The notes under the pieces: generated by a model | Seen by the model: the letters and a program-made list of their open reading frames with translations, nothing else | What the model was told of the DNA's origin: nothing | Database searches by the model: none | In this document: positions 1-64,000 of the stretch, piece after piece | Numbering within the stretch: the stretch's first letter is position 1 | Layout: each line of letters starts with the position of its first letter | Assembly (NCBI GenBank): GCA_032718475.1 | Contig: JAUCBJ010004884.1 | Span: forward strand, 24,012 to 88,011 | Length of the DNA stretch: 64,000 nt | Reading direction: 5' to 3' | Source: Nemertoderma westbladi | Lineage: Eukaryota > Animalia > Xenacoelomorpha | Program-made: the position numbers and the translations under genes

Positions 1-1400
1 TCTGCCTCCCGAAGTCGTCCTTGGCTCCAAGCAGCCGTCTTTGTCTGTGGCGCCGCTGATACTTGAACAACTCCACCTTATCGTCTCTACCCATGTCTAT
101 GTTTTCTTCTTCTCTTACCATCGTCTCCCCAAATACCACCCGTGGTGCTGTCCCCGGTTGCTCGCCTAGTCGGATCGCATCTGCCGGGAAATTCGTCGCC
201 GGCTCTCCATGATCCCAGGCTCGCTTACCTGGGGGATCCCAGAAGGCTCTCGCCCCGCTAGCTGTCACTACACTCCCGTCCACCCAGTCAGTGTCCACCC
301 GACCGATCCTCTCTATCGGTGGCATCTCCACGAACTCGTCTCCCTCCATCTCTTTCCTACGGTGTGTCTACTTCTCTGTCCACCAGATGTCTGGTAATGT
401 AATACACCAACTCGCCCTTCTGCCCCGGGTGGTCTACAAGACATTCAAAGGCAGTTCAGAAGGCTCTTCTGTGGTTCAGAGGTGCTCCCATCAGTAGAAA
501 TGCCGTCATGAATAGGTTCACTAACCCAATCGTTATCCAGGCCTCCTGTAAGATATAACTCTTCTGGTATGTCTTAATCGTTCCCCTTCGGAAGTGGTAC
601 AACTCTTCCCTCCCCGGTCTCGTGCCCCACTTGAGCGATTCCGTCAGTTCTGCTCCGTACTCTTATCGGAACTTCTTCCACTCTGTCGGCTTATGGCACG
701 CAAGTCCCATCAGCTGGCCCATTGCCATGGCTCCGTTTTGTCCCATGGTATCCACCAGTCCTAATCCATCTGGTTTCGTCATAGCCATATAGACTACCTG
801 TGTAGCCAGGGGACTCGGGGTGTTGGTCCAATAATCCTCTCTGCGTTGTTGCGTATTGCTGATCCGATCTTTATTGTGGTCTTTGATCTCACCAGCATCT
901 GCACTGCATCCGGTAGATGGTTCAACTTCAGTCCATCTTTCTTGCCGTAGGTCCCCAGGTCGAACAGAAAAATATCTACGTTCGGTGCCACTAGAAGCAG
1001 CAATATAGTTCTACCCCTTCTTCGTCCCATCATCATCCTCTACTGTCCCCTCGTCGTCCAAAACCATATATCCGCCCCTCTCCACCAATTCGACAAACTT
1101 CCCCCATTCCTTCTTAGCTGGTTCCCGTGCATACCTTAGAATCCCAAAGGAACCTTCCTCCCCCTTCACAACATAACAAAGATGCTTGTCGATCGCGCAC
1201 GACGGCGTCCCGTAGGTTCCAACTAATCGTCATTTGGGCATTCCTCTAAACTGATCTTGTAACACGTACGCTTTCTGACTCTTAGGAAGTCGATTGTAAT
1301 ACTTCCTCGTCTTATTCTCCAGATGTCTCAGCGTGAAATCGACTAACAGCTCACTCTCACTCTTCTCCGACTTCCTTCTCTTGACTAACTTCTCCACCAT
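1..1400 (-). pseudogene. Decayed ORF homologous to the DEDD 3'-5' exonuclease-like ORF2 of element B; probably a fragment of a related retroelement continuing beyond the window start
   Basis: Manual minus-strand translation from ATG ~1400 gives EWGKFVELVERGGYMVLDDEG, then LPDAVQMLVRSKTTIKIGSAIRNN, then QKSYILQE. These are colinear with ORF2 segments EWNRTFRSFQENGYMFYDNEG, LPKMVRNMILDKTVVKIGSGVRED and LQYYLAIE. In-frame stops and frameshifts are present. Confidence 0.7.
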
Positions 1401-1474
1401 GCCAATTTCTCTCTCTCACTGGTGGTGCCTTGCGAAGGCTCAGTAGGGCAAGATATAACTAATTTCAGTTTTGG

Positions 1475-2047
1475 ATTCGGTCCCGGACAAGTCGATCCCG
1501 GACAATTCGGTCCGGACAATTCGGTCCTGGACAATTCGGTCCCAAAACACTAAATAAATGGGACCGAATTGTCCAGGACCGAAATGTCCGGGACCGAATT
1601 GTCCTAGGACCGAATTGTCCTAGGACCGAATTGTCCTAGGACCGAATTGTCCTAGGACCGAATTGTCCGGGACCGAATTGTCCAGGACCGAATTGTCCGG
1701 TTCCTGATAGCAACTTTTTAGTGCTTTTTTCATATTGGTGAATGTTCTAGAACATTAGTAGAGATATTTTTTTTATGGTAGCTAGTGTTATTTACTTGCT
1801 AGAATTTTTTGAAATTTTAAAAATACTGTATTTTTTTTAATTTTTGTTATTGGTAAGTGTTTGAGAACATTTTTATATATTATTTAAGGTGTAGCTAGTG
1901 TTTTTTTTACTAGCTAGCATTTCCTTGAAATTATAAAAACACTTGTGAAAACATTGATATTTCAGAATTAATGGGACCGAATTGTCCGGGACCGAATTGT
2001 CCGGGACCGAATTGTCCGGACCGAATTGTCCGGGACCGAATTGTCCT
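1475..2047. repeat. Arrays of a 14-16 bp repeat (GGACCGAATTGTCC) in inverted orientations; MITE/foldback-type subterminal repeats
   Basis: GGACAATTCGGTCC about 4 times at 1475-1543; the reverse orientation about 9 times at 1560-1700 and about 5 times at 1973-2047. Confidence 0.75.
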
Positions 2048-2529
2048 GCTTCCTTCAGTTTCAATCAGTTTTAGATCAGCGATGGCCTACCTTCTATCTA
2101 CCTTTTATCTACCTTTTATACAATTAATTTTGGTTACGTGTCAATTTTTCTTATTTTCGCAATTTTGTCCGTTACCTTTTAATTATGTTTCTATAATTTT
2201 TCAATTTTCAGTTGCTACGATTTCTCCACCTTTCTGTAATTATTTACCCATACGTCTTTGCTACTTATTAAATAGCACCTCATCAGCTAATTACTTCATA
2301 AGTAATTCATCACCACTTATTGTATGTTTACAGAGAAGACTAGCTACAATTTTCCTATTGTTGTACTAACTTTCCACCAGACAGCTTTCTGGGTCTGTAA
2401 CAATACTCTAAGTCTGCACTCTGGGCTATGCGCTATAGTAGTCTAGTTCATGCGGCCTACACTATCTATCCTATCACGGCTACATATCCCCCTCAACTCC
2501 CCACGTGGCGCCCTCAGTGCCCACTATAG

Positions 2530-3010
2530 TTCGTATTATATGTACTATTATTGGTCCCATTGACCCGGCATTAGTACTTAACGTACATTAGCACATAGTG
2601 CTCATCAGACAATGACTTACGTAATGTCTACTCATCTAATCCTACATGTGGTACTATGTGCCCTTCTAATCCTAATATAGTATGTATTATGTACTATTAT
2701 TGGTCCCATTGACGTGGCATTAGTACTTATTACGTACGTTAGCACATAGTGCTCATCAGACAATGACTTACGTAATGTGTACTCATCTAATCCTACATGT
2801 GGTACTATGTACCCTTCTAATCCTAATATAGTATGTATTATGTACTATTATTGGTCCCATTGACCTGGCATTTGTGCGTATGTAATTATGTATGTTAGTA
2901 CAGGTGTACTCATCAGACGTACATGTGTGTACTTTACTATGTTTGTACTCATCGAGTGTACGTATGTAATTATGTCCATCTATTCCTAAATATTATGTAC
3001 GTTAGTACAT
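2530..3010. repeat. ~150-bp tandem repeat, about 3 copies, the last degenerate
   Basis: TATGTACTATTATTGGTCCCATTGAC recurs at about 2540, 2690 and 2840. Confidence 0.8.
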
Positions 3011-3340
3011 AATACATAATACCTCTCTGCTGCTGAGGAACGCAAACTGGAAGCTGATGAACATAAACGGGAAGCTAAATTAAAACGTGAAGCTGAAGAA
3101 CGGGTAGCCCAGTTTCAGGCTCAGCAAAGGAGTATACAGAATAAAAGTCAGCAAGAAAACATACAGGATGAGATTAAGTCACTGAAAAAACAACAGTCGG
3201 ACACTCGTTCACTCGTTCGGACGACATTCGTTGTTATACGAATAACAATATTCGCCAGTATTAATAGAGAGTCTAAAAATATGACTCAAAGGGGAAGCGA
3301 GTTCATCGCGTAGCAGTTTAAGAACGGCTACAGGGATACC

Positions 3341-3596
3341 GTTCTATAAACAGGAGTCTGATACAGGGTGGGGTAGCTCAGTTGGCCGGGCCTACAATCT
3401 ATTGGTTGTAGGTTCAGCCCCGCCAGGGTCCACTCAGCCTTTCATCCACTGGGGTCGATAAAATGAGTACCAGTTAAATAACTTGGAGCAAATCTTGGGA
3501 AAGGAGTAGCGCCCACCACTACCTTCGGGTAACAGCTATCGAAAGGGGAGCCTTCGGGTCGCCTCCAGCTTCTGTTTGCTTTTTTTTGTTTTTTTT
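3341..3596 (+). mobile_element. tRNA-derived SINE with a conserved central domain (Meta/Ceph-like)
   Basis: A box TAGCTCAGTTGG (~3373); B-box-like GGTTCAGCCC (~3411); core CACTCAGCCTTTCATCC...GGGGTCGATAAAATGAGTACCAG; T-rich tail; flanking direct repeat TACAGGGATACC at 3329-3340 and 3597-3608. Confidence 0.7.
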
Positions 3597-4384
3597 TACA
3601 GGGATACCATCTGGGCAAGCTGTACTTAACCCTATTCTACCTGGGCTAATCTATCCGAGATTCAACCTGGGTGTTGGCGTTTTCTGCCAACAATTTTGAA
3701 TACATTTTGAATGAGGTAGAAATGTTCACAATTAGTTGCGTTTTCGCATGGAAACAGACACATATATGGAGCATATAGTGGATTTTAAATTAATGTAAAA
3801 TATTATGGCTAACTATCCAATATTTAAATAATTAATTAGAGTGCACCATTCAAAAAATATATATAAAAATATATAGTTTCAATGGAAAGAGTTACTATTT
3901 GCCTATCTTTACCAAATTACTCCCTCCTCGTACCTTGTATGAGATGTTGGGTTTAGTGTTTCATATTATAGTCTAGTAAAGGACAGATGGCTGGGGGCTA
4001 TTCTTTACACTACTGCAAAGATTGGTAAATAATTGGAACAAAGTGGTCAGACAATATTAGCTTGTCTGCATGCTGCAACAGCAACCTGGGAAGCCAACCT
4101 AATGTGCTATTTTGCTTGAGGCAGTTTCAGACTCCTGGTGACTTAATTCAATACATCCTTAGATGATAACTTGGCTGCAGATCTCAACCCAGTTTTCTAT
4201 CCAGCTGTGTTTTAGGTATCTCAATTCCAGCATGAGGTAAACAAACACAATGCCTTATCTACCTTCACTTGTAATTTAATTCATTTCAAAAATATCTGTC
4301 TGGCAGGTAAAACTGGTTGAATAGTTTGGTATTTGATTGGGTGCCAAGGCTAAGGCATTGTCCAACCAGAATCACATTAATTAA

Positions 4385-6158
4385 TCAATCAATCAATCGG
4401 CTTACTGGGCGGAAAAGCCAACCAACCACCAAGGTTAAGGCTGAATCACCAGCCGATCGCCTCAATGGTTGGAAAGCCCACTTTGAAAAGCTCCTCAATA
4501 ATGACAGGGTATTGCCAGATAACTTTATAGAAGTAAAGTGTCTGAGTCTGTACTCCCAGATATTCCCATTGGCGACATCTCCTTTGCAGAAGTGAAGGCT
4601 GCTGCAAAGAGCATTAAGACCAATCGTGCCAGTGGAGTAGATGGTGTTCCCCCTGAGGTCTTTAAAATACCTGAGTGTTTAAACCTCATCTATCCCATCA
4701 TAGTAGACATGTACCGAACAACAAGAGTCCCACAAGAAATGAAAACGAATAAGTTGGTGCCAGTTCCCAAGAAGGGCAACCTAACACTCTATGGTTCTTT
4801 TCGGGGAATCTCATTGATCTCGATTGCTGCAAAGCTATACAATAGGATTCTATTAAATCGCATCAGGGATCCCATTGAGAGACTGCTCCGTGGAAATCAG
4901 AATGGGTTCCGTAAAGGTCGTGGGACCATGGAGCCCATTTTGGCACTTAGAAGGATTATTGAAGAATTATCAAAAAAGAAAGACAGGCATCTGGCTGTTA
5001 TCTTTGTTGACTTCTTCAAGGCCTTTGATTCAGTCTCTCGCTCACGTATGTTCAGCATACTTTCATTATATGGGATTCCTGATGAAATTATTGCAGCAAT
5101 CAGATCAGTATACGATGGTTCGACAACATTTGTGTCTACTGTTGACGGTGACACAGAACCATTTGAAGTGTTATGGGGCGTCCTCCAAGGAGACACACTT
5201 GCACCATTCTGGTTCATTATTGTGGTTGACTATGTTCTACGCATGTCCTTAGATCATCATAATGATGATGGGGTGATGATAACTCCACCTACTGGCTCCA
5301 GAAGTCGAGGAAATCCTGCCAAGTACCTAACTGATCTAGACTTTGCTGATGACTTAGGAGTACTCTCAGAATCATTAGAGGGAGCCCAACGGCTCCTCAG
5401 CTCATTAGAACATGCTGCTTCTAGTGTTGGTCTTTTTATTAACTCCAGAAAGACCAAAATTCTGACAGTTAACTTTGAAAGTCCTCAGCAAGTCTCTGAT
5501 CGGATAAGCATAAGCTCAAAGGATGGTATGCTTGAGCATGTGGACGACTTCTGTTACCTGGGATCATGGATCCGGAAGTCAGGTGAGGACCTTCGAATAC
5601 GTAAGGGAAAGGCATGGGCAGCCTTGAATAGGCTTTCCAGGATTTGGAAGTCACCGAGAATTAATCGGAAACTTAAGGTCCGATTATTTAGAGCAGCAGT
5701 AGTTCCAGTACTCCTCTACGGGAGTCCATGCTGGGCTCTAACTGCTGAGGACACCAAATCTCTGGATGGCACATTCACAAGAATGCTACGCCGGGTTCAT
5801 TCTGTTAAGTACAATGCACACATCTCCAACCAGACACTATATAACATTGGAGGTATCTCATTGGTTCCCCCAAGCTTGACACTAGAACAAAATCGCCTCA
5901 GCTTTGCAGGACATTGCTTTCGCCGTGAGGACCAGCCAGTGCATAATCTTGTACTTTGGCAGCCTCATGGAGTGAATAAGCATGGTGGACAGCCCATGAC
6001 TTTCTTGAGACGCATCTTAAAGGACACTGGCCTTAAAGATGCGGATGATCTAGCAAATGTCATGGGTGATAGGGAGTTGTGGCGGTGCAATTTTGTTGAC
6101 AAGCCGGCACAGCATTCCTAAAAATGCAGCTGCAATGCAGCATGCCGATCCTAGTAGT
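4385..6158 (+). mobile_element. 5'-truncated RTE-clade LINE
   Basis: Contains an RT ORF; 3' tail of TAG repeats; 11-bp TSD ACATTAATTAA at 4374-4384 and 6159-6169. Confidence 0.85.
4538..6121 (+). CDS. Non-LTR (RTE-type) reverse transcriptase, N-terminally truncated
   Basis: Motifs PKKG..FRGISL, QNGFR, FVDFFKAFDSV, GVLQGDTLAP, DFADD, YLGS, VLLYGS. Confidence 0.9.
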   Translation: MSESVLPDIPIGDISFAEVKAAAKSIKTNRASGVDGVPPEVFKIPECLNLIYPIIVDMYRTTRVPQEMKTNKLVPVPKKGNLTLYGSFRGISLISIAAKLYNRILLNRIRDPIERLLRGNQNGFRKGRGTMEPILALRRIIEELSKKKDRHLAVIFVDFFKAFDSVSRSRMFSILSLYGIPDEIIAAIRSVYDGSTTFVSTVDGDTEPFEVLWGVLQGDTLAPFWFIIVVDYVLRMSLDHHNDDGVMITPPTGSRSRGNPAKYLTDLDFADDLGVLSESLEGAQRLLSSLEHAASSVGLFINSRKTKILTVNFESPQQVSDRISISSKDGMLEHVDDFCYLGSWIRKSGEDLRIRKGKAWAALNRLSRIWKSPRINRKLKVRLFRAAVVPVLLYGSPCWALTAEDTKSLDGTFTRMLRRVHSVKYNAHISNQTLYNIGGISLVPPSLTLEQNRLSFAGHCFRREDQPVHNLVLWQPHGVNKHGGQPMTFLRRILKDTGLKDADDLANVMGDRELWRCNFVDKPAQHS

Positions 6159-6589
6159 ACATTAATTAAGAAGTTAGGAATATTGTGACAGCACCAAGAA
6201 TTATTTTAGTAAATTAATTAATTAATTATAAAATTCTCGACTTCCCTTTGACAAAATCTCATTTGCAAAAAAACTAAAAATCGCACAAAAAAATAAATGA
6301 CCCACTACGAGATTCACCAGTAAATTTTAGGAAAAGTCAACAATTTTCAAGTGCATAGCCCTTAAATATATTCTCAAATTCACAGCATTATAAAATGTTG
6401 GCGGAAAACGCCAACACCCAGGTTGGATAGGGTTAAGACGAAGATTTGTCATCATATCTAAAACTTTATCCTCTGAAATTTCTATATTTGAAAAAAATAT
6501 GTATCAGTTAACATAGACTTTGACGTGCTTTGTCTGTAAATCCTTCATTATAGAAGTAAGATATGTATTAAATACCTAGTGTCTATCTA

Positions 6590-7575
6590 GGTCTGTAAAT
6601 CCTTTATTATATAAGTAAGTTAAATCGTCTGTAATTCCTTTATTATATAAGTAAGTTAAATCGTCTGTAATTCCTTTATTATATAAGTAAGTTAAATTGT
6701 CTGTAATTCCATTATTATTGAAGTAAATTGTATTGAAATTCATACTGTATTATTTATCGACGTGTTCTGTCTGTAATTCCGTTATTTTATAAGTAAGATA
6801 ATCTTTATATTTTTCGACGTGTTCTGTCTGTAATTCCGTTATTTTATAAGTAAGTTAAACTTTATATTTTTCGACGTGTTCTGACTGTAATTCCGTTATT
6901 TTATAAGTAAGATAATCTTTATATTTTTCGACGTGTTCTGTCTGTAATTCCGTTATTTTATAAGTAAGTTAAACTTTATATTTTTCGACGTGTTCTGTCT
7001 GTAATTCCGTTATTTTATAAGTAAGTTAAACTTTATATTTTTCGACGTGTTCTGTCTGTAATTCCGTTATTTTATAAGTAAGTTAAACTTTATATTTTTC
7101 GACGTGTTCTGTCTGTAATTCCGTTATTTTATAAGTAAGTTAAACTTTATATTTTTCGACGTGTTCTGTCTATAATTCCGTTATTTTATAAGTAAGTTAA
7201 ACTTTATATTTTTCGACGTGTTCTGTAAGTAATTCCGTTATTTTACAAGTAAGTTAAACTTTATATTTTTCGACGTGTTCTGTCTGTAATTCCGTTATTT
7301 TATAAGTAAGTTAAACTTTATATTTTTCGACGTGTTCTGTCTGTAATTCCGTTATTTTATAAGTAAGTTAAACTTTATATTTTTCGACGTGTTCTGTCTG
7401 TAATTCCGTTATTTTATAAGTAAGTTAAACTTTATATTTTTCGACGTGTTCTGTCTGTAATTCCGTTATTTTATAAGTAAGTTAATCTTTATATTTTTCG
7501 ACGTGTTCTGTCTGTAATTCCGTTATTTTATAAGTAAGTTAAACTTTATATTTTTCGACGTGTTCTGTCTGTAAT
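6590..7575. repeat. Minisatellite: 57-bp unit, about 14 copies, preceded by a few shorter related units (~36 bp)
   Basis: Unit GACGTGTTCTGTCTGTAATTCCGTTATTTTATAAGTAAGTTAAACTTTATATTTTTC, e.g. starting at 7101 and 7158. Confidence 0.95.
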
Positions 7576-7744
7576 GAAAGTTAAACGCAAATGAAAAACT
7601 TAGTGTATATCTTTCGACGTGCACTGTCATTCATTTTAAAGTAAGTTATTTTAACTGGAAAATCAAAGAATGCTTCCTTATTTTCGTGTGTCTAATTATT
7701 AATATATTTTTTTAATTTTTTTAATACCAGTCCTATTGAATACG

Positions 7745-10700
7745 ATGCCGTACTGTGCGTAAATAAAAAATTGTACTGCTGTAATTAAAGTGTAGATCAA
7801 GTTAATGAATAGTAATATTGCGATCTCTACGGAAATTTGCGGGTTCTGTTTCTCTAAATTCACCACGACTGATTATATTTTTTACTGTAACAATTGTTGT
7901 ACACTCTATCATCTTCCATGTGGTTCTCATATTACTGCTCCAGAAATAGTGCAACGTTACCCTTTTCTGGAGTTGACAACGATGATGTAGATACATTTTA
8001 TACTGAAACTTTAACTGACAATGATGACTCTTCAAACCTCTTTTCCGACATCGATCCGCATGTCAACATCGCGTGTAATATTGAAACATTGGGGTACATT
8101 GATACCACAAAATTTTCTAGTAAAATTAATGAACTGAATTCCCCCAATCGTTTTTTCGGTTTATCATTTAAACTGTAGAAGCATTAATAAAAATCTCCCA
8201 GCGATAACCGACTACTTACAATCACTAGAAGCTCAATTTGACGTTTTAACCTTCACAGAGACGTTTTTAGCCAATGACGACACCGCAGATTTAATCAAAA
8301 TTCAGAGCCGACCTTCTTAAGAGCAATGCGTAATCCCGCGAATATCTACAAGTTATTAACTCAAACGGCTTTCCCCAATTAGTAAATAACGCGACTCCTA
8401 TAACGCATAATACAAAATCCCTAATAGACCACATCCATACAAATATTAGTGATGCAATATGCTATCCAGGTGTTTTCCTTAACCCTATTAGTACCGGGCT
8501 ATAAAAAATGTTGTACAAATACCGGGGGGGGGGGGGGGTCATATTGAACCCCCCCCCCCCCCCCCTCTAAAATCTATAAACTTTTACGAAAACGTCTGAT
8601 TTTTTGTTTGTACGTAGGTATCACTAGTCTGGATCCGACCGAAAAAAAAAATTCGAAAAAATGTACTGGGGTGGTTATATTGCAGCACCAAAATTACAAG
8701 TAGTGCACAATTTTCACAAAATTTGAAAGTTACATTTTATGGCTAATTGTTTTTCAATACAGGTTTTCTGGGGCGCAAAATACATTGGAAAATATTTAAA
8801 AATGATACGATTACTATAAATGGCTGTTTAGTCCTCTCTGCGTAGGATAAAAATGAAAAAAACAAGTAACCAGCACTTTTCAGTTAGAACACACAATTTT
8901 TAATTCACTTATGCGATGCTATAAATTCACATTTTCGGTTTTCTAGGGCGCTGATTCTAATGGAATACATTTCTAATATGCCAGATCATTGCTACTTCTA
9001 TTTTTCGGCGTAATTTGGCAAATTTTGGTGCTAGCACTAAATTTCGTACCCATCACCAAAAAGTACAAGTTTGCGATGTCCAGTGCTGTTTTTATTGATT
9101 CCATCGGATTGAGGACCCTCATAAACCCGTATAACGCAAGAAAAAAGATGATACTATCTCCTGATCAATTTGCTTATTATCCAAAATTTGGTGCTGGCAC
9201 AACAATATTCACCCACCTTGCGAAAAATACAAGTTTGAAAATTCTTATGAAATTTTTACTGATTCCATTGAATTCAGAACCCTGACAAACCAGTATAACG
9301 CAAGAAACACGGTGACACAATCAATTGATATATTTGATGGTTTTCAAAATTTGGTGCTAGCACCACATTTTGCACCCACTTCCGAAAAATACAAGTTTGA
9401 GATGTCTAGTTCGAAATTATATATTCCATTGAATTCAGAACAGCCATAAACCTATAAAACGCAAGAAATAATTTGTCACAAGCAATTTTATCTATTGAAT
9501 GGATTTTCAAAATTTCGTGCTAGCACCAAAATTTGCACATAGCACCGAAAAATACAAGTTTGACACGTTTGGTGCAACTCGTAAATATTTCATCGAAACC
9601 AGAACCCCAAAAAACCCCAATTGCGTAAAAAAACAAGTTTCTAACAATCAATTTACAAAATTGACATATTTCAAAATTTGGTGCTGGCACCAAAATTTGG
9701 CACCCGCCGAAAAAAACAAGTTTGAAATTTCTAAATCAATTTATATGAATACCATCCAATTGCTAACACCAAAAAACCGGTGTAAATCCAAAATAGAGAT
9801 GTTACAATTCATATTTAATGAAATGTAATTTTCAAAAAACGTCTCAAAAAAGTGCCAAAAGTAGGGTTAAAATATGGTGCTATAACTCGAAAACTACCCA
9901 ATATTTTCAAAACGGTTTTCACTACTAGGAAGACAATAGATTTTTAGGAAAAGTCATAAAATTTCAGATTCCCAACTGCGTTTGTTTCAGAATTATAATA
10001 AAAAAACCACGATGAAGGGTAATATTGACCCCCCCCCCCCCCCCCCCCGGGTTTAATAGGGTTAAAGAAACAGGTACGACGGATCACTTACCAACTTTTC
10101 TACTGATACACTTGACCATAACATCCTAAAAATCCTTTAAATTAGATTGTTACGGAGTACGTGGTACTCAGTTAAACCTTTTCAAGGATTATCTGAGAAA
10201 TCGACTCCAGTACGTATCTCTAGGCTCTTCTGTAGAATCCACCACCACTTCTATTATAGTAGGCATTCCCCAAGGCAGTCTATTGGGCCCTTTACTATTC
10301 CTACTATATTAACGATCTCCCCACCTCCTTGGATGTAACCACAGCTCTTTTTGCAGACGATACATACAACCTTGTGCCATACCATTAAATCGATATCTTC
10401 TCTATTCAGTACGATGAACAATAACCTAAATAGGCTTTCTGATTGGCTGTCCGACAACAAGCTCACACATAAAAAAAAACTGAATACTGTATTTTTAAAC
10501 ATCACATCACATAAAAAAAACTGAATACTGTATTTTTACTAACAGTAAGTCTTATAACTATAACGATATGCCTTCTGTAAAAATTAATGATGCTAAAATT
10601 AAAAATATTAATAATGCCAAATATTTAGGAGTGAGAATCGACAGTGATTTATCCTGGAAACCCCATATTAATTTAATACTCAAAAATATTTCAATGACAA

Positions 10701-11705
10701 GTGGTCTAATGTATAAGTTAAGACGTCATATCTTCCCATTAGGTATATTGCGCCTGGTATTCATTGCTATCACTAATACAACCCTACATTCATTACGCAA
10801 TAACTCTGTGGGGAAATACGTTTACTTCAATACTACACCCACTTAAAACCAAAATTAATACAATTTTACGAACAATTACATTCAGCCATTATCAGGCATC
10901 ATCCACTCCACTTTACAAAAAGTTAAATATTTACCCATTGATAAACTGTATACACTCAAAGTAGCGAAAGTAATGTAGGATGTACAAATTGTGTACATCC
11001 TACATTATGTACATATGATGTACTACACAAATGCATATCACCCTTACAAGATCTATTCCACCGTGCTTCGGATGTACACGCACACGCCACCCGCTCGGCA
11101 AAAACTGACAAATTTTTTATTCCGAGAATATGACTGTTAGTGGGCAAAAATGCACTACAGTACCAGGGACCGATTGTGTGGAATTCAAAAAGTGACAACT
11201 TAAAAATCTACAGAATAAGCCGTTATTTAGTAGAAAGTTAAAAAAAAGTCTGCTTGAAAGTTTATGATTAAGCTGATTAGACTGTTAACTATAGTAACAA
11301 TTCTAACAATATACAATGCACTAGTCTTCATCAAAATGAAAAGTCGTCTTACATTTATGAGACTATTTTGAACTGTTGTTTATTACAGTCGTTGAAGTCA
11401 GTCAAAGTCACAGTCAAAGTTACATTGATTTGTCTGAACCTTTTAATCTGATATAATATGTCTCCAGAACCTGCAGCAGTACCGATTAGTATTAGCAGTA
11501 CTATTATTAGTATTATTCAGTGTATTTGAGTTAAGTTTAATTAATAATTACATGCATTGCATACGATTAACCTTAGTTGCAAACCGGTGGCAGCGTATAC
11601 TAGCACAAAACGTGCTATCCGTTGTCTCCGGCCGTAATCAGTAATTTGGTAATGGTACGTTAATTATTTATATTTACATATCGGAAAAAATAAATTGAGA
11701 TTGAG
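7745..11705 (+). mobile_element. Degenerate CR1/L2-like LINE (PHD finger, APE endonuclease, RT remnants), interrupted by a DNA transposon
   Basis: PHD-like CGFC...CNNCCTLYHLPC at 7805-7990; APE N-terminus LNCRSINK...LTFTETFL at ~8165-8270; GIPQGSLLGPLLF at ~10262; FADDT at ~10350; KYLGVRIDSDLSWKPHI; 3' end AATAAATTGAGATTGAG. Confidence 0.75.
8483..10061. mobile_element. Non-autonomous piggyBac-like DNA transposon with internal ~160-bp repeats
   Basis: TTAA at 8479-8482 and 10062-10065; termini CCCTATTA...TAATAGGG; GGTGCT(A/G)GCAC...AAGTTTG units repeated about 5 times at 9020-9730. Confidence 0.7.
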
Positions 11706-11749
11706 GCGGTACCCTGCCGTCCTGGGAGTCAGGATAAATATATGTAAAG

Positions 11750-12829
11750 ACGGCACTCTGCCGCCTTGGGGCTTAAGTTATAATTATATAAAGGCAGCAC
11801 TCTGCCGCCTTGGGGCTTAAGTTATAATTATATAAAGGCAGCACTCTGCCGCCATGGAGTTTAAGTTATAATTATATAAAGGCAGCACTCTGCCGCCTTG
11901 GGGCTTAAGTTATAATTATATAAAGGCAGCACTCTGCCGCCTTGGGGCTTAAGTTATAATTATATAAAGGCAGCACTCTGCCGCCTTGGGGCTTAAGTTA
12001 TAATTATATAAAGGCAGCACTCTGCCGCCTTGGGGCTTAAGTTATAATTATATAAAGGCAGCACTCTGCCGCCTTGGGGCTTAAGTTATAATTATATAAA
12101 GGCAGCACTCTGCCGCCTTGGGGCTTAAGTTATAATTATATAAAGGCAGCACTCTGCCTCCTTGGGGCTTAAGTTATAATTATATAAAGGCAGCACTCTG
12201 CCGCCTTGGGGCTTAAGTTATAATTATATAAAGGCAGCACTCTGCCGCCTTGGGGCTTAAGTTATAATTATATAAAGGCAGCACTCTGCCGCCTTGGGGC
12301 TTAAGTTATAATTATATAAAGGCAGCACTCTGCCGCCTTGGGGCTTAAGTTATAATTATATAAAGGCAGCACTCTGCCGCCTTGGGGCTTAAGTTATAAT
12401 TATATAAAGGCAGCACTCTGCCGCCTTGGGGCTTAAGTTATAATTATATAAAGGCAGCACTCTGCCGCCTTGGGGCTTAAGTTATAATTATATAAAGGCA
12501 GCACTCTGCCACCTTGGGGCTTAAGTTATAATTATATAAAGGCAGCACTCTGCCGCCTTGGGGCTTAAGTTATAATTATATAAAGGCAGCACTCTGCCGC
12601 CTTGGGGCTTAAGTTATAATTATATAAAGGCAGCACTCTGCCGCCTTGGGGCTTAAGTTATAATTATATAAAGGCAGCACTCTGCCGCCTTGGGGCTTAA
12701 GTTATAATTATATAAAGGCAGCACTCTGCCGCCTTGGGGCTTAAGTTATAATTATATAAAGGCAGCACTCTGCCGCCTTGGGGCTTAAGTTATAATTATA
12801 TAAAGGCAGCACTCTGCCGCCTTGGGGCT
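11750..12829. repeat. 44-bp tandem array, left part (about 24 copies)
   Basis: Unit GGCAGCACTCTGCCGCCTTGGGGCTTAAGTTATAATTATATAAA; split by element A. Confidence 0.97.
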
Positions 12830-13065
12830 TGTCATAAATTATACTTAGGCCATAGCTAATATCCAATATAAGATACAAGTATATTAGCTTGCCAATATTG
12901 TAAACTGTTGAAAGAAGTTGAAACATATGTTAATATTGGAGGTTTGCCGGCAGTATTGTAAAGTAAATATATATAGGTTATTCAATTTAGATAAAGATTA
13001 TTATTAAAGTTTATTAGAAGTTTGTAGCTATCATTTTCCTTTCAATTTATCCACAATTCACTATA
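12830..13065 (+). repeat. 5' LTR of element A (TG...TA)
   Basis: Direct repeat of 36301-36536. Confidence 0.95.
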
Positions 13066-13075
13066 TGGCGCCCGA
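13066..13075 (+). other. Primer-binding site of element A, tRNA-Lys type
   Basis: TGGCGCCCGA directly after the 5' LTR matches the first 10 nt of the canonical tRNA-Lys(UUU) PBS TGGCGCCCGAACAGGGAC. Confidence 0.8.
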
Positions 13076-13253
13076 TAAAAAACTCTCAATTGCATTACTA
13101 AATTGTAATTTATTTTATAATTGAAATTAAAAGTAACTACATGTTTTCGTTCACACTGTTTGGTATCTCCCATTGGAATCGCATTATGTACTACACGCAT
13201 CATCATTCTCTGTATCTCATGACACGGATAGAAAATCATTAAAGTCTCGCATC

Positions 13254-15237
13254 ATGAACGAACCGCAACAGAAGACATCCAAAGAGACTCAAGCAACGAA
13301 AACGCCCTCAAACCAAGGGAGAGCAACTCTGATCAGTTCACGAAGTGGAGTACGTTCAGCAGCAACAAAACTAATGAAATCAATCGAAGATATTAGCACC
13401 TACGATGATCACAACAAAAACAGTAGACTGGCGATGTTGTTGGACTACAAAGATCGACTTAACTCATTAAACGAAAAGGTATGGTCTACCATGTCTGAAA
13501 CTGAACAGGACATTGACTCAGAGGTGTGTATAGAGTATGAGTTTAAATTAACAGATATTATTACTGGTTTTAGGTTATCATTTAAGACTTCAGAACGTGA
13601 TAGTAAAGTAGTATTGCCGGCAACCCCAAGTAACGATTTTGTCAGTACATCATACTCTAGTGCTGCTAATGCGTATGCAACCAGTTCACTAATTGCTAGG
13701 GATGTTTTGCCTAAACTAAGTCATGAAACTTTTGACGGTAATCCATTGCAATTTGTCACATGGCGTGATTCATTTATTAGCTCAGTTGAAGATTCTGGTC
13801 TACCAGATATTTTAAAATTGCGACATTTGCTACAATCATTAAAAGGTAGAGCCAAGGAACTTTTTAAAAACTTCCCTATTTCCGATGCAAACTATAAAAT
13901 AGCCTTGGATACATTACAACAGGAATATGGCCAAAAATATCGTATTATTCAGAGTCATATTGATGCTTTAAAGGGCATTTTTCATACTCACGGGAACACA
14001 TCCTAATTGCGTGCAGTATACAATACATGTACTACCACTATGCGTGCATTAAAAACATTAGATGTTCAACCAATTGAATACCAACGAATCATTATTCCTG
14101 AAGTATTAAAAACGTTAGATAATGACTTATCTAAACGTTTCTTACGAAAGAAAAACAATAACATTGATTCTATTGATTGGCTCATGGAAAATATTCACGC
14201 AGAACTAGCTACTATAGAAACACTAAATGAAATAAAATACGGCATTCAAATAAATCACAGCCAAGTTCAACAAAAATCAAGCTCATATGAACCACCTGGA
14301 TTGGCACCTTCAGCAGCGGCACTGGCTGTAAATGTCACAAAGCAACAACAAAACACTCACCAAAGACAATATTATTCTAGTACACAAAGGCCATCAAATT
14401 TCACAAATAAGGGTAAAGAAGTATCAAGGGGTAACACAACAACACCTAAATGCGTTTTTTGTGACCAACAACACTTTTCATCAAATTGTAATTTAATTCC
14501 CGAAGTTTCAAAACGAAAAGAATTTTTGAAGGACAAAAGGCGCTGCTTTAATTGCTTAAATGAAGGTCATAATATTCGTTATTGTTCACGACAAAAACCG
14601 TGTTATAAGTGTCATTACATGGGGCATCATACAGCTATTTGTACATGGAAAGATAAGACATATAATAGAAGTCAACAAGGCCCAGGAAATAATACAACAA
14701 CGGGTACGGCAGCTCAAAGTAACCTAGTAGGAGTAGTCCCTTCTTACAGTGACAATGACAATTATATATTTTTACAAACCGCGAAAGTCAAATGTGCCCT
14801 CGGTGTGGAGACTTCAATAAATACACTTTTCGATCAAGGTGCTACGTTAACATTCATTAGCAGACAGTTTGTCTTATCCCGAAGATAATGACTTTAATGT
14901 TGAGTTACTCATAGGAGCAGACCAATATTGGAAGTTCGTTTCTGGTACAATCATTCGAGCGACTAACTCTGACCTTGTAGCTGTTGATAGTGGCGTAGGT
15001 TGGTTACTGTCGGGTAGTATTTACAACAAAGTACACGCTTATTCCAATCACAAAGTTACAAATTTATGTACACCAGTTACATTAACAAATATAAGCTGCA
15101 ACAATCTTCAACAGAAAAACGATGATGACATGTTGTATAAATTATTCGAAACCTACTGCGATATAGAAAGTACAGGGATACAACCAGAAGATACAGAAGA
15201 AATGTTCAAGCATATATTCACATATGAACAAGGAAGG
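13254..15237 (+). pseudogene. Element A gag-protease region; in-frame stop at 14004-14006 and a deletion/frameshift near 14870
   Basis: LPKL..FDGNPLQFVTWRDSF (DUF1759-like); three BEL-type Cys/His knuckles (CVFC..H..C, CFNC...GH....C, CYKC...HH..IC); protease LFDQGA and LLIGAD. Confidence 0.9.
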
Positions 15238-15364
15238 TATAGAATTATATTCCCTAAATGCCGTGGATTTTCAAAATTTTATTTTTATTCGAATTAACTT
15301 TGTAAAGATTGCTTTGAGTTCTCATTCGTATTTGTTCTATCATTTGTACGCCTATTGGTCAAGT

Positions 15365-15451
15365 GGTTCAGTAGCTCAGTCGGTAGAGCGTTGGAAATTA
15401 TATGTGTAGTAGGTATTGAGTTCGAATCCTAGTAAGTGCGAATTAATTTTT
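15365..15451 (+). promoter_or_regulatory. tRNA-like Pol III internal promoter inside the LTR of element B (second copy at ~30045-30131)
   Basis: A box/D-arm TAGCTCAGTCGGTAGAGC; B box GAGTTCGAATCC at 15418-15429; T-run terminator at ~15447; acceptor and anticodon stems do not form. Confidence 0.7.
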
Positions 15452-15517
15452 GTGCAGAATTTCATCTCATTTAAATTGACCGCTACAAATTAAATTGCAT
15501 TCGTTTGTACCTAGATT

Positions 15518-15680
15518 AACCAATGAGACTGCAGTTATTAGATTGTATCCAATGTCGTGCAAGTTATACATTAGCTGGACCAATGGTTATCTTTAAAAAC
15601 CCAATATAATTATAGAATGTTCTCGATTGATTGCAGCACAAATTTGCTATATAAAGGTGCGATTTGTTCATTAGTTATCT
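15518..15680 (+). promoter_or_regulatory. Putative Pol II promoter of element B LTR: four spaced CCAAT boxes plus a TATA box
   Basis: CCAAT at about 15520, 15549, 15580 and 15601; CTATATAAAGG at ~15647; Inr-like TCATTAGTT at ~15668. Confidence 0.55.
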
Positions 15681-17961
15681 CATTGCTCTAACTCGTTGCA
15701 ATTCATTCTATTGAGTTATCTGATTTTGTTTATTCTGTCATTAGTTCTCAGATTACATTTTGTATTATTATCTGCAATAAATTCAGAAATACCGCTATCT
15801 GCTTTTCTTTTACCATGATTCACTACGGTGAACCCAGCTAAGGGACAGGATGGCCAGCTAGAGATCGGGCCGCAGCAATGAACGGGAACATCACGGGAAT
15901 GTAGGCAAGAGACAACCCGCAATACCATCTTGAGTTATTCGCCCATCGCCTGAAAGGTTAGACAGCGTTTGACGCCTTGCTACCTAAGTATAAGACCAAA
16001 AGATCAAAAGGTAGAAGTAGTGACACGCTGTGAGCCTAAAATTACATCTTAGGGACTGTACTGTCTTGATTCAGGAAAAAACCACAGTAGACCTTCACAT
16101 TCCTATGGGGGGGGAGAGAGAGAGCGCAGGCAGATACTAGTACGCAGATAGGACGTAGGCACACCGGTACGAAGCATACAAATTGGTAGGGTGCAGCAAA
16201 CTGTACGCCTAACTCTTGCTAAGTACAGGTGTGTGTGCGACTATTTGTAGTACGACAGTGTCCATTGCATTAGAACTTGTAGGCTAGGGGGGTTGCTGTG
16301 TTTTCACCTGAATTGGGATTGTACCGTTCAGGCGGTAGGGCAGTTTACAGCTAGGCGCAAATAAATTGAGGCTATTAGGGATACTAACATCTACCGTGTC
16401 CCCGCCAACGCCCTAATAGGAAGTTACCCGGACTACCTGGGTGACTAAAATTCTAGATAGGAGCCAGGATAGCTATTAGTAACTGTACGCCTACAGTAGT
16501 AAACTAACACATCTCTTCTTAGTATCAGGGACCTGGTACCTAAAATTGCCGAATTCTGGGCGTAGCATTAACCTTATGCCTGAATTTGAGTCCTGGAAAT
16601 ACGCAAGAGGGGAAGGAACCTTATCATTCGTGAGTATTGGACCTACAAGTTGAAAAATTAGAATATTCGTAAAATGCACACCGTACCCAGTAATTATATA
16701 TGTGAAGGAGCAAAACTGTTTTTGACCGTTCAGAATTAACACACGCGCGTTAGAAATTTATTTACACCTCAAAATATATAAAATTAACTTTTGTCCGTAC
16801 TGTGCTTTGCCCGCTAGTTAGACATCTCCAAATCTCTGCCTGTACCTAGCTAGCGTCTCTTCGCCCAAACCATATAAATCACACCGCGGCAAAGTGTACG
16901 AACCCCTTAGTCCGTCAGTGAGTCAGCCTGACTTTAGGATTCGCTGCGCGGGATTTTGTTTTATCGAAGTTTGTCTGCTCGTAGACTGTTTTCTGCCTCA
17001 CCGGTTATAAGAGATCGATACTGCAATATATTCGCTTACTTAGAGTTTACTGTTTTGGTGAGAAGGTCAGATTTATGATTTGATTTACAAACTTTACAGT
17101 AAGATATTGCAGGTATTGTTACTGTCTCTTCGAATAGTAGGAATGTGTTTTACTGAACTACGGTTCGGTAGGACTAAAGTTATTTGAAAATTTTGTATTT
17201 TGAGGTAAAAGTTTGTATTTGATTAGCTAAGTGCTAATTTTTTTTTTTTTTTTGAAATAAAATTTGATTTAAACCGCGTGTAAAATATTTTGGAATTGAA
17301 TACCGGTGTTTAAAAGGGTTTAAATACCATATTGTACCGGTACAAAATTTTTTCGTAAAGTAAAACCTAACTCTTTTGTTTTTTCAGGATTCAGAACTCA
17401 TTTCTAGACTGTAACGGGAGCAAGACCGTGTTTAGCAAGTTTGGGAGATAGATAACCCAACAACTTTGGTTGGGAAAATCGCGTTTCGTCCGCAACGTTA
17501 AAAACGGAAGGGTTCACTTCACGTCCGGTTTGTATCTGGGAATCTGTTTTTCTGGAGAATTATTGGAGTGGGTGAGTTCGAAAAGTTGCATAAATAAGTT
17601 AGGCATTACTGTATTAGTTAAAATTATTGTGGGTTCCACTGTCTCAAGTATTTATGCATTCCGTAAGATTTCTTTGTTCATTGCTGAATTAGTCCGTATT
17701 ATTGTATTTAATTTACCTTTTGATAACGCATATCGTTATCCGATTTATTTGTTATAAAATTGGCCGCTAGGCTAATTTTATTATATACTTATTCCGTGAC
17801 ATTTATTTGCTGTAAAATTGGCCGTTTAGGCTAATTTTATCCATCTGCTATAAAATCGGCCGGTAGGCTAATTTTATATGACTGTAATTAGTACCGTTTA
17901 GATATAAATACGGTAAACTCGATACTTTGACACTCACTTTACTTGACTTACAACTATCGAA

Positions 17962-20900
17962 ATGAGTGACAAACAAGACTATACGAAGAATACACAAACC
18001 GACTATGACTCATGTGACGCGGATAAGTCAGCAGCGGAAGAACAACAGGGGAAGACTCGCGAGCCTACCAAACCTACACCGTGTGCGTCACCAGTACATC
18101 CAGCGGGAGTACCGGATGCCGTAGTACGAGGCGACGGCAGGACCGAGGACTTTCTAACTGTTCCGCAACCTAGATACAGGGAAACGGACATGGTAAGTTC
18201 AGCAGGAAGTCAGGAAAGCGTTGTTAGGAGCGTCGGTGGATACATGGCGCATATAACCAGGAGTATTGGAGAAGGCCAACGCATATTAGACGAGTTGACC
18301 GCTCCGATGTCTCGATTCGAGTTCTACACCCTCCAGGTTAGAGTGCAAACTAGAGTACACAAGTCCGTAGATAACCTAATTGGTCTACAAGATCTAGCTA
18401 GACAGAGACAGGACATGGATACTCAACTTAGAATCCTCGAGAAACTAATGATCGCTAGAGAGAAACTGATTCAGTTTAAGTCGACGATTAGGCAGACACA
18501 ACAGGAACAAGTAGACCAGTTGTTAGGTGAGTCAGTTTCGGACGAATTATTGCAGCCCGAGGAAGAACAGGAACTGTACCGACTGGATGAACAATTGAAA
18601 CATCTGACGGACCACTTACGTATGTGCGGCGAAGACGTCGGCGATTTGGAAACCGTGCCGGAATATACGAGGGAAACTTCACCCGTACGAATCGAATCGG
18701 CACCGGGAATACTGGACCAATCGTTAGTGAGTATTCGCAGCGAAATTGGCGAGATAAGTATAGTGACGTCAGAAATTTCCAGACAGCAACAACAACATGA
18801 TAGACAACAACGGGAAGATGAGGAACAAGCTCAATTGTTGACGGCACAAGCGGCGGTAGAAGAAGAAAAACTACGTGTTGCGAATGTTGCAAGAATCTCT
18901 CATCTGCAAGAACAAGCCGAGTTGGAAGCGGCCGAGATGGAAAGGTTGGAGTTGGACATCGCCCAACAAGCGGCAGCGGCCGAGTTAGCGCAACGAACGG
19001 CAGCAGCAGCGGCTGAGTTAGAGCGACAGAGGTTAGTATCAGAAGCGAGAGCCGAGATGAAAAAACGGCAAATAAAGGCTCAATCAGCTATACGACAAGC
19101 GGAGTTCGAGGCGCAACAACAACAGACGGAACAACGCGAGAAGGAAGTTAAACTTCATTTCGAACTCGGGAAGAAGGCGAGAGAATTAGCCAACGCGAAG
19201 GAAGATCTGGATCTACAAGCCCGTGATCGATCGATGAGATCTCGAGACGGACATGACTTGGACCAGATAGAGGTAAGACATCGCCAAATTCAGGAACGGA
19301 AGAAGGAAGGAAGCGTAGGAGCACCCGGACGGGAACGACAATTAGTAAAGGACTTGTGTCAACGATTCCCACAGGTAACTCATATGTTTGCACCGGTTAC
19401 GACTAAGGAACCTGTTTCGATTGCTGGTAGTAGTAATATTTCTCCTATCCATGGTGCGACGGAACACAGGTTTGTTATTCCGGACAAGTTTACACCGCCA
19501 AGAGCAACGTCGTCGCCTATTCCGAAAGTCAAGGTAAGCAACCCGCCGATTACAGATCGTAGTAGTTTGTTGACTGGACCTGCACTACTGACGACTAAAC
19601 AGGTGAGTCCACCGTCGACACCTAAACCCGTTACACACTACGCTTACCCAATGACGTTTCGACCTGCAAGGCAAGTCGATTCAGCTGTTGCTCGACCACC
19701 GGTTCAGTTTACATCGCAATCTACGACTTCGAGGAAGACTTGTGAGCCTACCGAACAACGGAGAACAGTGGATACGCGACCGGTTCAGTTTACATCGCAA
19801 TCTACGACTTCGAGGAAGACTTGTGAGCCTACCGAACAATGGAGAACAGTGGATACGCGACCGGTTCAGTTTACATCGCAATCTACGACTTCGAGGAAGA
19901 CTTGTGAGCCTACCGAACAACGGAGAACAGTGGACGATATTCCGAAACGAAACGTGAGAATTCGTACGACGCAACGGACGCGAGCACGTCGACCACCATA
20001 TCCAGATGATAGTAGTACTTCAAGCGAATCGGATTACCCGAAACGCGAGGTATTTAGAACAGGGGCGGCCGATGAATATAAACGCGAGCGTTCAGACAAC
20101 TCCTTTGTAGACAATCCTCCACAGAATACACCAACACAGAAGGCGTTACAACCAACGGACGCAATCAGTACACAACAGTTCGCCGACATCCTGCGACCAG
20201 TTGTTAACAAGTTGGCTCAGATCGAGGAACGTCTGGAGGAAGGTTACACCGACAGTTCGAGAAATTCCGAATTCGAACACAATAGACACCCGAATGAACC
20301 ACAAAGACCGGTACCTTCAAAACATACATCGTATCAGGGAAAAGCGCCAAGAAGGGAGAACATCAACCAGGTTACCAACCAAGGACGCGAAACTCTGAAC
20401 GTTGCCGAGGAGATAGCGAAATTCGCAGCCAGGCAAGGATTGCCGGTACAACAACCACCGAAGTTTTCCGGTAGTTCAAAACACTGGCACACATTCGTAG
20501 ACTATATCGAATCTCAGATCGCCGTGTGCGCCTTTACATCACGGGAGAAGTTTAATTACCTGCTTCAAACGTTGTCAGGAGAACCTAAACGTTTGGCAGA
20601 GACCTTCGTTGGTGTACCGGACGCCTTCGAACTAGCGTACGATCGTTTAACTTCGATATACGGAGGTACAGTCAGTATGGCCAGGTCAGTAATAGAGGAA
20701 CTCTGTAAGGGAGGGGCTATTACTAAACCCGTCGACTTATTAAAACTTGCTGACGAGATAAGGAACGCTATCACTACTTTAAGATCCATTGGACAACTTG
20801 ACTACGGGAATACCCCTACAGTCCTATTAAAGATCATAGGACGACTCCACCATCGACTTCGTCGGGAGTGGAGAAAGATCGAATACCAGCGAGAAGAGCG

Positions 20901-23900
20901 GGGTGGATTCTTAAAACTGGAGGACGTGTACCTTTTAATATCCAGGGAGGCAGTAGTAGAAACTCGATCCAACTACACTGACCAGCACATCGTGGCAGAA
21001 GGAATCACATTGCCATCCTCCAACCGACAAAAACCCCAGACAACATCTACCAAGACGGCCACTTACGCCACACCAACGGAATCACGACAATTCTCGGACG
21101 GTAGTAGGGTATCTGCGCCCATTGGGACGAAACAGACGAGACAGCAACTTGGTACCGACTTCAGTGGCTGCCAATACTGCGAGCATTTAGGCAAGCGGTA
21201 TATCGGTCACAAGTTGCGAAGTTGTCGACAGTTTCGCGAGTTGAACTCGGAAGAACGACGGCTGCAAATACGGCCATTGGACTCTTGTTGGCGGTGTACG
21301 CGACACGGACACGTCCGTAAAGATTGCCCAAATACCGACACTTGTCCATCCTGTGGACGCAACCACGACGGTCTGCTCCACACGGACAGCCACACGCCGA
21401 CAAAACGCTTCGCCAGGGAACACCCGGAAGCAGCAGCGAGATGTGATGCGGCCTACAGAAAACGAGAATCGAAAACGACTCCAACCTTCGTGACCCATAT
21501 TGAGGATTGCTTCTCAGAACAATCCGGATCGTCGGACGAAGAGTCAGAAGACGACGACGTATATTCGGATGGAGATGAACAGCCATCGATCGCGCTTCTG
21601 ACTACTGACCAACTGAAGGGATTCAGTGTAATTCCGATTAAGATTACTGGCACAAAGGGGAGCAAGAGAATCTACGCGATTCTAGATTCAGCCTCATCTC
21701 ATAGCTACGTGGATGAAAAGATAGCTGACGTCGTGACGGATCTCAGACAAGGTAAGCGCGTCAGTTATACCGTAAGTAGTATGCACGGACAGCGTGCAAT
21801 ACCAGTGACACGAGTTAAGTTGGACTTAGACTCTCTTCTTCCAAAATCGCAACACAGCGAGAGGGAGAGGTCTTTGTTACCCTTCAAGGATCTGACTTTT
21901 GCGGCCACCAAAGACTTTAGTAACCTACTAGGTCCGGTCCCAGAACAATCCTTGGAGGACCGTAAGTATTTCAGACACCTTGGTGTACCTGAATGTCCTG
22001 TCAATTATAGATCGGTAGCAATGCTGATCGGGACGGACCAATTCAACCTACATCAGGTGTGGGAAACCAGACCATCGGCAGTCGTAGCGGGAAACGCATA
22101 CGCCTGCAGAACGCCGATAGGGTGGTATACTCGAGCGCCTGTGCGCACACTAGACGTAAGTGACGAGGAAGAAGATGTACAAAGTACATGTAGTTTACTA
22201 ACTACAAATTCAATCCATTCCTTTTCACACGATGTGGACCATACTACCTTACATACAAGACATGACAGACGTGTAACTAGTATGATAAGTCACAAGGAGC
22301 AGCTAATTCACCAGGTGCGGAAATCGATACAACATTGGCCTCCGTTATACGACAACAAGTCTAACACCATCCCTAAGGACGCCGAAATCAAGAAACCAAA
22401 AGAGGGGAAGGCAAAGAAAAAGACGACGGCGGCGAAACTCAAGAAAAAACCGAAGGCGAAATGGAAAGATATAACTTCAAAGGTCAAGAGAGGAAGACTT
22501 GCGAGCCTTTCTACACCAGACATATCGCCAGACGGTCAACCAGACACGTTACCAGACGGTCAACGAGACACGTTACTAGACGGTCAACCAGATGTTTTGC
22601 CAGACATATCACAAAATGTTCTACCAGACACTAGTGACATACTGACAAACAGTAAAGCCGCAGTTTCTCTATTGGAGCGGCCTTCTATTGACAAACAACC
22701 AGATACGTTACCAGACGTATCGCCAGACACATTACTAGACAGTCGACTAGACATTTTGTCAGAAACATCACAAAATGTTCTACCGGACATTAGTAATGTA
22801 TTGACTAACAGTAAAGCCGCAGTTTCCCTATTGGAGCGGCCTTGTATTGACAAACTACCAAATTTGACACACTTGAGCAACCATAAGCACGGTGAAACCT
22901 CATGTATTGCAGATGTGGGTAGTACCTACGCTAATGTAAATACAGGTGTTACTTTGCGCTCAAGAGACATACCGAACTTGCAACCTATGGTGAAACCTGG
23001 GATTAATGTCGGCAGAAAAATAAGTTTACCGAAACCTGCTGACCCCATAGAGTTCAAACCACCATTAACGATCGACTTACAAGGTACTGACAATCAAGGT
23101 AAGAAGACGAAGAAGGACAAATTACTTGTAGACCCGGACGGATCAACAGTCAACAAGGGAATACTTACCGGCGGACCCGTGGGCCCTTCTAGTAATTCAA
23201 AACCTTCCAAAATCTCCATTGAATTACCTGATGACGTCACAAATACTCACGTCGACCGGATTGTAAACTTAACAGATTCTTGGACGAACGCTTGCCGAAA
23301 ATTAGCGTGGATTGTACGTTTTGTACAATACGTTAAAGGCAAACGTGACTTTACACGTCGACTTACATTGGCTGAGATTGACAGGTGTGAAATTAAATTA
23401 ATTCGCCATTACCAACTGCGATATTTCGCGCGCGAATTCACATCCATAAATCAAGGTCAACCTATTAAGTCGTCACCAATACTGAGTTGGAGTCCGATAA
23501 TTTATAATGGCTTACTTTGTCATAAATCTCGGCTTCAAAACATTGACTTTAACACAAACTTTAGGTACCCAATAATAATACCGCAACACCACGAACTACA
23601 ACGTGCAATGATACTGGACGCACATTTACATCTGAAACACGCTGGAAGACACCACTGTCTTTCCTACTTACGTACAAGATTTGTATTGATTAGACCTAGT
23701 AAAGCGTTAAGTTCAGTGACACGTACGTGTATTATTTGTAAAAAGGTACATTCTAGAATAGGTACCCAGGAAATGAGTGAACTTCCACAAGCACGACTTC
23801 AAGCATTCAGACCACCTTTTACAGAGACTGGAATTGATTGCTTTGGTCCCATACATACGAAACGTGGACGTATACTAGTAAAACGCTGGGGACTGATTTT

Positions 23901-24759
23901 CACATGTATGTCCAGTAGGGCAGTTCATATTGAACGTGTGATGGATCTTTCCACCAACGCGTTTATACTAGCATTGCGGCGATTTATCGCTAGACGCGGA
24001 CTAGTGAAATGCTTGTACTCAGACCAAGGGACAAACTTTGTTGGTGCTCGGAATGAGATTGCTAGAGCCCTTAAGAAATTAGATCATGATCAAATCTCGA
24101 ACGAACTACAACCTCATAAGATTGTTTGGAAGTTTAATCCTCCAGATAGTCCATGGAGAGGCGGAGTCTGGGAGAGATTGATTAGATCTATCAAGACAGC
24201 CATGGCAAAGGTCATTCCAGTAAACCACATACTGACAGACGACCAACTGACAACATTGTTTGTTGAAATCGAGGCAATACTAAATACTAGACCAATAGTA
24301 TTAGTACCCGATGACAAACAATCTCAATTTGCTTTAACACCGGCACACCTGCTAATGCAGGCACCGACCACTTTGACGCCGATTTCTATTCCAATAGAAA
24401 GCGATAGCTACGGTAGAAAAGCGTGGAAAATCACGCAACTACTGGCTAACAAATTCTGGGAAATATGGCAAAACCATTATTTGTCCTCTATTTCTGCCAG
24501 AACAACATGGTACAATAATACCCGCGCATTAAAGCCGGGAGATCACGTGCTGTTAGCAGAAGTGATTCTAAAAAGACGCTTCTGGATAACAGGTGTAATT
24601 TTAGCCACACATCCATCTATGGATGGAGTGACAAGAACTGTGACGGTACGGACAATTGACGGTCGTACAGTAGACAGACCGACTCAACGTCTCGTACTTC
24701 TTGAAGAGACTCGTAACGAGTCTGGAGACTACAAATCTCCACCTAATACTAGTAAATAA
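17962..24759 (+). CDS. BEL/Pao-type Gag-protease-integrase polyprotein lacking RT and RNase H (2265 aa, uninterrupted)
   Basis: Coiled coil; PPKFSG..HWHTF (DUF1759-like); three Cys/His knuckles; protease AILDSAS..LIGTD; a low-complexity/repeat linker with no YxDD; then HHCC (HLHLKH..CIIC), catalytic IDCFGP / SDQGTNF / GGVWERL and the BEL integrase C-terminal domain. Confidence 0.92.
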   Translation: MSDKQDYTKNTQTDYDSCDADKSAAEEQQGKTREPTKPTPCASPVHPAGVPDAVVRGDGRTEDFLTVPQPRYRETDMVSSAGSQESVVRSVGGYMAHITRSIGEGQRILDELTAPMSRFEFYTLQVRVQTRVHKSVDNLIGLQDLARQRQDMDTQLRILEKLMIAREKLIQFKSTIRQTQQEQVDQLLGESVSDELLQPEEEQELYRLDEQLKHLTDHLRMCGEDVGDLETVPEYTRETSPVRIESAPGILDQSLVSIRSEIGEISIVTSEISRQQQQHDRQQREDEEQAQLLTAQAAVEEEKLRVANVARISHLQEQAELEAAEMERLELDIAQQAAAAELAQRTAAAAAELERQRLVSEARAEMKKRQIKAQSAIRQAEFEAQQQQTEQREKEVKLHFELGKKARELANAKEDLDLQARDRSMRSRDGHDLDQIEVRHRQIQERKKEGSVGAPGRERQLVKDLCQRFPQVTHMFAPVTTKEPVSIAGSSNISPIHGATEHRFVIPDKFTPPRATSSPIPKVKVSNPPITDRSSLLTGPALLTTKQVSPPSTPKPVTHYAYPMTFRPARQVDSAVARPPVQFTSQSTTSRKTCEPTEQRRTVDTRPVQFTSQSTTSRKTCEPTEQWRTVDTRPVQFTSQSTTSRKTCEPTEQRRTVDDIPKRNVRIRTTQRTRARRPPYPDDSSTSSESDYPKREVFRTGAADEYKRERSDNSFVDNPPQNTPTQKALQPTDAISTQQFADILRPVVNKLAQIEERLEEGYTDSSRNSEFEHNRHPNEPQRPVPSKHTSYQGKAPRRENINQVTNQGRETLNVAEEIAKFAARQGLPVQQPPKFSGSSKHWHTFVDYIESQIAVCAFTSREKFNYLLQTLSGEPKRLAETFVGVPDAFELAYDRLTSIYGGTVSMARSVIEELCKGGAITKPVDLLKLADEIRNAITTLRSIGQLDYGNTPTVLLKIIGRLHHRLRREWRKIEYQREERGGFLKLEDVYLLISREAVVETRSNYTDQHIVAEGITLPSSNRQKPQTTSTKTATYATPTESRQFSDGSRVSAPIGTKQTRQQLGTDFSGCQYCEHLGKRYIGHKLRSCRQFRELNSEERRLQIRPLDSCWRCTRHGHVRKDCPNTDTCPSCGRNHDGLLHTDSHTPTKRFAREHPEAAARCDAAYRKRESKTTPTFVTHIEDCFSEQSGSSDEESEDDDVYSDGDEQPSIALLTTDQLKGFSVIPIKITGTKGSKRIYAILDSASSHSYVDEKIADVVTDLRQGKRVSYTVSSMHGQRAIPVTRVKLDLDSLLPKSQHSERERSLLPFKDLTFAATKDFSNLLGPVPEQSLEDRKYFRHLGVPECPVNYRSVAMLIGTDQFNLHQVWETRPSAVVAGNAYACRTPIGWYTRAPVRTLDVSDEEEDVQSTCSLLTTNSIHSFSHDVDHTTLHTRHDRRVTSMISHKEQLIHQVRKSIQHWPPLYDNKSNTIPKDAEIKKPKEGKAKKKTTAAKLKKKPKAKWKDITSKVKRGRLASLSTPDISPDGQPDTLPDGQRDTLLDGQPDVLPDISQNVLPDTSDILTNSKAAVSLLERPSIDKQPDTLPDVSPDTLLDSRLDILSETSQNVLPDISNVLTNSKAAVSLLERPCIDKLPNLTHLSNHKHGETSCIADVGSTYANVNTGVTLRSRDIPNLQPMVKPGINVGRKISLPKPADPIEFKPPLTIDLQGTDNQGKKTKKDKLLVDPDGSTVNKGILTGGPVGPSSNSKPSKISIELPDDVTNTHVDRIVNLTDSWTNACRKLAWIVRFVQYVKGKRDFTRRLTLAEIDRCEIKLIRHYQLRYFAREFTSINQGQPIKSSPILSWSPIIYNGLLCHKSRLQNIDFNTNFRYPIIIPQHHELQRAMILDAHLHLKHAGRHHCLSYLRTRFVLIRPSKALSSVTRTCIICKKVHSRIGTQEMSELPQARLQAFRPPFTETGIDCFGPIHTKRGRILVKRWGLIFTCMSSRAVHIERVMDLSTNAFILALRRFIARRGLVKCLYSDQGTNFVGARNEIARALKKLDHDQISNELQPHKIVWKFNPPDSPWRGGVWERLIRSIKTAMAKVIPVNHILTDDQLTTLFVEIEAILNTRPIVLVPDDKQSQFALTPAHLLMQAPTTLTPISIPIESDSYGRKAWKITQLLANKFWEIWQNHYLSSISARTTWYNNTRALKPGDHVLLAEVILKRRFWITGVILATHPSMDGVTRTVTVRTIDGRTVDRPTQRLVLLEETRNESGDYKSPPNTSK
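19696..19936 (+). repeat. 81-bp (27-aa) in-frame tandem repeat, 3 copies, in gag
   Basis: RPVQFTSQSTTSRKTCEPTEQRRTVDT repeated three times. Confidence 0.95.
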
Positions 24760-25418
24760 TTAGGAGTTTACAAACAGATTTCCACTTACCTGTACACTGT
24801 AGTAAGGACAGCGGTAGAATTCCATTGTCTTTATATGTCAACATTGAGGGTAGTACCCTTATGTGTCACATAGGAGCGGGATTTGTAGGTATAAGAAATG
24901 GAATTCTACTTGGAACTCACAATATTGAGACATTTTCGAAATTTTAGACAATCCATTTGGATTTGAAAAATTTTTAAAAATTTTCTCCAGTGAATATATT
25001 TCAGGGTACAGTCGGGTGGAACTTAAAATTAGAGAAACAAGAGAGGAAGACTTGCGAGCCTTTCTTAAAATTTTAATTAAATTTTACACGGTCTTGTTTC
25101 AATAAGTTACGTCAAAATAGACTCCCCTATATTTATTACTAATTCTTGACTGCTTATTTTCTGATAATAGTTTGGGATCAAAAAGTGAGTATTTTAGACT
25201 CACAGCCAGTTTAGCCCAAATTCGTTTTTATTTCGGCAAAAATTTTAGATAAGAAGCAGCGTGTCATTAAAGAAACCCTAGATCTTAGGCTATGGGTAGG
25301 AGGTTAGAGCGTTGTCAAGCCCAAAGGGCAGACGAAACTCTCATGTCTCCTCACAACTAACTACAAACTCTGTTGTATTCCCTCTAGTAGTAATGATTAT
25401 GTAACTACACCCCTAATT

Positions 25419-28253
25419 ATGGAGAAAGGGATACAAGGAGAGCCGAGATGGGGATATGATATCCAGGAGGAGGCAGCAGCGCCATTCGAAAGATTTGGAG
25501 CCAAGGACTATACTATATTTGGTATAAAGGAATTATCGGAAAGTACAGCGAAACTCGCGAGAACTAAATATGACTCGAACGTATTAAAGAGAAGGCAAAA
25601 TGCATTAAACGAAAGAATCGAAAGTTTGCGCCAAACCTTCAACGAACTTTACCCGTACGACGCTTTGTGTGATACGGGAGACATTAGCGAAGACCCCGAT
25701 ACCGAAATTAGTCGTTTGTATCATACCATGCAATACCTAAAGGCGCACGAACCTATGCCCGCGGTAAGAGATGAATTCGATGGAATGCATCTTTACAGAC
25801 GAACTCGAGGGGATGATAGAGAAACCAAGGAAGCATTTTCAGTGTATAAACTTTATTATCAATGCGGTTCTTGTATGCGCGAACAACGAAATGCGATTCC
25901 GATGCGTTTGAATAAGGAAAATCCCGAACCGATATTGGCGAGGTGTTCGAATCATCAACAACTACGCTACCAGGAAGGAGGGTATCCTTTATCGAATCCA
26001 TATCATTCATTTGCTATGACCGGACCAAAAGCGGGAGAAACTGTCATTTACCCACCTAAGGTTGTTGAACCCGATGTATTTGAACTTACGCTGGACGAGG
26101 CAAATCAGTCAACCCGCGAAAAGAAAGAAGCTCTTAGCCTATACAGAGCCTACAAGGCTTTCGAGAAAGGTGAGATGGAAGAATGGGGCGGAAGACTCGC
26201 GAGCCTACCTTGCCATTGGACGTCACACGATCAAACTCCAGCTAAGGAGATGACACCGGAAGTTTTCGAGAGCATAAACTTTGCTCAAAACGTTATTCAG
26301 AGACTACAGATTGCATCCCCGGAGAGGACCAGAGAAATGCAACCGTATAGTACTTCAACTACGAAACCATTGAGTACGACACTCAACTTTCCTATTAGTA
26401 TACCAGTCCGACAGGATACGACGTACGAAATACCCATCGTGGATCATCCAGAAATCATTTCGAACTTGGAGTTTCTTCCTGCAGTTGTTTTCAGCGATAT
26501 GAGTAAGATATATGATTTACGTAGACATATTACTCAAAAGGTCGTGTACAACGTTCCACCTCATATTCAAGATTTCAAGGAACTGGATAGAGCTGGTGCC
26601 GATATAGCTCCGAGTAATCTGAAAGGATATTTAACCAAGACGATTCGTTTATGGATTGGAACCGGAACCTTCGAGTCGGATACAGATATTGCCGCAGATT
26701 GGCGAGGTAAGGTTATTCGTTTCGAAGATGATAAGGACATAGAGAAGATTTGGCAACCTTCGGAAGAATTGTTGGATGAATGGAATAGGACGTTTAGATC
26801 GTTTCAGGAAAACGGTTACATGTTTTACGATAACGAGGGCGGCAGTCATCAGCAGAGTTTGACTTCTAAGACTATACAGATTAGAGCGGCGGACGGAGTC
26901 CTGCACGTTTTCAGTAGACAGAGGAGCGACAAACGAATGCCGATACCTCCAGCGAATACAAAGCGACACCATCTTATCACCGATATAGTAAAGAAGATGG
27001 ACCAAGCTTGTAATATCGACGCTAGAATGCTACCGAAGATGGTAAGAAACATGATTTTAGATAAAACTGTTGTAAAGATTGGATCAGGAGTAAGGGAGGA
27101 TTTAATTAGCGACTTCGCCGGCATGACGGACAGCGATGACCGACTACCGACACCTTACGTCGACACTCGACCTCTTATTTTGTGGTCTATAGAACAGGGA
27201 TATTTTCGTGAGTATAATACTCAGAAGACTGGAACTGGATACATTTCCTACCTGTTATTCAATTGGGATTATAAGGAAAATAAGAGAAACAAGTATATTG
27301 AAACTTATGGAGAAGGTGATACTCCAGATATGAGTGAGTTTGAATCACAGCTTAAATGGAGAGGATGCGTGTATTGGGCTATTACGTCACCTCCAAGAGC
27401 GGTCTTACAATATTATTTAGCAATAGAGTCGTCAGTGAATGTTTGCCTAATCGCCGACATTGTGTCTCGGACTCTCAAAAGACATCCACTTTGTCTCGGA
27501 GATGATCATACGTTCTACATGGAAGGGAGAATTCGTACCGACGTGTTTAGACGATTCCTTGAACCCTTCTACAACTCCGACGCTCAGTGTAATGCCTTTA
27601 CTCGAGCAGGATTTAGTATATTTCGAGATGTGTATCTTCGCTGTGCGGGATCTCTTATCGAAAGACCATCTATGTTTACATTGTTACCCTATGAAGGAGA
27701 ACGTATCGTGGAGATTACGGAAGAATCACGGCAGACGCGCGCGCCTATCGGTCACCTCGGTGATGATTTCGAAGTAACTACTACGATCGCTGACGATCCT
27801 TTAGAGGAACTTCTTGAGATAGAAAGGAACCTCCCGAAGAAATCTCAGACGGAGATTCGACAACTTGAAGCAACAGATGCTATAGTTTGTATACAACCTT
27901 CAGAAACCTACCAACCCATAGACCCAGATGATTACGATTATAGTGTGGGAGGAAGCGCTCGACCGATTGGAGATCTTATATACGAACGAGTGTGGTACCC
28001 TGCCAATACGATGTGTAGTAAATGTGGCGTCGCTGGACATCATATGACAAAGTGCAGTGGAAAGCACATTACTACGACTCAGCTAATCTGTGGATGGTGT
28101 GGGGATCAAGGGTCTCATACCTTTTATACTTGCTGGAGATTTATGGCTCAATGTACTTACTGCAATATAAAAGGACATCGAGCATCTGAATGCCAACTAA
28201 GAGACATACCTTATGAACACGAATCTGTAAAACTCGTGAGGAAATTATTTTGA
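25419..28253 (+). CDS. Element B ORF2: DEDD (DnaQ-like, WRN/EXD/mut-7-type) 3'-5' exonuclease-like domain plus three CCHC zinc knuckles
   Basis: ExoI-like YMFYDNEG...TIQIRA; ExoII-like LPKMVRNMILDKTVVKIGSGVREDL; ExoIII-like YYLAIE; knuckles CSKCGVAGHHMTKC, CGWCGDQGSHTFYTC and CTYCNIKGHRASEC. Confidence 0.7.
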   Translation: MEKGIQGEPRWGYDIQEEAAAPFERFGAKDYTIFGIKELSESTAKLARTKYDSNVLKRRQNALNERIESLRQTFNELYPYDALCDTGDISEDPDTEISRLYHTMQYLKAHEPMPAVRDEFDGMHLYRRTRGDDRETKEAFSVYKLYYQCGSCMREQRNAIPMRLNKENPEPILARCSNHQQLRYQEGGYPLSNPYHSFAMTGPKAGETVIYPPKVVEPDVFELTLDEANQSTREKKEALSLYRAYKAFEKGEMEEWGGRLASLPCHWTSHDQTPAKEMTPEVFESINFAQNVIQRLQIASPERTREMQPYSTSTTKPLSTTLNFPISIPVRQDTTYEIPIVDHPEIISNLEFLPAVVFSDMSKIYDLRRHITQKVVYNVPPHIQDFKELDRAGADIAPSNLKGYLTKTIRLWIGTGTFESDTDIAADWRGKVIRFEDDKDIEKIWQPSEELLDEWNRTFRSFQENGYMFYDNEGGSHQQSLTSKTIQIRAADGVLHVFSRQRSDKRMPIPPANTKRHHLITDIVKKMDQACNIDARMLPKMVRNMILDKTVVKIGSGVREDLISDFAGMTDSDDRLPTPYVDTRPLILWSIEQGYFREYNTQKTGTGYISYLLFNWDYKENKRNKYIETYGEGDTPDMSEFESQLKWRGCVYWAITSPPRAVLQYYLAIESSVNVCLIADIVSRTLKRHPLCLGDDHTFYMEGRIRTDVFRRFLEPFYNSDAQCNAFTRAGFSIFRDVYLRCAGSLIERPSMFTLLPYEGERIVEITEESRQTRAPIGHLGDDFEVTTTIADDPLEELLEIERNLPKKSQTEIRQLEATDAIVCIQPSETYQPIDPDDYDYSVGGSARPIGDLIYERVWYPANTMCSKCGVAGHHMTKCSGKHITTTQLICGWCGDQGSHTFYTCWRFMAQCTYCNIKGHRASECQLRDIPYEHESVKLVRKLF

Positions 28254-29068
28254 TGAGTGGGAAGATTTAGCCGACGAACATGTATCGGCACAAAGAAGAC
28301 GGTTTCCGATGAGAGCGCATCTCGGATTTTGGGCGGCAAATCCTCAAACGATGATGTCGGAAGGATATATCTCCGCTATGCCCCAATATGACGAACTTAT
28401 CGAGGTTGTCGATATATTGCCCCACGACAGCGGATTCCGAGTGGTGCGCGAGTATCTACTACAGATTCACCCGGATAACAAAAACACGTGGAATTTTCAG
28501 AAAGTCGTTAACCGCATTACGTATGGTGAATTATAAACGTATACGAGCGAGCGTATTCGAGGAAGAGGAGGTCCTAGAGGCGACAAATATACCAGCCACT
28601 CCGGTTGCGCCGTCTGCACGTCACCCTCGGGAGGACGGACAGGGTAAGATCATACGGGTCCAGAAAGTGGGCCAACAATTAAAGAAAATTATTAATATAG
28701 AAGAACGCAAGGGAGTTGAGCCGACCATTCGAGTTACTCGAGATACGGTATCGCTTCCAAGAGAACCAGTAGGAGGATCGGGACATACACCAGCTGATCA
28801 ACAGGGGGCGCAAGCTACTCTTGGGTCTGCGTCGTCCGCTTCTCGCGCGTTCCCAGACGTTCTACCAACTGTAGTGACAACTGATCGGTCACGAGGAATC
28901 GGTCGAGGTTTTGGGATGCCAAATAGACGAATTTGCGAAGAAATAGTCGCACCGTCTCTCAACGTCCCAAGTAAACCAGTGACTCGCCCCATTAGTCCCA
29001 TATCGCGAGCAAAGTCACCTGTGCGCAGTTTTCGAGGACGCGGCAGGGCTCGATCCACTAAGCGATAA
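28254..29068 (+). CDS. Probable frameshifted C-terminal continuation of ORF2 (or a separate ORF3) with an Arg/Ser/Pro-rich basic tail
   Basis: Removing one T from TTATTTTGATGAG joins KLF to DEWEDLADEH...MRAHLGFW (to 28536); an overlapping frame then runs to RGRGRARSTKR* at 29068. Confidence 0.5.
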
Positions 29069-29917
29069 AAGGGAGGGCAAGGGTGGACGGAAGACTCGTG
29101 AGCCTTTCTTATGATTTTGTGATTTATTTGAATTTATATTTATATTCGTGTTTATTCCGAACTTATGCAATTTGTATTGTTCCGAATTTATGAAATTTAG
29201 AAATAAGAACTCATATTTAGTAAAACTTATATTTGGTAAGACTTATATTTGTAAGAATTTATATTTTATATTTGTAATTATTCCGAACTTATGCAATTTA
29301 TATTATTCCGAACTTATGCAATTTATATTGTTCCGAATATTATGCAATTTATATCTTATAAGTAGTATTTGTATTTACAGTGAAATAGAAAGTAAGAGTA
29401 GATGGAAGACTCGTGGGCCTTTCTTATAGTTTCATTTGTAAAGTGTTATATTTTGTATTTAGAAAGTTTTATAGTCAGAAAGTTTTGTGCTTAGAAAGAC
29501 TCATATTTGTAATTATTCCAAACTTATGCAATCTACATTTAGGTACGAAAGTATTTGTAATTATTTTGTATTTATGCAATATTTGAGATGCAATAGTAGA
29601 TGGAAGACTCGCGAGCCTTTCTTATTGTTTTCATTTATTTGTATTTGTAATTGTTTGAATTTATGCAATATTGAGATGCAATAGATTTATATTGGTGAAT
29701 TTAGTTTAGATTTATATTGTACTTACTTAGTAAAGCCTTAAATACGTAAAGTTTGAATTTGTAATTATTTTGTATCGAATCATTACGTAGAAAGGAAGTA
29801 TTATTTGAAATTTAATTTGTAAATATGTAAGTAAGCCCTAAGTATTCTATAGTTTGATTGATTATTGGTGAAAACCGTATATTTTATGCACGATAATATC
29901 CTGTTTTCATGGAGCGG

Positions 29918-31815
29918 TATAGAATTATATTCCCTAAATGCCGTGGATTTTCAAAATTTTATTTTTATTCGAATTAACTTTGTAAAGATTGCTTTGAGTT
30001 CTCATTCGTATTTGTTCTATCATTTGTACGCCTATTGGTCAAGTGGTTCAGTAGCTCAGTCGGTAGAGCGTTGGAAATTATATGTGTAGTAGGTGTTGAG
30101 TTCGAATCCTAGTAAGTGCGAATTATTTTTTGTGCAGAATTTCAACTCATTTAAATTGACCGCTACAAATTAAATTGCATTCGTTTGTACCTAGATTAAC
30201 CAATGAGACTGCAGTTATTAGATTGTATCCAATGTCGTGCAAGTTATACATTAGCTGGACCAATGGTTATCTTTAAAAACCCAATATAATTATAGAATGT
30301 TCTCGATTGATTGCAGCACAAATTTGCTATATAAAGGTGCGATTTGTTCATTAGTTATCTCATTGCTCTAACTCGTTGCAATTCATTCTATTGAGTTATC
30401 TGATTTTGTTTATTCTGTCATTAGTTCTCAGATTACATTTTGTATTATTATCTGCAATAAATTCAGAAATACCGCTATCTGCTTTTCTTTTACCATGATT
30501 CACTACGGTGAACCCAGCTAAGGGACAGGATGGCCAGCTAGAGATCGGGCCGCAGCAATGAACGGGAACATCACGGGAATGTAGGCAAGAGACAACCCGC
30601 AATACCATCTTGAGTTATTCGCCCATCGCCTGAAAGGTTAGACAGCGTTCGACGCCTTGCTACCTAAGTATAAGACCAAAAGATCAAAAGGTAGAAGTAG
30701 TGACACGCTGTGAGCCTAAAATTACATCTTAGGGACTGTACTGTCTTGATTCAGGAAAAAACCACAGTAGACCTTCACATTCCTACGGGGGGGAGAGAGA
30801 GAGCGCAGGCAGATACTAGTACGCAGATAGGACGTAGGCACACCGGTACGAAGCATACAAATTGGTAGGGTGCAGCAAACTGTACGCCTAACTCTTGCTA
30901 AGTACAGGTGTGTGTGCGACTATTTGTAGTACGACAGTGTCCATTGCATTAGAACTTGTAGGCTAGGGGGGTTGCTGTGTTTTCACCTGAATTGGGATTG
31001 TACCGTTCAGGCGGTAGGGCAGTTTACAGCTAGGCGCAAATAAATTGAGGCTATTAGGGATACTAACATCTACCGTGTCCCCGCCAACGCCCTAATAGGA
31101 AGTTACCCGGACTACCTGGGTGACTAAAATTCTAGATAGGAGCCAGGATAGCTATTAGTAACTGTACGCCTACAGTAGTAAACTAACACATCTCTTCTTA
31201 GTATCAGGGACCTGGTACCTAAAATTGCCGAATTCTGGGCGTAGCATTAACCTTATGCCTGAATTTGAGTCCTGGAAATACGCAAGAGGGGAAGGAACCT
31301 TATCATTCGTGAGTATTGGAACTACAAGTTGCAAAATTAGAATATTCATAAAATGCACACCGTACCCAGTAATTATATATGTGAAGGAGCAAAACTGTTT
31401 TTGACCGTTCAGAATTAACACACGCGCGTTAGAAATTTATTTACACCTCAAAATATATAAAATTAACTTTTGTCCGTACTGTGCTTTGCCCGCTAGTTAG
31501 ACATCTCCAAATCTCTGCCTGTACCTAGCTAGCGTCTCTTCGCCCAAACCATATAAATCACACCGCGGCAAACTGTACGAGCCCCTTAGTCCGTCAGTGA
31601 GTCAGCCTGATTTTAGGATTCGCTGCGCGGGATTTTGTTTTATCGAAGTTTGTCTGCTCGTAGACTGTTTTCTGCCTCACTGGTTATAAGAGATCGATAC
31701 TGCAATATATTCGCTTACTTAGAGTTTACTGTTTTGGTGAGAAGGTCGGATTTATGATTTGATTTACAAACTTTACAGTAAGATATTGCAGGTATTGTTA
31801 CGGTCTCTTCGAATA
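29918..31815 (+). repeat. 3' LTR of element B (1898 bp)
   Basis: Direct repeat of 15238-17136; preceded only by a short purine-rich ATGGAGCGG. Confidence 0.95.
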
Positions 31816-31820
31816 GAAGG

Positions 31821-34800
31821 TATAGTGTTGCATTACCATGGAAACTAGATCCACACAGTTTAATAGATCATTATCAATTATGTTACAAACAACTTCAATC
31901 ACTGATCAAGAGTTTACAAAGGAAGAAATTATTACAGCGATATGATTCAATAATAAAAGAACACTTAGAGTTAGGGTACATTGAACCAGTTGACAATTCA
32001 AATGAAGCACGAAATATAGTACACCACATTCCACATCATGGTGTTCTCAGAGAAGAACGCATAACGACAAAACTTAGAATTGTCTTCAATGCATCAGCAC
32101 GAGCTTTTAAAACGGATGTGTCACTGAATGATTGTTTACATACAGGACCACACTTATTTCCAGATTTATGCCATGCTTTAATGAAATTTCGACTCCATCC
32201 AATAGGAGTATTAGCAGATATTCAACATGCATTCCTGCGTTGTCATATTAACGAAAATGATAGAGATTGTCTTCGTTTTCTCTGGCTAAGTTATGTTAAC
32301 AATATCAATAATAACCAGGAATTGCAAATACAAGTGTACAGATATACAAGAGCTATATTTGGAATGAATTCTTCTTCCAATATTTTAGCAAGCATTGTTG
32401 GGCACCACCTCGATAAGGAACAAAGAACAGCAAATGCCAATGACTTGAAAGCAATAAGTAAACTTAGAAATCTATACGTCGATGATCTCAACACAGGAGT
32501 AGAGACAGTAGATGAAGGAATGCAGCTCCAAAAATCATGTAAGTCAATATTGGAACGAGCTGGATTTAATATACGAAAGTGGGTCTCAAATAATAAGGAG
32601 CTTCAACAACACTTCAACAAAGATGACGACGCTAAGCAAACAATTCGAACACCACCAGGACAGCCAAATATGATAATAGAGGAAGACCAAACATATGCCA
32701 AATCATCTATATCACTTTCTACACCAGAGCAATCTACATGTTTAACTCGAGTACTTGGACAAATATGGGACCTTGACAACGACGAACTCGGATATAATGT
32801 ATCAAATGTTCACAACTTTATATCTTCAATTAAACCATGCAAACGAGCAGTTCTTCAATTATTTGCTCGTTTATATGATCCTCTAGGTCTTATTGCTCCG
32901 TTTACAGCAAAAATGAAAATTGCCTTCCATGAACTTTGTGTAGAAAAGGCTGATTGGAATGACGAATTACCACCATCTATTCTAAAGCAATGGAATGAAT
33001 GGATGAAAACATTACAACTTATTAACGAAGTTCGGATACCAAGATATTTATTTAATAAGATCAGCGAGAACGTCTCAACTCAAATCCATGGATTTGGAGA
33101 TGCCAGTAAAGACATATATGCAGCGGCAGTATATGTGAGATCTACATTCATCGATGGTTCAATATCAGTACAACTCATAGCATCACGTTCAAAATTAAGC
33201 AAACCTATAAAAACAAGCAAAGTCAAGTTAAACATACCAAGACTGGAACTACAAGCATCGCTCATTACATCAAGGCTTGTTAAGTTCGTAGACAAAGGTC
33301 TCAGAATTGAAAATTGTGAACATATCATGTGGTCAGATGCTACAGATGTACTTCATTGGATTCATTCTACAAGCAAAGAATGTAACGCATTCGTACAACG
33401 TCGTGTGGAAATTATAGGACAACTTACAACTGAACTTAATGCAACTTGGAGGCATGTACCAGGTACGTTAAACCCTGCGGATATTGCAACGAGGGGGTTA
33501 AATGCGCAACAACTAATCAACAATAAAGTATGGTTTAACGGACCGCAATTCTTATATCAACCCAGTGAGAAATCATGGCCGAATAATAGCACACTAAGTC
33601 TTCATCCATCAGCAGATTGTCAAGTGGAATTCAAAGCCTTAACAATAACACACAATTCAACAAATAACAGCATAAACATAAATGAAACATTAGAAAATGT
33701 ACTAGATATAAACAAATTCAACAATAAGCAAGCACCTATAAGACGTTTAGCATGGGTGACTCGTTTCATAAGTAATCTGAAAGCAAAACGTAATAATACG
33801 CAATTGATTTTAGAATCAAACTTGACAGCAGATGAATTAAATAATGCAGAAACAATTATTATTAAACACATGCAAATGAAATCTTATCCCTCTGAATACA
33901 AGTACTTGAAAAACCCAACGAAATCAAAGTGTCCAAATATGGTAAAGGTTCTAAATCTTTATCTAGACCCTAAAGGTATCATTCGACTCAATAGTCGAAT
34001 TAAATCACCTCTCCAATCACCGGAGTCACAAAAACCCATATTAATACATCCCACAAGCTATTATGCAACATTGATAATAAGAGAATCCCACATTCAAGTA
34101 TGTCACTCTCGTGTTCGAGATACACTTGCTCAAGTACGTGAAAAGTACTGGATTCCTAGAGCAAGACAAATAATTAAACGTACAATTCGAGATTGTGTTA
34201 TTTGTAAGCACATTCAAGGCTATCCTTATAGGAGACCTCCGTTCAGCCCCTTACCTGAGGAAAGATTAACATCAAATATCCTTCCATTCACCAATGTAGG
34301 TATTGATTTCCTAGGTGCGATTTCTGTAGTCAAATCATTATCTGATCCAGTAGGTTCAATGACAAAGGTATATATTTGCCTATGTACATGTGCGGTTATA
34401 CGAGCAATTCATTTAGAAGTAGTTACAAGTCTCCATTCCTCGTCTTTCATTGCGGCATTGACTCGTTTCGTAGGAAGACGAGGCATTCCATCAGTCATCT
34501 TCAGTGACAATGCATCAAATTTTAAGAGTTCATCAGAGGAAATCAAGGCATATAAGGCATTTTTAACAGTCCCAATCATACTTAGAGAATTTGGTAAACT
34601 AAATATTACATGGAAATTCAATGTACAAAGATACCCAGCAGCATATGGGTTTATAGAGCGTTGTGTGGGGACAGTGAAATCTAATTTGAAAAAACTAATG
34701 GGGCGTGCGGTGCTAACAGAAGAGGAATTACAAACAGTATTGATTTCATGTGAGGCTGCTATAAATAGCAGACCACTAACATACATCTATTCAGACAATA

Positions 34801-35225
34801 ATGAGTGCTTAACACTATCACCCAGTCATTTCTTGGTCGGCAAGAGGCTATGCGCTTTACCAAGCACCACTATAAATCTTAACAACATGGAAATGACACA
34901 TCGAAATTTTCAAGATCGTCTTCGATACCAAGAGATGGCTGCGAACTATTTTTGGTCAGTATGGCGGAAAGACTACCTCAGAGAATTAAGAGCTAGTCAT
35001 CGTTCGAATAATATCAGCCCACATTCACTTGTAGTCCCAGATATTGGAGATATATGCCTTCTAGTGGATAAGAAACTTCCAAGATGCCTTTGGAAACTAT
35101 GTAAGGTAGACAGATTAATTGTCAGTAAGGATGGTCATATACGGGCAGTTGGGGTTATCATTGTAAAACGTGGTAAACAACATAAACAACTGGTACGATC
35201 CATTTCTCATGTAATACCATTATAA
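31821..35225 (+). CDS. Element A pol remainder: BEL/Pao RT, RNase H and integrase, frame open
   Basis: KLRIVFNAS, SLNDCLHTGP, ADIQHAF, LYVDD, YDPLG, HGFGDAS, IPRLEL, WSDA, NPADIATRG, HHCC, GIDFLG, SDNASNF, FIERCV. Confidence 0.95.
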   Translation, partial: YSVALPWKLDPHSLIDHYQLCYKQLQSLIKSLQRKKLLQRYDSIIKEHLELGYIEPVDNSNEARNIVHHIPHHGVLREERITTKLRIVFNASARAFKTDVSLNDCLHTGPHLFPDLCHALMKFRLHPIGVLADIQHAFLRCHINENDRDCLRFLWLSYVNNINNNQELQIQVYRYTRAIFGMNSSSNILASIVGHHLDKEQRTANANDLKAISKLRNLYVDDLNTGVETVDEGMQLQKSCKSILERAGFNIRKWVSNNKELQQHFNKDDDAKQTIRTPPGQPNMIIEEDQTYAKSSISLSTPEQSTCLTRVLGQIWDLDNDELGYNVSNVHNFISSIKPCKRAVLQLFARLYDPLGLIAPFTAKMKIAFHELCVEKADWNDELPPSILKQWNEWMKTLQLINEVRIPRYLFNKISENVSTQIHGFGDASKDIYAAAVYVRSTFIDGSISVQLIASRSKLSKPIKTSKVKLNIPRLELQASLITSRLVKFVDKGLRIENCEHIMWSDATDVLHWIHSTSKECNAFVQRRVEIIGQLTTELNATWRHVPGTLNPADIATRGLNAQQLINNKVWFNGPQFLYQPSEKSWPNNSTLSLHPSADCQVEFKALTITHNSTNNSININETLENVLDINKFNNKQAPIRRLAWVTRFISNLKAKRNNTQLILESNLTADELNNAETIIIKHMQMKSYPSEYKYLKNPTKSKCPNMVKVLNLYLDPKGIIRLNSRIKSPLQSPESQKPILIHPTSYYATLIIRESHIQVCHSRVRDTLAQVREKYWIPRARQIIKRTIRDCVICKHIQGYPYRRPPFSPLPEERLTSNILPFTNVGIDFLGAISVVKSLSDPVGSMTKVYICLCTCAVIRAIHLEVVTSLHSSSFIAALTRFVGRRGIPSVIFSDNASNFKSSSEEIKAYKAFLTVPIILREFGKLNITWKFNVQRYPAAYGFIERCVGTVKSNLKKLMGRAVLTEEELQTVLISCEAAINSRPLTYIYSDNNECLTLSPSHFLVGKRLCALPSTTINLNNMEMTHRNFQDRLRYQEMAANYFWSVWRKDYLRELRASHRSNNISPHSLVVPDIGDICLLVDKKLPRCLWKLCKVDRLIVSKDGHIRAVGVIIVKRGKQHKQLVRSISHVIPL

Positions 35226-36290
35226 ATCAATGACAAAAACCACACTAGTACAACAAAAACAAAACAAACAACAGCAACCTATGATATCTGGAACTCCTTA
35301 GACACCGACATAAAACAAAGCAAATCGAAAAAAACACTAGGTAGGAAACTAAAAATCAAATTAATTAATGAACTACAGTAAAAACAAAAATGATATAAAT
35401 TAAATACAAATATCAAACCTAATCTTCCAAAAAATAAGAATTTAATTATTTACAACAGATATCACAGGTAAAAAATAGTTGGAATACAACTATTGGTTAT
35501 GGTTATGGATATAGCAGAATTGAACTTAGTAGTGGCTGGCGGCATCCCTTGAAATTCTCCCCCCCCCCCCCCCCCCTCCCCCACCCACCCCTGATTGACC
35601 GATGGCAGGAACCGGCATTACTAGCTACCGCTACTGTCAGTTCCTGCCAGGGCACTTAAACATAATAGCACACAAAAAAATTGCAGAACATACAAACAAA
35701 TTTGAAATGCTCTCAAGGTGAATTATATTTTAATTTGTTTTGTGAACTACTGTTTATTTAAATATTGTCTGTAAATTGTGTGCGGTCATTCTGGAACAAA
35801 ATATAAGAGCCCTTACAGGCTCACATCAATCAATCAATCAGAATCACTAGAATCAATAGACATTGACACGTCGGATGATGATTATTCTAATGATGAAAAT
35901 GACGTCAAAAGTGATGACGTCGAAATCGTTGAATGCAATAGCAATGAGGACCGTGTTCAGGTTCGACACCCAAGAGTAGCCACTAAAAAAATCACGAAGG
36001 GATTTTATAGATACTAAAAATCGGAATTTACTTATTTATTTTTTAATGTTAACAAGATCATGCCATGTAACAAGTTATTTATTGGTATATATGAATAATG
36101 TATATATAAATATGGTGGAGGGTGTTGACAATACCTAATAACATATTAACTTATGAAACGAAACTATCATTGGTGTAGTATAGCATGCCTGTCATACATT
36201 GTGATGAAACTCAATTATTATTAACGTAACGTGTGTTTTGTTATTTATATTTACAGTTTTATGTGTTGCTTAAAAACAATTATTTTTTAG

Positions 36291-36536
36291 CAAGGGGGAG
36301 TGTCATAAATTATACTTAGGCCATAGCTAATATCCAATATAAGATACAAGTATATTAGCTTGCCAATATTGTAAACTGTTGAAAGAAGTTGAAACATATG
36401 TTAATCTTGGAGGTTTGCCGGCAGTATTGTAAAGTAAATATATATAGGTTATTCAATTTAGATAAAGATTATTATTAAAGTTTATTAGAAGTTTGTAGCT
36501 ATCATTTTCCTTTCAATTTATCCACAATTCACTATA
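36291..36536 (+). repeat. PPT (AAGGGGGAG) and 3' LTR of element A
   Basis: Purine tract at 36292-36300 directly precedes the LTR copy at 36301-36536. Confidence 0.93.
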
Positions 36537-36962
36537 GGGCTTAAGTTATAATTATATAAAGGCAGCACTCTGCCGCCTTGGGGCTTAAGTTATAATTATA
36601 TAAAGGCAGCACTCTGCCGCCTTGGGGCTTAAGTTATAATTATATAAAGGCAGCACTCTGCCGCCTTGGGGCTTAAGTTATAATTATATAAAGGCAGCAC
36701 TCTGCCGCCTTGGGGCTTAAGTTATAATTATATAAAGGCAGCACTCTGCCGCCTTGGGGCTTAAGTTATAATTATATAAAGGCAGCACTCTGCCGACTTG
36801 GGGCTTAAGTTATAATTGTATAAAGGCAGCACTCTGCCGCCATGGAGTTTAAGTTATAATTATTCAAAAGGCGGTACCTTTATGAGCATGGTCCTTAATT
36901 ATTTCAAATGAAAAAGGCGGCAGTGTGCTGCCTTTTCTAATGGTTGGTACGCAAAGGGTTAA
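36537..36962. repeat. 44-bp tandem array, right part (about 7 copies), ending in an inverted unit and a piggyBac-like AGGG-TTAA end
   Basis: Same unit as 11750-12829; inverted AAAGGCGGCAGTGTGCTGCCTTT at ~36913-36935; CGCAAAGGGTTAA at 36950-36962. Confidence 0.85.
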
Positions 36963-37757
36963 TATGTCCGTTTTTAAAGTTTTTACCTCAGGCGAATAAT
37001 ATGTATGTACTAATACCGGTAGATGGAACTATGAATGATTGTAATTTAGAACTGTGCGAGAGTCAAGATCATTAGGTATAGTGCGCTATATAAATTGTAT
37101 TATTATTAAGATTCGGTTAGAAATTAGGTCTACCTTGTCCAGTGAAAGGATGCAACTAGACCCTACTAGACCCTACAAGCAACATTATTATTTAAGAAGC
37201 GACAGTGTTATGTTTAATTCTGGTCAGTCTGTTTAACTGGCCAATTAGCACATATGTGCTCTCACTGTTTCCTGATTCACAAAACTTTATTAGGCCTATA
37301 TAACAACCACCATAAATAAATTCTCCATAGTATACATTCCATTCGTAGCAATACGTTTACTCTTATATATATATATATTATATATTTCTTAGTTGAAATA
37401 TCAAAGGTTATTTTTAAAATAAAATTTTGGATGAATAGAACAAAGTTCGCAATTTTTGGAACTAAGTTCGTGTCTGTAAATCATCGGAACACATTCGTGG
37501 GGCCTTCGCGCAGCACGAGGCCCAGTTATGAGATACAAATTAAAATTGTGCGACTGTATCACAAAATCAGGTTATGAGAGATTAAACCACACCACCAATT
37601 AATCAAAGAAAGGGGGACAGTACGTGTTCACCCCTTTTAATCTGCACCCCCCCCCCCCCCCCCTACCCACCAATACATAACCGCGACATCTACCACCCAC
37701 GGAAGGGTAGCACGAACTTATTTCCAAACGCACGTTCAATATGCAAAGCCAGGTGGT

Positions 37758-38216
37758 TTATAGGAATATAATCAATGCAGTACTCGTCTTCATTATAAGC
37801 CTCTTTGCGTTCGACCTGTTTTGTATTAAAATATATTTATTAAACGCAGGCTGACGCTCTTTATTATAATAATACCTAGGGATGCCAGCTTCCAGACTTT
37901 CAATCTTTACTGCCGCGCAAACCCCGCAGAGGAAGTTTTGGTTTGAGAGATCAAGCCCATCGGCAATTGGTGTTTCAATTTCGGTCCAGGAACTCTGACA
38001 ATGGGAGCATTCAATCTTAGCTGTGGTCCATTCCCGTGGTTTCGGCTTCCTTTTCTTCGTCCCAATGACAGATTCTTCTGAAGACGTTCGATTCGCTTTC
38101 AGTTTATTGTTGGCGTTTGTGTTTTGAAGTTGTATTCGAGTGGACAGTCGCGCCGGTTTCGAGGTAACCATACCGACCTGTGATAAGCGTTGGTTTTGTT
38201 GAGTGCCGGTATTCAT
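37758..38216 (-). pseudogene. LINE ORF1-like fragment with a partial PHD finger
   Basis: IECSHCQSSW...FLCGVC. Confidence 0.45.
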
Positions 38217-39539
38217 CTTCTCTCACCTCTTCAATGTCAGATGTTGCAAATACTGATAACACGAATAACGGTATATATTTCAATACTTGTCAATAGTAAT
38301 ATATATAATTTAGATAACTATTTTATATCTGTACTGTTGAGCAAACTCTACATAAATTCCAACCTGTGTATCGCTGTGCAAGTGCTGAAGTATGTGACGG
38401 GATCCAGGAGGGATCCCGATTTATCCGATGTGGTATTTAGTCCACGCGTCCCCGCCGTGTATAAGAGTGAAATAAAGATAACTGAGTTCTGAAGTTCGGT
38501 GTATAATAAGAGGTTATAGGATATAGATATATTGTGAATTGTACGGTAGGCGGGATACGGTAACTAAAGTCCCGTGATCCCCTAACTAAACTAATTGGCT
38601 GTACCCTACGCTAGCACTGCTGCACTGAGATAACTGAATCACTGATTACTAGGTTATTGGTTATATTGCACGGTGGCCTTACTGCTACTCAATCGATGCC
38701 ATTCCCCCCTCTGATTGGTTAATACCCTTGTTGGCGCCCCGTGGAGTATTCCCGTTCACTCCACCTGTTCTCCTTGGGTTAGGGGTTTGGCCCCTGACCC
38801 TCTATTGTGTGCCTCCTTCCCACTCTTATTGGGATGGCACGAGTTGGTTAATTGCCCAATCTCGTGGCTCCCAATATTGCTTATCGGCTAATAACTTTAT
38901 GGGGTGTTGGCGGGATTGAATAAGCTAACACTCCCCCCCATGCTATCTTCCCGGTAAGAAGATAGCATCAACCAAAAAGTGCGTTACAATCCCGCTGGAT
39001 CCCGATCTAGCATCGGGTGTGGGGTGGAAATCTTTTCTCTCGGAGTCGGCTTTCCAGGCCGCTCCCTCTGGGTATGATAACGCTACCCTTTACGCCTGGC
39101 GTCTCATGTCGGGCCGATCGCGCTCACCTCTTCACGCGACTTTTGTTTCCCCAACATTTTTGCCCTATCTCACCTTCACTCTCACCCTAACTCTCTCATA
39201 CCCCCGGACCTCCTCGTCCCTCACTCAGCCTCTTATTCTCCCCCCCCACACTAGAATTGCGTTCGCACTCTCTCCGCACTTCGCACTATCACTCCATCCC
39301 TCCTTGACTACCTTATCCCTTCTGACGAATCTCACCCCCCCTCCGTGCCGTCGCACTCAGGAAATGTGAAATCGTCTGGCGTCTTGTCTCTAGTGCCATA
39401 GTCACTTAGCCCCCCAGTCCCAGTAGCTAATTGAGAAAGGTTGTATGACTATAGTACTTACACCACTATCTCCGCACTCCGCACTATCACCTCTCCACTC
39501 TCTTGTCACTCCCTAAGGCTTTAATCTCTAATGCTACCC

Positions 39540-41700
39540 CTGTGCTATCATACTATCTACCTACTGCTTACTAACTCTAACTATCTAACTAACTCTGCTA
39601 ACTACTAACTCTTACTACTTCTAGCTCTAACTGAGAGCCTCTAACTTTCTACTGACTCTAACTCTCTACTAAGTCTAACTAACTCCTACTAACTTTCTAC
39701 TTCTACTAACTCTACTTGACTCCTCTGAGTCTACCAACTCTGCTAACTAGCTCTACTAACTCTACTCCACTAGCTCTGCTAACTCTACTCCACTCTTCTA
39801 ACTCTACTAACTAGCTCTACTAACTCTACTCCACTCTTCTAACTACGTGGCGCTTGCGGTGCCCACAACCACTCTACTATCTGGCACCCTATGTGCCCTT
39901 CTACTACTCAACTACCTCTCTAGCTCTACTACCTGGCACCCTATGTGCCCCCTCTGCTCTACTCTACTACCTGGCACCCTATGTGCCCTCTCTACTACAC
40001 TACTACCTCTCTAACTCTACTACCTGGCACCCTATGTGCCCCCTCTACTACACTACTACCTCTCTAACTCTACTACCTGGCACCCTATGTGCCCGTCTCT
40101 ACTCTTCTACTCACTGGTACCCTATGTACCCTCTCTACTACCTCTAACACTCTACTCTACTACCTGGCACCCTATGTGCCCTCTCTACTCTTCTACTACC
40201 TGGCACCCAATGTGCCCGTCTCTACTCCTCTACTCCCCCTTTACGTCTCATCGCCTACACGTGACGCTCTGAGTGCCGGCAGAGTGGGTACGTTAATTAT
40301 GTGAACTACTACTGACTCTCACTAACTCTACTTCTATCTACGTGGCGCTAACGGTGCCCACAACCACAACCGGTACTACGTACCCTCTTACTAACTCTAC
40401 CTCTATCTACGTGGCGCTAACGGTGCCCACAACCACAACCGGTACTACGTACCCTCTTACTAACTCTACCTCTATCTACGTGGCGCTAACGGTGCCCACA
40501 ACCACAACCGGTACTACGTACCCTCTTACTAACTCTACCTCTATCTACGTGGCGCTAACGGTGCCCACAACCACAACCGGTACTACGTACCCTCTTACTA
40601 ACCTCTAACTCCCACTAACTCTAATTAACATACCCTGCTCTTACATCAAACACATCATCACGCCCGTGCCCCACTAAGTTCAGCGCATTCCCTACTAACT
40701 CTAACTACGTGGCGCTTACGGTGCCCACAACCCTCTACTGCTACTACTAACACCCCTAACTAGCGGTACTACGTACCCTCTTACTACTCTAGCTCTCTCT
40801 ACTAGCTAGCGGTACAACGTACCCTCTTACTACTCTAGCTCTCTCTACTAGCTAGCGGTACAACGTACCCTCTTACTACTCCTACTCTCTAGCCGGTACT
40901 TACGTACCCTCTAACTCTTACTCTCTAACCGGTACTTACGTACCCTCTAACTCTAACTAACTAGCGGTACTTACGTACCCTCTAACTCTAACTCTAACTA
41001 GGTACTACGTACCTTCTAACTCTAACTCTAACTAGGTACTACATACCTACTAACTCTCTAACTATCGGTACTACGTACCCTCTAACTCTAACTCTAACTA
41101 GGTACTACGTACCTACTAACTCTAACTCTAACTAGGTACTACGTACCTACTAACTCTAACTATCGGTACTACGTACCCTCTAACTCTAACTCTAACTAGG
41201 TACTACGTACCTACTAACTCTCTAACTCTAGGTACTACGTACCTACTAACTCTAACTCTAACTAGGTACTACGTACCTACTGACTCTCTAACTAACTCTA
41301 GGTACTACGTACCTACTAACTCTCTAACTCTAGGTACTACGTACCTACTAACTCTAACTCTAACTAGGTACTACGCACCTATTAACTCTAACTCTAACTA
41401 GGTACTACGTACCTACTAACTCTTACTAACTCTCTAACGGTACTACGTAACTACTAACTCTAACTCTAACTAGGTACTACGTACCTACTGACTCTCTAAC
41501 TAGGTACTACGTACCTACTAACTCTTACTAACTCTCTAACGGTACTACGTACCCCTTAACTCCTACTCTCTAACGGTAGAGAGACTCTCTAACTCTTACT
41601 CTAACACTAACTATCAGTGCTAACTGACTAACTAACTAACTCTGACCCTAGGTACTACGTACCTCCTAAATAACTCCTAACTACCTAACTTCTACCTACT
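39540..41700 (-). repeat. Strand-biased composite repeat region of element C, with arrays of short hairpins and a 69-bp unit in 4 copies
   Basis: GGTACTACGTACC-type about 28 times, GGCACCCTATGTGCC-type about 8 times, GTGGCGCT(A/T)ACGGTGCCCAC about 6 times; spacers almost G-free on the + strand. Confidence 0.9.
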
Positions 41701-41724
41701 TTATTATTTAATTATTTTATTTAA

Positions 41725-44700
41725 TTAAATAATTATTTTATATTTCGTGCGTGGGAAGGGCGTCTCGCCCTCATTCCCACCCCCCTCAGTCCAAAACTTT
41801 GGACGACTAAAAACTCTCACGTGCCCCTTCTTCCGGTAGGCACTCTCCTGCTGCCCTCCTATACGTCCTCTAACTCTTCGCCACACTCTCTTCGGTGCTA
41901 CCTTTGCTGGCCTCCCCCTTCGTATGTGCGCTGGCATTAGAGCCCTCGACGACCCCCGCTCGTCCCTCGGTATACGCGGTGTCTGCTCATGTAATGCCCC
42001 CTCGCACTGTGTCCGTCCTGCGTGTGTATGCAACACGCCTCCTTCTACTTTCCCGACTCCCTTATGTTTGCTAATGGGCTTCTCTGCCCCTGGTTTAGTC
42101 CTTTCATATCCTCTCCCTTTCCAACACTCTCCGGATCTGTGTCCTTTTACCACACATTGATGACATAGTCCGTTTGCGTCTGTGTAGGCTACACGATCTC
42201 GTTTGGGCAACGCTTGCCAGTACTTGCAACTCCTGGTCTTATGTGTTCCGTCCCGATGTAATTGACATTGGAATCCTGGATTATAGCGTTTCCTGTATAG
42301 TCCTTCACGTATCGCGCTTAGGTTTATATGTACCGATTTAATGTTTCGATTGTCTAGACTCGGCCTACTGGGTATATTGGGATTGTATTTATTTTTGGTG
42401 TTATTTTCTTCCTGTCCCTGCCACGGTGTGGCCCTGCTCCCAGCTAACTGTGGGCTAGCAGTCCCCTGTACGGCCGCGTGTGGTATTGACTGTCCGCACG
42501 ACCTGTTCTCGTCCAAGGGGTTCGATGTTCTCGCTCCTATTGGGGTATATTGTCGATATTGTGATGGGGGAATGTCACCCTGTCCCCCCCCAGCCGGTAT
42601 GTTTGGTACTGGGGTTGATGTTAATATATTGGGGCCCATACGTCTATCTCCAATAACTCCCCCCTCCCCTGGATATATGTTATGTCCCTGTGTATTATTA
42701 TAGTCATGCTGCTGTACCGATATAGGCCTACCTACCTCTCGCCTACCTACCGGTATGTACTCCGCGACTTCCGGGTTTAATCCCGTCGTTCGCGCTACCC
42801 CATCGCCTACTCTATCTCTCCCAGCATGGCCTATAATAGTATGTGCAGTAAGGCCTACAGTATGTCCTGCAGTCTGCATGTGCCCTTCCGAACCGAAGTT
42901 TATTCTTCGCGAATCTCGAATCTCCCCGCGACTACTGCACTCTCGATCGGCAGCTATATCCCGTCGGGAAGCTTCTCTCCGATCCCCTCTCCTGTTCTCA
43001 ACTCTGTATTGGTACGTCTTGTACCCCTCTCTTGGCGTGCGGTGCGTTTCTCCGGGGCGACGGCAATCTCCCGAAGTTCGACCCCACTGGCTCCCTGACT
43101 CCATCTCTACTATCGACGGTTCGTTATCCGTCCTCGCACTCCTATCATTCGTGGCGACACTTCTTCTACTATCTTCTCTTCTTCTCTTTTCTGTGTAGTA
43201 TTCCGGCTCGTGAGGTCTCTCGTCGACCTCCCGGTTAAACTCCACTGTTCTTCTTCTCTCTTCTGGTCGGGCTCGACGCTTCGCCTGCCCTCTCGCGACG
43301 TCAACCTGCCTCTCTCTGCTCGATCGCACGCCGCTGGGGATACTCGCAATCCCCCTATTACTCTCCGTCGCCGGGTGTTGCGGTTTACCTGATTCGGCCC
43401 GCGCATTATCCGCTGACGGCTGTGGGACACTCTCTGCCCCCCCTCTCTCTCTACTAACTTCTCGCGGTGGGGTGTCCGTAGCCCCCCCCCACCCGCCACT
43501 TCTAACTTCACTATCTCTTACTACACTTCTGCACCCCTCTTGTGGGGCATTCTCTGCCCCCCCTCTCTCGCCACTAATCTTATGTGGTGGGGCGCCGGCA
43601 GCCCCCCCCCACTCGCCACATCTAACTTCACTATCTCTCACTTCGTCTCTACACCCCTCTCTAGTCGACGCACTGTCTCTACTACGGCTGGGTCTATTCA
43701 CCCCCGCCTCTCTCTCTACTACTGCGTGGCCCATCAGGCCTACTTCGGGTTGGCTCAACCCCGCTACCTCCTGCCTACCAACTACGTGGCCTACCAGGCC
43801 GCCGTCGGGTTGGCTCAACCCTGCCACCTCCTGCCTACTAACTACGTGGCCTACCAGGCCACCGTCTGCTGAGTTATGTACGTCCGACACGCTCATATTA
43901 ATAGCACCATTCCCAATATTATTTGTTAAATCAATTAAATTGTTAGAATTTGAAACGGGATTATTATTTAAATTATTTAAATTACTTAGATCACTACTAT
44001 TCTCTAAACTTAAATTATTATTCGAATTATTTTGCGGGTTTGAATTGAAATTATTATCTAGAGTATTTGTATTTAAATTTAAATTACTACTACCCGGTAA
44101 AATATCATTTCCTGTAATAAAGGGATTAGGGTTGTTTACTACGGTACTATTAATATTATCTACTTCTAACGTACTATTATTACCCCCCCCCCGCCCGTAC
44201 GGCTACACCAGCTCTGGTTCTCTCGCCCGGTGTCTGTAAGTGGGGTCTCACTCTCTGACAGTTCCAACCGCGCCAGTTCTAGTCGGCGCTGGTCTAGTTT
44301 GGCTTGATATTGCGCAAGCCTCCCTAGCTGAGCACGCAAATCTTCCCGCTCACGCTCTATCTCTATCTCTCTCTCTATGCACTTTCGTAAACTTTGCTCG
44401 GCCAACTCGGTATCTCTCGCAACCATCTCAAGCCACGTTGCCGGCTCGTCCCCTACTCTCATCTCCCGCTCTCTACACTCCTTGACTCTCTCTCTATCCT
44501 CCCTTGCCCACTCTCTTTCTCTCTCCAACCATGCGGTTTCCTCTCTCAATTGTCTCTCTAACTCATTCTGCTCTGTCGCCACCATCGCTAATTCATACGT
44601 CAGATTTATTTTTAGCACCCTTCTTTCTTTCGCGGAGGATGTAGCAGACTTATCGGTTGCGACGGACTCCCGCCGCCCCTCCGTCCTACTAACTTTCTCC

Positions 44701-45515
44701 CGCCTCCCGGAACTTCCTCCAACCGACGAGACCGAATCCTCGGAGTTAACCTCGGATTCGCCCTCCTCAGGTCTCTTCCAACCCACTAACTTAACTCCCC
44801 GGGCATCGACTAAGTATGGCCCTATGTACACTACACTAGGTTCCATACCCCTACACTCCCATAGTTCAATCAGTTCGTTGGCAACTCCCCTCGCCCTCTC
44901 CTCGGCTAGTTCTCTCTGCCCAGAACACACTAGGTGATCAAAGTATCTGTTCGACTCACCTAGTCCCTTTGTCATCCTGACCTCGTCTATCCTCGCCCCC
45001 TCCTTGGCCTCCTTTAGTAGTTCCCGGGTCGCGTTGTAGGCCCGTCGAAGTCGATCAGAAACCCCGACGTCCTCGTCGCCGACCTCTCGTCCGTCCCTCC
45101 GGGTTCGACGTCGTACCGGCGGCTCCACCGTCGCCGTTCCGGTGGGCCGTCCGTCGCCCTCGGCCTGTAGCTGGCCGGCGACATCGGTACCAATCTCTCC
45201 TCCGTCTCTTCGCGTCCGGCGTCGCACCGTCGGCCCCACCGGTTCGGTGGGCCGCTCGTCGCCCTCGGCCGGTAGCTGGCCGGCGACATCGGCGCGCCGT
45301 TCTCCGTCCCGTGTCGACTCATCTCCCTCTCCCTCCGTCTCGCTCTCTCTCTCTCTTGGCTCGACTTCGGGTTCCAGGCCCTCCTCGTCCTGTGCTTCCG
45401 GTTCGCCCGTTATCGATGGCTCCGGCGTCGTGGGCCTGTATCGTTTGGTCGCGGCCTCGCGGATCGTTAGGTCTTCGTCCGGGGTCCGCGTCGGTGTCTC
45501 GCCCGATTCACTCAT
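41725..45515 (-). CDS. Gag-like protein of element C, split by one frameshift near a G10 run (~44183-44192)
   Basis: 449-aa acidic/coiled-coil ORF; the second frame is open from ~44200 to 41725; BEL-like knuckle pair CQLHRDGTHKTRSC...CHQCVVKGHRSGEC with the BEL-type spacer (WQALPKRDRVAY..ANGL). Confidence 0.7.
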
Positions 45516-46214
45516 CTCGTTTGTGGCTGATGATTCGGCTAGCTAGGTTGCAGTTCTTAGAGTTTAACTAGGGCGGCAGCTCGGTTTAGTTACTGAGTTT
45601 AGCTGGGGAAGCAACACCGTTTTAGTTACTGTGACGGGATCCAGGAGGGATCCCGATTTATCCGATGTGGTATTTAGTCCACGCGTCCCCGCCGTGTATA
45701 AGAGTGAAATAAAGATAACTGAGTTCTGAAGTTCGGTGTATAATAAGAGGTTATAGGATATAGATATATTGTGAATTGTACGGTAGGCGGGATACGGTAA
45801 CTAAAGTCCCGTGATCCCCTAACTAAACTAATTGGCTGTACCCTACGCTAGCACTGCTGCACTGAGATAACTGAATCACTGATTACTAGGTTATTGGTTA
45901 TATTGCACGGTGGCCTTACTGCTACTCAATCGATGCCATTCCCCCCTCTGATTGGTTAATACCCTTGTTGGCGCCCCGTGGAGTATTCCCGTTCACTCCA
46001 CCTGTTCTCCTTGGGTTAGGGGTTTGGCCCCTGACCCTCTATTGTGTGCCTCCTTCCCACTCTTATTGGGATGGCACGAGTTGGTTAATTGCCCAATCTC
46101 GTGGCTCCCAATATTGCTTATCGGCTAATAACTTTATGGGGTGTTGGCGGGATTGAATAAGCTAACAAAGTACTAGTTGCCACCGGTCAGCCGGTACCAG
46201 TAGTAGGGTGGTAC

Positions 46215-48078
46215 CATGGCCTACTACACACAGGCCATAACAAGGACTTTGCTGTGAAATTAGCGTAGGCTGACTGCTGAATTATCAAATATTATATTTT
46301 CCACGAATGCAGGGTCCATATTTAAAAGAAGATGACTAGATTTTCGTAAGTAATTTAATTGAAACAGTATTTAATAATTAATTAATTAATTATCGCTAGA
46401 GTTCCTGCAGCTTTTATTTGTTTGTGGCTGCCTCTGGCTATGTTTGTGGCAGGAATGTTTGAACGCTTATAAGTCAGTCAATCAAGGATGAAATGGAACC
46501 AAACTTGGTACACATGTAGTCTATAAAAAATTTTGAAATTCTACACACAGACAGACTTCTACAGTTCCCCTGTCTGCCGCTAGGGGGCGAATTAACAGAA
46601 ACGTAAAAATAGCTGTAATTATAGAACCAACGATCAGATTCATCTGAAATTTAGTAGTAGTTACCTAAGAGCATTGCTTAATTAGAAATTCTACAGAGAC
46701 TTTTACAGTTCCTGTCTGCCGCTAGTGGGGAATTGTTAAAGCTCCAGTTCAACGTGCTTAGTACGGTTTAATAAACAATAAATTAATTATTTTATTCAAT
46801 ACAGTAATTATAACAGTAAAATGCAATGTATTCTATTTTTTAGTAAAATCAAGAGACAGGAGGGGGGTGGGACTGGACGCAAATCCCATCTTGGCGAATT
46901 AATATCCCGCCTCAATATTAATTTCTCAATTTTGGGAAAGGAGCAGGTTACAGTGGCACGTTATTTTAACCAAAACAATAAAGTAAACACAATAGAACAG
47001 GTTACAGTTTTATTTTTGAGAGTAATCAGCTGTTGTTATTTGCGTCCAATTTCCCCTGGAGAGGGATTAATTTTTATTGCGTCCAGTCCCCCCCCCCCCC
47101 CCCCCCTATCTTGAAATCAAATACCAAAAATATATTTATTATATGAACAATCTATTTGGAAATTGTAAGTTCGGCCTATCTCTTTACCATAAGCTCAGTA
47201 TCTTTATCTGGTGTGTTTTTATTATTTTACCAATTATTTAATACGTTTGATAGAATTGAACAACACCGCCCAACACAACCAACTCTCTATCCGCCTCGAG
47301 CTGTCGAGCATCGAGAATACGAGAAACTCGATCGAAATACCTGCTTATCCCAGTAGTATCCGTCCGTAGTCACCGGACCGCTGCGGTTTACTCCCGTAGA
47401 ACAGTAGAATTCCCGCAGCTTTCGACCCAATTCGACAACGAATTCGCTTCACACTTTCACGTCGCAGAGAACGTAATCCAGTGCGATACAAGTATGCCCG
47501 ACGTTCAACCATTTCCCCCAGGCGATACCAGGATCCGGGCCGCCGCTAAACCCAGATCGCAATCCTCGTCGATTCGTCCAGTCGTCGACGTAAGTCAGTA
47601 AGTGGGACTCTTCCCACCGCACTCCAAGGTGGGTGACCGGAGTGAGGCATGAGGAACTTGGCAGTGGCCCGCATTACGATCTGACCGACCGCCGTATTCC
47701 CAGTGTCTGAGTGTAGTAAATACCCAAATAGAATCGTACTGACAAACAAGCAATTCCGTAGCACTGCGTAGTATTCCCCCGTTAATCACCTCTTGAAGCA
47801 ACTCGGCTGCTCGGGTCCAGATACATCGGACTGTCGGGAGCGTTTCAGACAGTAATGGCAGAATGGAGCGGCATTTGCGAATATTTCCAATGGTTTTATA
47901 ATAAATAAGGGGATTAAATGCTAAAACAAATGGATTATTCCTAACCCCACCCCAATACAGCAGTATACCTAACAGTATATAGCTTGTACCACAGTACCAT
48001 AATCTGATAATCAGCACAGTCAGCCTACGCTAATTTCACAGCAAAGTCCTTGTCATGGCCTGTGTGTAGTAGGCCATG
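46215..48078. mobile_element. Non-autonomous P-element-like DNA transposon
   Basis: ~60-bp TIRs CATGGCCTACTACACACAGGCCAT...GTAGGCTGACTG; 8-bp TSD GGTGGTAC at 46207-46214 and 48079-48086. Confidence 0.8.
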
Positions 48079-48529
48079 GGTGGTACCTACGGTGCGCACT
48101 ACAACTGACAACGGCAGTACAGCAATACGGTGTACCGTGCCAATGCAGCAATGACTGAATGATTAGCGGTAACTATCTAAACTATTATATTATTATTACC
48201 GGTGCCGGTACTGGGCTAATTAGGCCTAAACTTTAATCACCGCAAGGGTTGCCGGGGTTAATTAGATTACATGATATGGCATGTCTGCAGTGTATGGTAC
48301 CGGCTGACCAGTATTGCAGTATTGACTGATTGCAGGATTCTCGATTCAGGGATTGAGTACAGCCTGACAGTACCGGTACACATGGTACATGCAGACAACC
48401 CCAATGTATTGCAAAATTTGTCAGAAAAACCAGCTGATTTATCCTACAGTAATAATAATTTAACGCATTTTAAATTTGGATAAATAAATTTATTATAACT
48501 GCAATAACAGTTACACTGATGCTGCACGA

Positions 48530-48735
48530 AGACCCCACGCAAATTCTACTTGGAAAATTTTCAAACTTTTGCCAAACAACATGTGTACCAAGTTTGGATA
48601 GATTTCATCAAGGATTGGCCGAGTTATTAACGTTTAAAATAAAATACTGAAAAAAACGCGACAGAACGACAGAACGACAGGTTGATTAATGGTACCCCTA
48701 CGCTAAGGCTCACTCACTTCGTGGCTCGCCCCACA
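48530..48735 (+). repeat. Dispersed short repeat with a related copy at ~57360-57550; possibly a Helitron-type non-autonomous element
   Basis: Shared CCCCACGCAAATTC...ACATGTGTACC.AGTTTGGATAGATTTCATC...ACAGAACGACAG...TTCGTGGCTCGCCCCACA. Confidence 0.55.
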
Positions 48736-49799
48736 ACGCTCTCATCTACTGGAATAAAGTTCGCATCTACTGGAATGGAACAAAGTTCGCATCAACTGAG
48801 TTCACAGTTGAACTGCTGTCATTGGTACAGAGGCATTGTATCTTTAATGGCCGGAATATCCACCAAGCTTAGATAGAGGGAACCATTTGTAATAGTTTGT
48901 AATTATTCATTGTTACGCCACTTTTTACACCGTCATTTGTCGTTGCTCAGATACAGAGTTTGCTCTCAAGGAAAATATAGCTCACGGTATCAAACTAGAG
49001 AATGCGCCTTGGTGGTGGTCCTTCAACCCCATGATGCAACCTTTCCCTTACCTTGTAAATATAAGATTGTCTACTGAGTTCTGACACTATAATACAATAG
49101 CCTACTTAATATACGTTTTCAACAGTTAAGGGGACCATAACCCCATATCTATTTTTTTATTTATAAACCTACTATTCTGAAATTTTAACACAATAATCGG
49201 TGATCTTTTACTATGTTACTGTTAAATTGATAGTAACTGTCAGCCCATGGCATATGTATGTATACCATAGTGGTTATACTATGAGATAGGTAGTAAGTAG
49301 TACTACTATAATCGTCCTGCTGCATTGAAACTGCACATTAAGATGCTCTGTCAGACATTTTGTCACCACCATACAATCCACAATTGGTAAGCCCAATGCT
49401 GCGTGCATTAAGAATGCTATGCTATGATGCTATGCTTATCGAATAAATTGCACCGCCACAACTTCCTATCCCCCTCGACTTTCGCGAGATTTTCCACATT
49501 TTTAAGGCCAGTGTCCTTTAAGAGAAAGTCTCAAGAAGGTCATGTTGGCCACCAGGATTATTTTCTTCATGGGGCTGCCAGAGCACATAAAGTAATATTT
49601 ATTACATTTAAATTATAAAGAAAAATGATAAATATTTGTATTTTTAGTTAGCTTTTATTCTTCACTTATCTGGTTAGACATATTTCCAGAATATGTGCCT
49701 TTAGAAATCGGAATGTTGCCTTTATTGGTACTATTTTACCTATGTGTCTTTTTTGACACATCTGGCCTTTCTAGTAACTTTTTAAAATTTTCATAGTAG

Positions 49800-49956
49800 G
49801 GATATGGCTGTAAAAAAATTTAAAAAAGTAAAAAAAAAGGTAGTAGTGCCAATTATTCCCCAGGCAATCTGTAATGATTCACTTAATTTGAAAGGTTTAG
49901 AAGATGAATCTATGATTTGTGCAGGTTATGATGCAGGTGGAAAATATGTTTGCCAG
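49800..49956 (+). CDS. Isolated exon of a trypsin-family (S1A) serine protease, possibly a pseudo-exon
   Basis: VVVPIIPQAICN...ESMICAGYDAGGKYVCQ followed by CAG|GTAAAA, the common intron position just before GDSGG. Confidence 0.7.
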
Positions 49957-50959
49957 GTAAAAGTAACCCATTTATTAATGTACCAAGACTGCTTATTAAC
50001 ATTAATTCGACCGGGGGGGGGGGGGGGGGGGGGGGGGGTGTGAATTTACCCCACCCTGTTTTTTTGCCATGTATCTCGAAATTTTGTACACCTATTGCCC
50101 TGAAACCTTCTGACTTTTAATATTTTTCTATTTGCAAGATTTCGTGAAAGTTTCGCGATTTATGGGTGATATGTTCTCATTTTTAGGCACCTCAAAATTT
50201 TGGTCTCTCAAATTTTTAATTCGACTGGGGATGAGGGGGGGGGGGGGGGGTGGTAAATTTACCCCACCGTGTTTTTTGTTTGTTGTCAGGTTTATTGATT
50301 TTATCGAGTAAAGTTGATTCTTGTGGAGGTGTATAGTATCTCTAATAATGCTTTTGTATATTTTTTAAAGCACCCAAATATGAAATGTGCAAGTAAATAG
50401 CACTTTTAAAATTCTAAAGTCGAATTATCTCAATCACTTCTATATTTGGATATTTAGGATTACAAGGGTCCTGATTCCGTTGGCAATCATTACATGATGC
50501 GTGGAGACACAATACGATTTTTAATAAGAAACAGTGGAATTTAGTATACAGAAATTAAATATTATCACAATCTAATTTCATGTTTACTGTCGGAATTTAG
50601 GTCTTTGTGCTATTCACAGAGGCCAAGACTAAGTAGGATTCATTAGTAAGTTTCATTATCAGGAAAGTCAAGATCAGTTAGGTATTCTGCAGATATTCTA
50701 TGTAATATATTCGATATTTAGTTCGAGATCTAGTTTGTTACATGGTAGATCGAAGATATGTTATTGATCTAATACAATAATTGCACTAAATAAATATTTG
50801 TTACTTTAGAAATGTAATTATTTGAAATGTGTAACATATCGAATCGTTATTTGTTTTATTTTTATTGTTATTATAATCCCCCCCCCCCCCCCCCCGGTGG
50901 GAGACACAACGCTTCCCCAGGGGGCACCCATTACGTTGGACAGGGCACACCGAATGGGG

Positions 50960-51360
50960 TGCCTCTGGATGGCACATTTACAAGAATGCTATGCCGGGTT
51001 CATTGTGTCAAGTACAATGCACACATCTCCAACCAGACACTATATAACATTGGAGGTGTCTCATTGGTTCCCCCAAGCTTGACACTAGAACAAAATCGCC
51101 TCCGCTTTGCAGGACATTGCTTTCGCCGTGAGGAACAGCCAGTGCATAATCTTGTACTTTGGCAGCCTCATGGAGTGAATAAGCATGGTGGACAGCCCAT
51201 GACTTTCTTGACACGCATCTTAAAGGACACTGGCCTTGAAGATGCGGATGATCTAGAAAATGTCATGGGTGATAAGGAGTTGTGGCGGTGGAATTTTGTC
51301 GATAAGCCGGCACAACATTCTTAAAAATGCAGCTGCAATGCAGCATGCCGATCCTAGTAG
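50960..51360 (+). mobile_element. 3' fragment of the same RTE family as 4385-6158
   Basis: Near-identical to 5760-6158, ending GATCCTAGTAG. Confidence 0.9.
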
Positions 51361-51689
51361 CCCTGTCAAACTCCTTCACTAAACCCAATCAAATTCCTGT
51401 CACGGTGTTCCGGGTTGTAGTGAAGTTTTTAAATTAGTGAACAGTTTTTATATGAAACAAATCTTTGTGATACAAATCTAAATAATAACACAAATTGTAA
51501 ATAAATGTAAAGTAAATCGTTCAGTCACTAATTACTGTTGCAGATGGGAAAACATTACTAATGGAGTTATAGCAGGTTAGGTTCAACTAATACTGGGTAT
51601 TAGTTGATTTAGCGTCATTTAAAGGGAAAGGAGCATGATTCGGGGATCGGGATGTATGTTATGCCGACAACCGACAGCTGATAGATAAT

Positions 51690-52264
51690 AGACAAGCCGA
51701 CATGGGGAGTTTATTGGAAACCATCATCACTGCGACATCCGCAGGGGAACGGTCATGCAGAAGCGAATGTTAAGAAGATTAAATATTTATTATCTAAGAT
51801 GGAAGGAAATAATTATAGCAACGCCTTTTCTGAAAGATATATCGAATTAATAAACACACCCAAAAAAGATGGATTAACTCCAGCCCAAAGAGTATTTGGA
51901 CACCCGCTGTGATATCTAGTTCCTGCTAATTGGCGATCATATTGGCCAGAATTTCAAAATGGATATTGAAGATGCAAACAAAGAGATAATTAAAAATTCC
52001 CTCCTATGTAAACTTTATTTTGACCGCTGTACTAATAACCTGAGACCGATTGAGAAAGGATCTTCAGTTTTAGTTCAGAATCCGGAAACTCAAAGATGGG
52101 ACAGATTGGCAACAGTCTTAGATCATAATAACCATGGACGTTACCGAATGCAGTTTCCCTCAAGCCGTCTTATTGGGCAAAATTGTATTCACATCCGTCC
52201 GGTCGCCACTGAGAAATCAGGCGAAGCAGATGTAGAAAGACGTGAGAAAGATGTGAAAGACTAG
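51690..52264 (+). pseudogene. Ty3/Gypsy integrase C-terminal relic
   Basis: SS..HPQGNGHAEANVKKIK; NTPKKDGLTPAQRVFG; GSSVLVQNPETQRW. Confidence 0.7.
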
Positions 52265-53309
52265 AGTAAACTTTACCAGAATAAACCCCAGTTCTCGCGA
52301 TGGAGTACCCCATACATCCAGGAACCAGATAGACTTCAATACTCTATGTTGGGTGGTATTAAATGACCAAACCTTGCAATTTTTAACTTAAAAAGATGAA
52401 AGTGGTGATGGCCAAAAAAATATTATAAAAGAACGAAAGAATGCGAAAGTGGTAATATATAGACTTGTTTAAGATAGACATCAACAACCGAACTTAATGA
52501 AAAAATGAAATTGGTATATCTTATTATTCTATAGTTATTGTGGTGGTGGGAGATTTAAACGGTTATTTGTATTGTATTGTTTTACTATTACAGGTACAGA
52601 TGTAGGCACTGCTTTATAATATAACAGGCTACTGAGTGCTTATACCGGTTGTCCTTGTGTTTTTCCATCAATCATTATTATTATCATTATGACTGATGTT
52701 TGATGGATCCATAACTCATTGTGATCGAACATCAATCATTATCATTATGATTAATGTTTGATGCATCAATCACTCATTATGATCGAACATCAATCATTTT
52801 CGTCACTAGTACCTAGCAATATACAAATTAATAGATACCAGATTTGACAAATAAATGTCTGATAATAATTTTTAATGCTTTGGATCTATTCAATCACATT
52901 TTGTTTGACTACCTTAGCACCAGACAACTTATTGGGCAACAGAATCTAAATGTTTAGTAATAATAAGCCAATAGGATTTGGGTTCAAAATCCCGTGGAAA
53001 ACTATATAGATATATATAATATAGTTAGTAAACTATTCATAGTAGATATATTATACCCTACTATATTCTTAAAGAATCTTCACATTCTTCAGGATAGTTT
53101 TAAAATAGGAACATGATGGAATTTTAGTAAGAAGGTAGTAACACATAGCAAACTGGCATTAAAAAAAATAGTCATTGGTAAAATATAGGGAACACAGTGA
53201 AAATATTAATCAGGGACGATTTTAGGCTATTACTACTACTTACTATACTATCGGCATTCTTCATTGCAGCAGGGCAGCAGCATTATATATATATATATAT
53301 ATTACTTAT

Positions 53310-55630
53310 ATTAAGAATGCTGTGTCGGCTTGTCGTCAAAATAGCACCGCCACAACTCAATCACCCATGACAATTTCTATATCATCCGCATATTCAAGGC
53401 CAGTGTCCTTTAAGAGGCGTCTCAAGAAGGTCATGTGCTATCCAGCATGCGTATTCACTACTTGAGGCTGCCACAGCAAAATATTATGTACTGGCTTGTC
53501 CTCCGGGCGAAAGCAATAACGCCCTGCAAAGCGGAAGTGGTTCTGTTCAATTGTCAAGTTAGAGGGGAGACTAATGACACATGCTCAGGTTGTATAAAGC
53601 CTGATTGGAGATGTGTTCGTTGTAGTTGGCACAATGAACTCGGCGCAGCGTTCTTGTAAAGTGTCATCCACAGATTTGGAAACTTCTGAAGTTAGAGCCA
53701 GCATGGACTCTCCTATATAAGAGTACTGTTACTACTGCTGTCCTAAATATTCGAACATTGAGATCTCCTTACGTATCCGAAGGTCTCCACAATACTTGGT
53801 TACTTGAGATCCATGATCCCAAGTAGCAGAAGTCATCTACGTACTCAGGCAAGCCATCCATGGAGCTTAGGCACTTATGATCAGAAATTTCTTGAGGGCT
53901 GTCAGGTTCACTGTCATAATTTTAGTCTTCTTGGAGTTAACAAAAACACCAATACTTGAAGCAACCTGCTCCAATGAGCCGAGTAGTCAATGGGCTCCCT
54001 CTAGTAGTATTCTTAAGCAAAGTCTAGATCAGTAAGATAGATTACTTTGCTGGATAACCTCTACTTCTTGTGGCATTATGGGGTGTGATCACTGTGAGGG
54101 CTATACTGCCTTCACAGAAGCAGTTAAGTTAGCAGCTGCAGAAACAGTTCCTGTATACCCTCGAAACAGGAAAAGGGCCCCCTGGACTGACAACAAAATC
54201 CAGAAGTGCCGAAATGACCTATATAAGGCGCAGAATGCGGCCAAGACTTACTCAGCATACTTTCATTATATGGGATTCCTGATGAAATTATTGCAGCAAT
54301 CAGATCAGTATACGATGGTTCGACAACATTTGTGTCTACTGTTGATGGTGACACATAACCATTTGAAATGTTATGGGGCGTCCTCCAGGGAGACACACTT
54401 GCACCATTCTTGTTCATAATTGTGGTTGACTATGTTTTACACATGTCCTTAGATCATCATAATGATGATGGGGTGATGATAACTCCACCTACTGGCTCCA
54501 GAAGTCGAGGAAATCTTGCCAAGTACCTAACTGATGACTTAGGAGTACTTTCAGAATCACTAGAGGGAGCCCAACGGCTCCTCAGCCCATTAGAACATGC
54601 TGCTTCTAGTGTTGGTCTTTTTATTAACTCCAGAAAGACCAAAATTTTGACAGTTAACTTTGAAAGTTCTCAGCAAGTCTCTGATCGGATGAGCATAAGC
54701 TCAAAGCATGGTATGCTTGAGCATGTGGACGACTTTTGTTACCTGGGATCATGGATCCGGAAGTCAGGTGAGGACCTTCGAATACGTAAGGGAAAGGCAT
54801 GTGCAGCCTTGAATAGAATAGCCTGGAATAATATATTCCAGGATTTGGAAGTCACCGAGAATTAATCGGAAACTTAAGGTCCGATTATTTAGAGCAGCAG
54901 TAGTTCCAGTACTCCTCTATGGGAGTCCAAATCTCTGGATGGCACATTCACAAGAATGCTACGCCGGGTTCATTGTGTCAAGTACAATGCACACATCTCC
55001 AACCAGACACTACATAACATTGGAGGTGTCTCATTGGTTCCCCCAAGCTTGACACTAGAACAAAATCGCCTCCGCTTTGCAGGACATTGCTTTCGCCGTT
55101 TGGCAGCCTCATGGAGTGAATAAGCATGGTGGACAGCCCATGACTTTCTTGAGACGCATCTTAAAGGACACTGGCCTTGAAGATGCGGATGATCTAGCAA
55201 ATGTCATGGGTGATAGGGAGTTGTGGCGGCGCAATTTTGTCGACAAGCCGGCACAGCATTCTTAAAAATGCAGCTGCAATGCAGCATGCCGATACTAGTA
55301 GTATGGGGTGTAACGATCACCCCATCTTTATTAAGATGGCCTAAGGACATGTGTAGAACATAATCAACCACAATTACAAATAAGAATGGAGCAAGTGTGT
55401 TACCCTGAAGGACACCCCTCGAGACTTCGAATGGATCTGTGTCACCATTAGCAGGAGACACAGATGTGGTAGAACCGTCGTACAGTGATCTGCTAGCGAT
55501 AGTTGCAATAACTTCCTCAGGAATCCCATATGCTGCAAGTATGCTGAACATAAGTGGTCGGGAGTCGAAGGCCTTAAATAAGCCAACAAAGATAATAGTC
55601 AAATGTCTGTCTTTCTTTATTAAGACCACA
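53310..55630 (-). mobile_element. Old RTE LINE remnant on the minus strand, interrupted by a plus-strand RTE copy
   Basis: FKAFDS...GVLQGNTLAPFLF at 55310-55630; the diverged RT 3' part continues at 53310-54076. Confidence 0.7.
54087..55301 (+). mobile_element. Internally deleted RTE copy of the same family as 4385-6158
   Basis: High identity to 5050-6158; TAG-repeat tail; 10-bp TSD TATGGGGTGT at 54077-54086 and 55302-55311. Confidence 0.85.
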
Positions 55631-57679
55631 AATTATTTCTTTCCCAGATTACAAAGTTTTAGCACCAAATATACTTTTTTACCGCCACAAACCGATAGCC
55701 CCAAAATTCATGTTTACTGTAAGCAATATACATTAAAGCTACGACTAAATACATATTTCTTTCCCAGATTTCATACTTTCCAAATCCCAATCATCCAAAT
55801 TAATTAAATTCGTCCCAAAGTATTTTTTATATATTGATATATATATTTTTATATTCAACATTGTTAACAACGTCGTTTATTATTCTGGTTAGAAAATTAC
55901 GTCTCTGTAACCTGCTCCTTTCCCTCAATTTGGAACAACATCGTTTATTGTTTTGGTTAGAAAATCGCTGATTCTATGGAAATAAATATCACACATCTGA
56001 CCTTTTTTGTTTGATTTAGGTGTTTTAGTGTAGTAAATGTGTGTTTTGGGGCTGATGTTTTAATTTTTGGGTCGAATTTATAACATTAGTTCAGTGATGT
56101 ATTTTTTTTTGGTCAACAAGTAAATTATTTGGTGCGAAATGTATGTGTTTTGTTCTTTTGTTATTTTTTTGTCCAGAATTATTTTTTTTGGTCCGCTTGT
56201 ATGTGATTTGGTCAACGAGTACACTATTTGGTGCAGAAAGTATATGTTTTTTGCTAATTTTTTTGTTTTTTGGGTAAACTTTAATTGATAGCCTAACAGA
56301 AATAGCTGCTTATTGGCGATCTCTGGGCGGGGAATCAAGATTGCAGATATATATGTTACACATTACAGTTACATCGTGTCCGGCGAGTGTCCAATGCCCT
56401 AACGTCCACCTAGCACCAGTACCACAAACTGAATACTCAATATTTCAAGTTACTGAATACTGATTGCCCTATCAATGAATATGTGTGGTAGATGCGTTGC
56501 CAACACCATTGATGAAGAAAGGCAGGTATTATCAGGACATTCGTGTTTTATATGTAATATGTTATATTTATTTTAATATAACGTAAAATACAACTGGAAT
56601 ACACAACTGAAATTCACAAATATACAAACAGCACAAATTTCTAGCAAAATAATTAAAGATCGCATATAATTTAATTTATTTAACCAACAAAGAAATCAAT
56701 AAACTCATGTTATTGGTAACATGTTAAATTCATAAAGTAATATAATAAATATTTGAGGCGTGGAGGCGACCCAATTTGTAAGAAATATTAAAACTTACCT
56801 TATGCCGACAGTATTGGTACTGAAATATTTATTTATCATGTCAACGCCTCAACGAAATTATTTAGCTAATTATTCTAAAGAATCACGATTAAATACTCAG
56901 CCAAACATTTTGTAAGGTAAACACAAAAAGCAAGGTTAAGCTCTCTTATTAGTCTGACTCATTACATTGCTGCCTAATGAGTAGTGGTGAGCTGGTGGTT
57001 GGACTGTATCCCAGTTAGGCTAGGCAGGCAATAGCAAGCGTGCCTTGGAATAACCGAGCTAGTGTAGAGTGACGACGGCTGATGGGGTATTTTAGCAACT
57101 TAATTACGTTTAGATCAATTAAAACACATTTCTTAAAGCAAATCACTTGAACTAATTAACAACTATAATGGAATGTGGTATGAGGGAGGTATTGGGATTA
57201 CAGCTGTATATTTTTTAAGTATAATTATTTATATCTTATACTATAAAATAATTAATTTCCATTAAAACTGCTGTTTTTAAATGTTGAAAATGCTGTTTTT
57301 ACCCTAACCAACTTATTTAATTTTAATTGAATTAATTAACTGCTATTATCTTAGCTTTTCGAAGGCCCCACGCAAATTCAACTTGAAAAATTTCTAAACT
57401 TTTGCCAGACTACATGTGTACCTAGTTTGGATAGATTTCATCGAGATTAACGATTAAAGTTGAACACAACAGAACGACAGACACACCGATTGAGTTAGTG
57501 GTACTCGTACCTATATGCTAAGGTCGCTTACTTTCGTGGCTCGCCCCACAGCGGACCTACCGGCCTCAAGTATTTTAGAGTGAAACAGGAGGGAAGTACA
57601 AATAAATATTCAGCTCGAGTATTGATGCTTGCTGCCTGGTGATATTAATTAAATATATGAATTGTAGTTGAGCTGTATT

Positions 57680-58200
57680 TATTTTATATAGTAAATACAT
57701 TGCACCTATATGATATAGATGGCAGAATGACTGCATTCCAAAGTCGTTCTACAGACTCCATAGATATAACTTTGAGGTCTACCTCGATAGCCAATTGAAC
57801 GTAGGTAGTCCTTTCTTATAAAGATGCATGAAATGGCAGCTTGCACCGTTCTTTGTTGATAACACAACACCCAGATATACAAAAGAATTCACGAACTCAA
57901 TTTCTTGACCTATATATAACAGAAAATCGTTTTTACAAAATTTTTCCCCACGGCCAAATTTAATGGCATTAGTTTTTTTCACATTAACTTAAAGGTGGTT
58001 TTCATCACAGTAGCCTGTGCGAGCTTTCTTGAACTTTCCCACTCGCATTACAAACTATTGCCAAGTCATCAGCATACATTAAGATCCAGACAGTTGCTGA
58101 GATCAGGAGAAAAGCTGGCTGGTCAGTCAGCAACAAAAATGCTGAAAAGTAATGGCGACAATTTGTCACCTTGAATTACATCAATTTGGGCTATTCGTCT
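57680..58200 (-). pseudogene. Degenerate non-LTR RT fragment
   Basis: QGDKLSPLLF, MYADDL and FVYLGV motifs on the minus strand. Confidence 0.65.
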
Positions 58201-59035
58201 GAATTATTTAAAGTGCCATAGGCAACCGGTACAATAGCTAGATCACTACATCAGCACTGGACCTCATACACTGACTACTTGCCGAATTGCTGAATTGTAG
58301 GATCGTAGATTGCTAGATTGAACTTAAAACTTCTATAATAATAGATATTCACATTGGAGCCTTCACATTGGATTCAGTAACTCCAATGTCTCTCTATCAA
58401 TGTCATAGCTCTATCGACCACAGTACGATTAACAGTACGAGGTAGTGTGCCATTAACAGTACATCCTTGTCGAACCCCACTTGTCCCGATTGTGAAAATC
58501 GTTCTACAAGACAGAGTGGTCATAAATTAAGAGCTGGGATAACCATCACCTCCAGTACTGGTAACCGTAGGTCCTAGACGAATATGATACACTCAGTACA
58601 TCCTTGGAAAATAAAAGGACTAACACAAATTTAAGAACTGCTGAATTTATTGAACCACCCCCAGGAGACTTCATCACTCAACTCAGTTGGCTACTAATGC
58701 AGTCCAGTACTGCTGTAGTGATGAAGGGCCTAGCTAATTTTCCCAGTTGCAAGTGATGGCACTTTTTATAATTAATTTTTAATAAAATAGCATTTTGAAA
58801 TGTATTTTTTGCTGGTATATGTTGTTTAAAATCGTCCCTGATTAATATTTTCACTGTGTTCCACATGTGTTACCTATGACTAAAGGCATTTTTGCTATGT
58901 GTCACGACTGTGTTACTCGAAATTCCTTCATGTTCCTATTTTATAACTATCCCATTCTTTTTGTATGTCTCAGCATTCAGTATTTAGTTACATTTACATA
59001 AGATATCTAAAAAATAGTACTATTGTTATTTGCAG

Positions 59036-59769
59036 GAAGAGAATTAAAAGCTGGAAAGTTAACTCCGGTCTGAGATCCGTTGCTTATATTGCCAGAATGG
59101 TTAATGTTACTGGAGATAGTGTCGAGAAATGCATGCATGGTGTTGTCTTGCCTCTGATCTTCAACGAATCAGAATGGAACCATGTTATCCGTACGATCCT
59201 ATACTTTATTGGTTTGGCCTGGGTTGTCCTCGGCATAGCCATTATATCCGATAGATTCATGGTTGCCATAGAGAGGATCACGGCAGAGACTAAAAATCTA
59301 ACCGTAGCGGATAATGATTCTCCTGGGGGAACACGTGACATTGAGATTCGCATATGGAATTTGTCTGTTGCGAATCTAACTCTCATGGCATTAGGCAGCA
59401 GTGCTCCTGAGATTATGCTTTCTATTATAGAAGTGGTGGGCAATGGATTACAGTCTGGTGAACTTGGACCCAGTGCAATTGTAGGGAGCGCATCATACAA
59501 CCTTCTTATGATAACCGCAATCTGCGTAGTTGTTGTTCCTAAGGGTGAGACTCGACGCATTAAGGAAATTGAGGTTTTTGGGTTGACGTCGTTTTTCTGT
59601 TTGTTCACGTATGTTTGGCTGTTTGTTATTCTTGTGCCATCTTCTCCTGGGGTAGTTGAGATCTGGGAGGCTCTCAGTACATTGTTTTTGTTTCCCATAA
59701 TGGTCGTCTTGGCGTGGATTATAGATGCTGGCTACTTTCCTGGTATGAGGAAGGGAGTCCCTGAGACAG
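59036..59769 (+). CDS. Na+/Ca2+ exchanger (SLC8/NCX-like), large N-terminal exon (TM1-5, alpha-1 repeat); probable ATG at 59097
   Basis: DRFMVAIERITA, WNLSVANLTLMALGSSAPEIMLSIIE, GELGPSAIVGSASYNL, SPGVVEIWEA; acceptor TTGCAG at 59035; donor CAG|GTAGGG at 59770. Confidence 0.92.
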
Positions 59770-59927
59770 GTAGGGAAATTGGCTGGCCACTCCAGTGTCT
59801 GTGTATATAATTTAGGCAATGTATGTATATCTGCTCATGCTCTATGCAATATTGTGTTGTCCAAATTGATAACGTATTGGTCAGGCTAATACTTAATAAT
59901 TAAAAATTATTAATAATTAATTAAGAT

Positions 59928-61000
59928 TAAGGGGACCATTACCACAAATCTATTTTTTTTATTTATAAAGCTACTATTCTGAAACTGAACACAAAGATCT
60001 GTGATCTTTTACTAAGAAAGCTGAGTATGAATAGCTTCCTAAACCTGTTTCTTCGAAAAATATGCCACTTTTTGTGCAGGTCGGTTTTTTCAAAAATTGT
60101 ATAAATTGAGACGCATTTATATGTATATATATGATTATATTGCATTCCCAAAAATTAAGCGCTAAGCTGTTTTTCGTGCATTTGTGAAGTTGGCGTGGCA
60201 TTTCAAATTTTGAAAATTATGAGATCCGGAAAATACCATCATGCTTTGATTTCAGCATATTTTTATTGATTTTCTGGGTCGCTGATTCGAATGGCATTAC
60301 TCTAAAAAAATGTCTACGTAGTGGAAGCTCATTTTTTGTGCAGCAAATTTAGGGTGTGGCACCTCAAATTTTAAAATATTACGAAATACATATATAATCT
60401 CTGGTGTTTGTACCATTAGGTGTTTCGGTTTTTAGAGTATTCTCATTAGAATCAGTGACCCAGGTAACCTATAAAACTGCGTTGAAATCAAACTTGGGCG
60501 TATTTTCAGAATCTTGAATATTTCAAAATTTGAAGTGACACGCCCTAGTTTTGGTGCGCAACAAAAATGAGGTACCACAAGGTGTTACGGTATTTAGAAT
60601 AATCTTATTCGAATTAACGATCCAGAAAACATTCGTTGAAATCATTCGTTGAAATCAAAACTTGGGCGTATTTTCTGAATCTTGATTTGTGCCACGCCCT
60701 AATTTTGTCGCACCAAAAATGAAGTACCACTAAGCTTACATACTTGGATTGAGCAGTAGAGTACCCCATATCAATCTGAATCAATAAAAAAACACAAAAC
60801 ATGTCAACAACCTATAAAAATTTAAAAAAATAAAATTTCAAAAAAATTTGTGCTCGGCACCAAATTTTGAGGTGACACCCACATCGAAAAATAGAAATCC
60901 AACAGCGATGCTGTTTTTTTGCAAAATATGCGCCAATAAATTTTGCTAATTCTCAAAAATAATTAAGCAGAAACATAATTGTACGATTTACAGCATTGGG
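59928..61000. mobile_element. Intronic non-autonomous DNA element, Kolobok-like (TTAA|GGGGACC start); truncated relative at ~49127
   Basis: TTAAGGGGACCAT...TCTATTTTTTT at both loci; internal repeats; right end not resolved. Confidence 0.4.
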
Positions 61001-61227
61001 GGGGGGGGGGGGGGGGGTGGGGGCGGGGGGGTCGATCAATGTCCTCTCAGACATATACCTACTGATCTCACAAGTCTAAACCAATTCCAGCAACGCAGCC
61101 AGTGTGATACAGCAGCATAAGTGGAGTTATTTTATTAAATATATTTTTTTAATCATTTTCGTATTTTGTTGAATGAGCTTATGCAAAACTTCCAAGTTCA
61201 CAATATTTAATTATTTCACACATTTAG

Positions 61228-61354
61228 TTACGACAGAAAGATCTCATATTCCATTAGAAGCTTCAAAATCAAAGGTCTCTGAAAAAGACGTTCGAGATTT
61301 CATGAAGCAGCGAGAGAAGGAGGGGAAATTTTTTACTGCTAATCAAACTGCTTT
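61228..61354 (+). CDS. Next NCX exon (start of the cytoplasmic loop)
   Basis: TTTAG|...|GTAAGT boundaries; phase matches the previous exon (G+TT = Val); reads VTTERSH...DVRDFMKQREKEG..TAL. Confidence 0.7.
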
Positions 61355-61529
61355 GTAAGTTGAAATAACATTGTTTATAAATAATTTATTTTAATTATAA
61401 GTTGAAATAACATTGCCATTGTGTATAAATAATATATTTATATTATTACTATTTCCCAAATATTTGCACATATTATTACTATAGCCATTATTAGATTCAA
61501 TTTGGTAGTGTTGTATTTAAGGGGATCGG

Positions 61530-64000
61530 ACAGTGGAAATGATATCCTTCCAGGCTTCCCGATTATCCATAGTTGTCGCAATTTCGTTCAGTATCCCTTT
61601 CAAGTTGATCTATATATGTTATGGCTGGTCGTCCACGACTACGCTTTCCATGAGTTGGTTGCCAGAAAAGTAGATCTGGTATGACCTCGTCTTTACTTCG
61701 CCAGCAGTGCCCACCGAATCTTAATCTGCGTTCATGGAGGGTGGTTGATACAGGTGGTATTGTACCATAAAGCTCGGCGTTTGTCATGTGTTGTCTCCAG
61801 CAGATGTTTAGGGCTGCCCTTAGTAGTCTTGTGTAGCAACCATCAATTCGTTGTTCAAGTGATTTAGTCAGTGTCCAGGTCTCACCCCCGTATAAAAATA
61901 CACTTTCCACTGTGGCTCGAAAGAACTTAGTCTTCAGGTGCCTGGAGAGATCTGATTTCCAGATGGTATCCATTTTTGATAGAGCTACCCAAGCCTTTGC
62001 TTTCCTAACTTCTATGTCCTTTTTGCTACTCTCTATCCATGATCCTAGGTACTGGAAGTTGTCAACCTTCCTTAGTTGATTATTATCAATGGTTGTCAAG
62101 TTTCCATCAATATTAAAAGTCATGAATTCGGTCTTGGTAGCATTTATATGCAATCCAACCTCCTTAGCAGCCCTCTCCACTTTATTTAGTAGAAGCTGTG
62201 CATCTGCTAGTGTATTAGAGAGTAGAGTGATGTCATCCGCAAAGTCGGTGTCTGCGACTGTAGTTGCTGGATATCTACTACTTCTGTGTTCTTGAAGTGT
62301 GAATCCCAGATCTTCACCATTTGTGTCCGTCCTCATTGCGTAATCCAGTACAATTACAAATAGTAATGGTGCTAATATGTCACTTTGCAGTTCGCCAGCC
62401 AGGATTTAGAAAAACTCAGTTTCACCATCTGGTGAGAGTACCTGTGCTCCTGTGTCACAATATAACAATCCAATGCCAGCCAGCAATGACTACTTCTGGT
62501 ATTCCATAAGCTCTTAGGATTTCAAGCATTTTACCCCTATGGATGGAGTCTAATGCCTTCTTGAAGTCCACAAAAGTCATGACTGCGGGGAGATTCTTTG
62601 ACTTAATTCCTTCAATCAGTCTCCGTAGTGCAAGTATCTGGGCTATTGTTGATCTACTTGGTCGAAATCCGTCTTGGCTCTTACGCAGTAGTTTCTCTAT
62701 GTGAGGCCTAATCCTATATAGAATCATTATATTGTATATTTTGGCAGCTACCACAAGCAGACAGACCCCACGAAGGTTTGTTGGTATACCGAGGTCTCCT
62801 TTCTTGGGGAGAGGCTTTAGTTGACCTTTAGTCCAAATTGGTGGTGACTTTTCCCCTTTTAACATCCGGTTGCAAACATTCAATAATGGTCTGTTTAGCA
62901 CTCATGTTTTCCATACCTCCGCTGGGATTTCATCTAATCCACTCGCTTTATGGACATGCTTTTAATGCTTCTTTGGAGTTCGGCAGGTGTGAAGTCCCCT
63001 GTCTCTATAGGTAGTGTCTTTTCATATATTTTCCTTGTAGGGCTGACCTCGATGTTTGGTGGCTGCCCAAGCAAGTTGCTGAAGTGATTTTTCCACTTCC
63101 CAACTCGTTCTTCGGGACTATCGGCTTTGAGGTGCCCCTTTGCATAGCTTTTCCGACCAGATACCTCATTTACAGTTTGCCAGGTAAGTCTTGATTGTTG
63201 CTGTATGTGAGCAGTTGTAATTGCTTCAATTTTATCCTGTATGTACTTTTCCTAGCTTATGTTGTAGGCCAATTTAAGATAGTCTGTAGATTTCTCAATC
63301 TTGTTAATGTTTTCGGTTATTGGTTGTTCGGTTTTTACTTTGTAGGCTATCTTAAGATCTTCTCTCTTACAAGTAACCTCAGAGTTTTGCCATGGCACAT
63401 ACTGTTTTCGTTTGGTTATCTGGGGGATATGCCTCTTAGGTGATTCCTTGTGGGCTTTTATTATATTCTGGTATTTTGAATCGGTGGACTGGTCTTCATC
63501 CATTGACTGAAGTGCTTCAAAGCGGTTTTGAACTTCTACTGTGTAAACATCCTTTACTGCATTGTCAGTTCTGAGTTTCTTCCAGTCATAGTTGATTTGC
63601 TTGCTTGTCCTGGGTTTGCTGGCTCTCAAACTGAGTCTGATCTCTGCAGTCACAATTCTGTGGACCGAACCAATTAGGTTGAACGAGCTGTATGTCACGC
63701 AGTTGATCGTGCTGTTTCTCCACTTTTTGTTTATAAGAATGTAATCCAGTTGTGCTTTGGTTCCATTAGGGTATTGAAAGGTCCACAGCTTCCCCTTACT
63801 CTTTTCGAATGTGGTGTTTGTTGGTATCAATTCAAATTCTTCCATTAGGTCTAAAAGTAAGTACCAATTTCTATTAGAACTGGTGTTATAGGTGTAACCC
63901 TTGATGTCTTCTGGGCCAATTTGAGCATTCAAGTCACCAGCAATGACTTTATAATTGTGTTTCGGAATGTCATTTATAAGTCTAGTCAGATCTTCATAAA
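61530..64000 (-). mobile_element. RTE-clade LINE of a second family (APE-RT, frameshifted), in an NCX intron
   Basis: AGDLNA, QLDYILI, PKKGD..RGVCL, FVDFKKA, DFADDI, YLGS, FLYGGETW. Confidence 0.9.

Follow-up and report, generated by a model that had tools for sequence, protein, structure and literature searches.

Organization of the element

The window, the whole 64,000-nt stretch of Nemertoderma westbladi DNA analysed here, contains a 16.6-kb element of the BEL/Pao superfamily that lacks reverse transcriptase (RT) and RNase H (RH). Its termini and target site are as follows.

15238..31815, + strand: RT-less BEL/Pao element, 16.6 kb
15233..15237, + strand: left target-site duplication (TSD), 5 nt (GAAGG), identical to 31816..31820
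31816..31820, + strand: right TSD, 5 nt (GAAGG)
15238..17136, + strand: 5' LTR, 1899 nt, TA..TA ends
29918..31815, + strand: 3' LTR, 1898 nt
29911..29917, + strand: 7-nt purine-rich run adjoining the 3' LTR, by direct reading a weak polypurine tract (PPT) candidate

A sequence-only reading of this locus had described a young insertion with a perfect TSD, 1.9-kb LTRs about 99% identical, and non-canonical ends. All of this held: GAAGG lies on both sides, the LTR pair shows 15 differences in 1899 columns (99.2% identity), and the LTR termini read TA..TA. The target repeats 10 nt, and a boundary moved by 1 nt would give a perfect TSD too; we favour 15238/31815 because the ends are then symmetric and the way the primer-binding site (PBS) pairs fits. 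A 5-nt TSD is simpler than a TSD-less insertion by recombination at a 10-nt look-alike target. Flank contigs (runs X1 and X3) depart from the window at 15242-15244 and continue for ~880 nt, the pattern expected of an empty site. Single X3 contigs within the element reach a depth of 7,012-12,362 versus 72 for the flank contig, values that are not a copy count. The element is a young insertion from a multi-copy BEL/Pao family.

With the Belpaoviridae (Semotivirus; PMC8742986) the element shares a DUF1759 Gag with three knuckles, a protease, DUF5641, a single polyprotein and a 5-nt TSD. The order is also shared: Gag with capsid and nucleocapsid, then protease, with integrase last, between two LTRs and a target duplication. 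Members of that family have genomes of 4.2-10 kb, LTRs of 0.2-1.2 kb, an 18-nt tRNA PBS and a PPT of ~10 nt (PMC8742986). In contrast, this copy is 16.6 kb long with 1.9-kb LTRs, has no RT, RNase H or 18-nt tRNA PBS, ends in TA..TA, and carries extra ORFs that are not env-like.

ORF1 encodes Gag, protease and integrase

17962..24759, + strand: ORF1, 2265 aa, unbroken, Gag-protease-tether-integrase
22316..22317, + strand: RT-RNase H gap, an in-frame junction at codon 1452/1453, with ~540 aa missing relative to relatives
22318..23271, + strand: expanded RH-integrase tether, ~250 aa longer than in relatives, covered by family contigs

ORF1 is unbroken and its protease and DDE integrase motifs are intact, as the earlier reading had it. 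The Gag portion has DUF1759 at residues 835-972 and three Cys-His knuckles at 1070-1140. The protease residue is D1242, in a D-S-A motif whose alanine occupies the same place in 12 of 91 RT-bearing relatives. The integrase (residues 1877-2247) has HHCC and the triad D1959/D2021/E2071 with DD49E spacing, the DD(49)E arrangement given for Sinbad (PMC554778). It is 32-40% identical to BEL/Pao polyproteins. No sign of chromovirus (Ty3/Gypsy) ancestry was found, as all 120 listed integrase relatives carry a BEL/Pao-type DUF5641. Neither ORF1 nor ORF2 (below) is present in the natural-protein collection that we searched.

Pfam recognized DUF1759, integrase H2C2 and DUF5641 in ORF1, but neither RVT_1 nor Peptidase_A17, both of which the same search found in the ORF of the host BEL element beside the insertion. 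A custom RT-RH profile built from 93 natural relatives gave 439.5 bits for the host element's ORF and 3.2 bits for ORF1, the latter in the pre-RT part alone (profile 7-84, residues 1377-1448); no better match was found in six frames of the element. These results bear out the claim that ORF1 lacks RT and RNase H. A diverged RT within the low-complexity region was also considered and rejected: with E values up to 5 admitted, Pfam had no family for residues ~1387-1773, and the custom profile found nothing in six frames.

The same reading had RT and RNase H replaced by a low-complexity linker, and here our results differ: one junction accounts for the absence of both domains, and the low-complexity stretch is placed downstream of the relatives' RNase H end. 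Collinearity of ORF1 with its relatives ends at profile column 84, which is the start of the host element's RT match, and in the profile alignment the junction coincides with the RT start and RNase H end of natural relatives. A WP dipeptide 6 residues past the junction matches the WP that 82 of 93 relatives have 12-14 residues after WxxGP. What had been read as a linker is an expanded RH-integrase tether with 12/24-nt and 159-nt repeats.

ORF2 is a predicted exonuclease and is likely spliced

The following features precede, join or follow ORF1.

15372..15452, + strand: tRNA-like Pol III unit in U3, with A box (15372), B box (15420) and T run; not a foldable tRNA
15520..15690, + strand: likely Pol II promoter, with four CCAAT boxes plus a TATA box at 15650; function inferred
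15957..17388, + strand: GT..AG joint 1 (run X4), likely intron; takes out the putative primer and PBS
17572..25388, + strand: GT..AG joint 2 (run X4), likely intron; skips the whole of ORF1 and ends 30 nt before the ORF2 ATG
25419..28253, + strand: ORF2, 944 aa, unbroken, DEDDy-like exonuclease with three C-terminal zinc knuckles (~866-926)
28388..29068, + strand: ORF3, 226 aa, Arg/Pro-rich, no Pfam family

A second, 944-aa frame with a DEDD exonuclease and zinc knuckles had been noted previously, and our analysis agrees: ORF2 is a predicted DEDDy-like exonuclease with zinc knuckles. The motif residues are D471, E473, D561, Y666 and E670, the fourth acidic residue being E rather than D, and they align to D, E, D, Y and D of the protein P0125, which has the same exonuclease-knuckle layout (pairwise E 5e-13). 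The ESM Atlas score is 0.93, with 24 of 30 matches in the PF01612 set, and there is a weak DnaQ match (E 0.033). Pfam finds no exonuclease family in ORF2, and a PDB search gave no sequence match; two AlphaFold models have pLDDT 32 and 28 and are unusable. A search of 1.84 billion representatives yielded three weak matches, P0125 alone matching the exonuclease. None was found with a two-sequence profile or in metagenome contigs, PHROGs returned nothing meaningful, and the N-terminal region has neither a relative nor a usable ESM Atlas match in these searches.

The bdelloid elements Juno, Vesta and Terminons (PMC5408684, PMC6431247) offer a likeness to ORF2: a post-pol, RNase D-like DEDDy ORF (ORF3) with a D-to-E catalytic change, expressed, as is likely for ORF2, as a separate spliced unit, for which 3'-end processing was proposed. 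Unlike those ORFs, compared here by description, ORF2 comes from an element of another superfamily and joins its exonuclease to three zinc knuckles and to a long N-terminus. Rodriguez et al. (PMC5408684) do not settle what retroelement DEDDy ORFs do, and mention silencing.

ORF2 appears to be reached by the two GT..AG joints, which are likely introns; run X4 is labelled 'DNA?', and the joints are hence not proven splices. The previously claimed Pol III head fared less evenly. Matches to the A-box and B-box patterns, and a T run, are present, but ARAGORN reported no RNA gene and an Rfam scan of 15000-32000 (E up to 1) matched nothing, ribozyme families included.

The primer-binding site is complementary to the element's own LTR

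17137..17147, + strand: PBS, 11 nt, adjoining the LTR, no TGG start
16085..16106, + strand: putative self-primer; 16096-16106 is complementary to the PBS and the duplex extends upstream

The PBS had been called non-tRNA, and we concur: the 34 nt that follow the 5' LTR hold no TGG, and the 11 nt of the PBS pair within the LTR. The host BEL element beside the insertion has an ordinary TGG PBS. Primer-PBS pairing includes one G-U in the 5' LTR copy and is perfect in the 3' LTR, at 30776-30786. An anchored 11-nt complement arose by chance in 4 of 20000 Markov LTRs, at 13 of 12742 internal anchors and at 45 of 31900 outside anchors (~0.1%). The primer-PBS duplex has an energy of -27.1 kcal/mol; of 300 null LTRs, 3 did as well or better. 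In fold predictions for an RNA that starts at 16096 or 16060, 8 of 11 pairs formed at a probability of at least 0.92, and the remaining pairs at 0.99/0.98, 0.68 and, at the ends, 0.22-0.27; ten control windows gave 0-3 of 11 end pairs. Other features speak against self-priming: no TATA box lies directly upstream of 16096, the primer is 1030 nt from the PBS, and upstream of the primer, at LTR position 539, stands an AATAAA that requires read-through. A second AATAAA is at 16360.

The pairing of PBS and LTR points to Tf1-like self-priming in this family. Elements of the Tf1 type have the primer segment at the 5' end of their genomic RNA and release it through their own RNase H. In Tf1/Tf2/Tj1/Sushi, Tcn1 and TAR (PMC4600332, PMC5341516, PMC6317226), the PBS after the LTR likewise pairs with the element's own LTR, and alternative transcription starts could decide which RNA is reverse-transcribed. 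Those elements are Ty3/Gypsy or Ty1/Copia, whereas this one is BEL/Pao, with primer and PBS 1030 nt apart and a putative RNA 5' end.

An alternative, which we regard as a substantial but lesser possibility, is that the PBS-LTR complementarity is a chance match or a regulatory stem, that a tRNA fragment or other host RNA primes, and that ORF2 counters small-RNA silencing by the host as an accessory nuclease or RNA binder. Five other anchors in the 822-nt leader also reach an 11-nt LTR complement (0.6%), an RNA from the TATA-driven start (~15680) is predicted to form the primer-PBS duplex with probability 0, and priming by a half-tRNA may occur instead. The mention of silencing for DEDDy ORFs of open role, in PMC5408684, fits an accessory ORF2. 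Against a chance match or stem, the complement starts at the first base past the LTR, continues into a longer duplex and is expected at random at ~0.1% of anchors; against tRNA priming, the neighbouring BEL element has the TGG PBS that is missing here.

Nematode BEL/Pao elements of the Cer7 type have an additional exonuclease-like domain and encode a tRNA-like primer of their own. Unlike Cer7, the element described here has no env, and it takes its candidate primer from 11 nt of the LTR rather than from a tRNA.

A palindromic motif is dispersed through the element

18050..29622, + strand: quasi-palindromic 20-nt motif, ten copies; those in coding DNA stand in two reading phases, the others are non-coding

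The motif cores lie at 18051, 19734, 19815, 19896, 22493, 25046, 26191, 29090, 29405 and 29603, with a degenerate one at 27731. All 10 + strand copies of the 16-nt core fall within the element, and the remaining 47 kb of the window hold none. These had been described as dispersed hairpins. The palindromic copies are indeed there, but as single hairpins they are weak (-0.4 to -3.6 kcal/mol, the reverse strand often being better), and covariation did not exceed that of shuffles (50/500), with the tandem triplicate reduced to one copy and 8 or 9 of 11 rows used. Duplexes between copies averaged -18.8 kcal/mol versus -8.5 for random 20-mers, 2.6% of which reach -18.

Other family members carry extra sequence at the junction

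Contigs of the family were compared with the window in four runs (X1-X4) from three samples; the listing comprised 32 of the 626 pieces and 23 of the 53 loose-end rows. Among the rows listed, family contigs depart from the window sequence at 22317 in all four runs (7 in X1, 5 in X2, 4 in X3 and 1 in X4), and other family contigs join at 22316-22334, again in all four. The left-leaving and right-entering contigs overlap by 2 nt. X4 record 25 (519 nt) covers 22183-22317 before continuing for 344 nt elsewhere, and its depth is the entire X4 depth over 22190-22309. No piece bridges 22316/22317 among the 32 of 626 listed, nor does any in X4; bridging contigs may exist among the further rows of X1-X3, and contigs drop rare variants.

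Since the junction sits at the relatives' RT start and RH end, the extra sequence is probably RT-RH, and we infer the identity of the missing segment from this position. That segment did not turn up as a natural protein: querying with residues 1410-1495 gave no relative among 21 candidates, and hence no RT-bearing protein of the family itself, a weak negative. It had been proposed that this is a stable RT-less lineage and not a broken copy, with a one-off deletion from RT-bearing copies as the contrary outcome. The departures at 22317 in 4/4 runs, where longer forms branch off, and the lack of a listed bridge speak largely against such a lineage. The copy is likely a deletion product of an RT-bearing parent rather than a new system. 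One part of that proposal stands: without RT-RH, the copy would depend on RT in trans for any further move.

LTR elements commonly undergo internal deletion. Among the 120 best integrase matches, three ENA/Logan proteins (P0058, P0087 and P0048) have 0% of the RT-RH core and, as here, an open Gag-(PR)-integrase frame; unlike this copy, they have independent breakpoints (P0058 joins profile 77 to 613, P0087 joins 44 to 593) and no expanded tether.

We consider it unlikely that the RT-less form has become a satellite subfamily that propagates, whose members would share one deletion, have spread since with their own Gag, protease and integrase, and borrow RT from siblings. Such a subfamily would fit the clean, in-frame removal of RT-RH with all cis signals kept (primer, PBS, motifs and LTRs), although one third of random deletions keep the frame. 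It would also fit this copy's own TSD and 99.2% identical LTRs. The cluster of the RT-less relative P0058 has 27 members, with 5 of 15 listed at 1486 aa, but these may be one locus in several assemblies. A minority subfamily could be present in X1-X3, where further rows may hold bridging contigs; on the other side, the junction is bridged by no listed contig and by none in X4. Codon positions may also weigh against it: ORF1 differences that segregate in the family fall at third positions in 10 of 11 cases among the listed rows, versus 6 of 13 for those of this copy against all contigs, which is no third-position excess (p 0.24), in a small, non-random sample comprising the 40 best supported of 763 difference rows. 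Third positions also hold 7 of 9 listed differences in the tether and 4 of 5 in ORF2.

That the RT-less frame results from misassembly, or was copied back from a spliced Gag-PR-INT mRNA, is very improbable: no listed contig bridges the junction, the left break resembles a splice-donor start and the family uses GT..AG joints elsewhere, but the junction lies outside any repeat inviting collapse, the donor-like GT that splicing would remove is kept in the window, and the copy retains two other GT..AG intervals.

A model for the family and its RT-less copy

We consider it quite probable that the element is a recent copy of a multi-copy BEL/Pao family, that its RT-RH was lost by a likely deletion, and that full-length, likely self-primed parents would supply RT. 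The extra sequence in siblings would, with good confidence, be an RT-RH of ~1.6 kb, giving a full length of ~18.2 kb, and its loss would have occurred, with the same confidence, by template switch or repair at the 2-nt microhomology, before or after insertion. We lean toward a genomic RNA that starts or is cut at ~16096-16106, the 11-mer annealing to the PBS and priming the minus strand as in Tf1. An upstream promoter would likely yield a spliced ORF2 mRNA without primer and PBS. More doubtfully, the ORF2 exonuclease, tethered by its knuckles, might trim RNA 3' ends, possibly that of the primer. Tentatively, the palindromic motifs could be RNA dimerisation or packaging signals.

In its most far-reaching form, which we think improbable as a whole, the model would describe a giant (~18 kb) BEL/Pao family without tRNA priming: an 11-nt LTR RNA would prime over a 1-kb loop, spliced ORF2 would mature the primer, ten palindromes would dimerise or package the RNA, and RT-less Gag-PR-INT satellites would ride along, as a deletion class recurring across BEL/Pao. 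In the mostly open-access literature searched, we found no report of an RT-less Gag-PR-INT, an exonuclease-bearing or a self-priming BEL/Pao element, which is a weak negative.

The RT-less copy is in itself ordinary, the same gap being present in 3 of 120 relatives; its value lies in the parent family. BEL/Pao replication is called poorly understood in the ICTV profile (PMC8742986). If the family self-primes, a mechanism of Ty3/Gypsy and Ty1/Copia elements would extend to a third LTR superfamily. Self-priming, if true, would also give captured DEDDy exonucleases, whose role PMC5408684 does not settle, a job that is testable because one element holds both the enzyme and its candidate substrate, the end of the primer.

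Structure and insertion site of the studied element

The BEL/Pao element under study is inserted in a second, RT-bearing BEL/Pao element (the host element), directly upstream of the host RT, and another young LTR element lies in the same window:

12831-36536: host BEL/Pao element; LTRs of ~245 nt, 5-nt TSD, TGG primer-binding site (PBS), G-rich PPT
15238-31815, plus strand: studied element; LTR pair and TSD
38394-46167, minus strand: second young LTR element; identical 538-nt repeats, TG..CA ends, 5-nt TSD

We found 15 differences between the LTRs of the studied element (1899 and 1898 nt) and an identical 5-nt direct repeat on both flanks, in agreement with the perfect TSD and near-identical LTRs described in a sequence-only reading of this DNA. 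Its termini are TA..TA; the host LTRs likewise terminate in TA, not CA, and the host element interrupts an array of 44-nt minisatellite repeats (11741-12830, 36537-36863). Of four public sequencing runs (X1-X4, three samples), X1 and X3 gave flank contigs that depart from the window at 15242-15244 and run ~880 nt further, as would contigs from an empty site. In the 10-nt target (15233-15242, 31816-31825), the second half equals the first 5 nt of the LTR, and the first half matches the first 5 nt of the PBS at 4/5; this likeness to the element's own boundaries may be chance or target preference.

Two long ORFs of low complexity lie in the element at 38394-46167. Counted from stop to stop they are 458 and 825 aa, and the longer has Cys-His knuckle-like motifs. 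The element also contains ~2 kb of C/T-rich tandem repeats; no further ORF of at least 200 aa was found on its minus strand. It looks like a candidate Gag-only non-autonomous element. By eye, we also noted at 58947-59810 an ORF similar to a sodium/calcium exchanger in its N-terminal membrane portion and a minus-strand fragment resembling a non-LTR RT (61563-62405).

ORF1 lacks RT and RNase H

Pfam and motif reading place DUF1759 and three knuckles in the Gag part of ORF1 (17962-24759, 2265 aa). The protease motif is D-S-A, with Ala also present there in 12/91 relatives, and the integrase carries HHCC and DD(49)E. A Pfam search of ORF1 detected neither RT nor RNase H, and a profile built from 93 natural RT-RH blocks scored 439.5 bits on the host ORF versus 3.2 bits on ORF1, the latter on the pre-RT part only. 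Because both searches came back without RT or RNase H, the studied copy is truly RT-less: as first read, ORF1 is unbroken, with Gag, protease and integrase motifs but no RT-RH, and neither search finds a diverged RT hidden in its linker.

The same reading had a ~400-aa linker replacing RT-RH. We found instead that ORF1 is collinear with the profile to column 84 (residue 1448), where the host RT match begins, and that the WP dipeptide at residue 1459 corresponds to the WP which, in 82/93 relatives, follows what we take to be the end-of-RNase-H motif. The low-complexity stretch lies downstream of this WP and is the RH-integrase tether: WP and the first integrase Asp motif are 498 residues apart, versus ~245 in relatives.

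Public contigs show that the element belongs to a multi-copy family: single-contig depths in X3 are 7,012-12,362 within it versus 72 for the flank, depth not being copy count. Family contigs cover the tether as they do the rest of the element. Among the rows listed, contigs depart from the window at 22317 in 4/4 runs (7, 5, 4 and 1 contigs), and others join it at 22316-22334. A single contig of 519 nt accounts for the entire X4 depth over 22190-22309 and continues with 344 nt of other sequence. The junction was bridged by 0 of the 32 pieces listed (of 626; 23 of 53 loose-end rows), a scope outside which bridging contigs from X1-X3 could fall. The most economical explanation is that a parent ~18.2 kb long lost ~540 codons, in frame, by deletion at a 2-nt overlap; judging by position, the extra sequence carried by other copies would be RT-RH. 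The protein databases searched yielded no match to an RT-bearing protein of this family.

Probable origin by deletion from an RT-bearing parent

The studied copy most likely arose by deletion within an RT-bearing family, and derivatives of this kind recur. When relatives were ranked by integrase match, the best 120 had 32-40% identity; of these, 3 lack any RT-RH core and 8 have <80% of it, and the gaps in P0058 and P0087, two unnamed ENA/Logan polyproteins, each have their own breakpoints, different from those of the studied element. Deleted copies are described as routine, and terminal inverted repeats as nearly universal, in PMC3286476 and PMC3601003. The undescribed stable RT-less system proposed earlier is not supported: family contigs branch off at 22317 in every run.

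Alternatively, the RT-less form could be a satellite that is spreading. This reading is unlikely and unsupported. Codon positions were counted in ORF1 (24 displayed differences, from the 40 of 763 rows listed): differences segregating in the family fall at position 3 in 10/11 cases (p 1.3e-4), and those separating the studied copy from essentially all contigs in 6/13 (p 0.24). Third positions account for 7/9 differences in the tether and 4/5 in ORF2 among the rows listed. In this small, non-random sample, the pattern is as expected if selection acts on the family, tether and ORF2 included; the studied copy's branch shows no sign of selection.

P0058, P0087 and a third BEL/Pao polyprotein, P0048, have open Gag-integrase frames without an RT-RH core; P0058 is found repeatedly at full length, in several assemblies. 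Family contigs in X1, X3 and X4 contain joints that skip ~2.0-2.1 kb within ORF2 (25558-27703) and take out the exonuclease, and therefore further internal deletion forms exist.

ORF2 and its possible spliced mRNA

Residues 425-730 of ORF2 (25419-28253, 944 aa) resemble 3'-5' exonucleases (ESM Atlas 0.93; 24/30 matches in a PF01612 set), with a weak DnaQ match, acidic residues D471, E473, D561 and E670, and Y666. One relative, P0125, has the same arrangement of exonuclease and knuckles; the sequence-only reading had likewise taken ORF2 for a DEDD exonuclease with zinc knuckles. X4 (labelled 'DNA?') contains GT..AG joints from 15954 to 17386 and from 17570 to 25387, whose sites fit textbook donor/acceptor sequences; an mRNA using both would lack the putative primer, the PBS and ORF1, its sequence resuming 30 nt upstream of the ORF2 ATG.

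Nematode Cer7-type elements reportedly carry exonuclease domains and encode a tRNA primer of their own. The accessible text of PMC554778 and PMC9094657 is silent on both. As an additional putative exonuclease ORF, ORF2 is like the extra DEDDy ORFs of bdelloid LTR elements, for which PMC5408684, PMC6431247 and PMC6338049 propose a role in 3'-end processing. By word search, the BEL/Pao survey PMC3118150 contains neither 'exonuclease' nor 'primer'.

A PBS complementary to the element's own LTR

In line with the non-tRNA PBS of the sequence-only reading, TGG is absent from the 34 nt after the 5' LTR, whereas the host PBS is of the ordinary TGG type. Instead, the 11 nt that directly follow the 5' LTR (17137-17147) can pair with LTR positions 859-869: the reverse complement is exact in the 3' LTR and involves one G-U pair in the 5' LTR. 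Such an anchored complement arose in 4/20000 Markov LTRs, and the rate for other anchors was 0.10-0.14% (internal 13/12742, outside 45/31900); leader anchors, at 5/822, exceed this background. The duplex continues upstream, its energy equalled by 3/300 null LTRs. Fold prediction makes it highly probable for an RNA start at 16060 or 16096 and absent for one near the TATA-driven site at 15680; in control windows (n=10), 0-3 of the first 11 nt paired to their ends. On balance, we lean slightly towards self-priming of reverse transcription in this family. Its PBS is like those of Tj1 (PMC4600332) and of plant Tcn1 and TAR elements (PMC6317226), whose self-priming proposals build on the same signature, and unlike the 18-nt tRNA PBS of BEL/Pao in the ICTV profile (PMC8742986). 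For Tf2, PMC5341516 reports that start-site choice determines whether RNA can be copied.

Further 11-nt leader-LTR complements occur at 17196, 17676, 17714 and 17869 (LTR positions 1528, 636, 766 and 1538), possibly reflecting long-range leader structure.

A repeated motif and Pol III-like boxes

A 16-nt core occurs ten times, always on the plus strand and within the studied element. Some copies are coding, in two different reading phases, and others are non-coding, and the core therefore acts as nucleic acid. Of the dispersed hairpins first described, the ten copies remain, but as hairpins they are weak, with covariation not above shuffles. As copy-to-copy duplexes they average -18.8 kcal/mol, and the changes observed among copies preserve G-U pairing; a tentative guess is an RNA dimerisation or packaging signal. 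The proposed Pol III head retains its A- and B-box matches in U3, but ARAGORN and Rfam found no foldable tRNA there.

Significance

The studied copy is not an autonomous BEL/Pao member under the ICTV definition and works like a helper-dependent one. In the part of the literature covered, we did not find self-priming, a spliced exonuclease ORF, such size or TA ends reported for BEL/Pao. What deserves attention is the parent family, with its likely self-priming, a candidate exonuclease ORF expressed by splicing, its size and TA termini.

Follow-up and report, generated by a model that had tools for sequence, protein, structure and literature searches.

How does an LTR retrotransposon begin minus-strand DNA synthesis if its 5′ LTR is not followed by a primer binding site (PBS) for a host tRNA? 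This question is raised by element B, which occupies positions 15238–31815 of the 64,000-nucleotide stretch of Nemertoderma westbladi DNA analysed here (the window, to which all coordinates refer). A sequence-only reading of the window had claimed that the PBS position of this element is complementary to an 11-nucleotide segment of its own LTR, and that the element primes its own minus-strand synthesis with this segment, by analogy with Tf1/sushi-group elements, which self-prime with the first ~11 nucleotides of their RNA. PMC7175516 describes how the first 11 bases of Tf1 RNA pair with the PBS, after which RNase H cuts behind base 11, and PMC10085805 describes a three-duplex structure for the Tf1 PBS region.

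Element B lies on the forward strand and is bounded by a 5′ LTR of 1899 bp (15238–17136) and a 3′ LTR of 1898 bp (29918–31815). A self-comparison of the window, together with a junction check, reveals that the LTRs are 99.2% alike, with 14 substitutions and one indel between them. The flanking target-site duplication GAAGG (15233–15237 and 31816–31820, no strand assigned) has a length of 5 bp, which falls within the 4–6 bp expected for BEL/Pao elements. The LTR termini are TA...TA and not the TG...CA of the same definition, and LTRs that end in TA are also present in element A, described below, and in the locus L073. The 5′ LTR terminates in ...GAATA, and its boundary can be moved by one base because a G follows both LTRs. 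For comparison, we used contigs from four of the seven listed public runs (X1, X3, X4 and X5). Two X4 contigs depart from the sequence of element B after 17136, which fits the LTR end used here. A rare variant in X1 and X3 has the end of U5 (17065–17135) swapped for 35 other letters with a short hairpin of their own; it rejoins at 17136 and retains the PBS side. Ahead of the 3′ LTR, at the position of the polypurine tract (PPT), lies a short purine-rich tract (29909–29917, forward strand), whose end recurs at loose ends of X3, X4 and X5. We conclude that element B is a young BEL/Pao insertion with intact LTRs. It is nested, as is its left target-site duplication, within the pol region of element A, another BEL/Pao element with LTRs at 12830–13065 and 36301–36536 and a PBS that begins with TGG. 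The LTRs of element A have the termini TG...TA, and the element itself lies within a 44-bp tandem array (11704–12843 and 36537–36863).

The coding content of element B agrees with this class and reveals what the element lacks. ORF1 (17947–24759, forward strand, 2270 amino acids) encodes Gag (DUF1759), zinc knuckles, a protease motif, repeats, integrase and DUF5641, and Pfam matches place Gag, protease, integrase and DUF5641 in one frame, as is expected for BEL/Pao. BEL-type families account for at least 116 of the 120 matches listed, with 32–40% identity to element B. The reverse transcriptase (RT) and RNase H that autonomous BEL/Pao elements carry between protease and integrase have no Pfam match in element B, and tblastn with five full polyproteins detected neither domain in any frame of 17137–29917. 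Judged by its Gag and integrase, element B is therefore a non-autonomous BEL/Pao element that would require a helper. The sequence-only reading had called the element BEL/Pao, which its domains and relatives support, but had mentioned neither the missing RT and RNase H nor the need for a helper. Non-autonomous LTR elements that borrow RT are known, with intact LTRs, PPT, Gag, protease, integrase and recent insertion. Element B differs from these in that it keeps an open frame of 2270 amino acids from which RT–RNase H is wholly missing, and in that it carries two orphan ORFs. One of these, ORF2 (25308–28253, forward strand, 981 amino acids), has three C-terminal zinc knuckles and no clear relatives: searches returned no homologues, and profile-level matches were confined to the zinc knuckles. 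A language-model lead for ORF2 (proteins combining a 3′-5′ exonuclease with CCHC motifs; 0.87, low recognition) was confirmed neither by profile search nor by fold, and the structure model of this protein has a pLDDT of 31. The other, ORF3 (28355–29068, forward strand, 237 amino acids), has no Pfam family. Three more RT-less open Gag-protease-integrase frames of BEL type (P0053, P0067 and P0093) occur among the 120 matches listed and do not group with element B.

The region downstream of the 5′ LTR is arranged as had been claimed. The LTR is followed directly by GTAGGAATGTG (17137–17147, forward strand), and TGG, with which the PBS of a tRNA-primed element starts within a few bases of the LTR, is absent from 17137–17170. 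The exact reverse complement of this PBS is located in the 3′ LTR at 30776–30786 (forward strand). The corresponding candidate primer in the 5′ LTR (16096–16106, forward strand), which sits 859 nucleotides into the 1.9-kb LTR, forms ten exact pairs and a terminal G-U pair, as its final base is T in this copy and C in the family. Position 16106 is C in 40316 of 40342 depth units in X1, 57707 of 57769 in X3 and 775 of 775 in X4, or more than 99.8% of contig depth. The T is therefore private to this copy, and the pairing of the family is 11 of 11. The X5 contigs cover neither the segment nor the PBS. Among the 40 variants listed of 275, which are too few for a claim of invariance, none falls in 16096–16105 or in the PBS. 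No splice-extended primer was found for element B (best spliced match, 8 nucleotides). The 21 bases that follow the PBS, searched as an exact pattern, matched no metagenome stretches, and two viral_contigs scans returned no relatives.

A complement of this length is seldom expected by chance. Among 20000 Markov LTRs, an 11-mer match arose in 12 at offset 0 and in 58 at offsets 0–5; of 12741 pseudo-PBS positions, 14 had such a match. Once spliced matches were admitted, the frequency was 5 of 1000 with consensus splice sites and 14 of 400 with any GT..AG pair. Overall, the chance of the complement in element B is 0.06–0.5%, rising to 3.5% under the loosest search.

The sequence-only reading had suggested that covariation between the PBS and the LTR segment be sought across related families. 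Relatives were gathered by integrase alignment from 80 of 298 confirmed metagenome loci and from seven genome-collection loci; with L087 left out for lack of homology, the 86 loci analysed form 50 families, of which 33 lie outside the count because their contigs include no LTR end. The end was set from two flanks in nine families without TGG (f001, f013, f017, f024, f035, f050, f053, f060 and f073) and is less sure in two others (f044 and f027). Five families found by a generic junction search alone (L010/L016, L023, L049, L061 and L084) were not counted as tests, since such a search without a known LTR end yields many background matches of 10–14 nucleotides. Separately, loci L081–L086 are BEL/Pao elements in assemblies labelled as bacteria, where they probably represent animal host DNA in those bins.

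Each of the 11 families that lack TGG and have a definable LTR end carries a complement of 10–14 nucleotides in its own LTR. Ten matched at first pass. The remaining family, f073, was missed when the 3′ LTR was used, which has TG in place of the acceptor AG, and was recovered on re-reading the 5′ LTR by eye, which has AG and gives 10 nucleotides. In the two TGG controls, element A and L083, no such complement exists (3 and 5 nucleotides). Null sets for the individual families gave 0–7 matches per 400, and also 0 and 5 per 1000. The PBS letters differ among families, as evident from GTTACTTCGA, GTTCGAATTTG, GTTTGAAGCTTT, GTAACGAAAAATCT and GTTAAAAATTTGTA, and the complement is kept with different letters at 35–40% integrase identity, which supports self-priming by the very test that had been proposed. 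When each PBS was paired with the LTR of every family, the own LTR gave at least 10 nucleotides in 11 of 12 non-TGG rows and the LTR of a different type did so in 8 of 162 cells, some of them chance cells of 11–13 nucleotides. Because one primer core is common to five of the 11 families, the number of independent types is eight with element B, and not 12. Within families, one member (L064) has an uncompensated PBS mismatch, and L063 has a complement of 11 nucleotides where L060 has 13.

Other features recur in the same arrangement. In every family tested, the paired stretch has the polarity required for priming and begins 0–6 nucleotides past the LTR end, and the PBS of all these families starts with GT, as does that of element B. 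Downstream of the primer, the LTR contains a poly(A) hexamer in 11 of 12 families and also in element B, which further shares with its relatives a primer ending in AC. The contiguous 10-nucleotide complement of f001 at offset 0 is arranged as in element B. An integrase tree with 33 rows places element B among the self-complementary families with support of 99/92, apart from element A and L083. Element B is nonetheless a long branch, and a tree that places it with the TGG element L083 is not rejected (AU p 0.166); the relatives thus bear on element B only indirectly.

These data weigh on the possibility that a host tRNA fragment or another small RNA primes element B, with the LTR match a product of chance or a structural helix and self-priming restricted to the relatives. 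Half-tRNA priming is known in Ty1/copia lineages according to PMC6317226, the tree placement of element B is not exclusive, and a match of this length has a chance of 0.5–3.5% in the wider searches. Against this stand the lack of TGG, the offset of 0 and the GT start shared with f001, the perfect allele in three runs, and relatives whose PBSs are too different to suit one tRNA and instead track each family's own LTR. We consider priming by a host RNA to be rather improbable. No tRNA genes were found by ARAGORN within the 64-kb window. Both LTRs contain a tRNA-like stretch (15361–15451, forward strand, and 30041–30130) that combines motifs resembling the A and B boxes with a run of T, and we take it to be a possible RNA polymerase III promoter. 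It was not called as a tRNA (no genes by ARAGORN and no matches in Rfam), and we rejected it as a primer source because it is not complementary to the PBS.

The most surprising part of the finding, as judged from the nucleotide sequences, is that most relatives appear to build their primer by splicing. Only element B and f001 have a contiguous complement; in the other ten families, its parts come together only when a GT..AG intron within the LTR is removed. In nine families, introns of 77–371 nucleotides split a complement of 11–14 nucleotides into parts of 4+7, 5+7, 6+6, 4+10, 6+7 or 7+7. Although the search accepted any GT..AG pair, the donor is GT(A/G)AG in all seven of seven spliced matches, with a pyrimidine-rich acceptor, and such donors represent 16 of the 469 GT sites in these LTRs. 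Contig L050, whose molecule type is not stated, carries a 5′ LTR spliced exactly at the predicted joint and an unspliced 3′ LTR, with at least 79 nucleotides of exon upstream of the primer. Predicted pairing reaches at least 0.4 in 7 of 12 spliced leaders and in 1 of 12 unspliced ones, and is 0.02 or lower in 5 of 12 spliced leaders when the whole is folded. In these relatives, the spliced 5′ copy would serve for priming, and the unspliced 3′ copy would carry the intron to the next generation. Survival of the LTR intron requires precisely this asymmetry, which was observed once, in L050. We consider it probable on balance that a BEL/Pao branch without tRNA priming builds its primer from its own RNA, mostly by splicing of the 5′ LTR, and that element B, a member with neither the intron nor RT, instead splices both primer and PBS out of its mRNA.

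Where the RNA of element B begins bears directly on how its segment could be used. A promoter-like cluster 450 nucleotides upstream of the primer segment (15520–15655, forward strand) consists of four CCAAT boxes together with a TATA-like motif at 15648, and from these motifs it is likely to be an upstream promoter. In one X4 contig, 15956 is followed directly by 17388, with good GT..AG sites at the joint and a shorter side of 23 nucleotides. The corresponding candidate intron (15957–17387, forward strand) takes out both primer segment and PBS. The joint is absent from the X1, X3 and X5 contigs. Because it needs a transcript start upstream of the segment, it suggests that element B transcripts start upstream of 16096. 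The X4 record says 'DNA?', yet the run looks like RNA, as evident by this joint and by an excess of A>G changes (88 of 183 places). One X4 contig of 701 bases (record 20, 16290–16993) differs at 100 letters, with A>G making up nearly all of the differences listed, and looks like hyper-edited double-stranded RNA of the element B LTR. An AATAAA downstream of the primer segment (16360–16365, forward strand) would define R. A second AATAAA at 15776 precedes the segment, and RNAs that end there would therefore be unable to complete the strand jump.

Secondary structure predictions depend strongly on the assumed start. When the leader is folded from 16096 or 16097, the predicted pairing between segment and PBS approaches 1.0, and when folded from 15680, it is 0.0 and the segment is buried in a local hairpin. 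For element B, the predictions comprise the central duplex, a long U5 stem upstream of the PBS (17009–17130, forward strand, with 17009–17029 paired to 17104–17130) and, immediately downstream of the PBS, a 12-bp hairpin with a UACG loop (17147–17174, forward strand). The central duplex can be extended to −32.9 kcal/mol by a 7-bp helix between the G/GA purine tract that immediately follows the predicted cut (16107–16124, forward strand) and the U5 end (17125–17131). Energies as low were obtained in 2 of 1830 controls in which the purine tract was replaced and in 59 of 1854 in which the U5 end was replaced. This second helix competes with the U5 stem and has a probability of only ~0.1 in the whole-leader fold. 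That the PBS sits among several predicted helices, and that splicing-dependent pairing could mark RNA for packaging, are points in favour of a selected pairing that regulates packaging, dimer formation, splice choice or translation while priming proceeds by another route. We regard this as the least probable of the explanations considered, since the paired stretch keeps its place beside the LTR end and its priming polarity in all families tested and no other primer site is present.

Because of the upstream promoter cluster and the X4 joint, we rank first a route in which the primer is cut from within the RNA. Transcription of element B would start upstream of the segment, from the promoter with the TATA-like box at 15648, and the segment would anneal to the PBS. 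The RNase H of a helper element would then cut the RNA 3′ of the last C of the segment, and this freed 11-base LTR piece of the element's own RNA would prime the minus strand. RT would copy U5 back to the cut. It would then jump to the region that extends from the cut to the poly(A) site (AATAAA at 16360), as present at the 3′ end, and the segment and everything upstream of it would be templated from the 3′ LTR. The alternative splice from 15956 to 17388 would yield an mRNA that carries neither primer nor PBS. We infer the role of the helper RNase H, the RNA cut and the strand transfer, and assign this internal-cut route a probability of roughly 55%. That element B self-primes by one route or another is likely, and readings without self-priming are, even taken together, unlikely.

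Ranked second is a Tf1-like start, in which a second start site at 16096–16097 would make the segment the first 10–11 bases of the genomic RNA and the upstream promoter would serve to make the spliced mRNA. The predicted folds favour such a start, the 11-nucleotide length is the same as that described for Tf1 (PMC7175516), and the Inr-like TCACATT that had been pointed out is indeed present and overlaps the first bases of the segment. This motif is weak evidence, since 19 sites of the form YYANWYY occur in the same LTR, and there is no TATA-like box ~30 nucleotides upstream of 16096. Furthermore, the X4 joint and the exon joints of the relatives speak against this detail, as an exon ahead of the primer means that the lineage has no need of a 5′-terminal primer. 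From the sequences, a 5′-terminal primer is probably not the rule for this lineage, and we consider such a start in element B unlikely, although self-priming itself has good support in the lineage and is likely in element B as judged by its sequence.

Third in rank is a primer supplied in trans, either by a short LTR-only transcript (polyadenylated in the 5′ LTR, or from a solo LTR or a helper) or by the 3′ LTR copy. In each LTR copy a poly(A) hexamer lies downstream of the primer, the full 11-mer is carried by both copies of element B, and a helper particle is needed by this element in any case. Supply in trans is nevertheless very improbable in our estimation, since the extra helices around the PBS are formed most simply in cis and the spliced joint of L050 is on the same contig as the PBS.

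Among known systems, the closest parallel to element B is offered by Tf1/Tf2 of Schizosaccharomyces pombe and the Tf1/sushi group, which likewise lack a tRNA PBS and have an 11-nucleotide LTR-encoded complement and flanking helices. Element B possesses the LTR-encoded stretch complementary to the PBS by which that group is recognized. However, Tf1/sushi elements are Ty3/gypsy chromoviruses, whereas element B belongs to BEL/Pao by its domains and relatives. Its primer also lies 859 nucleotides from the LTR start and is probably internal to the RNA, the primer is split by an intron in its relatives, and it encodes neither RT nor RNase H. Self-priming has further been predicted for the TAR lineage of Ty1/copia (Houba, Osr-1) and the Tcn1 clade in plants, on the basis of an LTR complement of at least 10 nucleotides that starts 0–5 nucleotides after the LTR (PMC6317226, passages available). 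Element B has such a complement, but these elements belong to other superfamilies, and those passages include no splice-assembled primer. The tRNA-primed BEL/Pao elements (A and L083) share superfamily, 5-bp target-site duplication and domain order with element B, and differ in that TGG directly follows their LTR and a self-complement is absent.

Self-priming is described for Tf1/sushi gypsy elements (PMC7175516) and predicted for one copia lineage (PMC6317226). We found no report of it for BEL/Pao, including in the passages available of PMC5443660, PMC3601003, PMC8220671 and PMC11042837, in a search that was weak in part and covered subscription journals and repeat-database reports thinly. 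The term 'PBS' is absent from the main text, as available, of the BEL/Pao papers PMC3118150, PMC554778 and PMC2774666, and sequences in the supplement of PMC3118150 may bear on the claim. If our interpretation is correct, BEL/Pao would be the third LTR superfamily with self-priming, and would represent a further origin. A primer that arises where two exons meet would couple reverse transcription to the spliceosome of the host and would provide a simple means of distinguishing the 5′ from the 3′ LTR copy. Such elements might also become independent of the tRNA pool and escape silencing by tRNA fragments, and their primer arrangement would explain why PBS-based annotation misses them.

Several other coding regions are present in the window. 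Long frames overlap on both strands at 41725–45542 (825, 458, 341 and 201 amino acids); two of these were checked and have no Pfam family, and the group is flanked by an exact 538-bp repeat at 38393 and 45630. Elsewhere (4523–6121, 58947–59810 and 61563–62405), the window carries two more RT frames and a frame that resembles an exon of a sodium/calcium exchanger.

Follow-up and report, generated by a model that had tools for sequence, protein, structure and literature searches.

A DEDDy-like exonuclease candidate with CCHC knuckles in a BEL-lineage retrotransposon of Nemertoderma westbladi

We analyzed a 64,000-nucleotide stretch of the Nemertoderma westbladi genome (assembly GCA_032718475.1, contig JAUCBJ010004884.1, positions 24,012 to 88,011 of the forward strand), called the window here. 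It holds a recently active BEL-lineage retrotransposon, whose features all lie on the plus strand. The 5' LTR (15238..17136; 1,899 nt) starts with TAT and ends with ATA, not TG..CA, and is 99.2% identical to the 3' LTR (29918..31815; 1,898 nt): 1,884 of 1,898 aligned positions agree, with 14 mismatches and one gap. A 5-bp target-site duplication (15233..15237, second copy 31816-31820) flanks the LTRs, and the insertion sits in the reading frame for pol of an enclosing BEL element. The empty site is found in run X1, where a single contig joins 15232 to 31816, and in run X2 too. The element belongs in BEL/Pao by its LTRs and the duplication and by its gag, protease and integrase, which are of the BEL type and follow the Metaviridae order.

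The first gene, ORF1 (17962..24759; 2,265 aa), encodes a gag-pol with gag (DUF1759 and knuckles), a protease motif, a low-complexity spacer and an integrase carrying H2C2 and DDE motifs and DUF5641, whose relatives are BEL/Pao proteins at 32 to 45% identity. Pfam and motif inspection found no RT or RNase H motif in ORF1 of the window copy, which has an in-frame junction (22316..22318) between the protease and the WP motif that follows RNase H. Even without RT-RNase H, the element measures 16,578 nt (~16.6 kb). The earlier note had spoken of an RT-less BEL element and had proposed that its accessory protein might substitute for a lost RNase. We found contigs with other sequence at 22316/22317 in three runs (7 records in X1, 4 in X2 and 1 in X4), one of them terminating in a BEL RNase H-terminal motif. 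Thus, the loss looks specific to the window copy or its sub-lineage, and we rejected an RT-less family; the window copy derives from the BEL/Pao lineage but is non-autonomous, and judging by these loose ends other copies seem to retain RT-RNase H. It is hardly credible that the accessory protein replaces an RNase H lost by the lineage. The window copy does lack both motifs, but other copies seem to keep the region, and an RT-less copy needs a helper RT, which brings its own RNase H. Moreover, 3'-5' exonucleases do not cut inside RNA:DNA hybrids, which counts against this replacement.

Between gag-pol and the 3' LTR lies the accessory gene, ORF2 (25419..28253; 944 aa). An unannotated N-terminal half of ~440 residues is followed by a predicted DEDDy-like 3'-5' exonuclease domain (26757..27488; approximately residues 447-690), an acidic linker of ~170 residues and three CCHC knuckles. 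ExoI is D471-x-E473 (26829-26837; GAT at 26829, GAG at 26835), which closes a hydrophobic strand, and ExoII is D561 (GAT at 27099) in KIGSGVRED (553-561), with D582-T583 downstream as a DT motif. We read ExoIII as Y666-x3-E670 (27414-27428; E670 at 27426) in YYLAIE (665-670). The knuckles are C-x2-C-x4-H-x4-C (28014-28055, residues 866-879), C-x2-C-x5-H-x4-C (28089-28133, residues 891-905) and C-x2-C-x4-H-x4-C (28152-28193, residues 912-925); they match Pfam zf-CCHC at E=0.0029, which is below the curated cut-off. The earlier note had located these motifs correctly, and all of them fall in one stop-free frame. It had also placed the gene in the env position. That is right as a location downstream of gag-pol but not as a function: ORF2 lacks a signal peptide and a transmembrane anchor (the hydropathy of its 19-aa segments peaks at 1.38) and gives no Pfam match to an env family, and we rejected an env function. 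Farther downstream, ORF3 (28355..29068) runs 237 codons from stop to stop, with an Arg-rich end and no Pfam match.

ORF2 is likely translated from a spliced RNA. Removal of a predicted GT..AG intron (17572..25387), whose donor and acceptor consensus are both present in the window, puts a leader 31 nt before the ORF2 ATG, and one contig of DNA run X4 carries the joint (depth 211, shorter side 29 letters). ORF2 is also under purifying selection. We examined 40 of the 47 rows of variants among the copies and found 26 synonymous and 14 not, where 28.5% synonymous is expected (omega ~0.2; p=1.8e-6, which is nominal, the variants not being independent events). The same 40 rows contain no stops or indels and no variant at D471, E473, Y666 or E670, and the codon of D561 shows synonymous changes only.

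The fold of the ORF2 domain is likely DEDDy-like. In ESM Atlas features, residues 430-720 scored 0.93 to a PF01612 cluster (168 of 256 features in common), and 24 of 30 matches fell in the PF01612 set; scores of ORF2 and of the homolog described below lie in a range reached by 4 to 10% of shuffled proteins, and the top matches are unnamed clusters. The NCBIfam DnaQ/epsilon model matched residues 467-530, which span ExoI, at E=0.031. MAFFT put D471, E473 and D561 on invariant D, E and D columns. LP..l..ll.d..i.KvG is a signature of the WRN/EXD2/mut-7/RNase D group, and ORF2 shares with WRN-exo, EXD2, mut-7, RNase D and NrnC (PF01612) the motif order DxE, [IL]Q[IL], K[IV]G-x4-D, DT, W, Y-x3-acid. 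It differs from them in having insertions, E as the fourth acid and no profile match. An ordered six-motif pattern matched ORF2 at 467-670 and 0 of 20,000 shuffles; it picked out ORF2 alone among 800 control ORFs and recovered 11 of 19 reference exonucleases, figures that are optimistic because the pattern was composed after ORF2 had been seen. These results uphold the DEDDy-like reading of the earlier note.

Other searches gave less. Pfam, including sub-regions, found no PF01612 in ORF2 at E<=10, a PDB sequence search with ORF2 gave no significant match, and PHROGs and Pfam on its sub-regions returned only noise. The score of our own RNase D profile was equalled or beaten by 38 of 1,000 shuffles, and hhalign gave E=0.27. 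A single-sequence AlphaFold model had a pLDDT of 32; a second, guided in a circular set-up by 42 bacterial RNase D/NrnC sequences, reached 43. Both were of too low quality to confirm a DnaQ fold, and Foldseek and VIA-align found nothing meaningful. Since no profile score rose above a family cut-off, we filed ORF2 as DEDDy-like and not as a formal PF01612 member. The motif likeness could be due to chance or convergence in an orphan protein, and the alignment- and structure-based tests, all non-significant, speak for this, as do the 3 of 150 shuffles in which MAFFT also gave 5 of 5 catalytic matches. We consider it distinctly unlikely, however: six motifs occur in order, and two diverged sequences, ORF2 and its homolog, reach PF01612 independently, with their conservation in the ExoI and ExoII segments.

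This homolog, at 459..1229 on the minus strand, is a decayed, divergent copy of the exonuclease domain, broken by stops and frameshifts; no parent element for the 1-1400 homolog is visible within the window. Its sequence is weakly but measurably related to ORF2 (~25-35% identity): none of 156 background windows and one of 400 shuffles scored as high as its 59. ExoI lies at 1047-1061 and ExoII at 845-871; the probable ExoIII (543-557) was placed by eye, and its segment alone scores 36, which is background. DxE and YxxxE are present, and N stands where ORF2 has the D of ExoII. In the ESM Atlas, a separate 81-aa piece reached PF01612 clusters at 0.88 and 0.87, both below 0.9 (recognition 3171). 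The 0.88 cluster, the best named match, has Rotifera as its commonest taxon, and 17% of its members carry the family. MAFFT of four separate homolog pieces gave no useful alignment.

The alignments differ in where they place ExoIII. Against our Y666-x3-E670, MAFFT offers a canonical Y630-x3-D634 (27306-27320), which is not retained in the decayed homolog, and a third alignment places ExoIII elsewhere. The acidic residue is probably E, as far as sequence can tell. The earlier note's claim of E in both ORF2 and the homolog is therefore the better reading, qualified by the MAFFT alternative and the placement by eye. Our literature search found no paper on the effect of a D-to-E change at ExoIII. 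We judge that the exonuclease is somewhat more probably active than inactive. If catalysis were weak or lost and the fold kept, ORF2 could serve as an adaptor that binds element RNA so that it is packaged or transported, like EXD1, Maelstrom and Egalitarian. Egalitarian has a transport role, and it appears among the RNase D relatives (E=2). The ExoIII change, an insertion of ~30 residues between the third strand and ExoII, the N in the homolog, the three knuckles and the long N-terminal half would all suit such an adaptor, and inactive DEDD derivatives occur in piRNA biology (PMC5408684). We consider it unlikely, since ORF2 has acidic residues at all four positions, the homolog keeps DxE, D561 changes only synonymously, and bdelloid ORFs with a D-to-E change (DEED) were judged possibly active (PMC5408684).

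DEDDy ORFs in bdelloid retroelements were cited as a precedent in the earlier note, and the precedent stands: ORF3 of the LTR retrotransposons Juno and Vesta and of Athena/Terminon elements is DEDDy, its activity not being shown there (PMC5408684). Like ORF2, it is an extra RNase D-like ORF in the env position, with one D-to-E change and no transmembrane segment. Here the carrier is BEL/Pao and the motif DEDE, not DEED. Juno and Vesta are of the Ty3/Gypsy type. ORF2 has three C-terminal CCHC knuckles, whereas PMC5408684 contains no mention of CCHC and describes a Cys-His-Cys motif in two ORFs; ORF2 is under purifying selection, whereas no departure from neutrality was reported for bdelloid ORF3s (PMC5408684). 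A paper on Dada transposons (PMC3706591) also mentions DEDDy. TbRND, the RNase D of Trypanosoma brucei (PDB 7c42/7c45; PMC7797062), likewise joins an exonuclease domain, a linker and tandem CCHC fingers, and it binds and trims RNA 3' ends. It is an enzyme of the cell's mitochondria, and its four fingers follow a short linker, whereas ORF2 has three, a ~170-residue linker and a 440-residue N-terminal part. With no significant sequence match, we treat TbRND as an analogue in architecture, not as a shown orthologue.

Searches for closer relatives of ORF2 yielded none: a word-indexed search with residues 420-944 gave 0 of 4,128 candidates, HMMER with residues 340-760 against 1.84 billion representatives gave 0 at E<=0.001, and metagenome, viral and phage scans gave no match. 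Tblastn and profile searches of 80 metagenome BEL loci (integrase ~30-40% identical) for the exonuclease gave 0 matches, a weak test because only 17 of the 34 loci checked had at least 1.5 kb downstream.

The primer-binding site (PBS; 17137..17147) adjoins the LTR and does not start with TGG. In place of the 18-nt PBS for tRNA-Arg or tRNA-Gly that marks BEL/Pao, it matches the LTR. The predicted self-primer (16096..16106), at the likely start of R, is complementary to it. The last pair formed by this 5' copy is G-U, and the copy in the 3' LTR (30776-30786) complements all 11 nt perfectly; 3.5e-4 exact matches are expected per LTR. Ten of the pairs have predicted probabilities of 0.94-1.0 and the 11th has 0.68, which supports the self-primer of the earlier note. 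A second duplex of 7 bp forms with the U5 end. Of a Tf1-type pretzel, the central and U5-side duplexes form, and the third, downstream, is weak (-8.7 kcal/mol). A second BEL-type element in the window has a 9-nt version (1.6e-3 expected; pair probabilities 0.5-0.68). An internal fragment of a host tRNA may instead serve as primer; ARAGORN and Rfam gave 0 matches. In the accessible text of two sources on Tf1/sushi self-priming chromoviruses (PMC4600332; bioRxiv 10.1101/2022.12.06.519325), we find the same PBS-complementary LTR segment, PBS beside the LTR end and flanking primer-side/U5 duplex, and no mention of an accessory exonuclease. Those elements belong to another superfamily, and their LTRs end in CA, not ATA as here, where R and U5 together would span ~1,040 nt.

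Our leading reading, held tentatively and with weak support, is that ORF2 trims this primer. Transcription would start at ~16096, so that, in the manner of Tf1, the first 11 nt of the RNA could form a duplex with the PBS. A cut by the family's own RT-RNase H may then free the primer strand with a single-stranded 3' overhang, or the primer may come from a second, shorter element RNA. As a DEDDy-like 3'-5' exoribonuclease with three knuckles to grip single-stranded RNA, ORF2 would digest the overhang until it stalls on reaching the duplex, so that RT finds a base-paired 3'-OH. Since it would act in trans within the particle, derivatives that lack RT or the exonuclease could still be copied. The link between exonuclease and self-primer is their co-occurrence in a single family. 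Levin reportedly found in 1996 that RNase H alone makes the Tf1 primer, in which case trimming by ORF2 may be unnecessary.

It is also possible, without being probable, that ORF2 counters silencing, either by degrading or mis-trimming small RNAs of the host or the precursors from which they arise, or by clearing the element's own double-stranded and aberrant RNA. Bdelloid DEDDy ORFs are common to Penelope-like Terminons and other retroelements with unrelated priming (PMC5408684, PMC6431247), which points to a priming-independent role. The rotifer-rich Atlas cluster of the homolog and the separate, probably spliced gene agree with this, and in X2 the ORF2 contigs are ~100x deeper than the empty-site contig (6,751 and 7,012 versus 72), although depth is not copy number. 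Overexpression of TbRND is reported to reduce a small-RNA pool. However, Rodriguez et al. could not clearly tie ORF3 to copy number (PMC5408684). The 2'-O-methyl at the 3' end of mature piRNAs makes them resistant to exonucleases, which also counts against such a role.

The element shares with Belpaoviridae (ICTV, PMC8742986) a DUF1759 gag, protease, an integrase with DUF5641, a single gag-pol frame, a 5-bp target-site duplication and a third gene downstream. It differs in its LTRs (1.9 kb versus 0.2-1.2), its length (>16.6 kb versus 4.2-10; PMC8742986), its TA..TA termini, the lack of a tRNA-type PBS, a third gene that is not env and a copy without RT-RNase H. Proofreading of RT or trimming of cDNA ends by ORF2 could have permitted this oversized genome and the TA termini, and the WRN and DnaQ relatives do act on DNA (PMC5408684). 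A DNA-directed role is very unlikely all the same: much of the surplus length is taken up by the LTRs, the spacer and ORF2, the two LTRs carry 15 differences, and knuckles suit RNA.

New here are the Tf1-like 11-nt self-primer/PBS duplex, the TA..TA termini, the 1.9-kb LTRs and the GT-AG joint into ORF2; our literature search found neither a DEDDy extra ORF nor self-priming in BEL elements. The role of retroelement DEDDy exonucleases has been a standing question since 2017 (PMC5408684). Because ORF2 is intact and selected and has a defined candidate substrate in the primer/PBS duplex, primer trimming and counter-silencing could be separated in one in vitro experiment. Elements with TA..TA ends and no tRNA PBS would evade LTR finders, which look for TG..CA termini together with a tRNA site. 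It is conceivable, if doubtful, that a giant BEL lineage moved from tRNA priming to Tf1-like self-priming with its own spliced, knuckle-tethered DEDE exonuclease for primer maturation, which would cut the folded-back 5' segment of the RNA back to the duplex and act in trans for autonomous, RT-less, spliced and gag-only derivatives. With this family, the known range of DEDDy capture, and that of self-priming, would come to include the BEL superfamily.

The exonuclease-like gene lies inside an LTR element of 16,578 nt on the plus strand (15238-31815). Its LTRs, of 1,899 and 1,898 nt, differ by 14 mismatches and one gap, begin with TAT and end with ATA. Non-canonical termini, CG..CG, are already known from Troyka (described in passages of PMC12440569). 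A 5-bp duplication is present on both sides of the element, which is inserted within the pol frame of an outer BEL. Its boundaries are confirmed by empty-site contigs from two sequencing runs: an X1 contig joins 15232 straight to 31816, and X2 shows likewise. ORF1, the gag-pol (17962-24759), contains DUF1759, integrase H2C2 and DUF5641 domains. A search with its integrase gave 321 protein matches (7,994 scored), and the 120 listed are BEL/Pao-type at 32-45% identity. The gag also holds three 81-nt repeats (19698-19940). In U3, positions 30038-30120 and the corresponding part of the 5' LTR contain tRNA-like A-box/B-box motifs seen by eye, for which ARAGORN and Rfam gave no match.

The outer BEL, its pol split by the insertion, has a PBS starting with TGG, and its LTR regions (about 11704-13069 and 36295-36863) contain or adjoin 44-nt tandem arrays. 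At metagenome BEL loci L012, L013 and L047, and probably L041, L053 and L076, a second gag-pol begins no more than 1 kb past the integrase, which suggests tandem arrays. Several RTE-like LINE fragments lie elsewhere in the window, and 58947-59810 is a putative host exon with a motif resembling that of a sodium/calcium exchanger.

ORF2 (25419-28253, plus strand; 944 aa) carries every motif quoted in the earlier note where that note put it, followed by three knuckles (28014-28193), of which the second has a loop of five residues. Although ORF2 does occupy the env position, it is not env, because it has no transmembrane segment. In the ESM Atlas, residues 430-720 adjoin clusters of PF01612, the DEDDy 3'-5' exonuclease family (0.93; 24 of 30 matches); the top three matches are unnamed (0.93-0.94). 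The homolog is a decayed, divergent minus-strand relative of the domain at 459-1229. An 81-residue piece of it, encoded at 797-1039, independently matched two PF01612 clusters, one at 0.88 that is mostly Rotifera and one at 0.87; an unnamed match scores higher (0.94). NCBIfam placed DnaQ/epsilon across ExoI (E=0.031). MAFFT alignment with reference exonucleases put D471, E473 and D561 in invariant columns; 5/5 catalytic matches were also reached by 3/150 shuffles. A post hoc six-motif pattern matched 11/19 reference exonucleases and 0/20,000 shuffles. Relatedness between ORF2 and the homolog exceeded background (reached by 0/156 windows and 1/400 shuffles) and was carried by the ExoI and ExoII segments. 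Pfam, PDB, phmmer and hhalign searches of ORF2 gave no support for an exonuclease, and both structure models of the region were of poor quality. From these comparisons, the domain very probably has a DEDDy-like fold, without being a formal PF01612 member; that it is not an exonuclease is unlikely. ExoIII would most simply be Y666-x3-E670, because the homolog shows, by eye, W..RP and then YxxxE. The proposal that the ExoIII acid is E rather than D thus stands as the simplest reading, with MAFFT offering D634 instead; this alternative, Y630-x3-D634, is canonical, yet absent from the homolog. In the N-terminal half (25860-25960, about residues 149-179), a C-x2-C ... C-x2-H arrangement follows a possible coiled coil; Pfam gave no match there.

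We compared contigs from four runs over 26810-27440 at a threshold of at least 5% and found 47 variant sites (40 listed), with no indel and no joint. Of the listed variants, 26/40 were synonymous, where their mix of transitions and transversions predicts 28.5% (nominal p=1.8e-6; omega about 0.2; 40 of 47 variants), and none creates a stop. In two adjacent-variant pairs the depths match, and each pair jointly would be synonymous. Among the 40 of 47 variants listed, D561 has only a synonymous change, and D471, E473, Y666 and E670 have none. Diverged copies run gap-free across ExoI and ExoII (67 differences in 422 nt in X2). On the variants listed, the acidic residues, on whose conservation the earlier reading depended, are therefore retained within the family.

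A motif search of ORF1 found neither RT nor RNase H. The description of an RT-less BEL is not supported at family level, where other contigs carry different sequence at 22316/22317: at least 7 from X1, 4 from X2 and 1 from X4 diverge there (24 of 955 loose-end rows listed). The X4 loose end, read by hand, contains W-x-x-G-P-x-F, the motif closing BEL RNase H; past this motif, the window sequence picks up a few residues upstream of the matching WP. Both motifs are likewise found together in the pol of the outer element and in 19/120 BEL proteins, many of the 120 ending short of that upstream region. Thus, the window copy most likely lost RT-RNase H through a single in-frame deletion. RT-bearing copies, read by hand, have a splice-donor consensus at the left break of 22314-22318 and an acceptor-like site near the right. 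A 2-nt microhomology deletion fits this junction better than an in-frame RT-skipping splice. ORF2 as a replacement for RNase H is highly improbable. Between the RNase H end and the integrase lies a spacer of Lys-rich and Pro-Asp repeats (22350-23240); the WP-to-RFV distance is 322 residues here versus 55 in the outer BEL.

X4 depths are similar for gag (258), integrase (430) and ORF2 (290). Because no run contig spans RT and ORF2, we infer from these depths that both coexist in one element. In X2, the depth of individual ORF2 contigs is ~100-fold that of the empty-site contig, although such depths do not measure copy number. Derivatives lacking the exonuclease domain exist, as shown by joints that remove it: 25558-27591 in X1 and X4, and 25578-27703 in X2. 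In X4, 28163-30486 reaches about 10-30 times the depth of gag or ORF2, which suggests that a short derivative, combining the 3' part with U3, is abundant. In one X4 contig of depth 211, 17571 is followed directly by 25388; the skipped sequence is bounded by GT..AG, donor and acceptor both match splice consensus, and the shorter side of the joint spans 29 letters. This contig suggests a spliced ORF2 message, itself copied into DNA, which could prime because the PBS is retained.

BEL elements prime with tRNA-Arg or tRNA-Gly according to the ICTV profile (PMC8742986). The 11 nt directly 3' of the 5' LTR have no TGG start and are complementary to LTR 16096-16106 (chance expectation 3.5e-4). Folding of 16096-17170 as RNA gave ten pairs at probability 0.94-1.0; a further 7-bp duplex is possible with the U5 end, and a third is weak. 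These duplexes resemble the Tf1 pretzel, as described in PMC4600332 and bioRxiv 10.1101/2022.12.06.519325. A gag-only LTR element on the minus strand (38393-46167) is likely a second self-priming element, because 9 nt of its LTR (45797-45805) pair with its PBS. It carries BEL-like knuckles and a 5-bp TSD, and its two 538-nt TG..CA LTRs are identical. We found no report of self-priming in BEL in the open literature, as distinct from Repbase and subscription papers.

One review calls DEDDy accessory domains in LTR elements well known (PMC6338049). For such a domain in BEL, or with CCHC knuckles, the open literature (as distinct from Repbase, supplements and subscription papers) yielded no report, and a term search of the BEL/Pao survey PMC3118150 gave 0 mentions of exonuclease. 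The closest architecture is Trypanosoma brucei RNase D, in which, per sections of PMC7797062, an RNase D domain is joined to four CCHC fingers holding single-stranded RNA for 3' trimming. A counter-silencing role for ORF2 is a tentative reading, nearly as likely as primer trimming, because bdelloid DEDDy ORFs are shared with Terminons, Penelope-like elements whose priming differs (PMC5408684 and PMC6431247). Less likely, in falling order, are a pseudo-nuclease adaptor, which is doubtful if conceivable, a protein that is not an exonuclease, DNA proofreading, which is improbable, and the replacement of RNase H. We weakly favor primer trimming, because two rare features coincide in one family and supply a plausible substrate: the ORF2 exonuclease may trim the self-primer back to the duplex.
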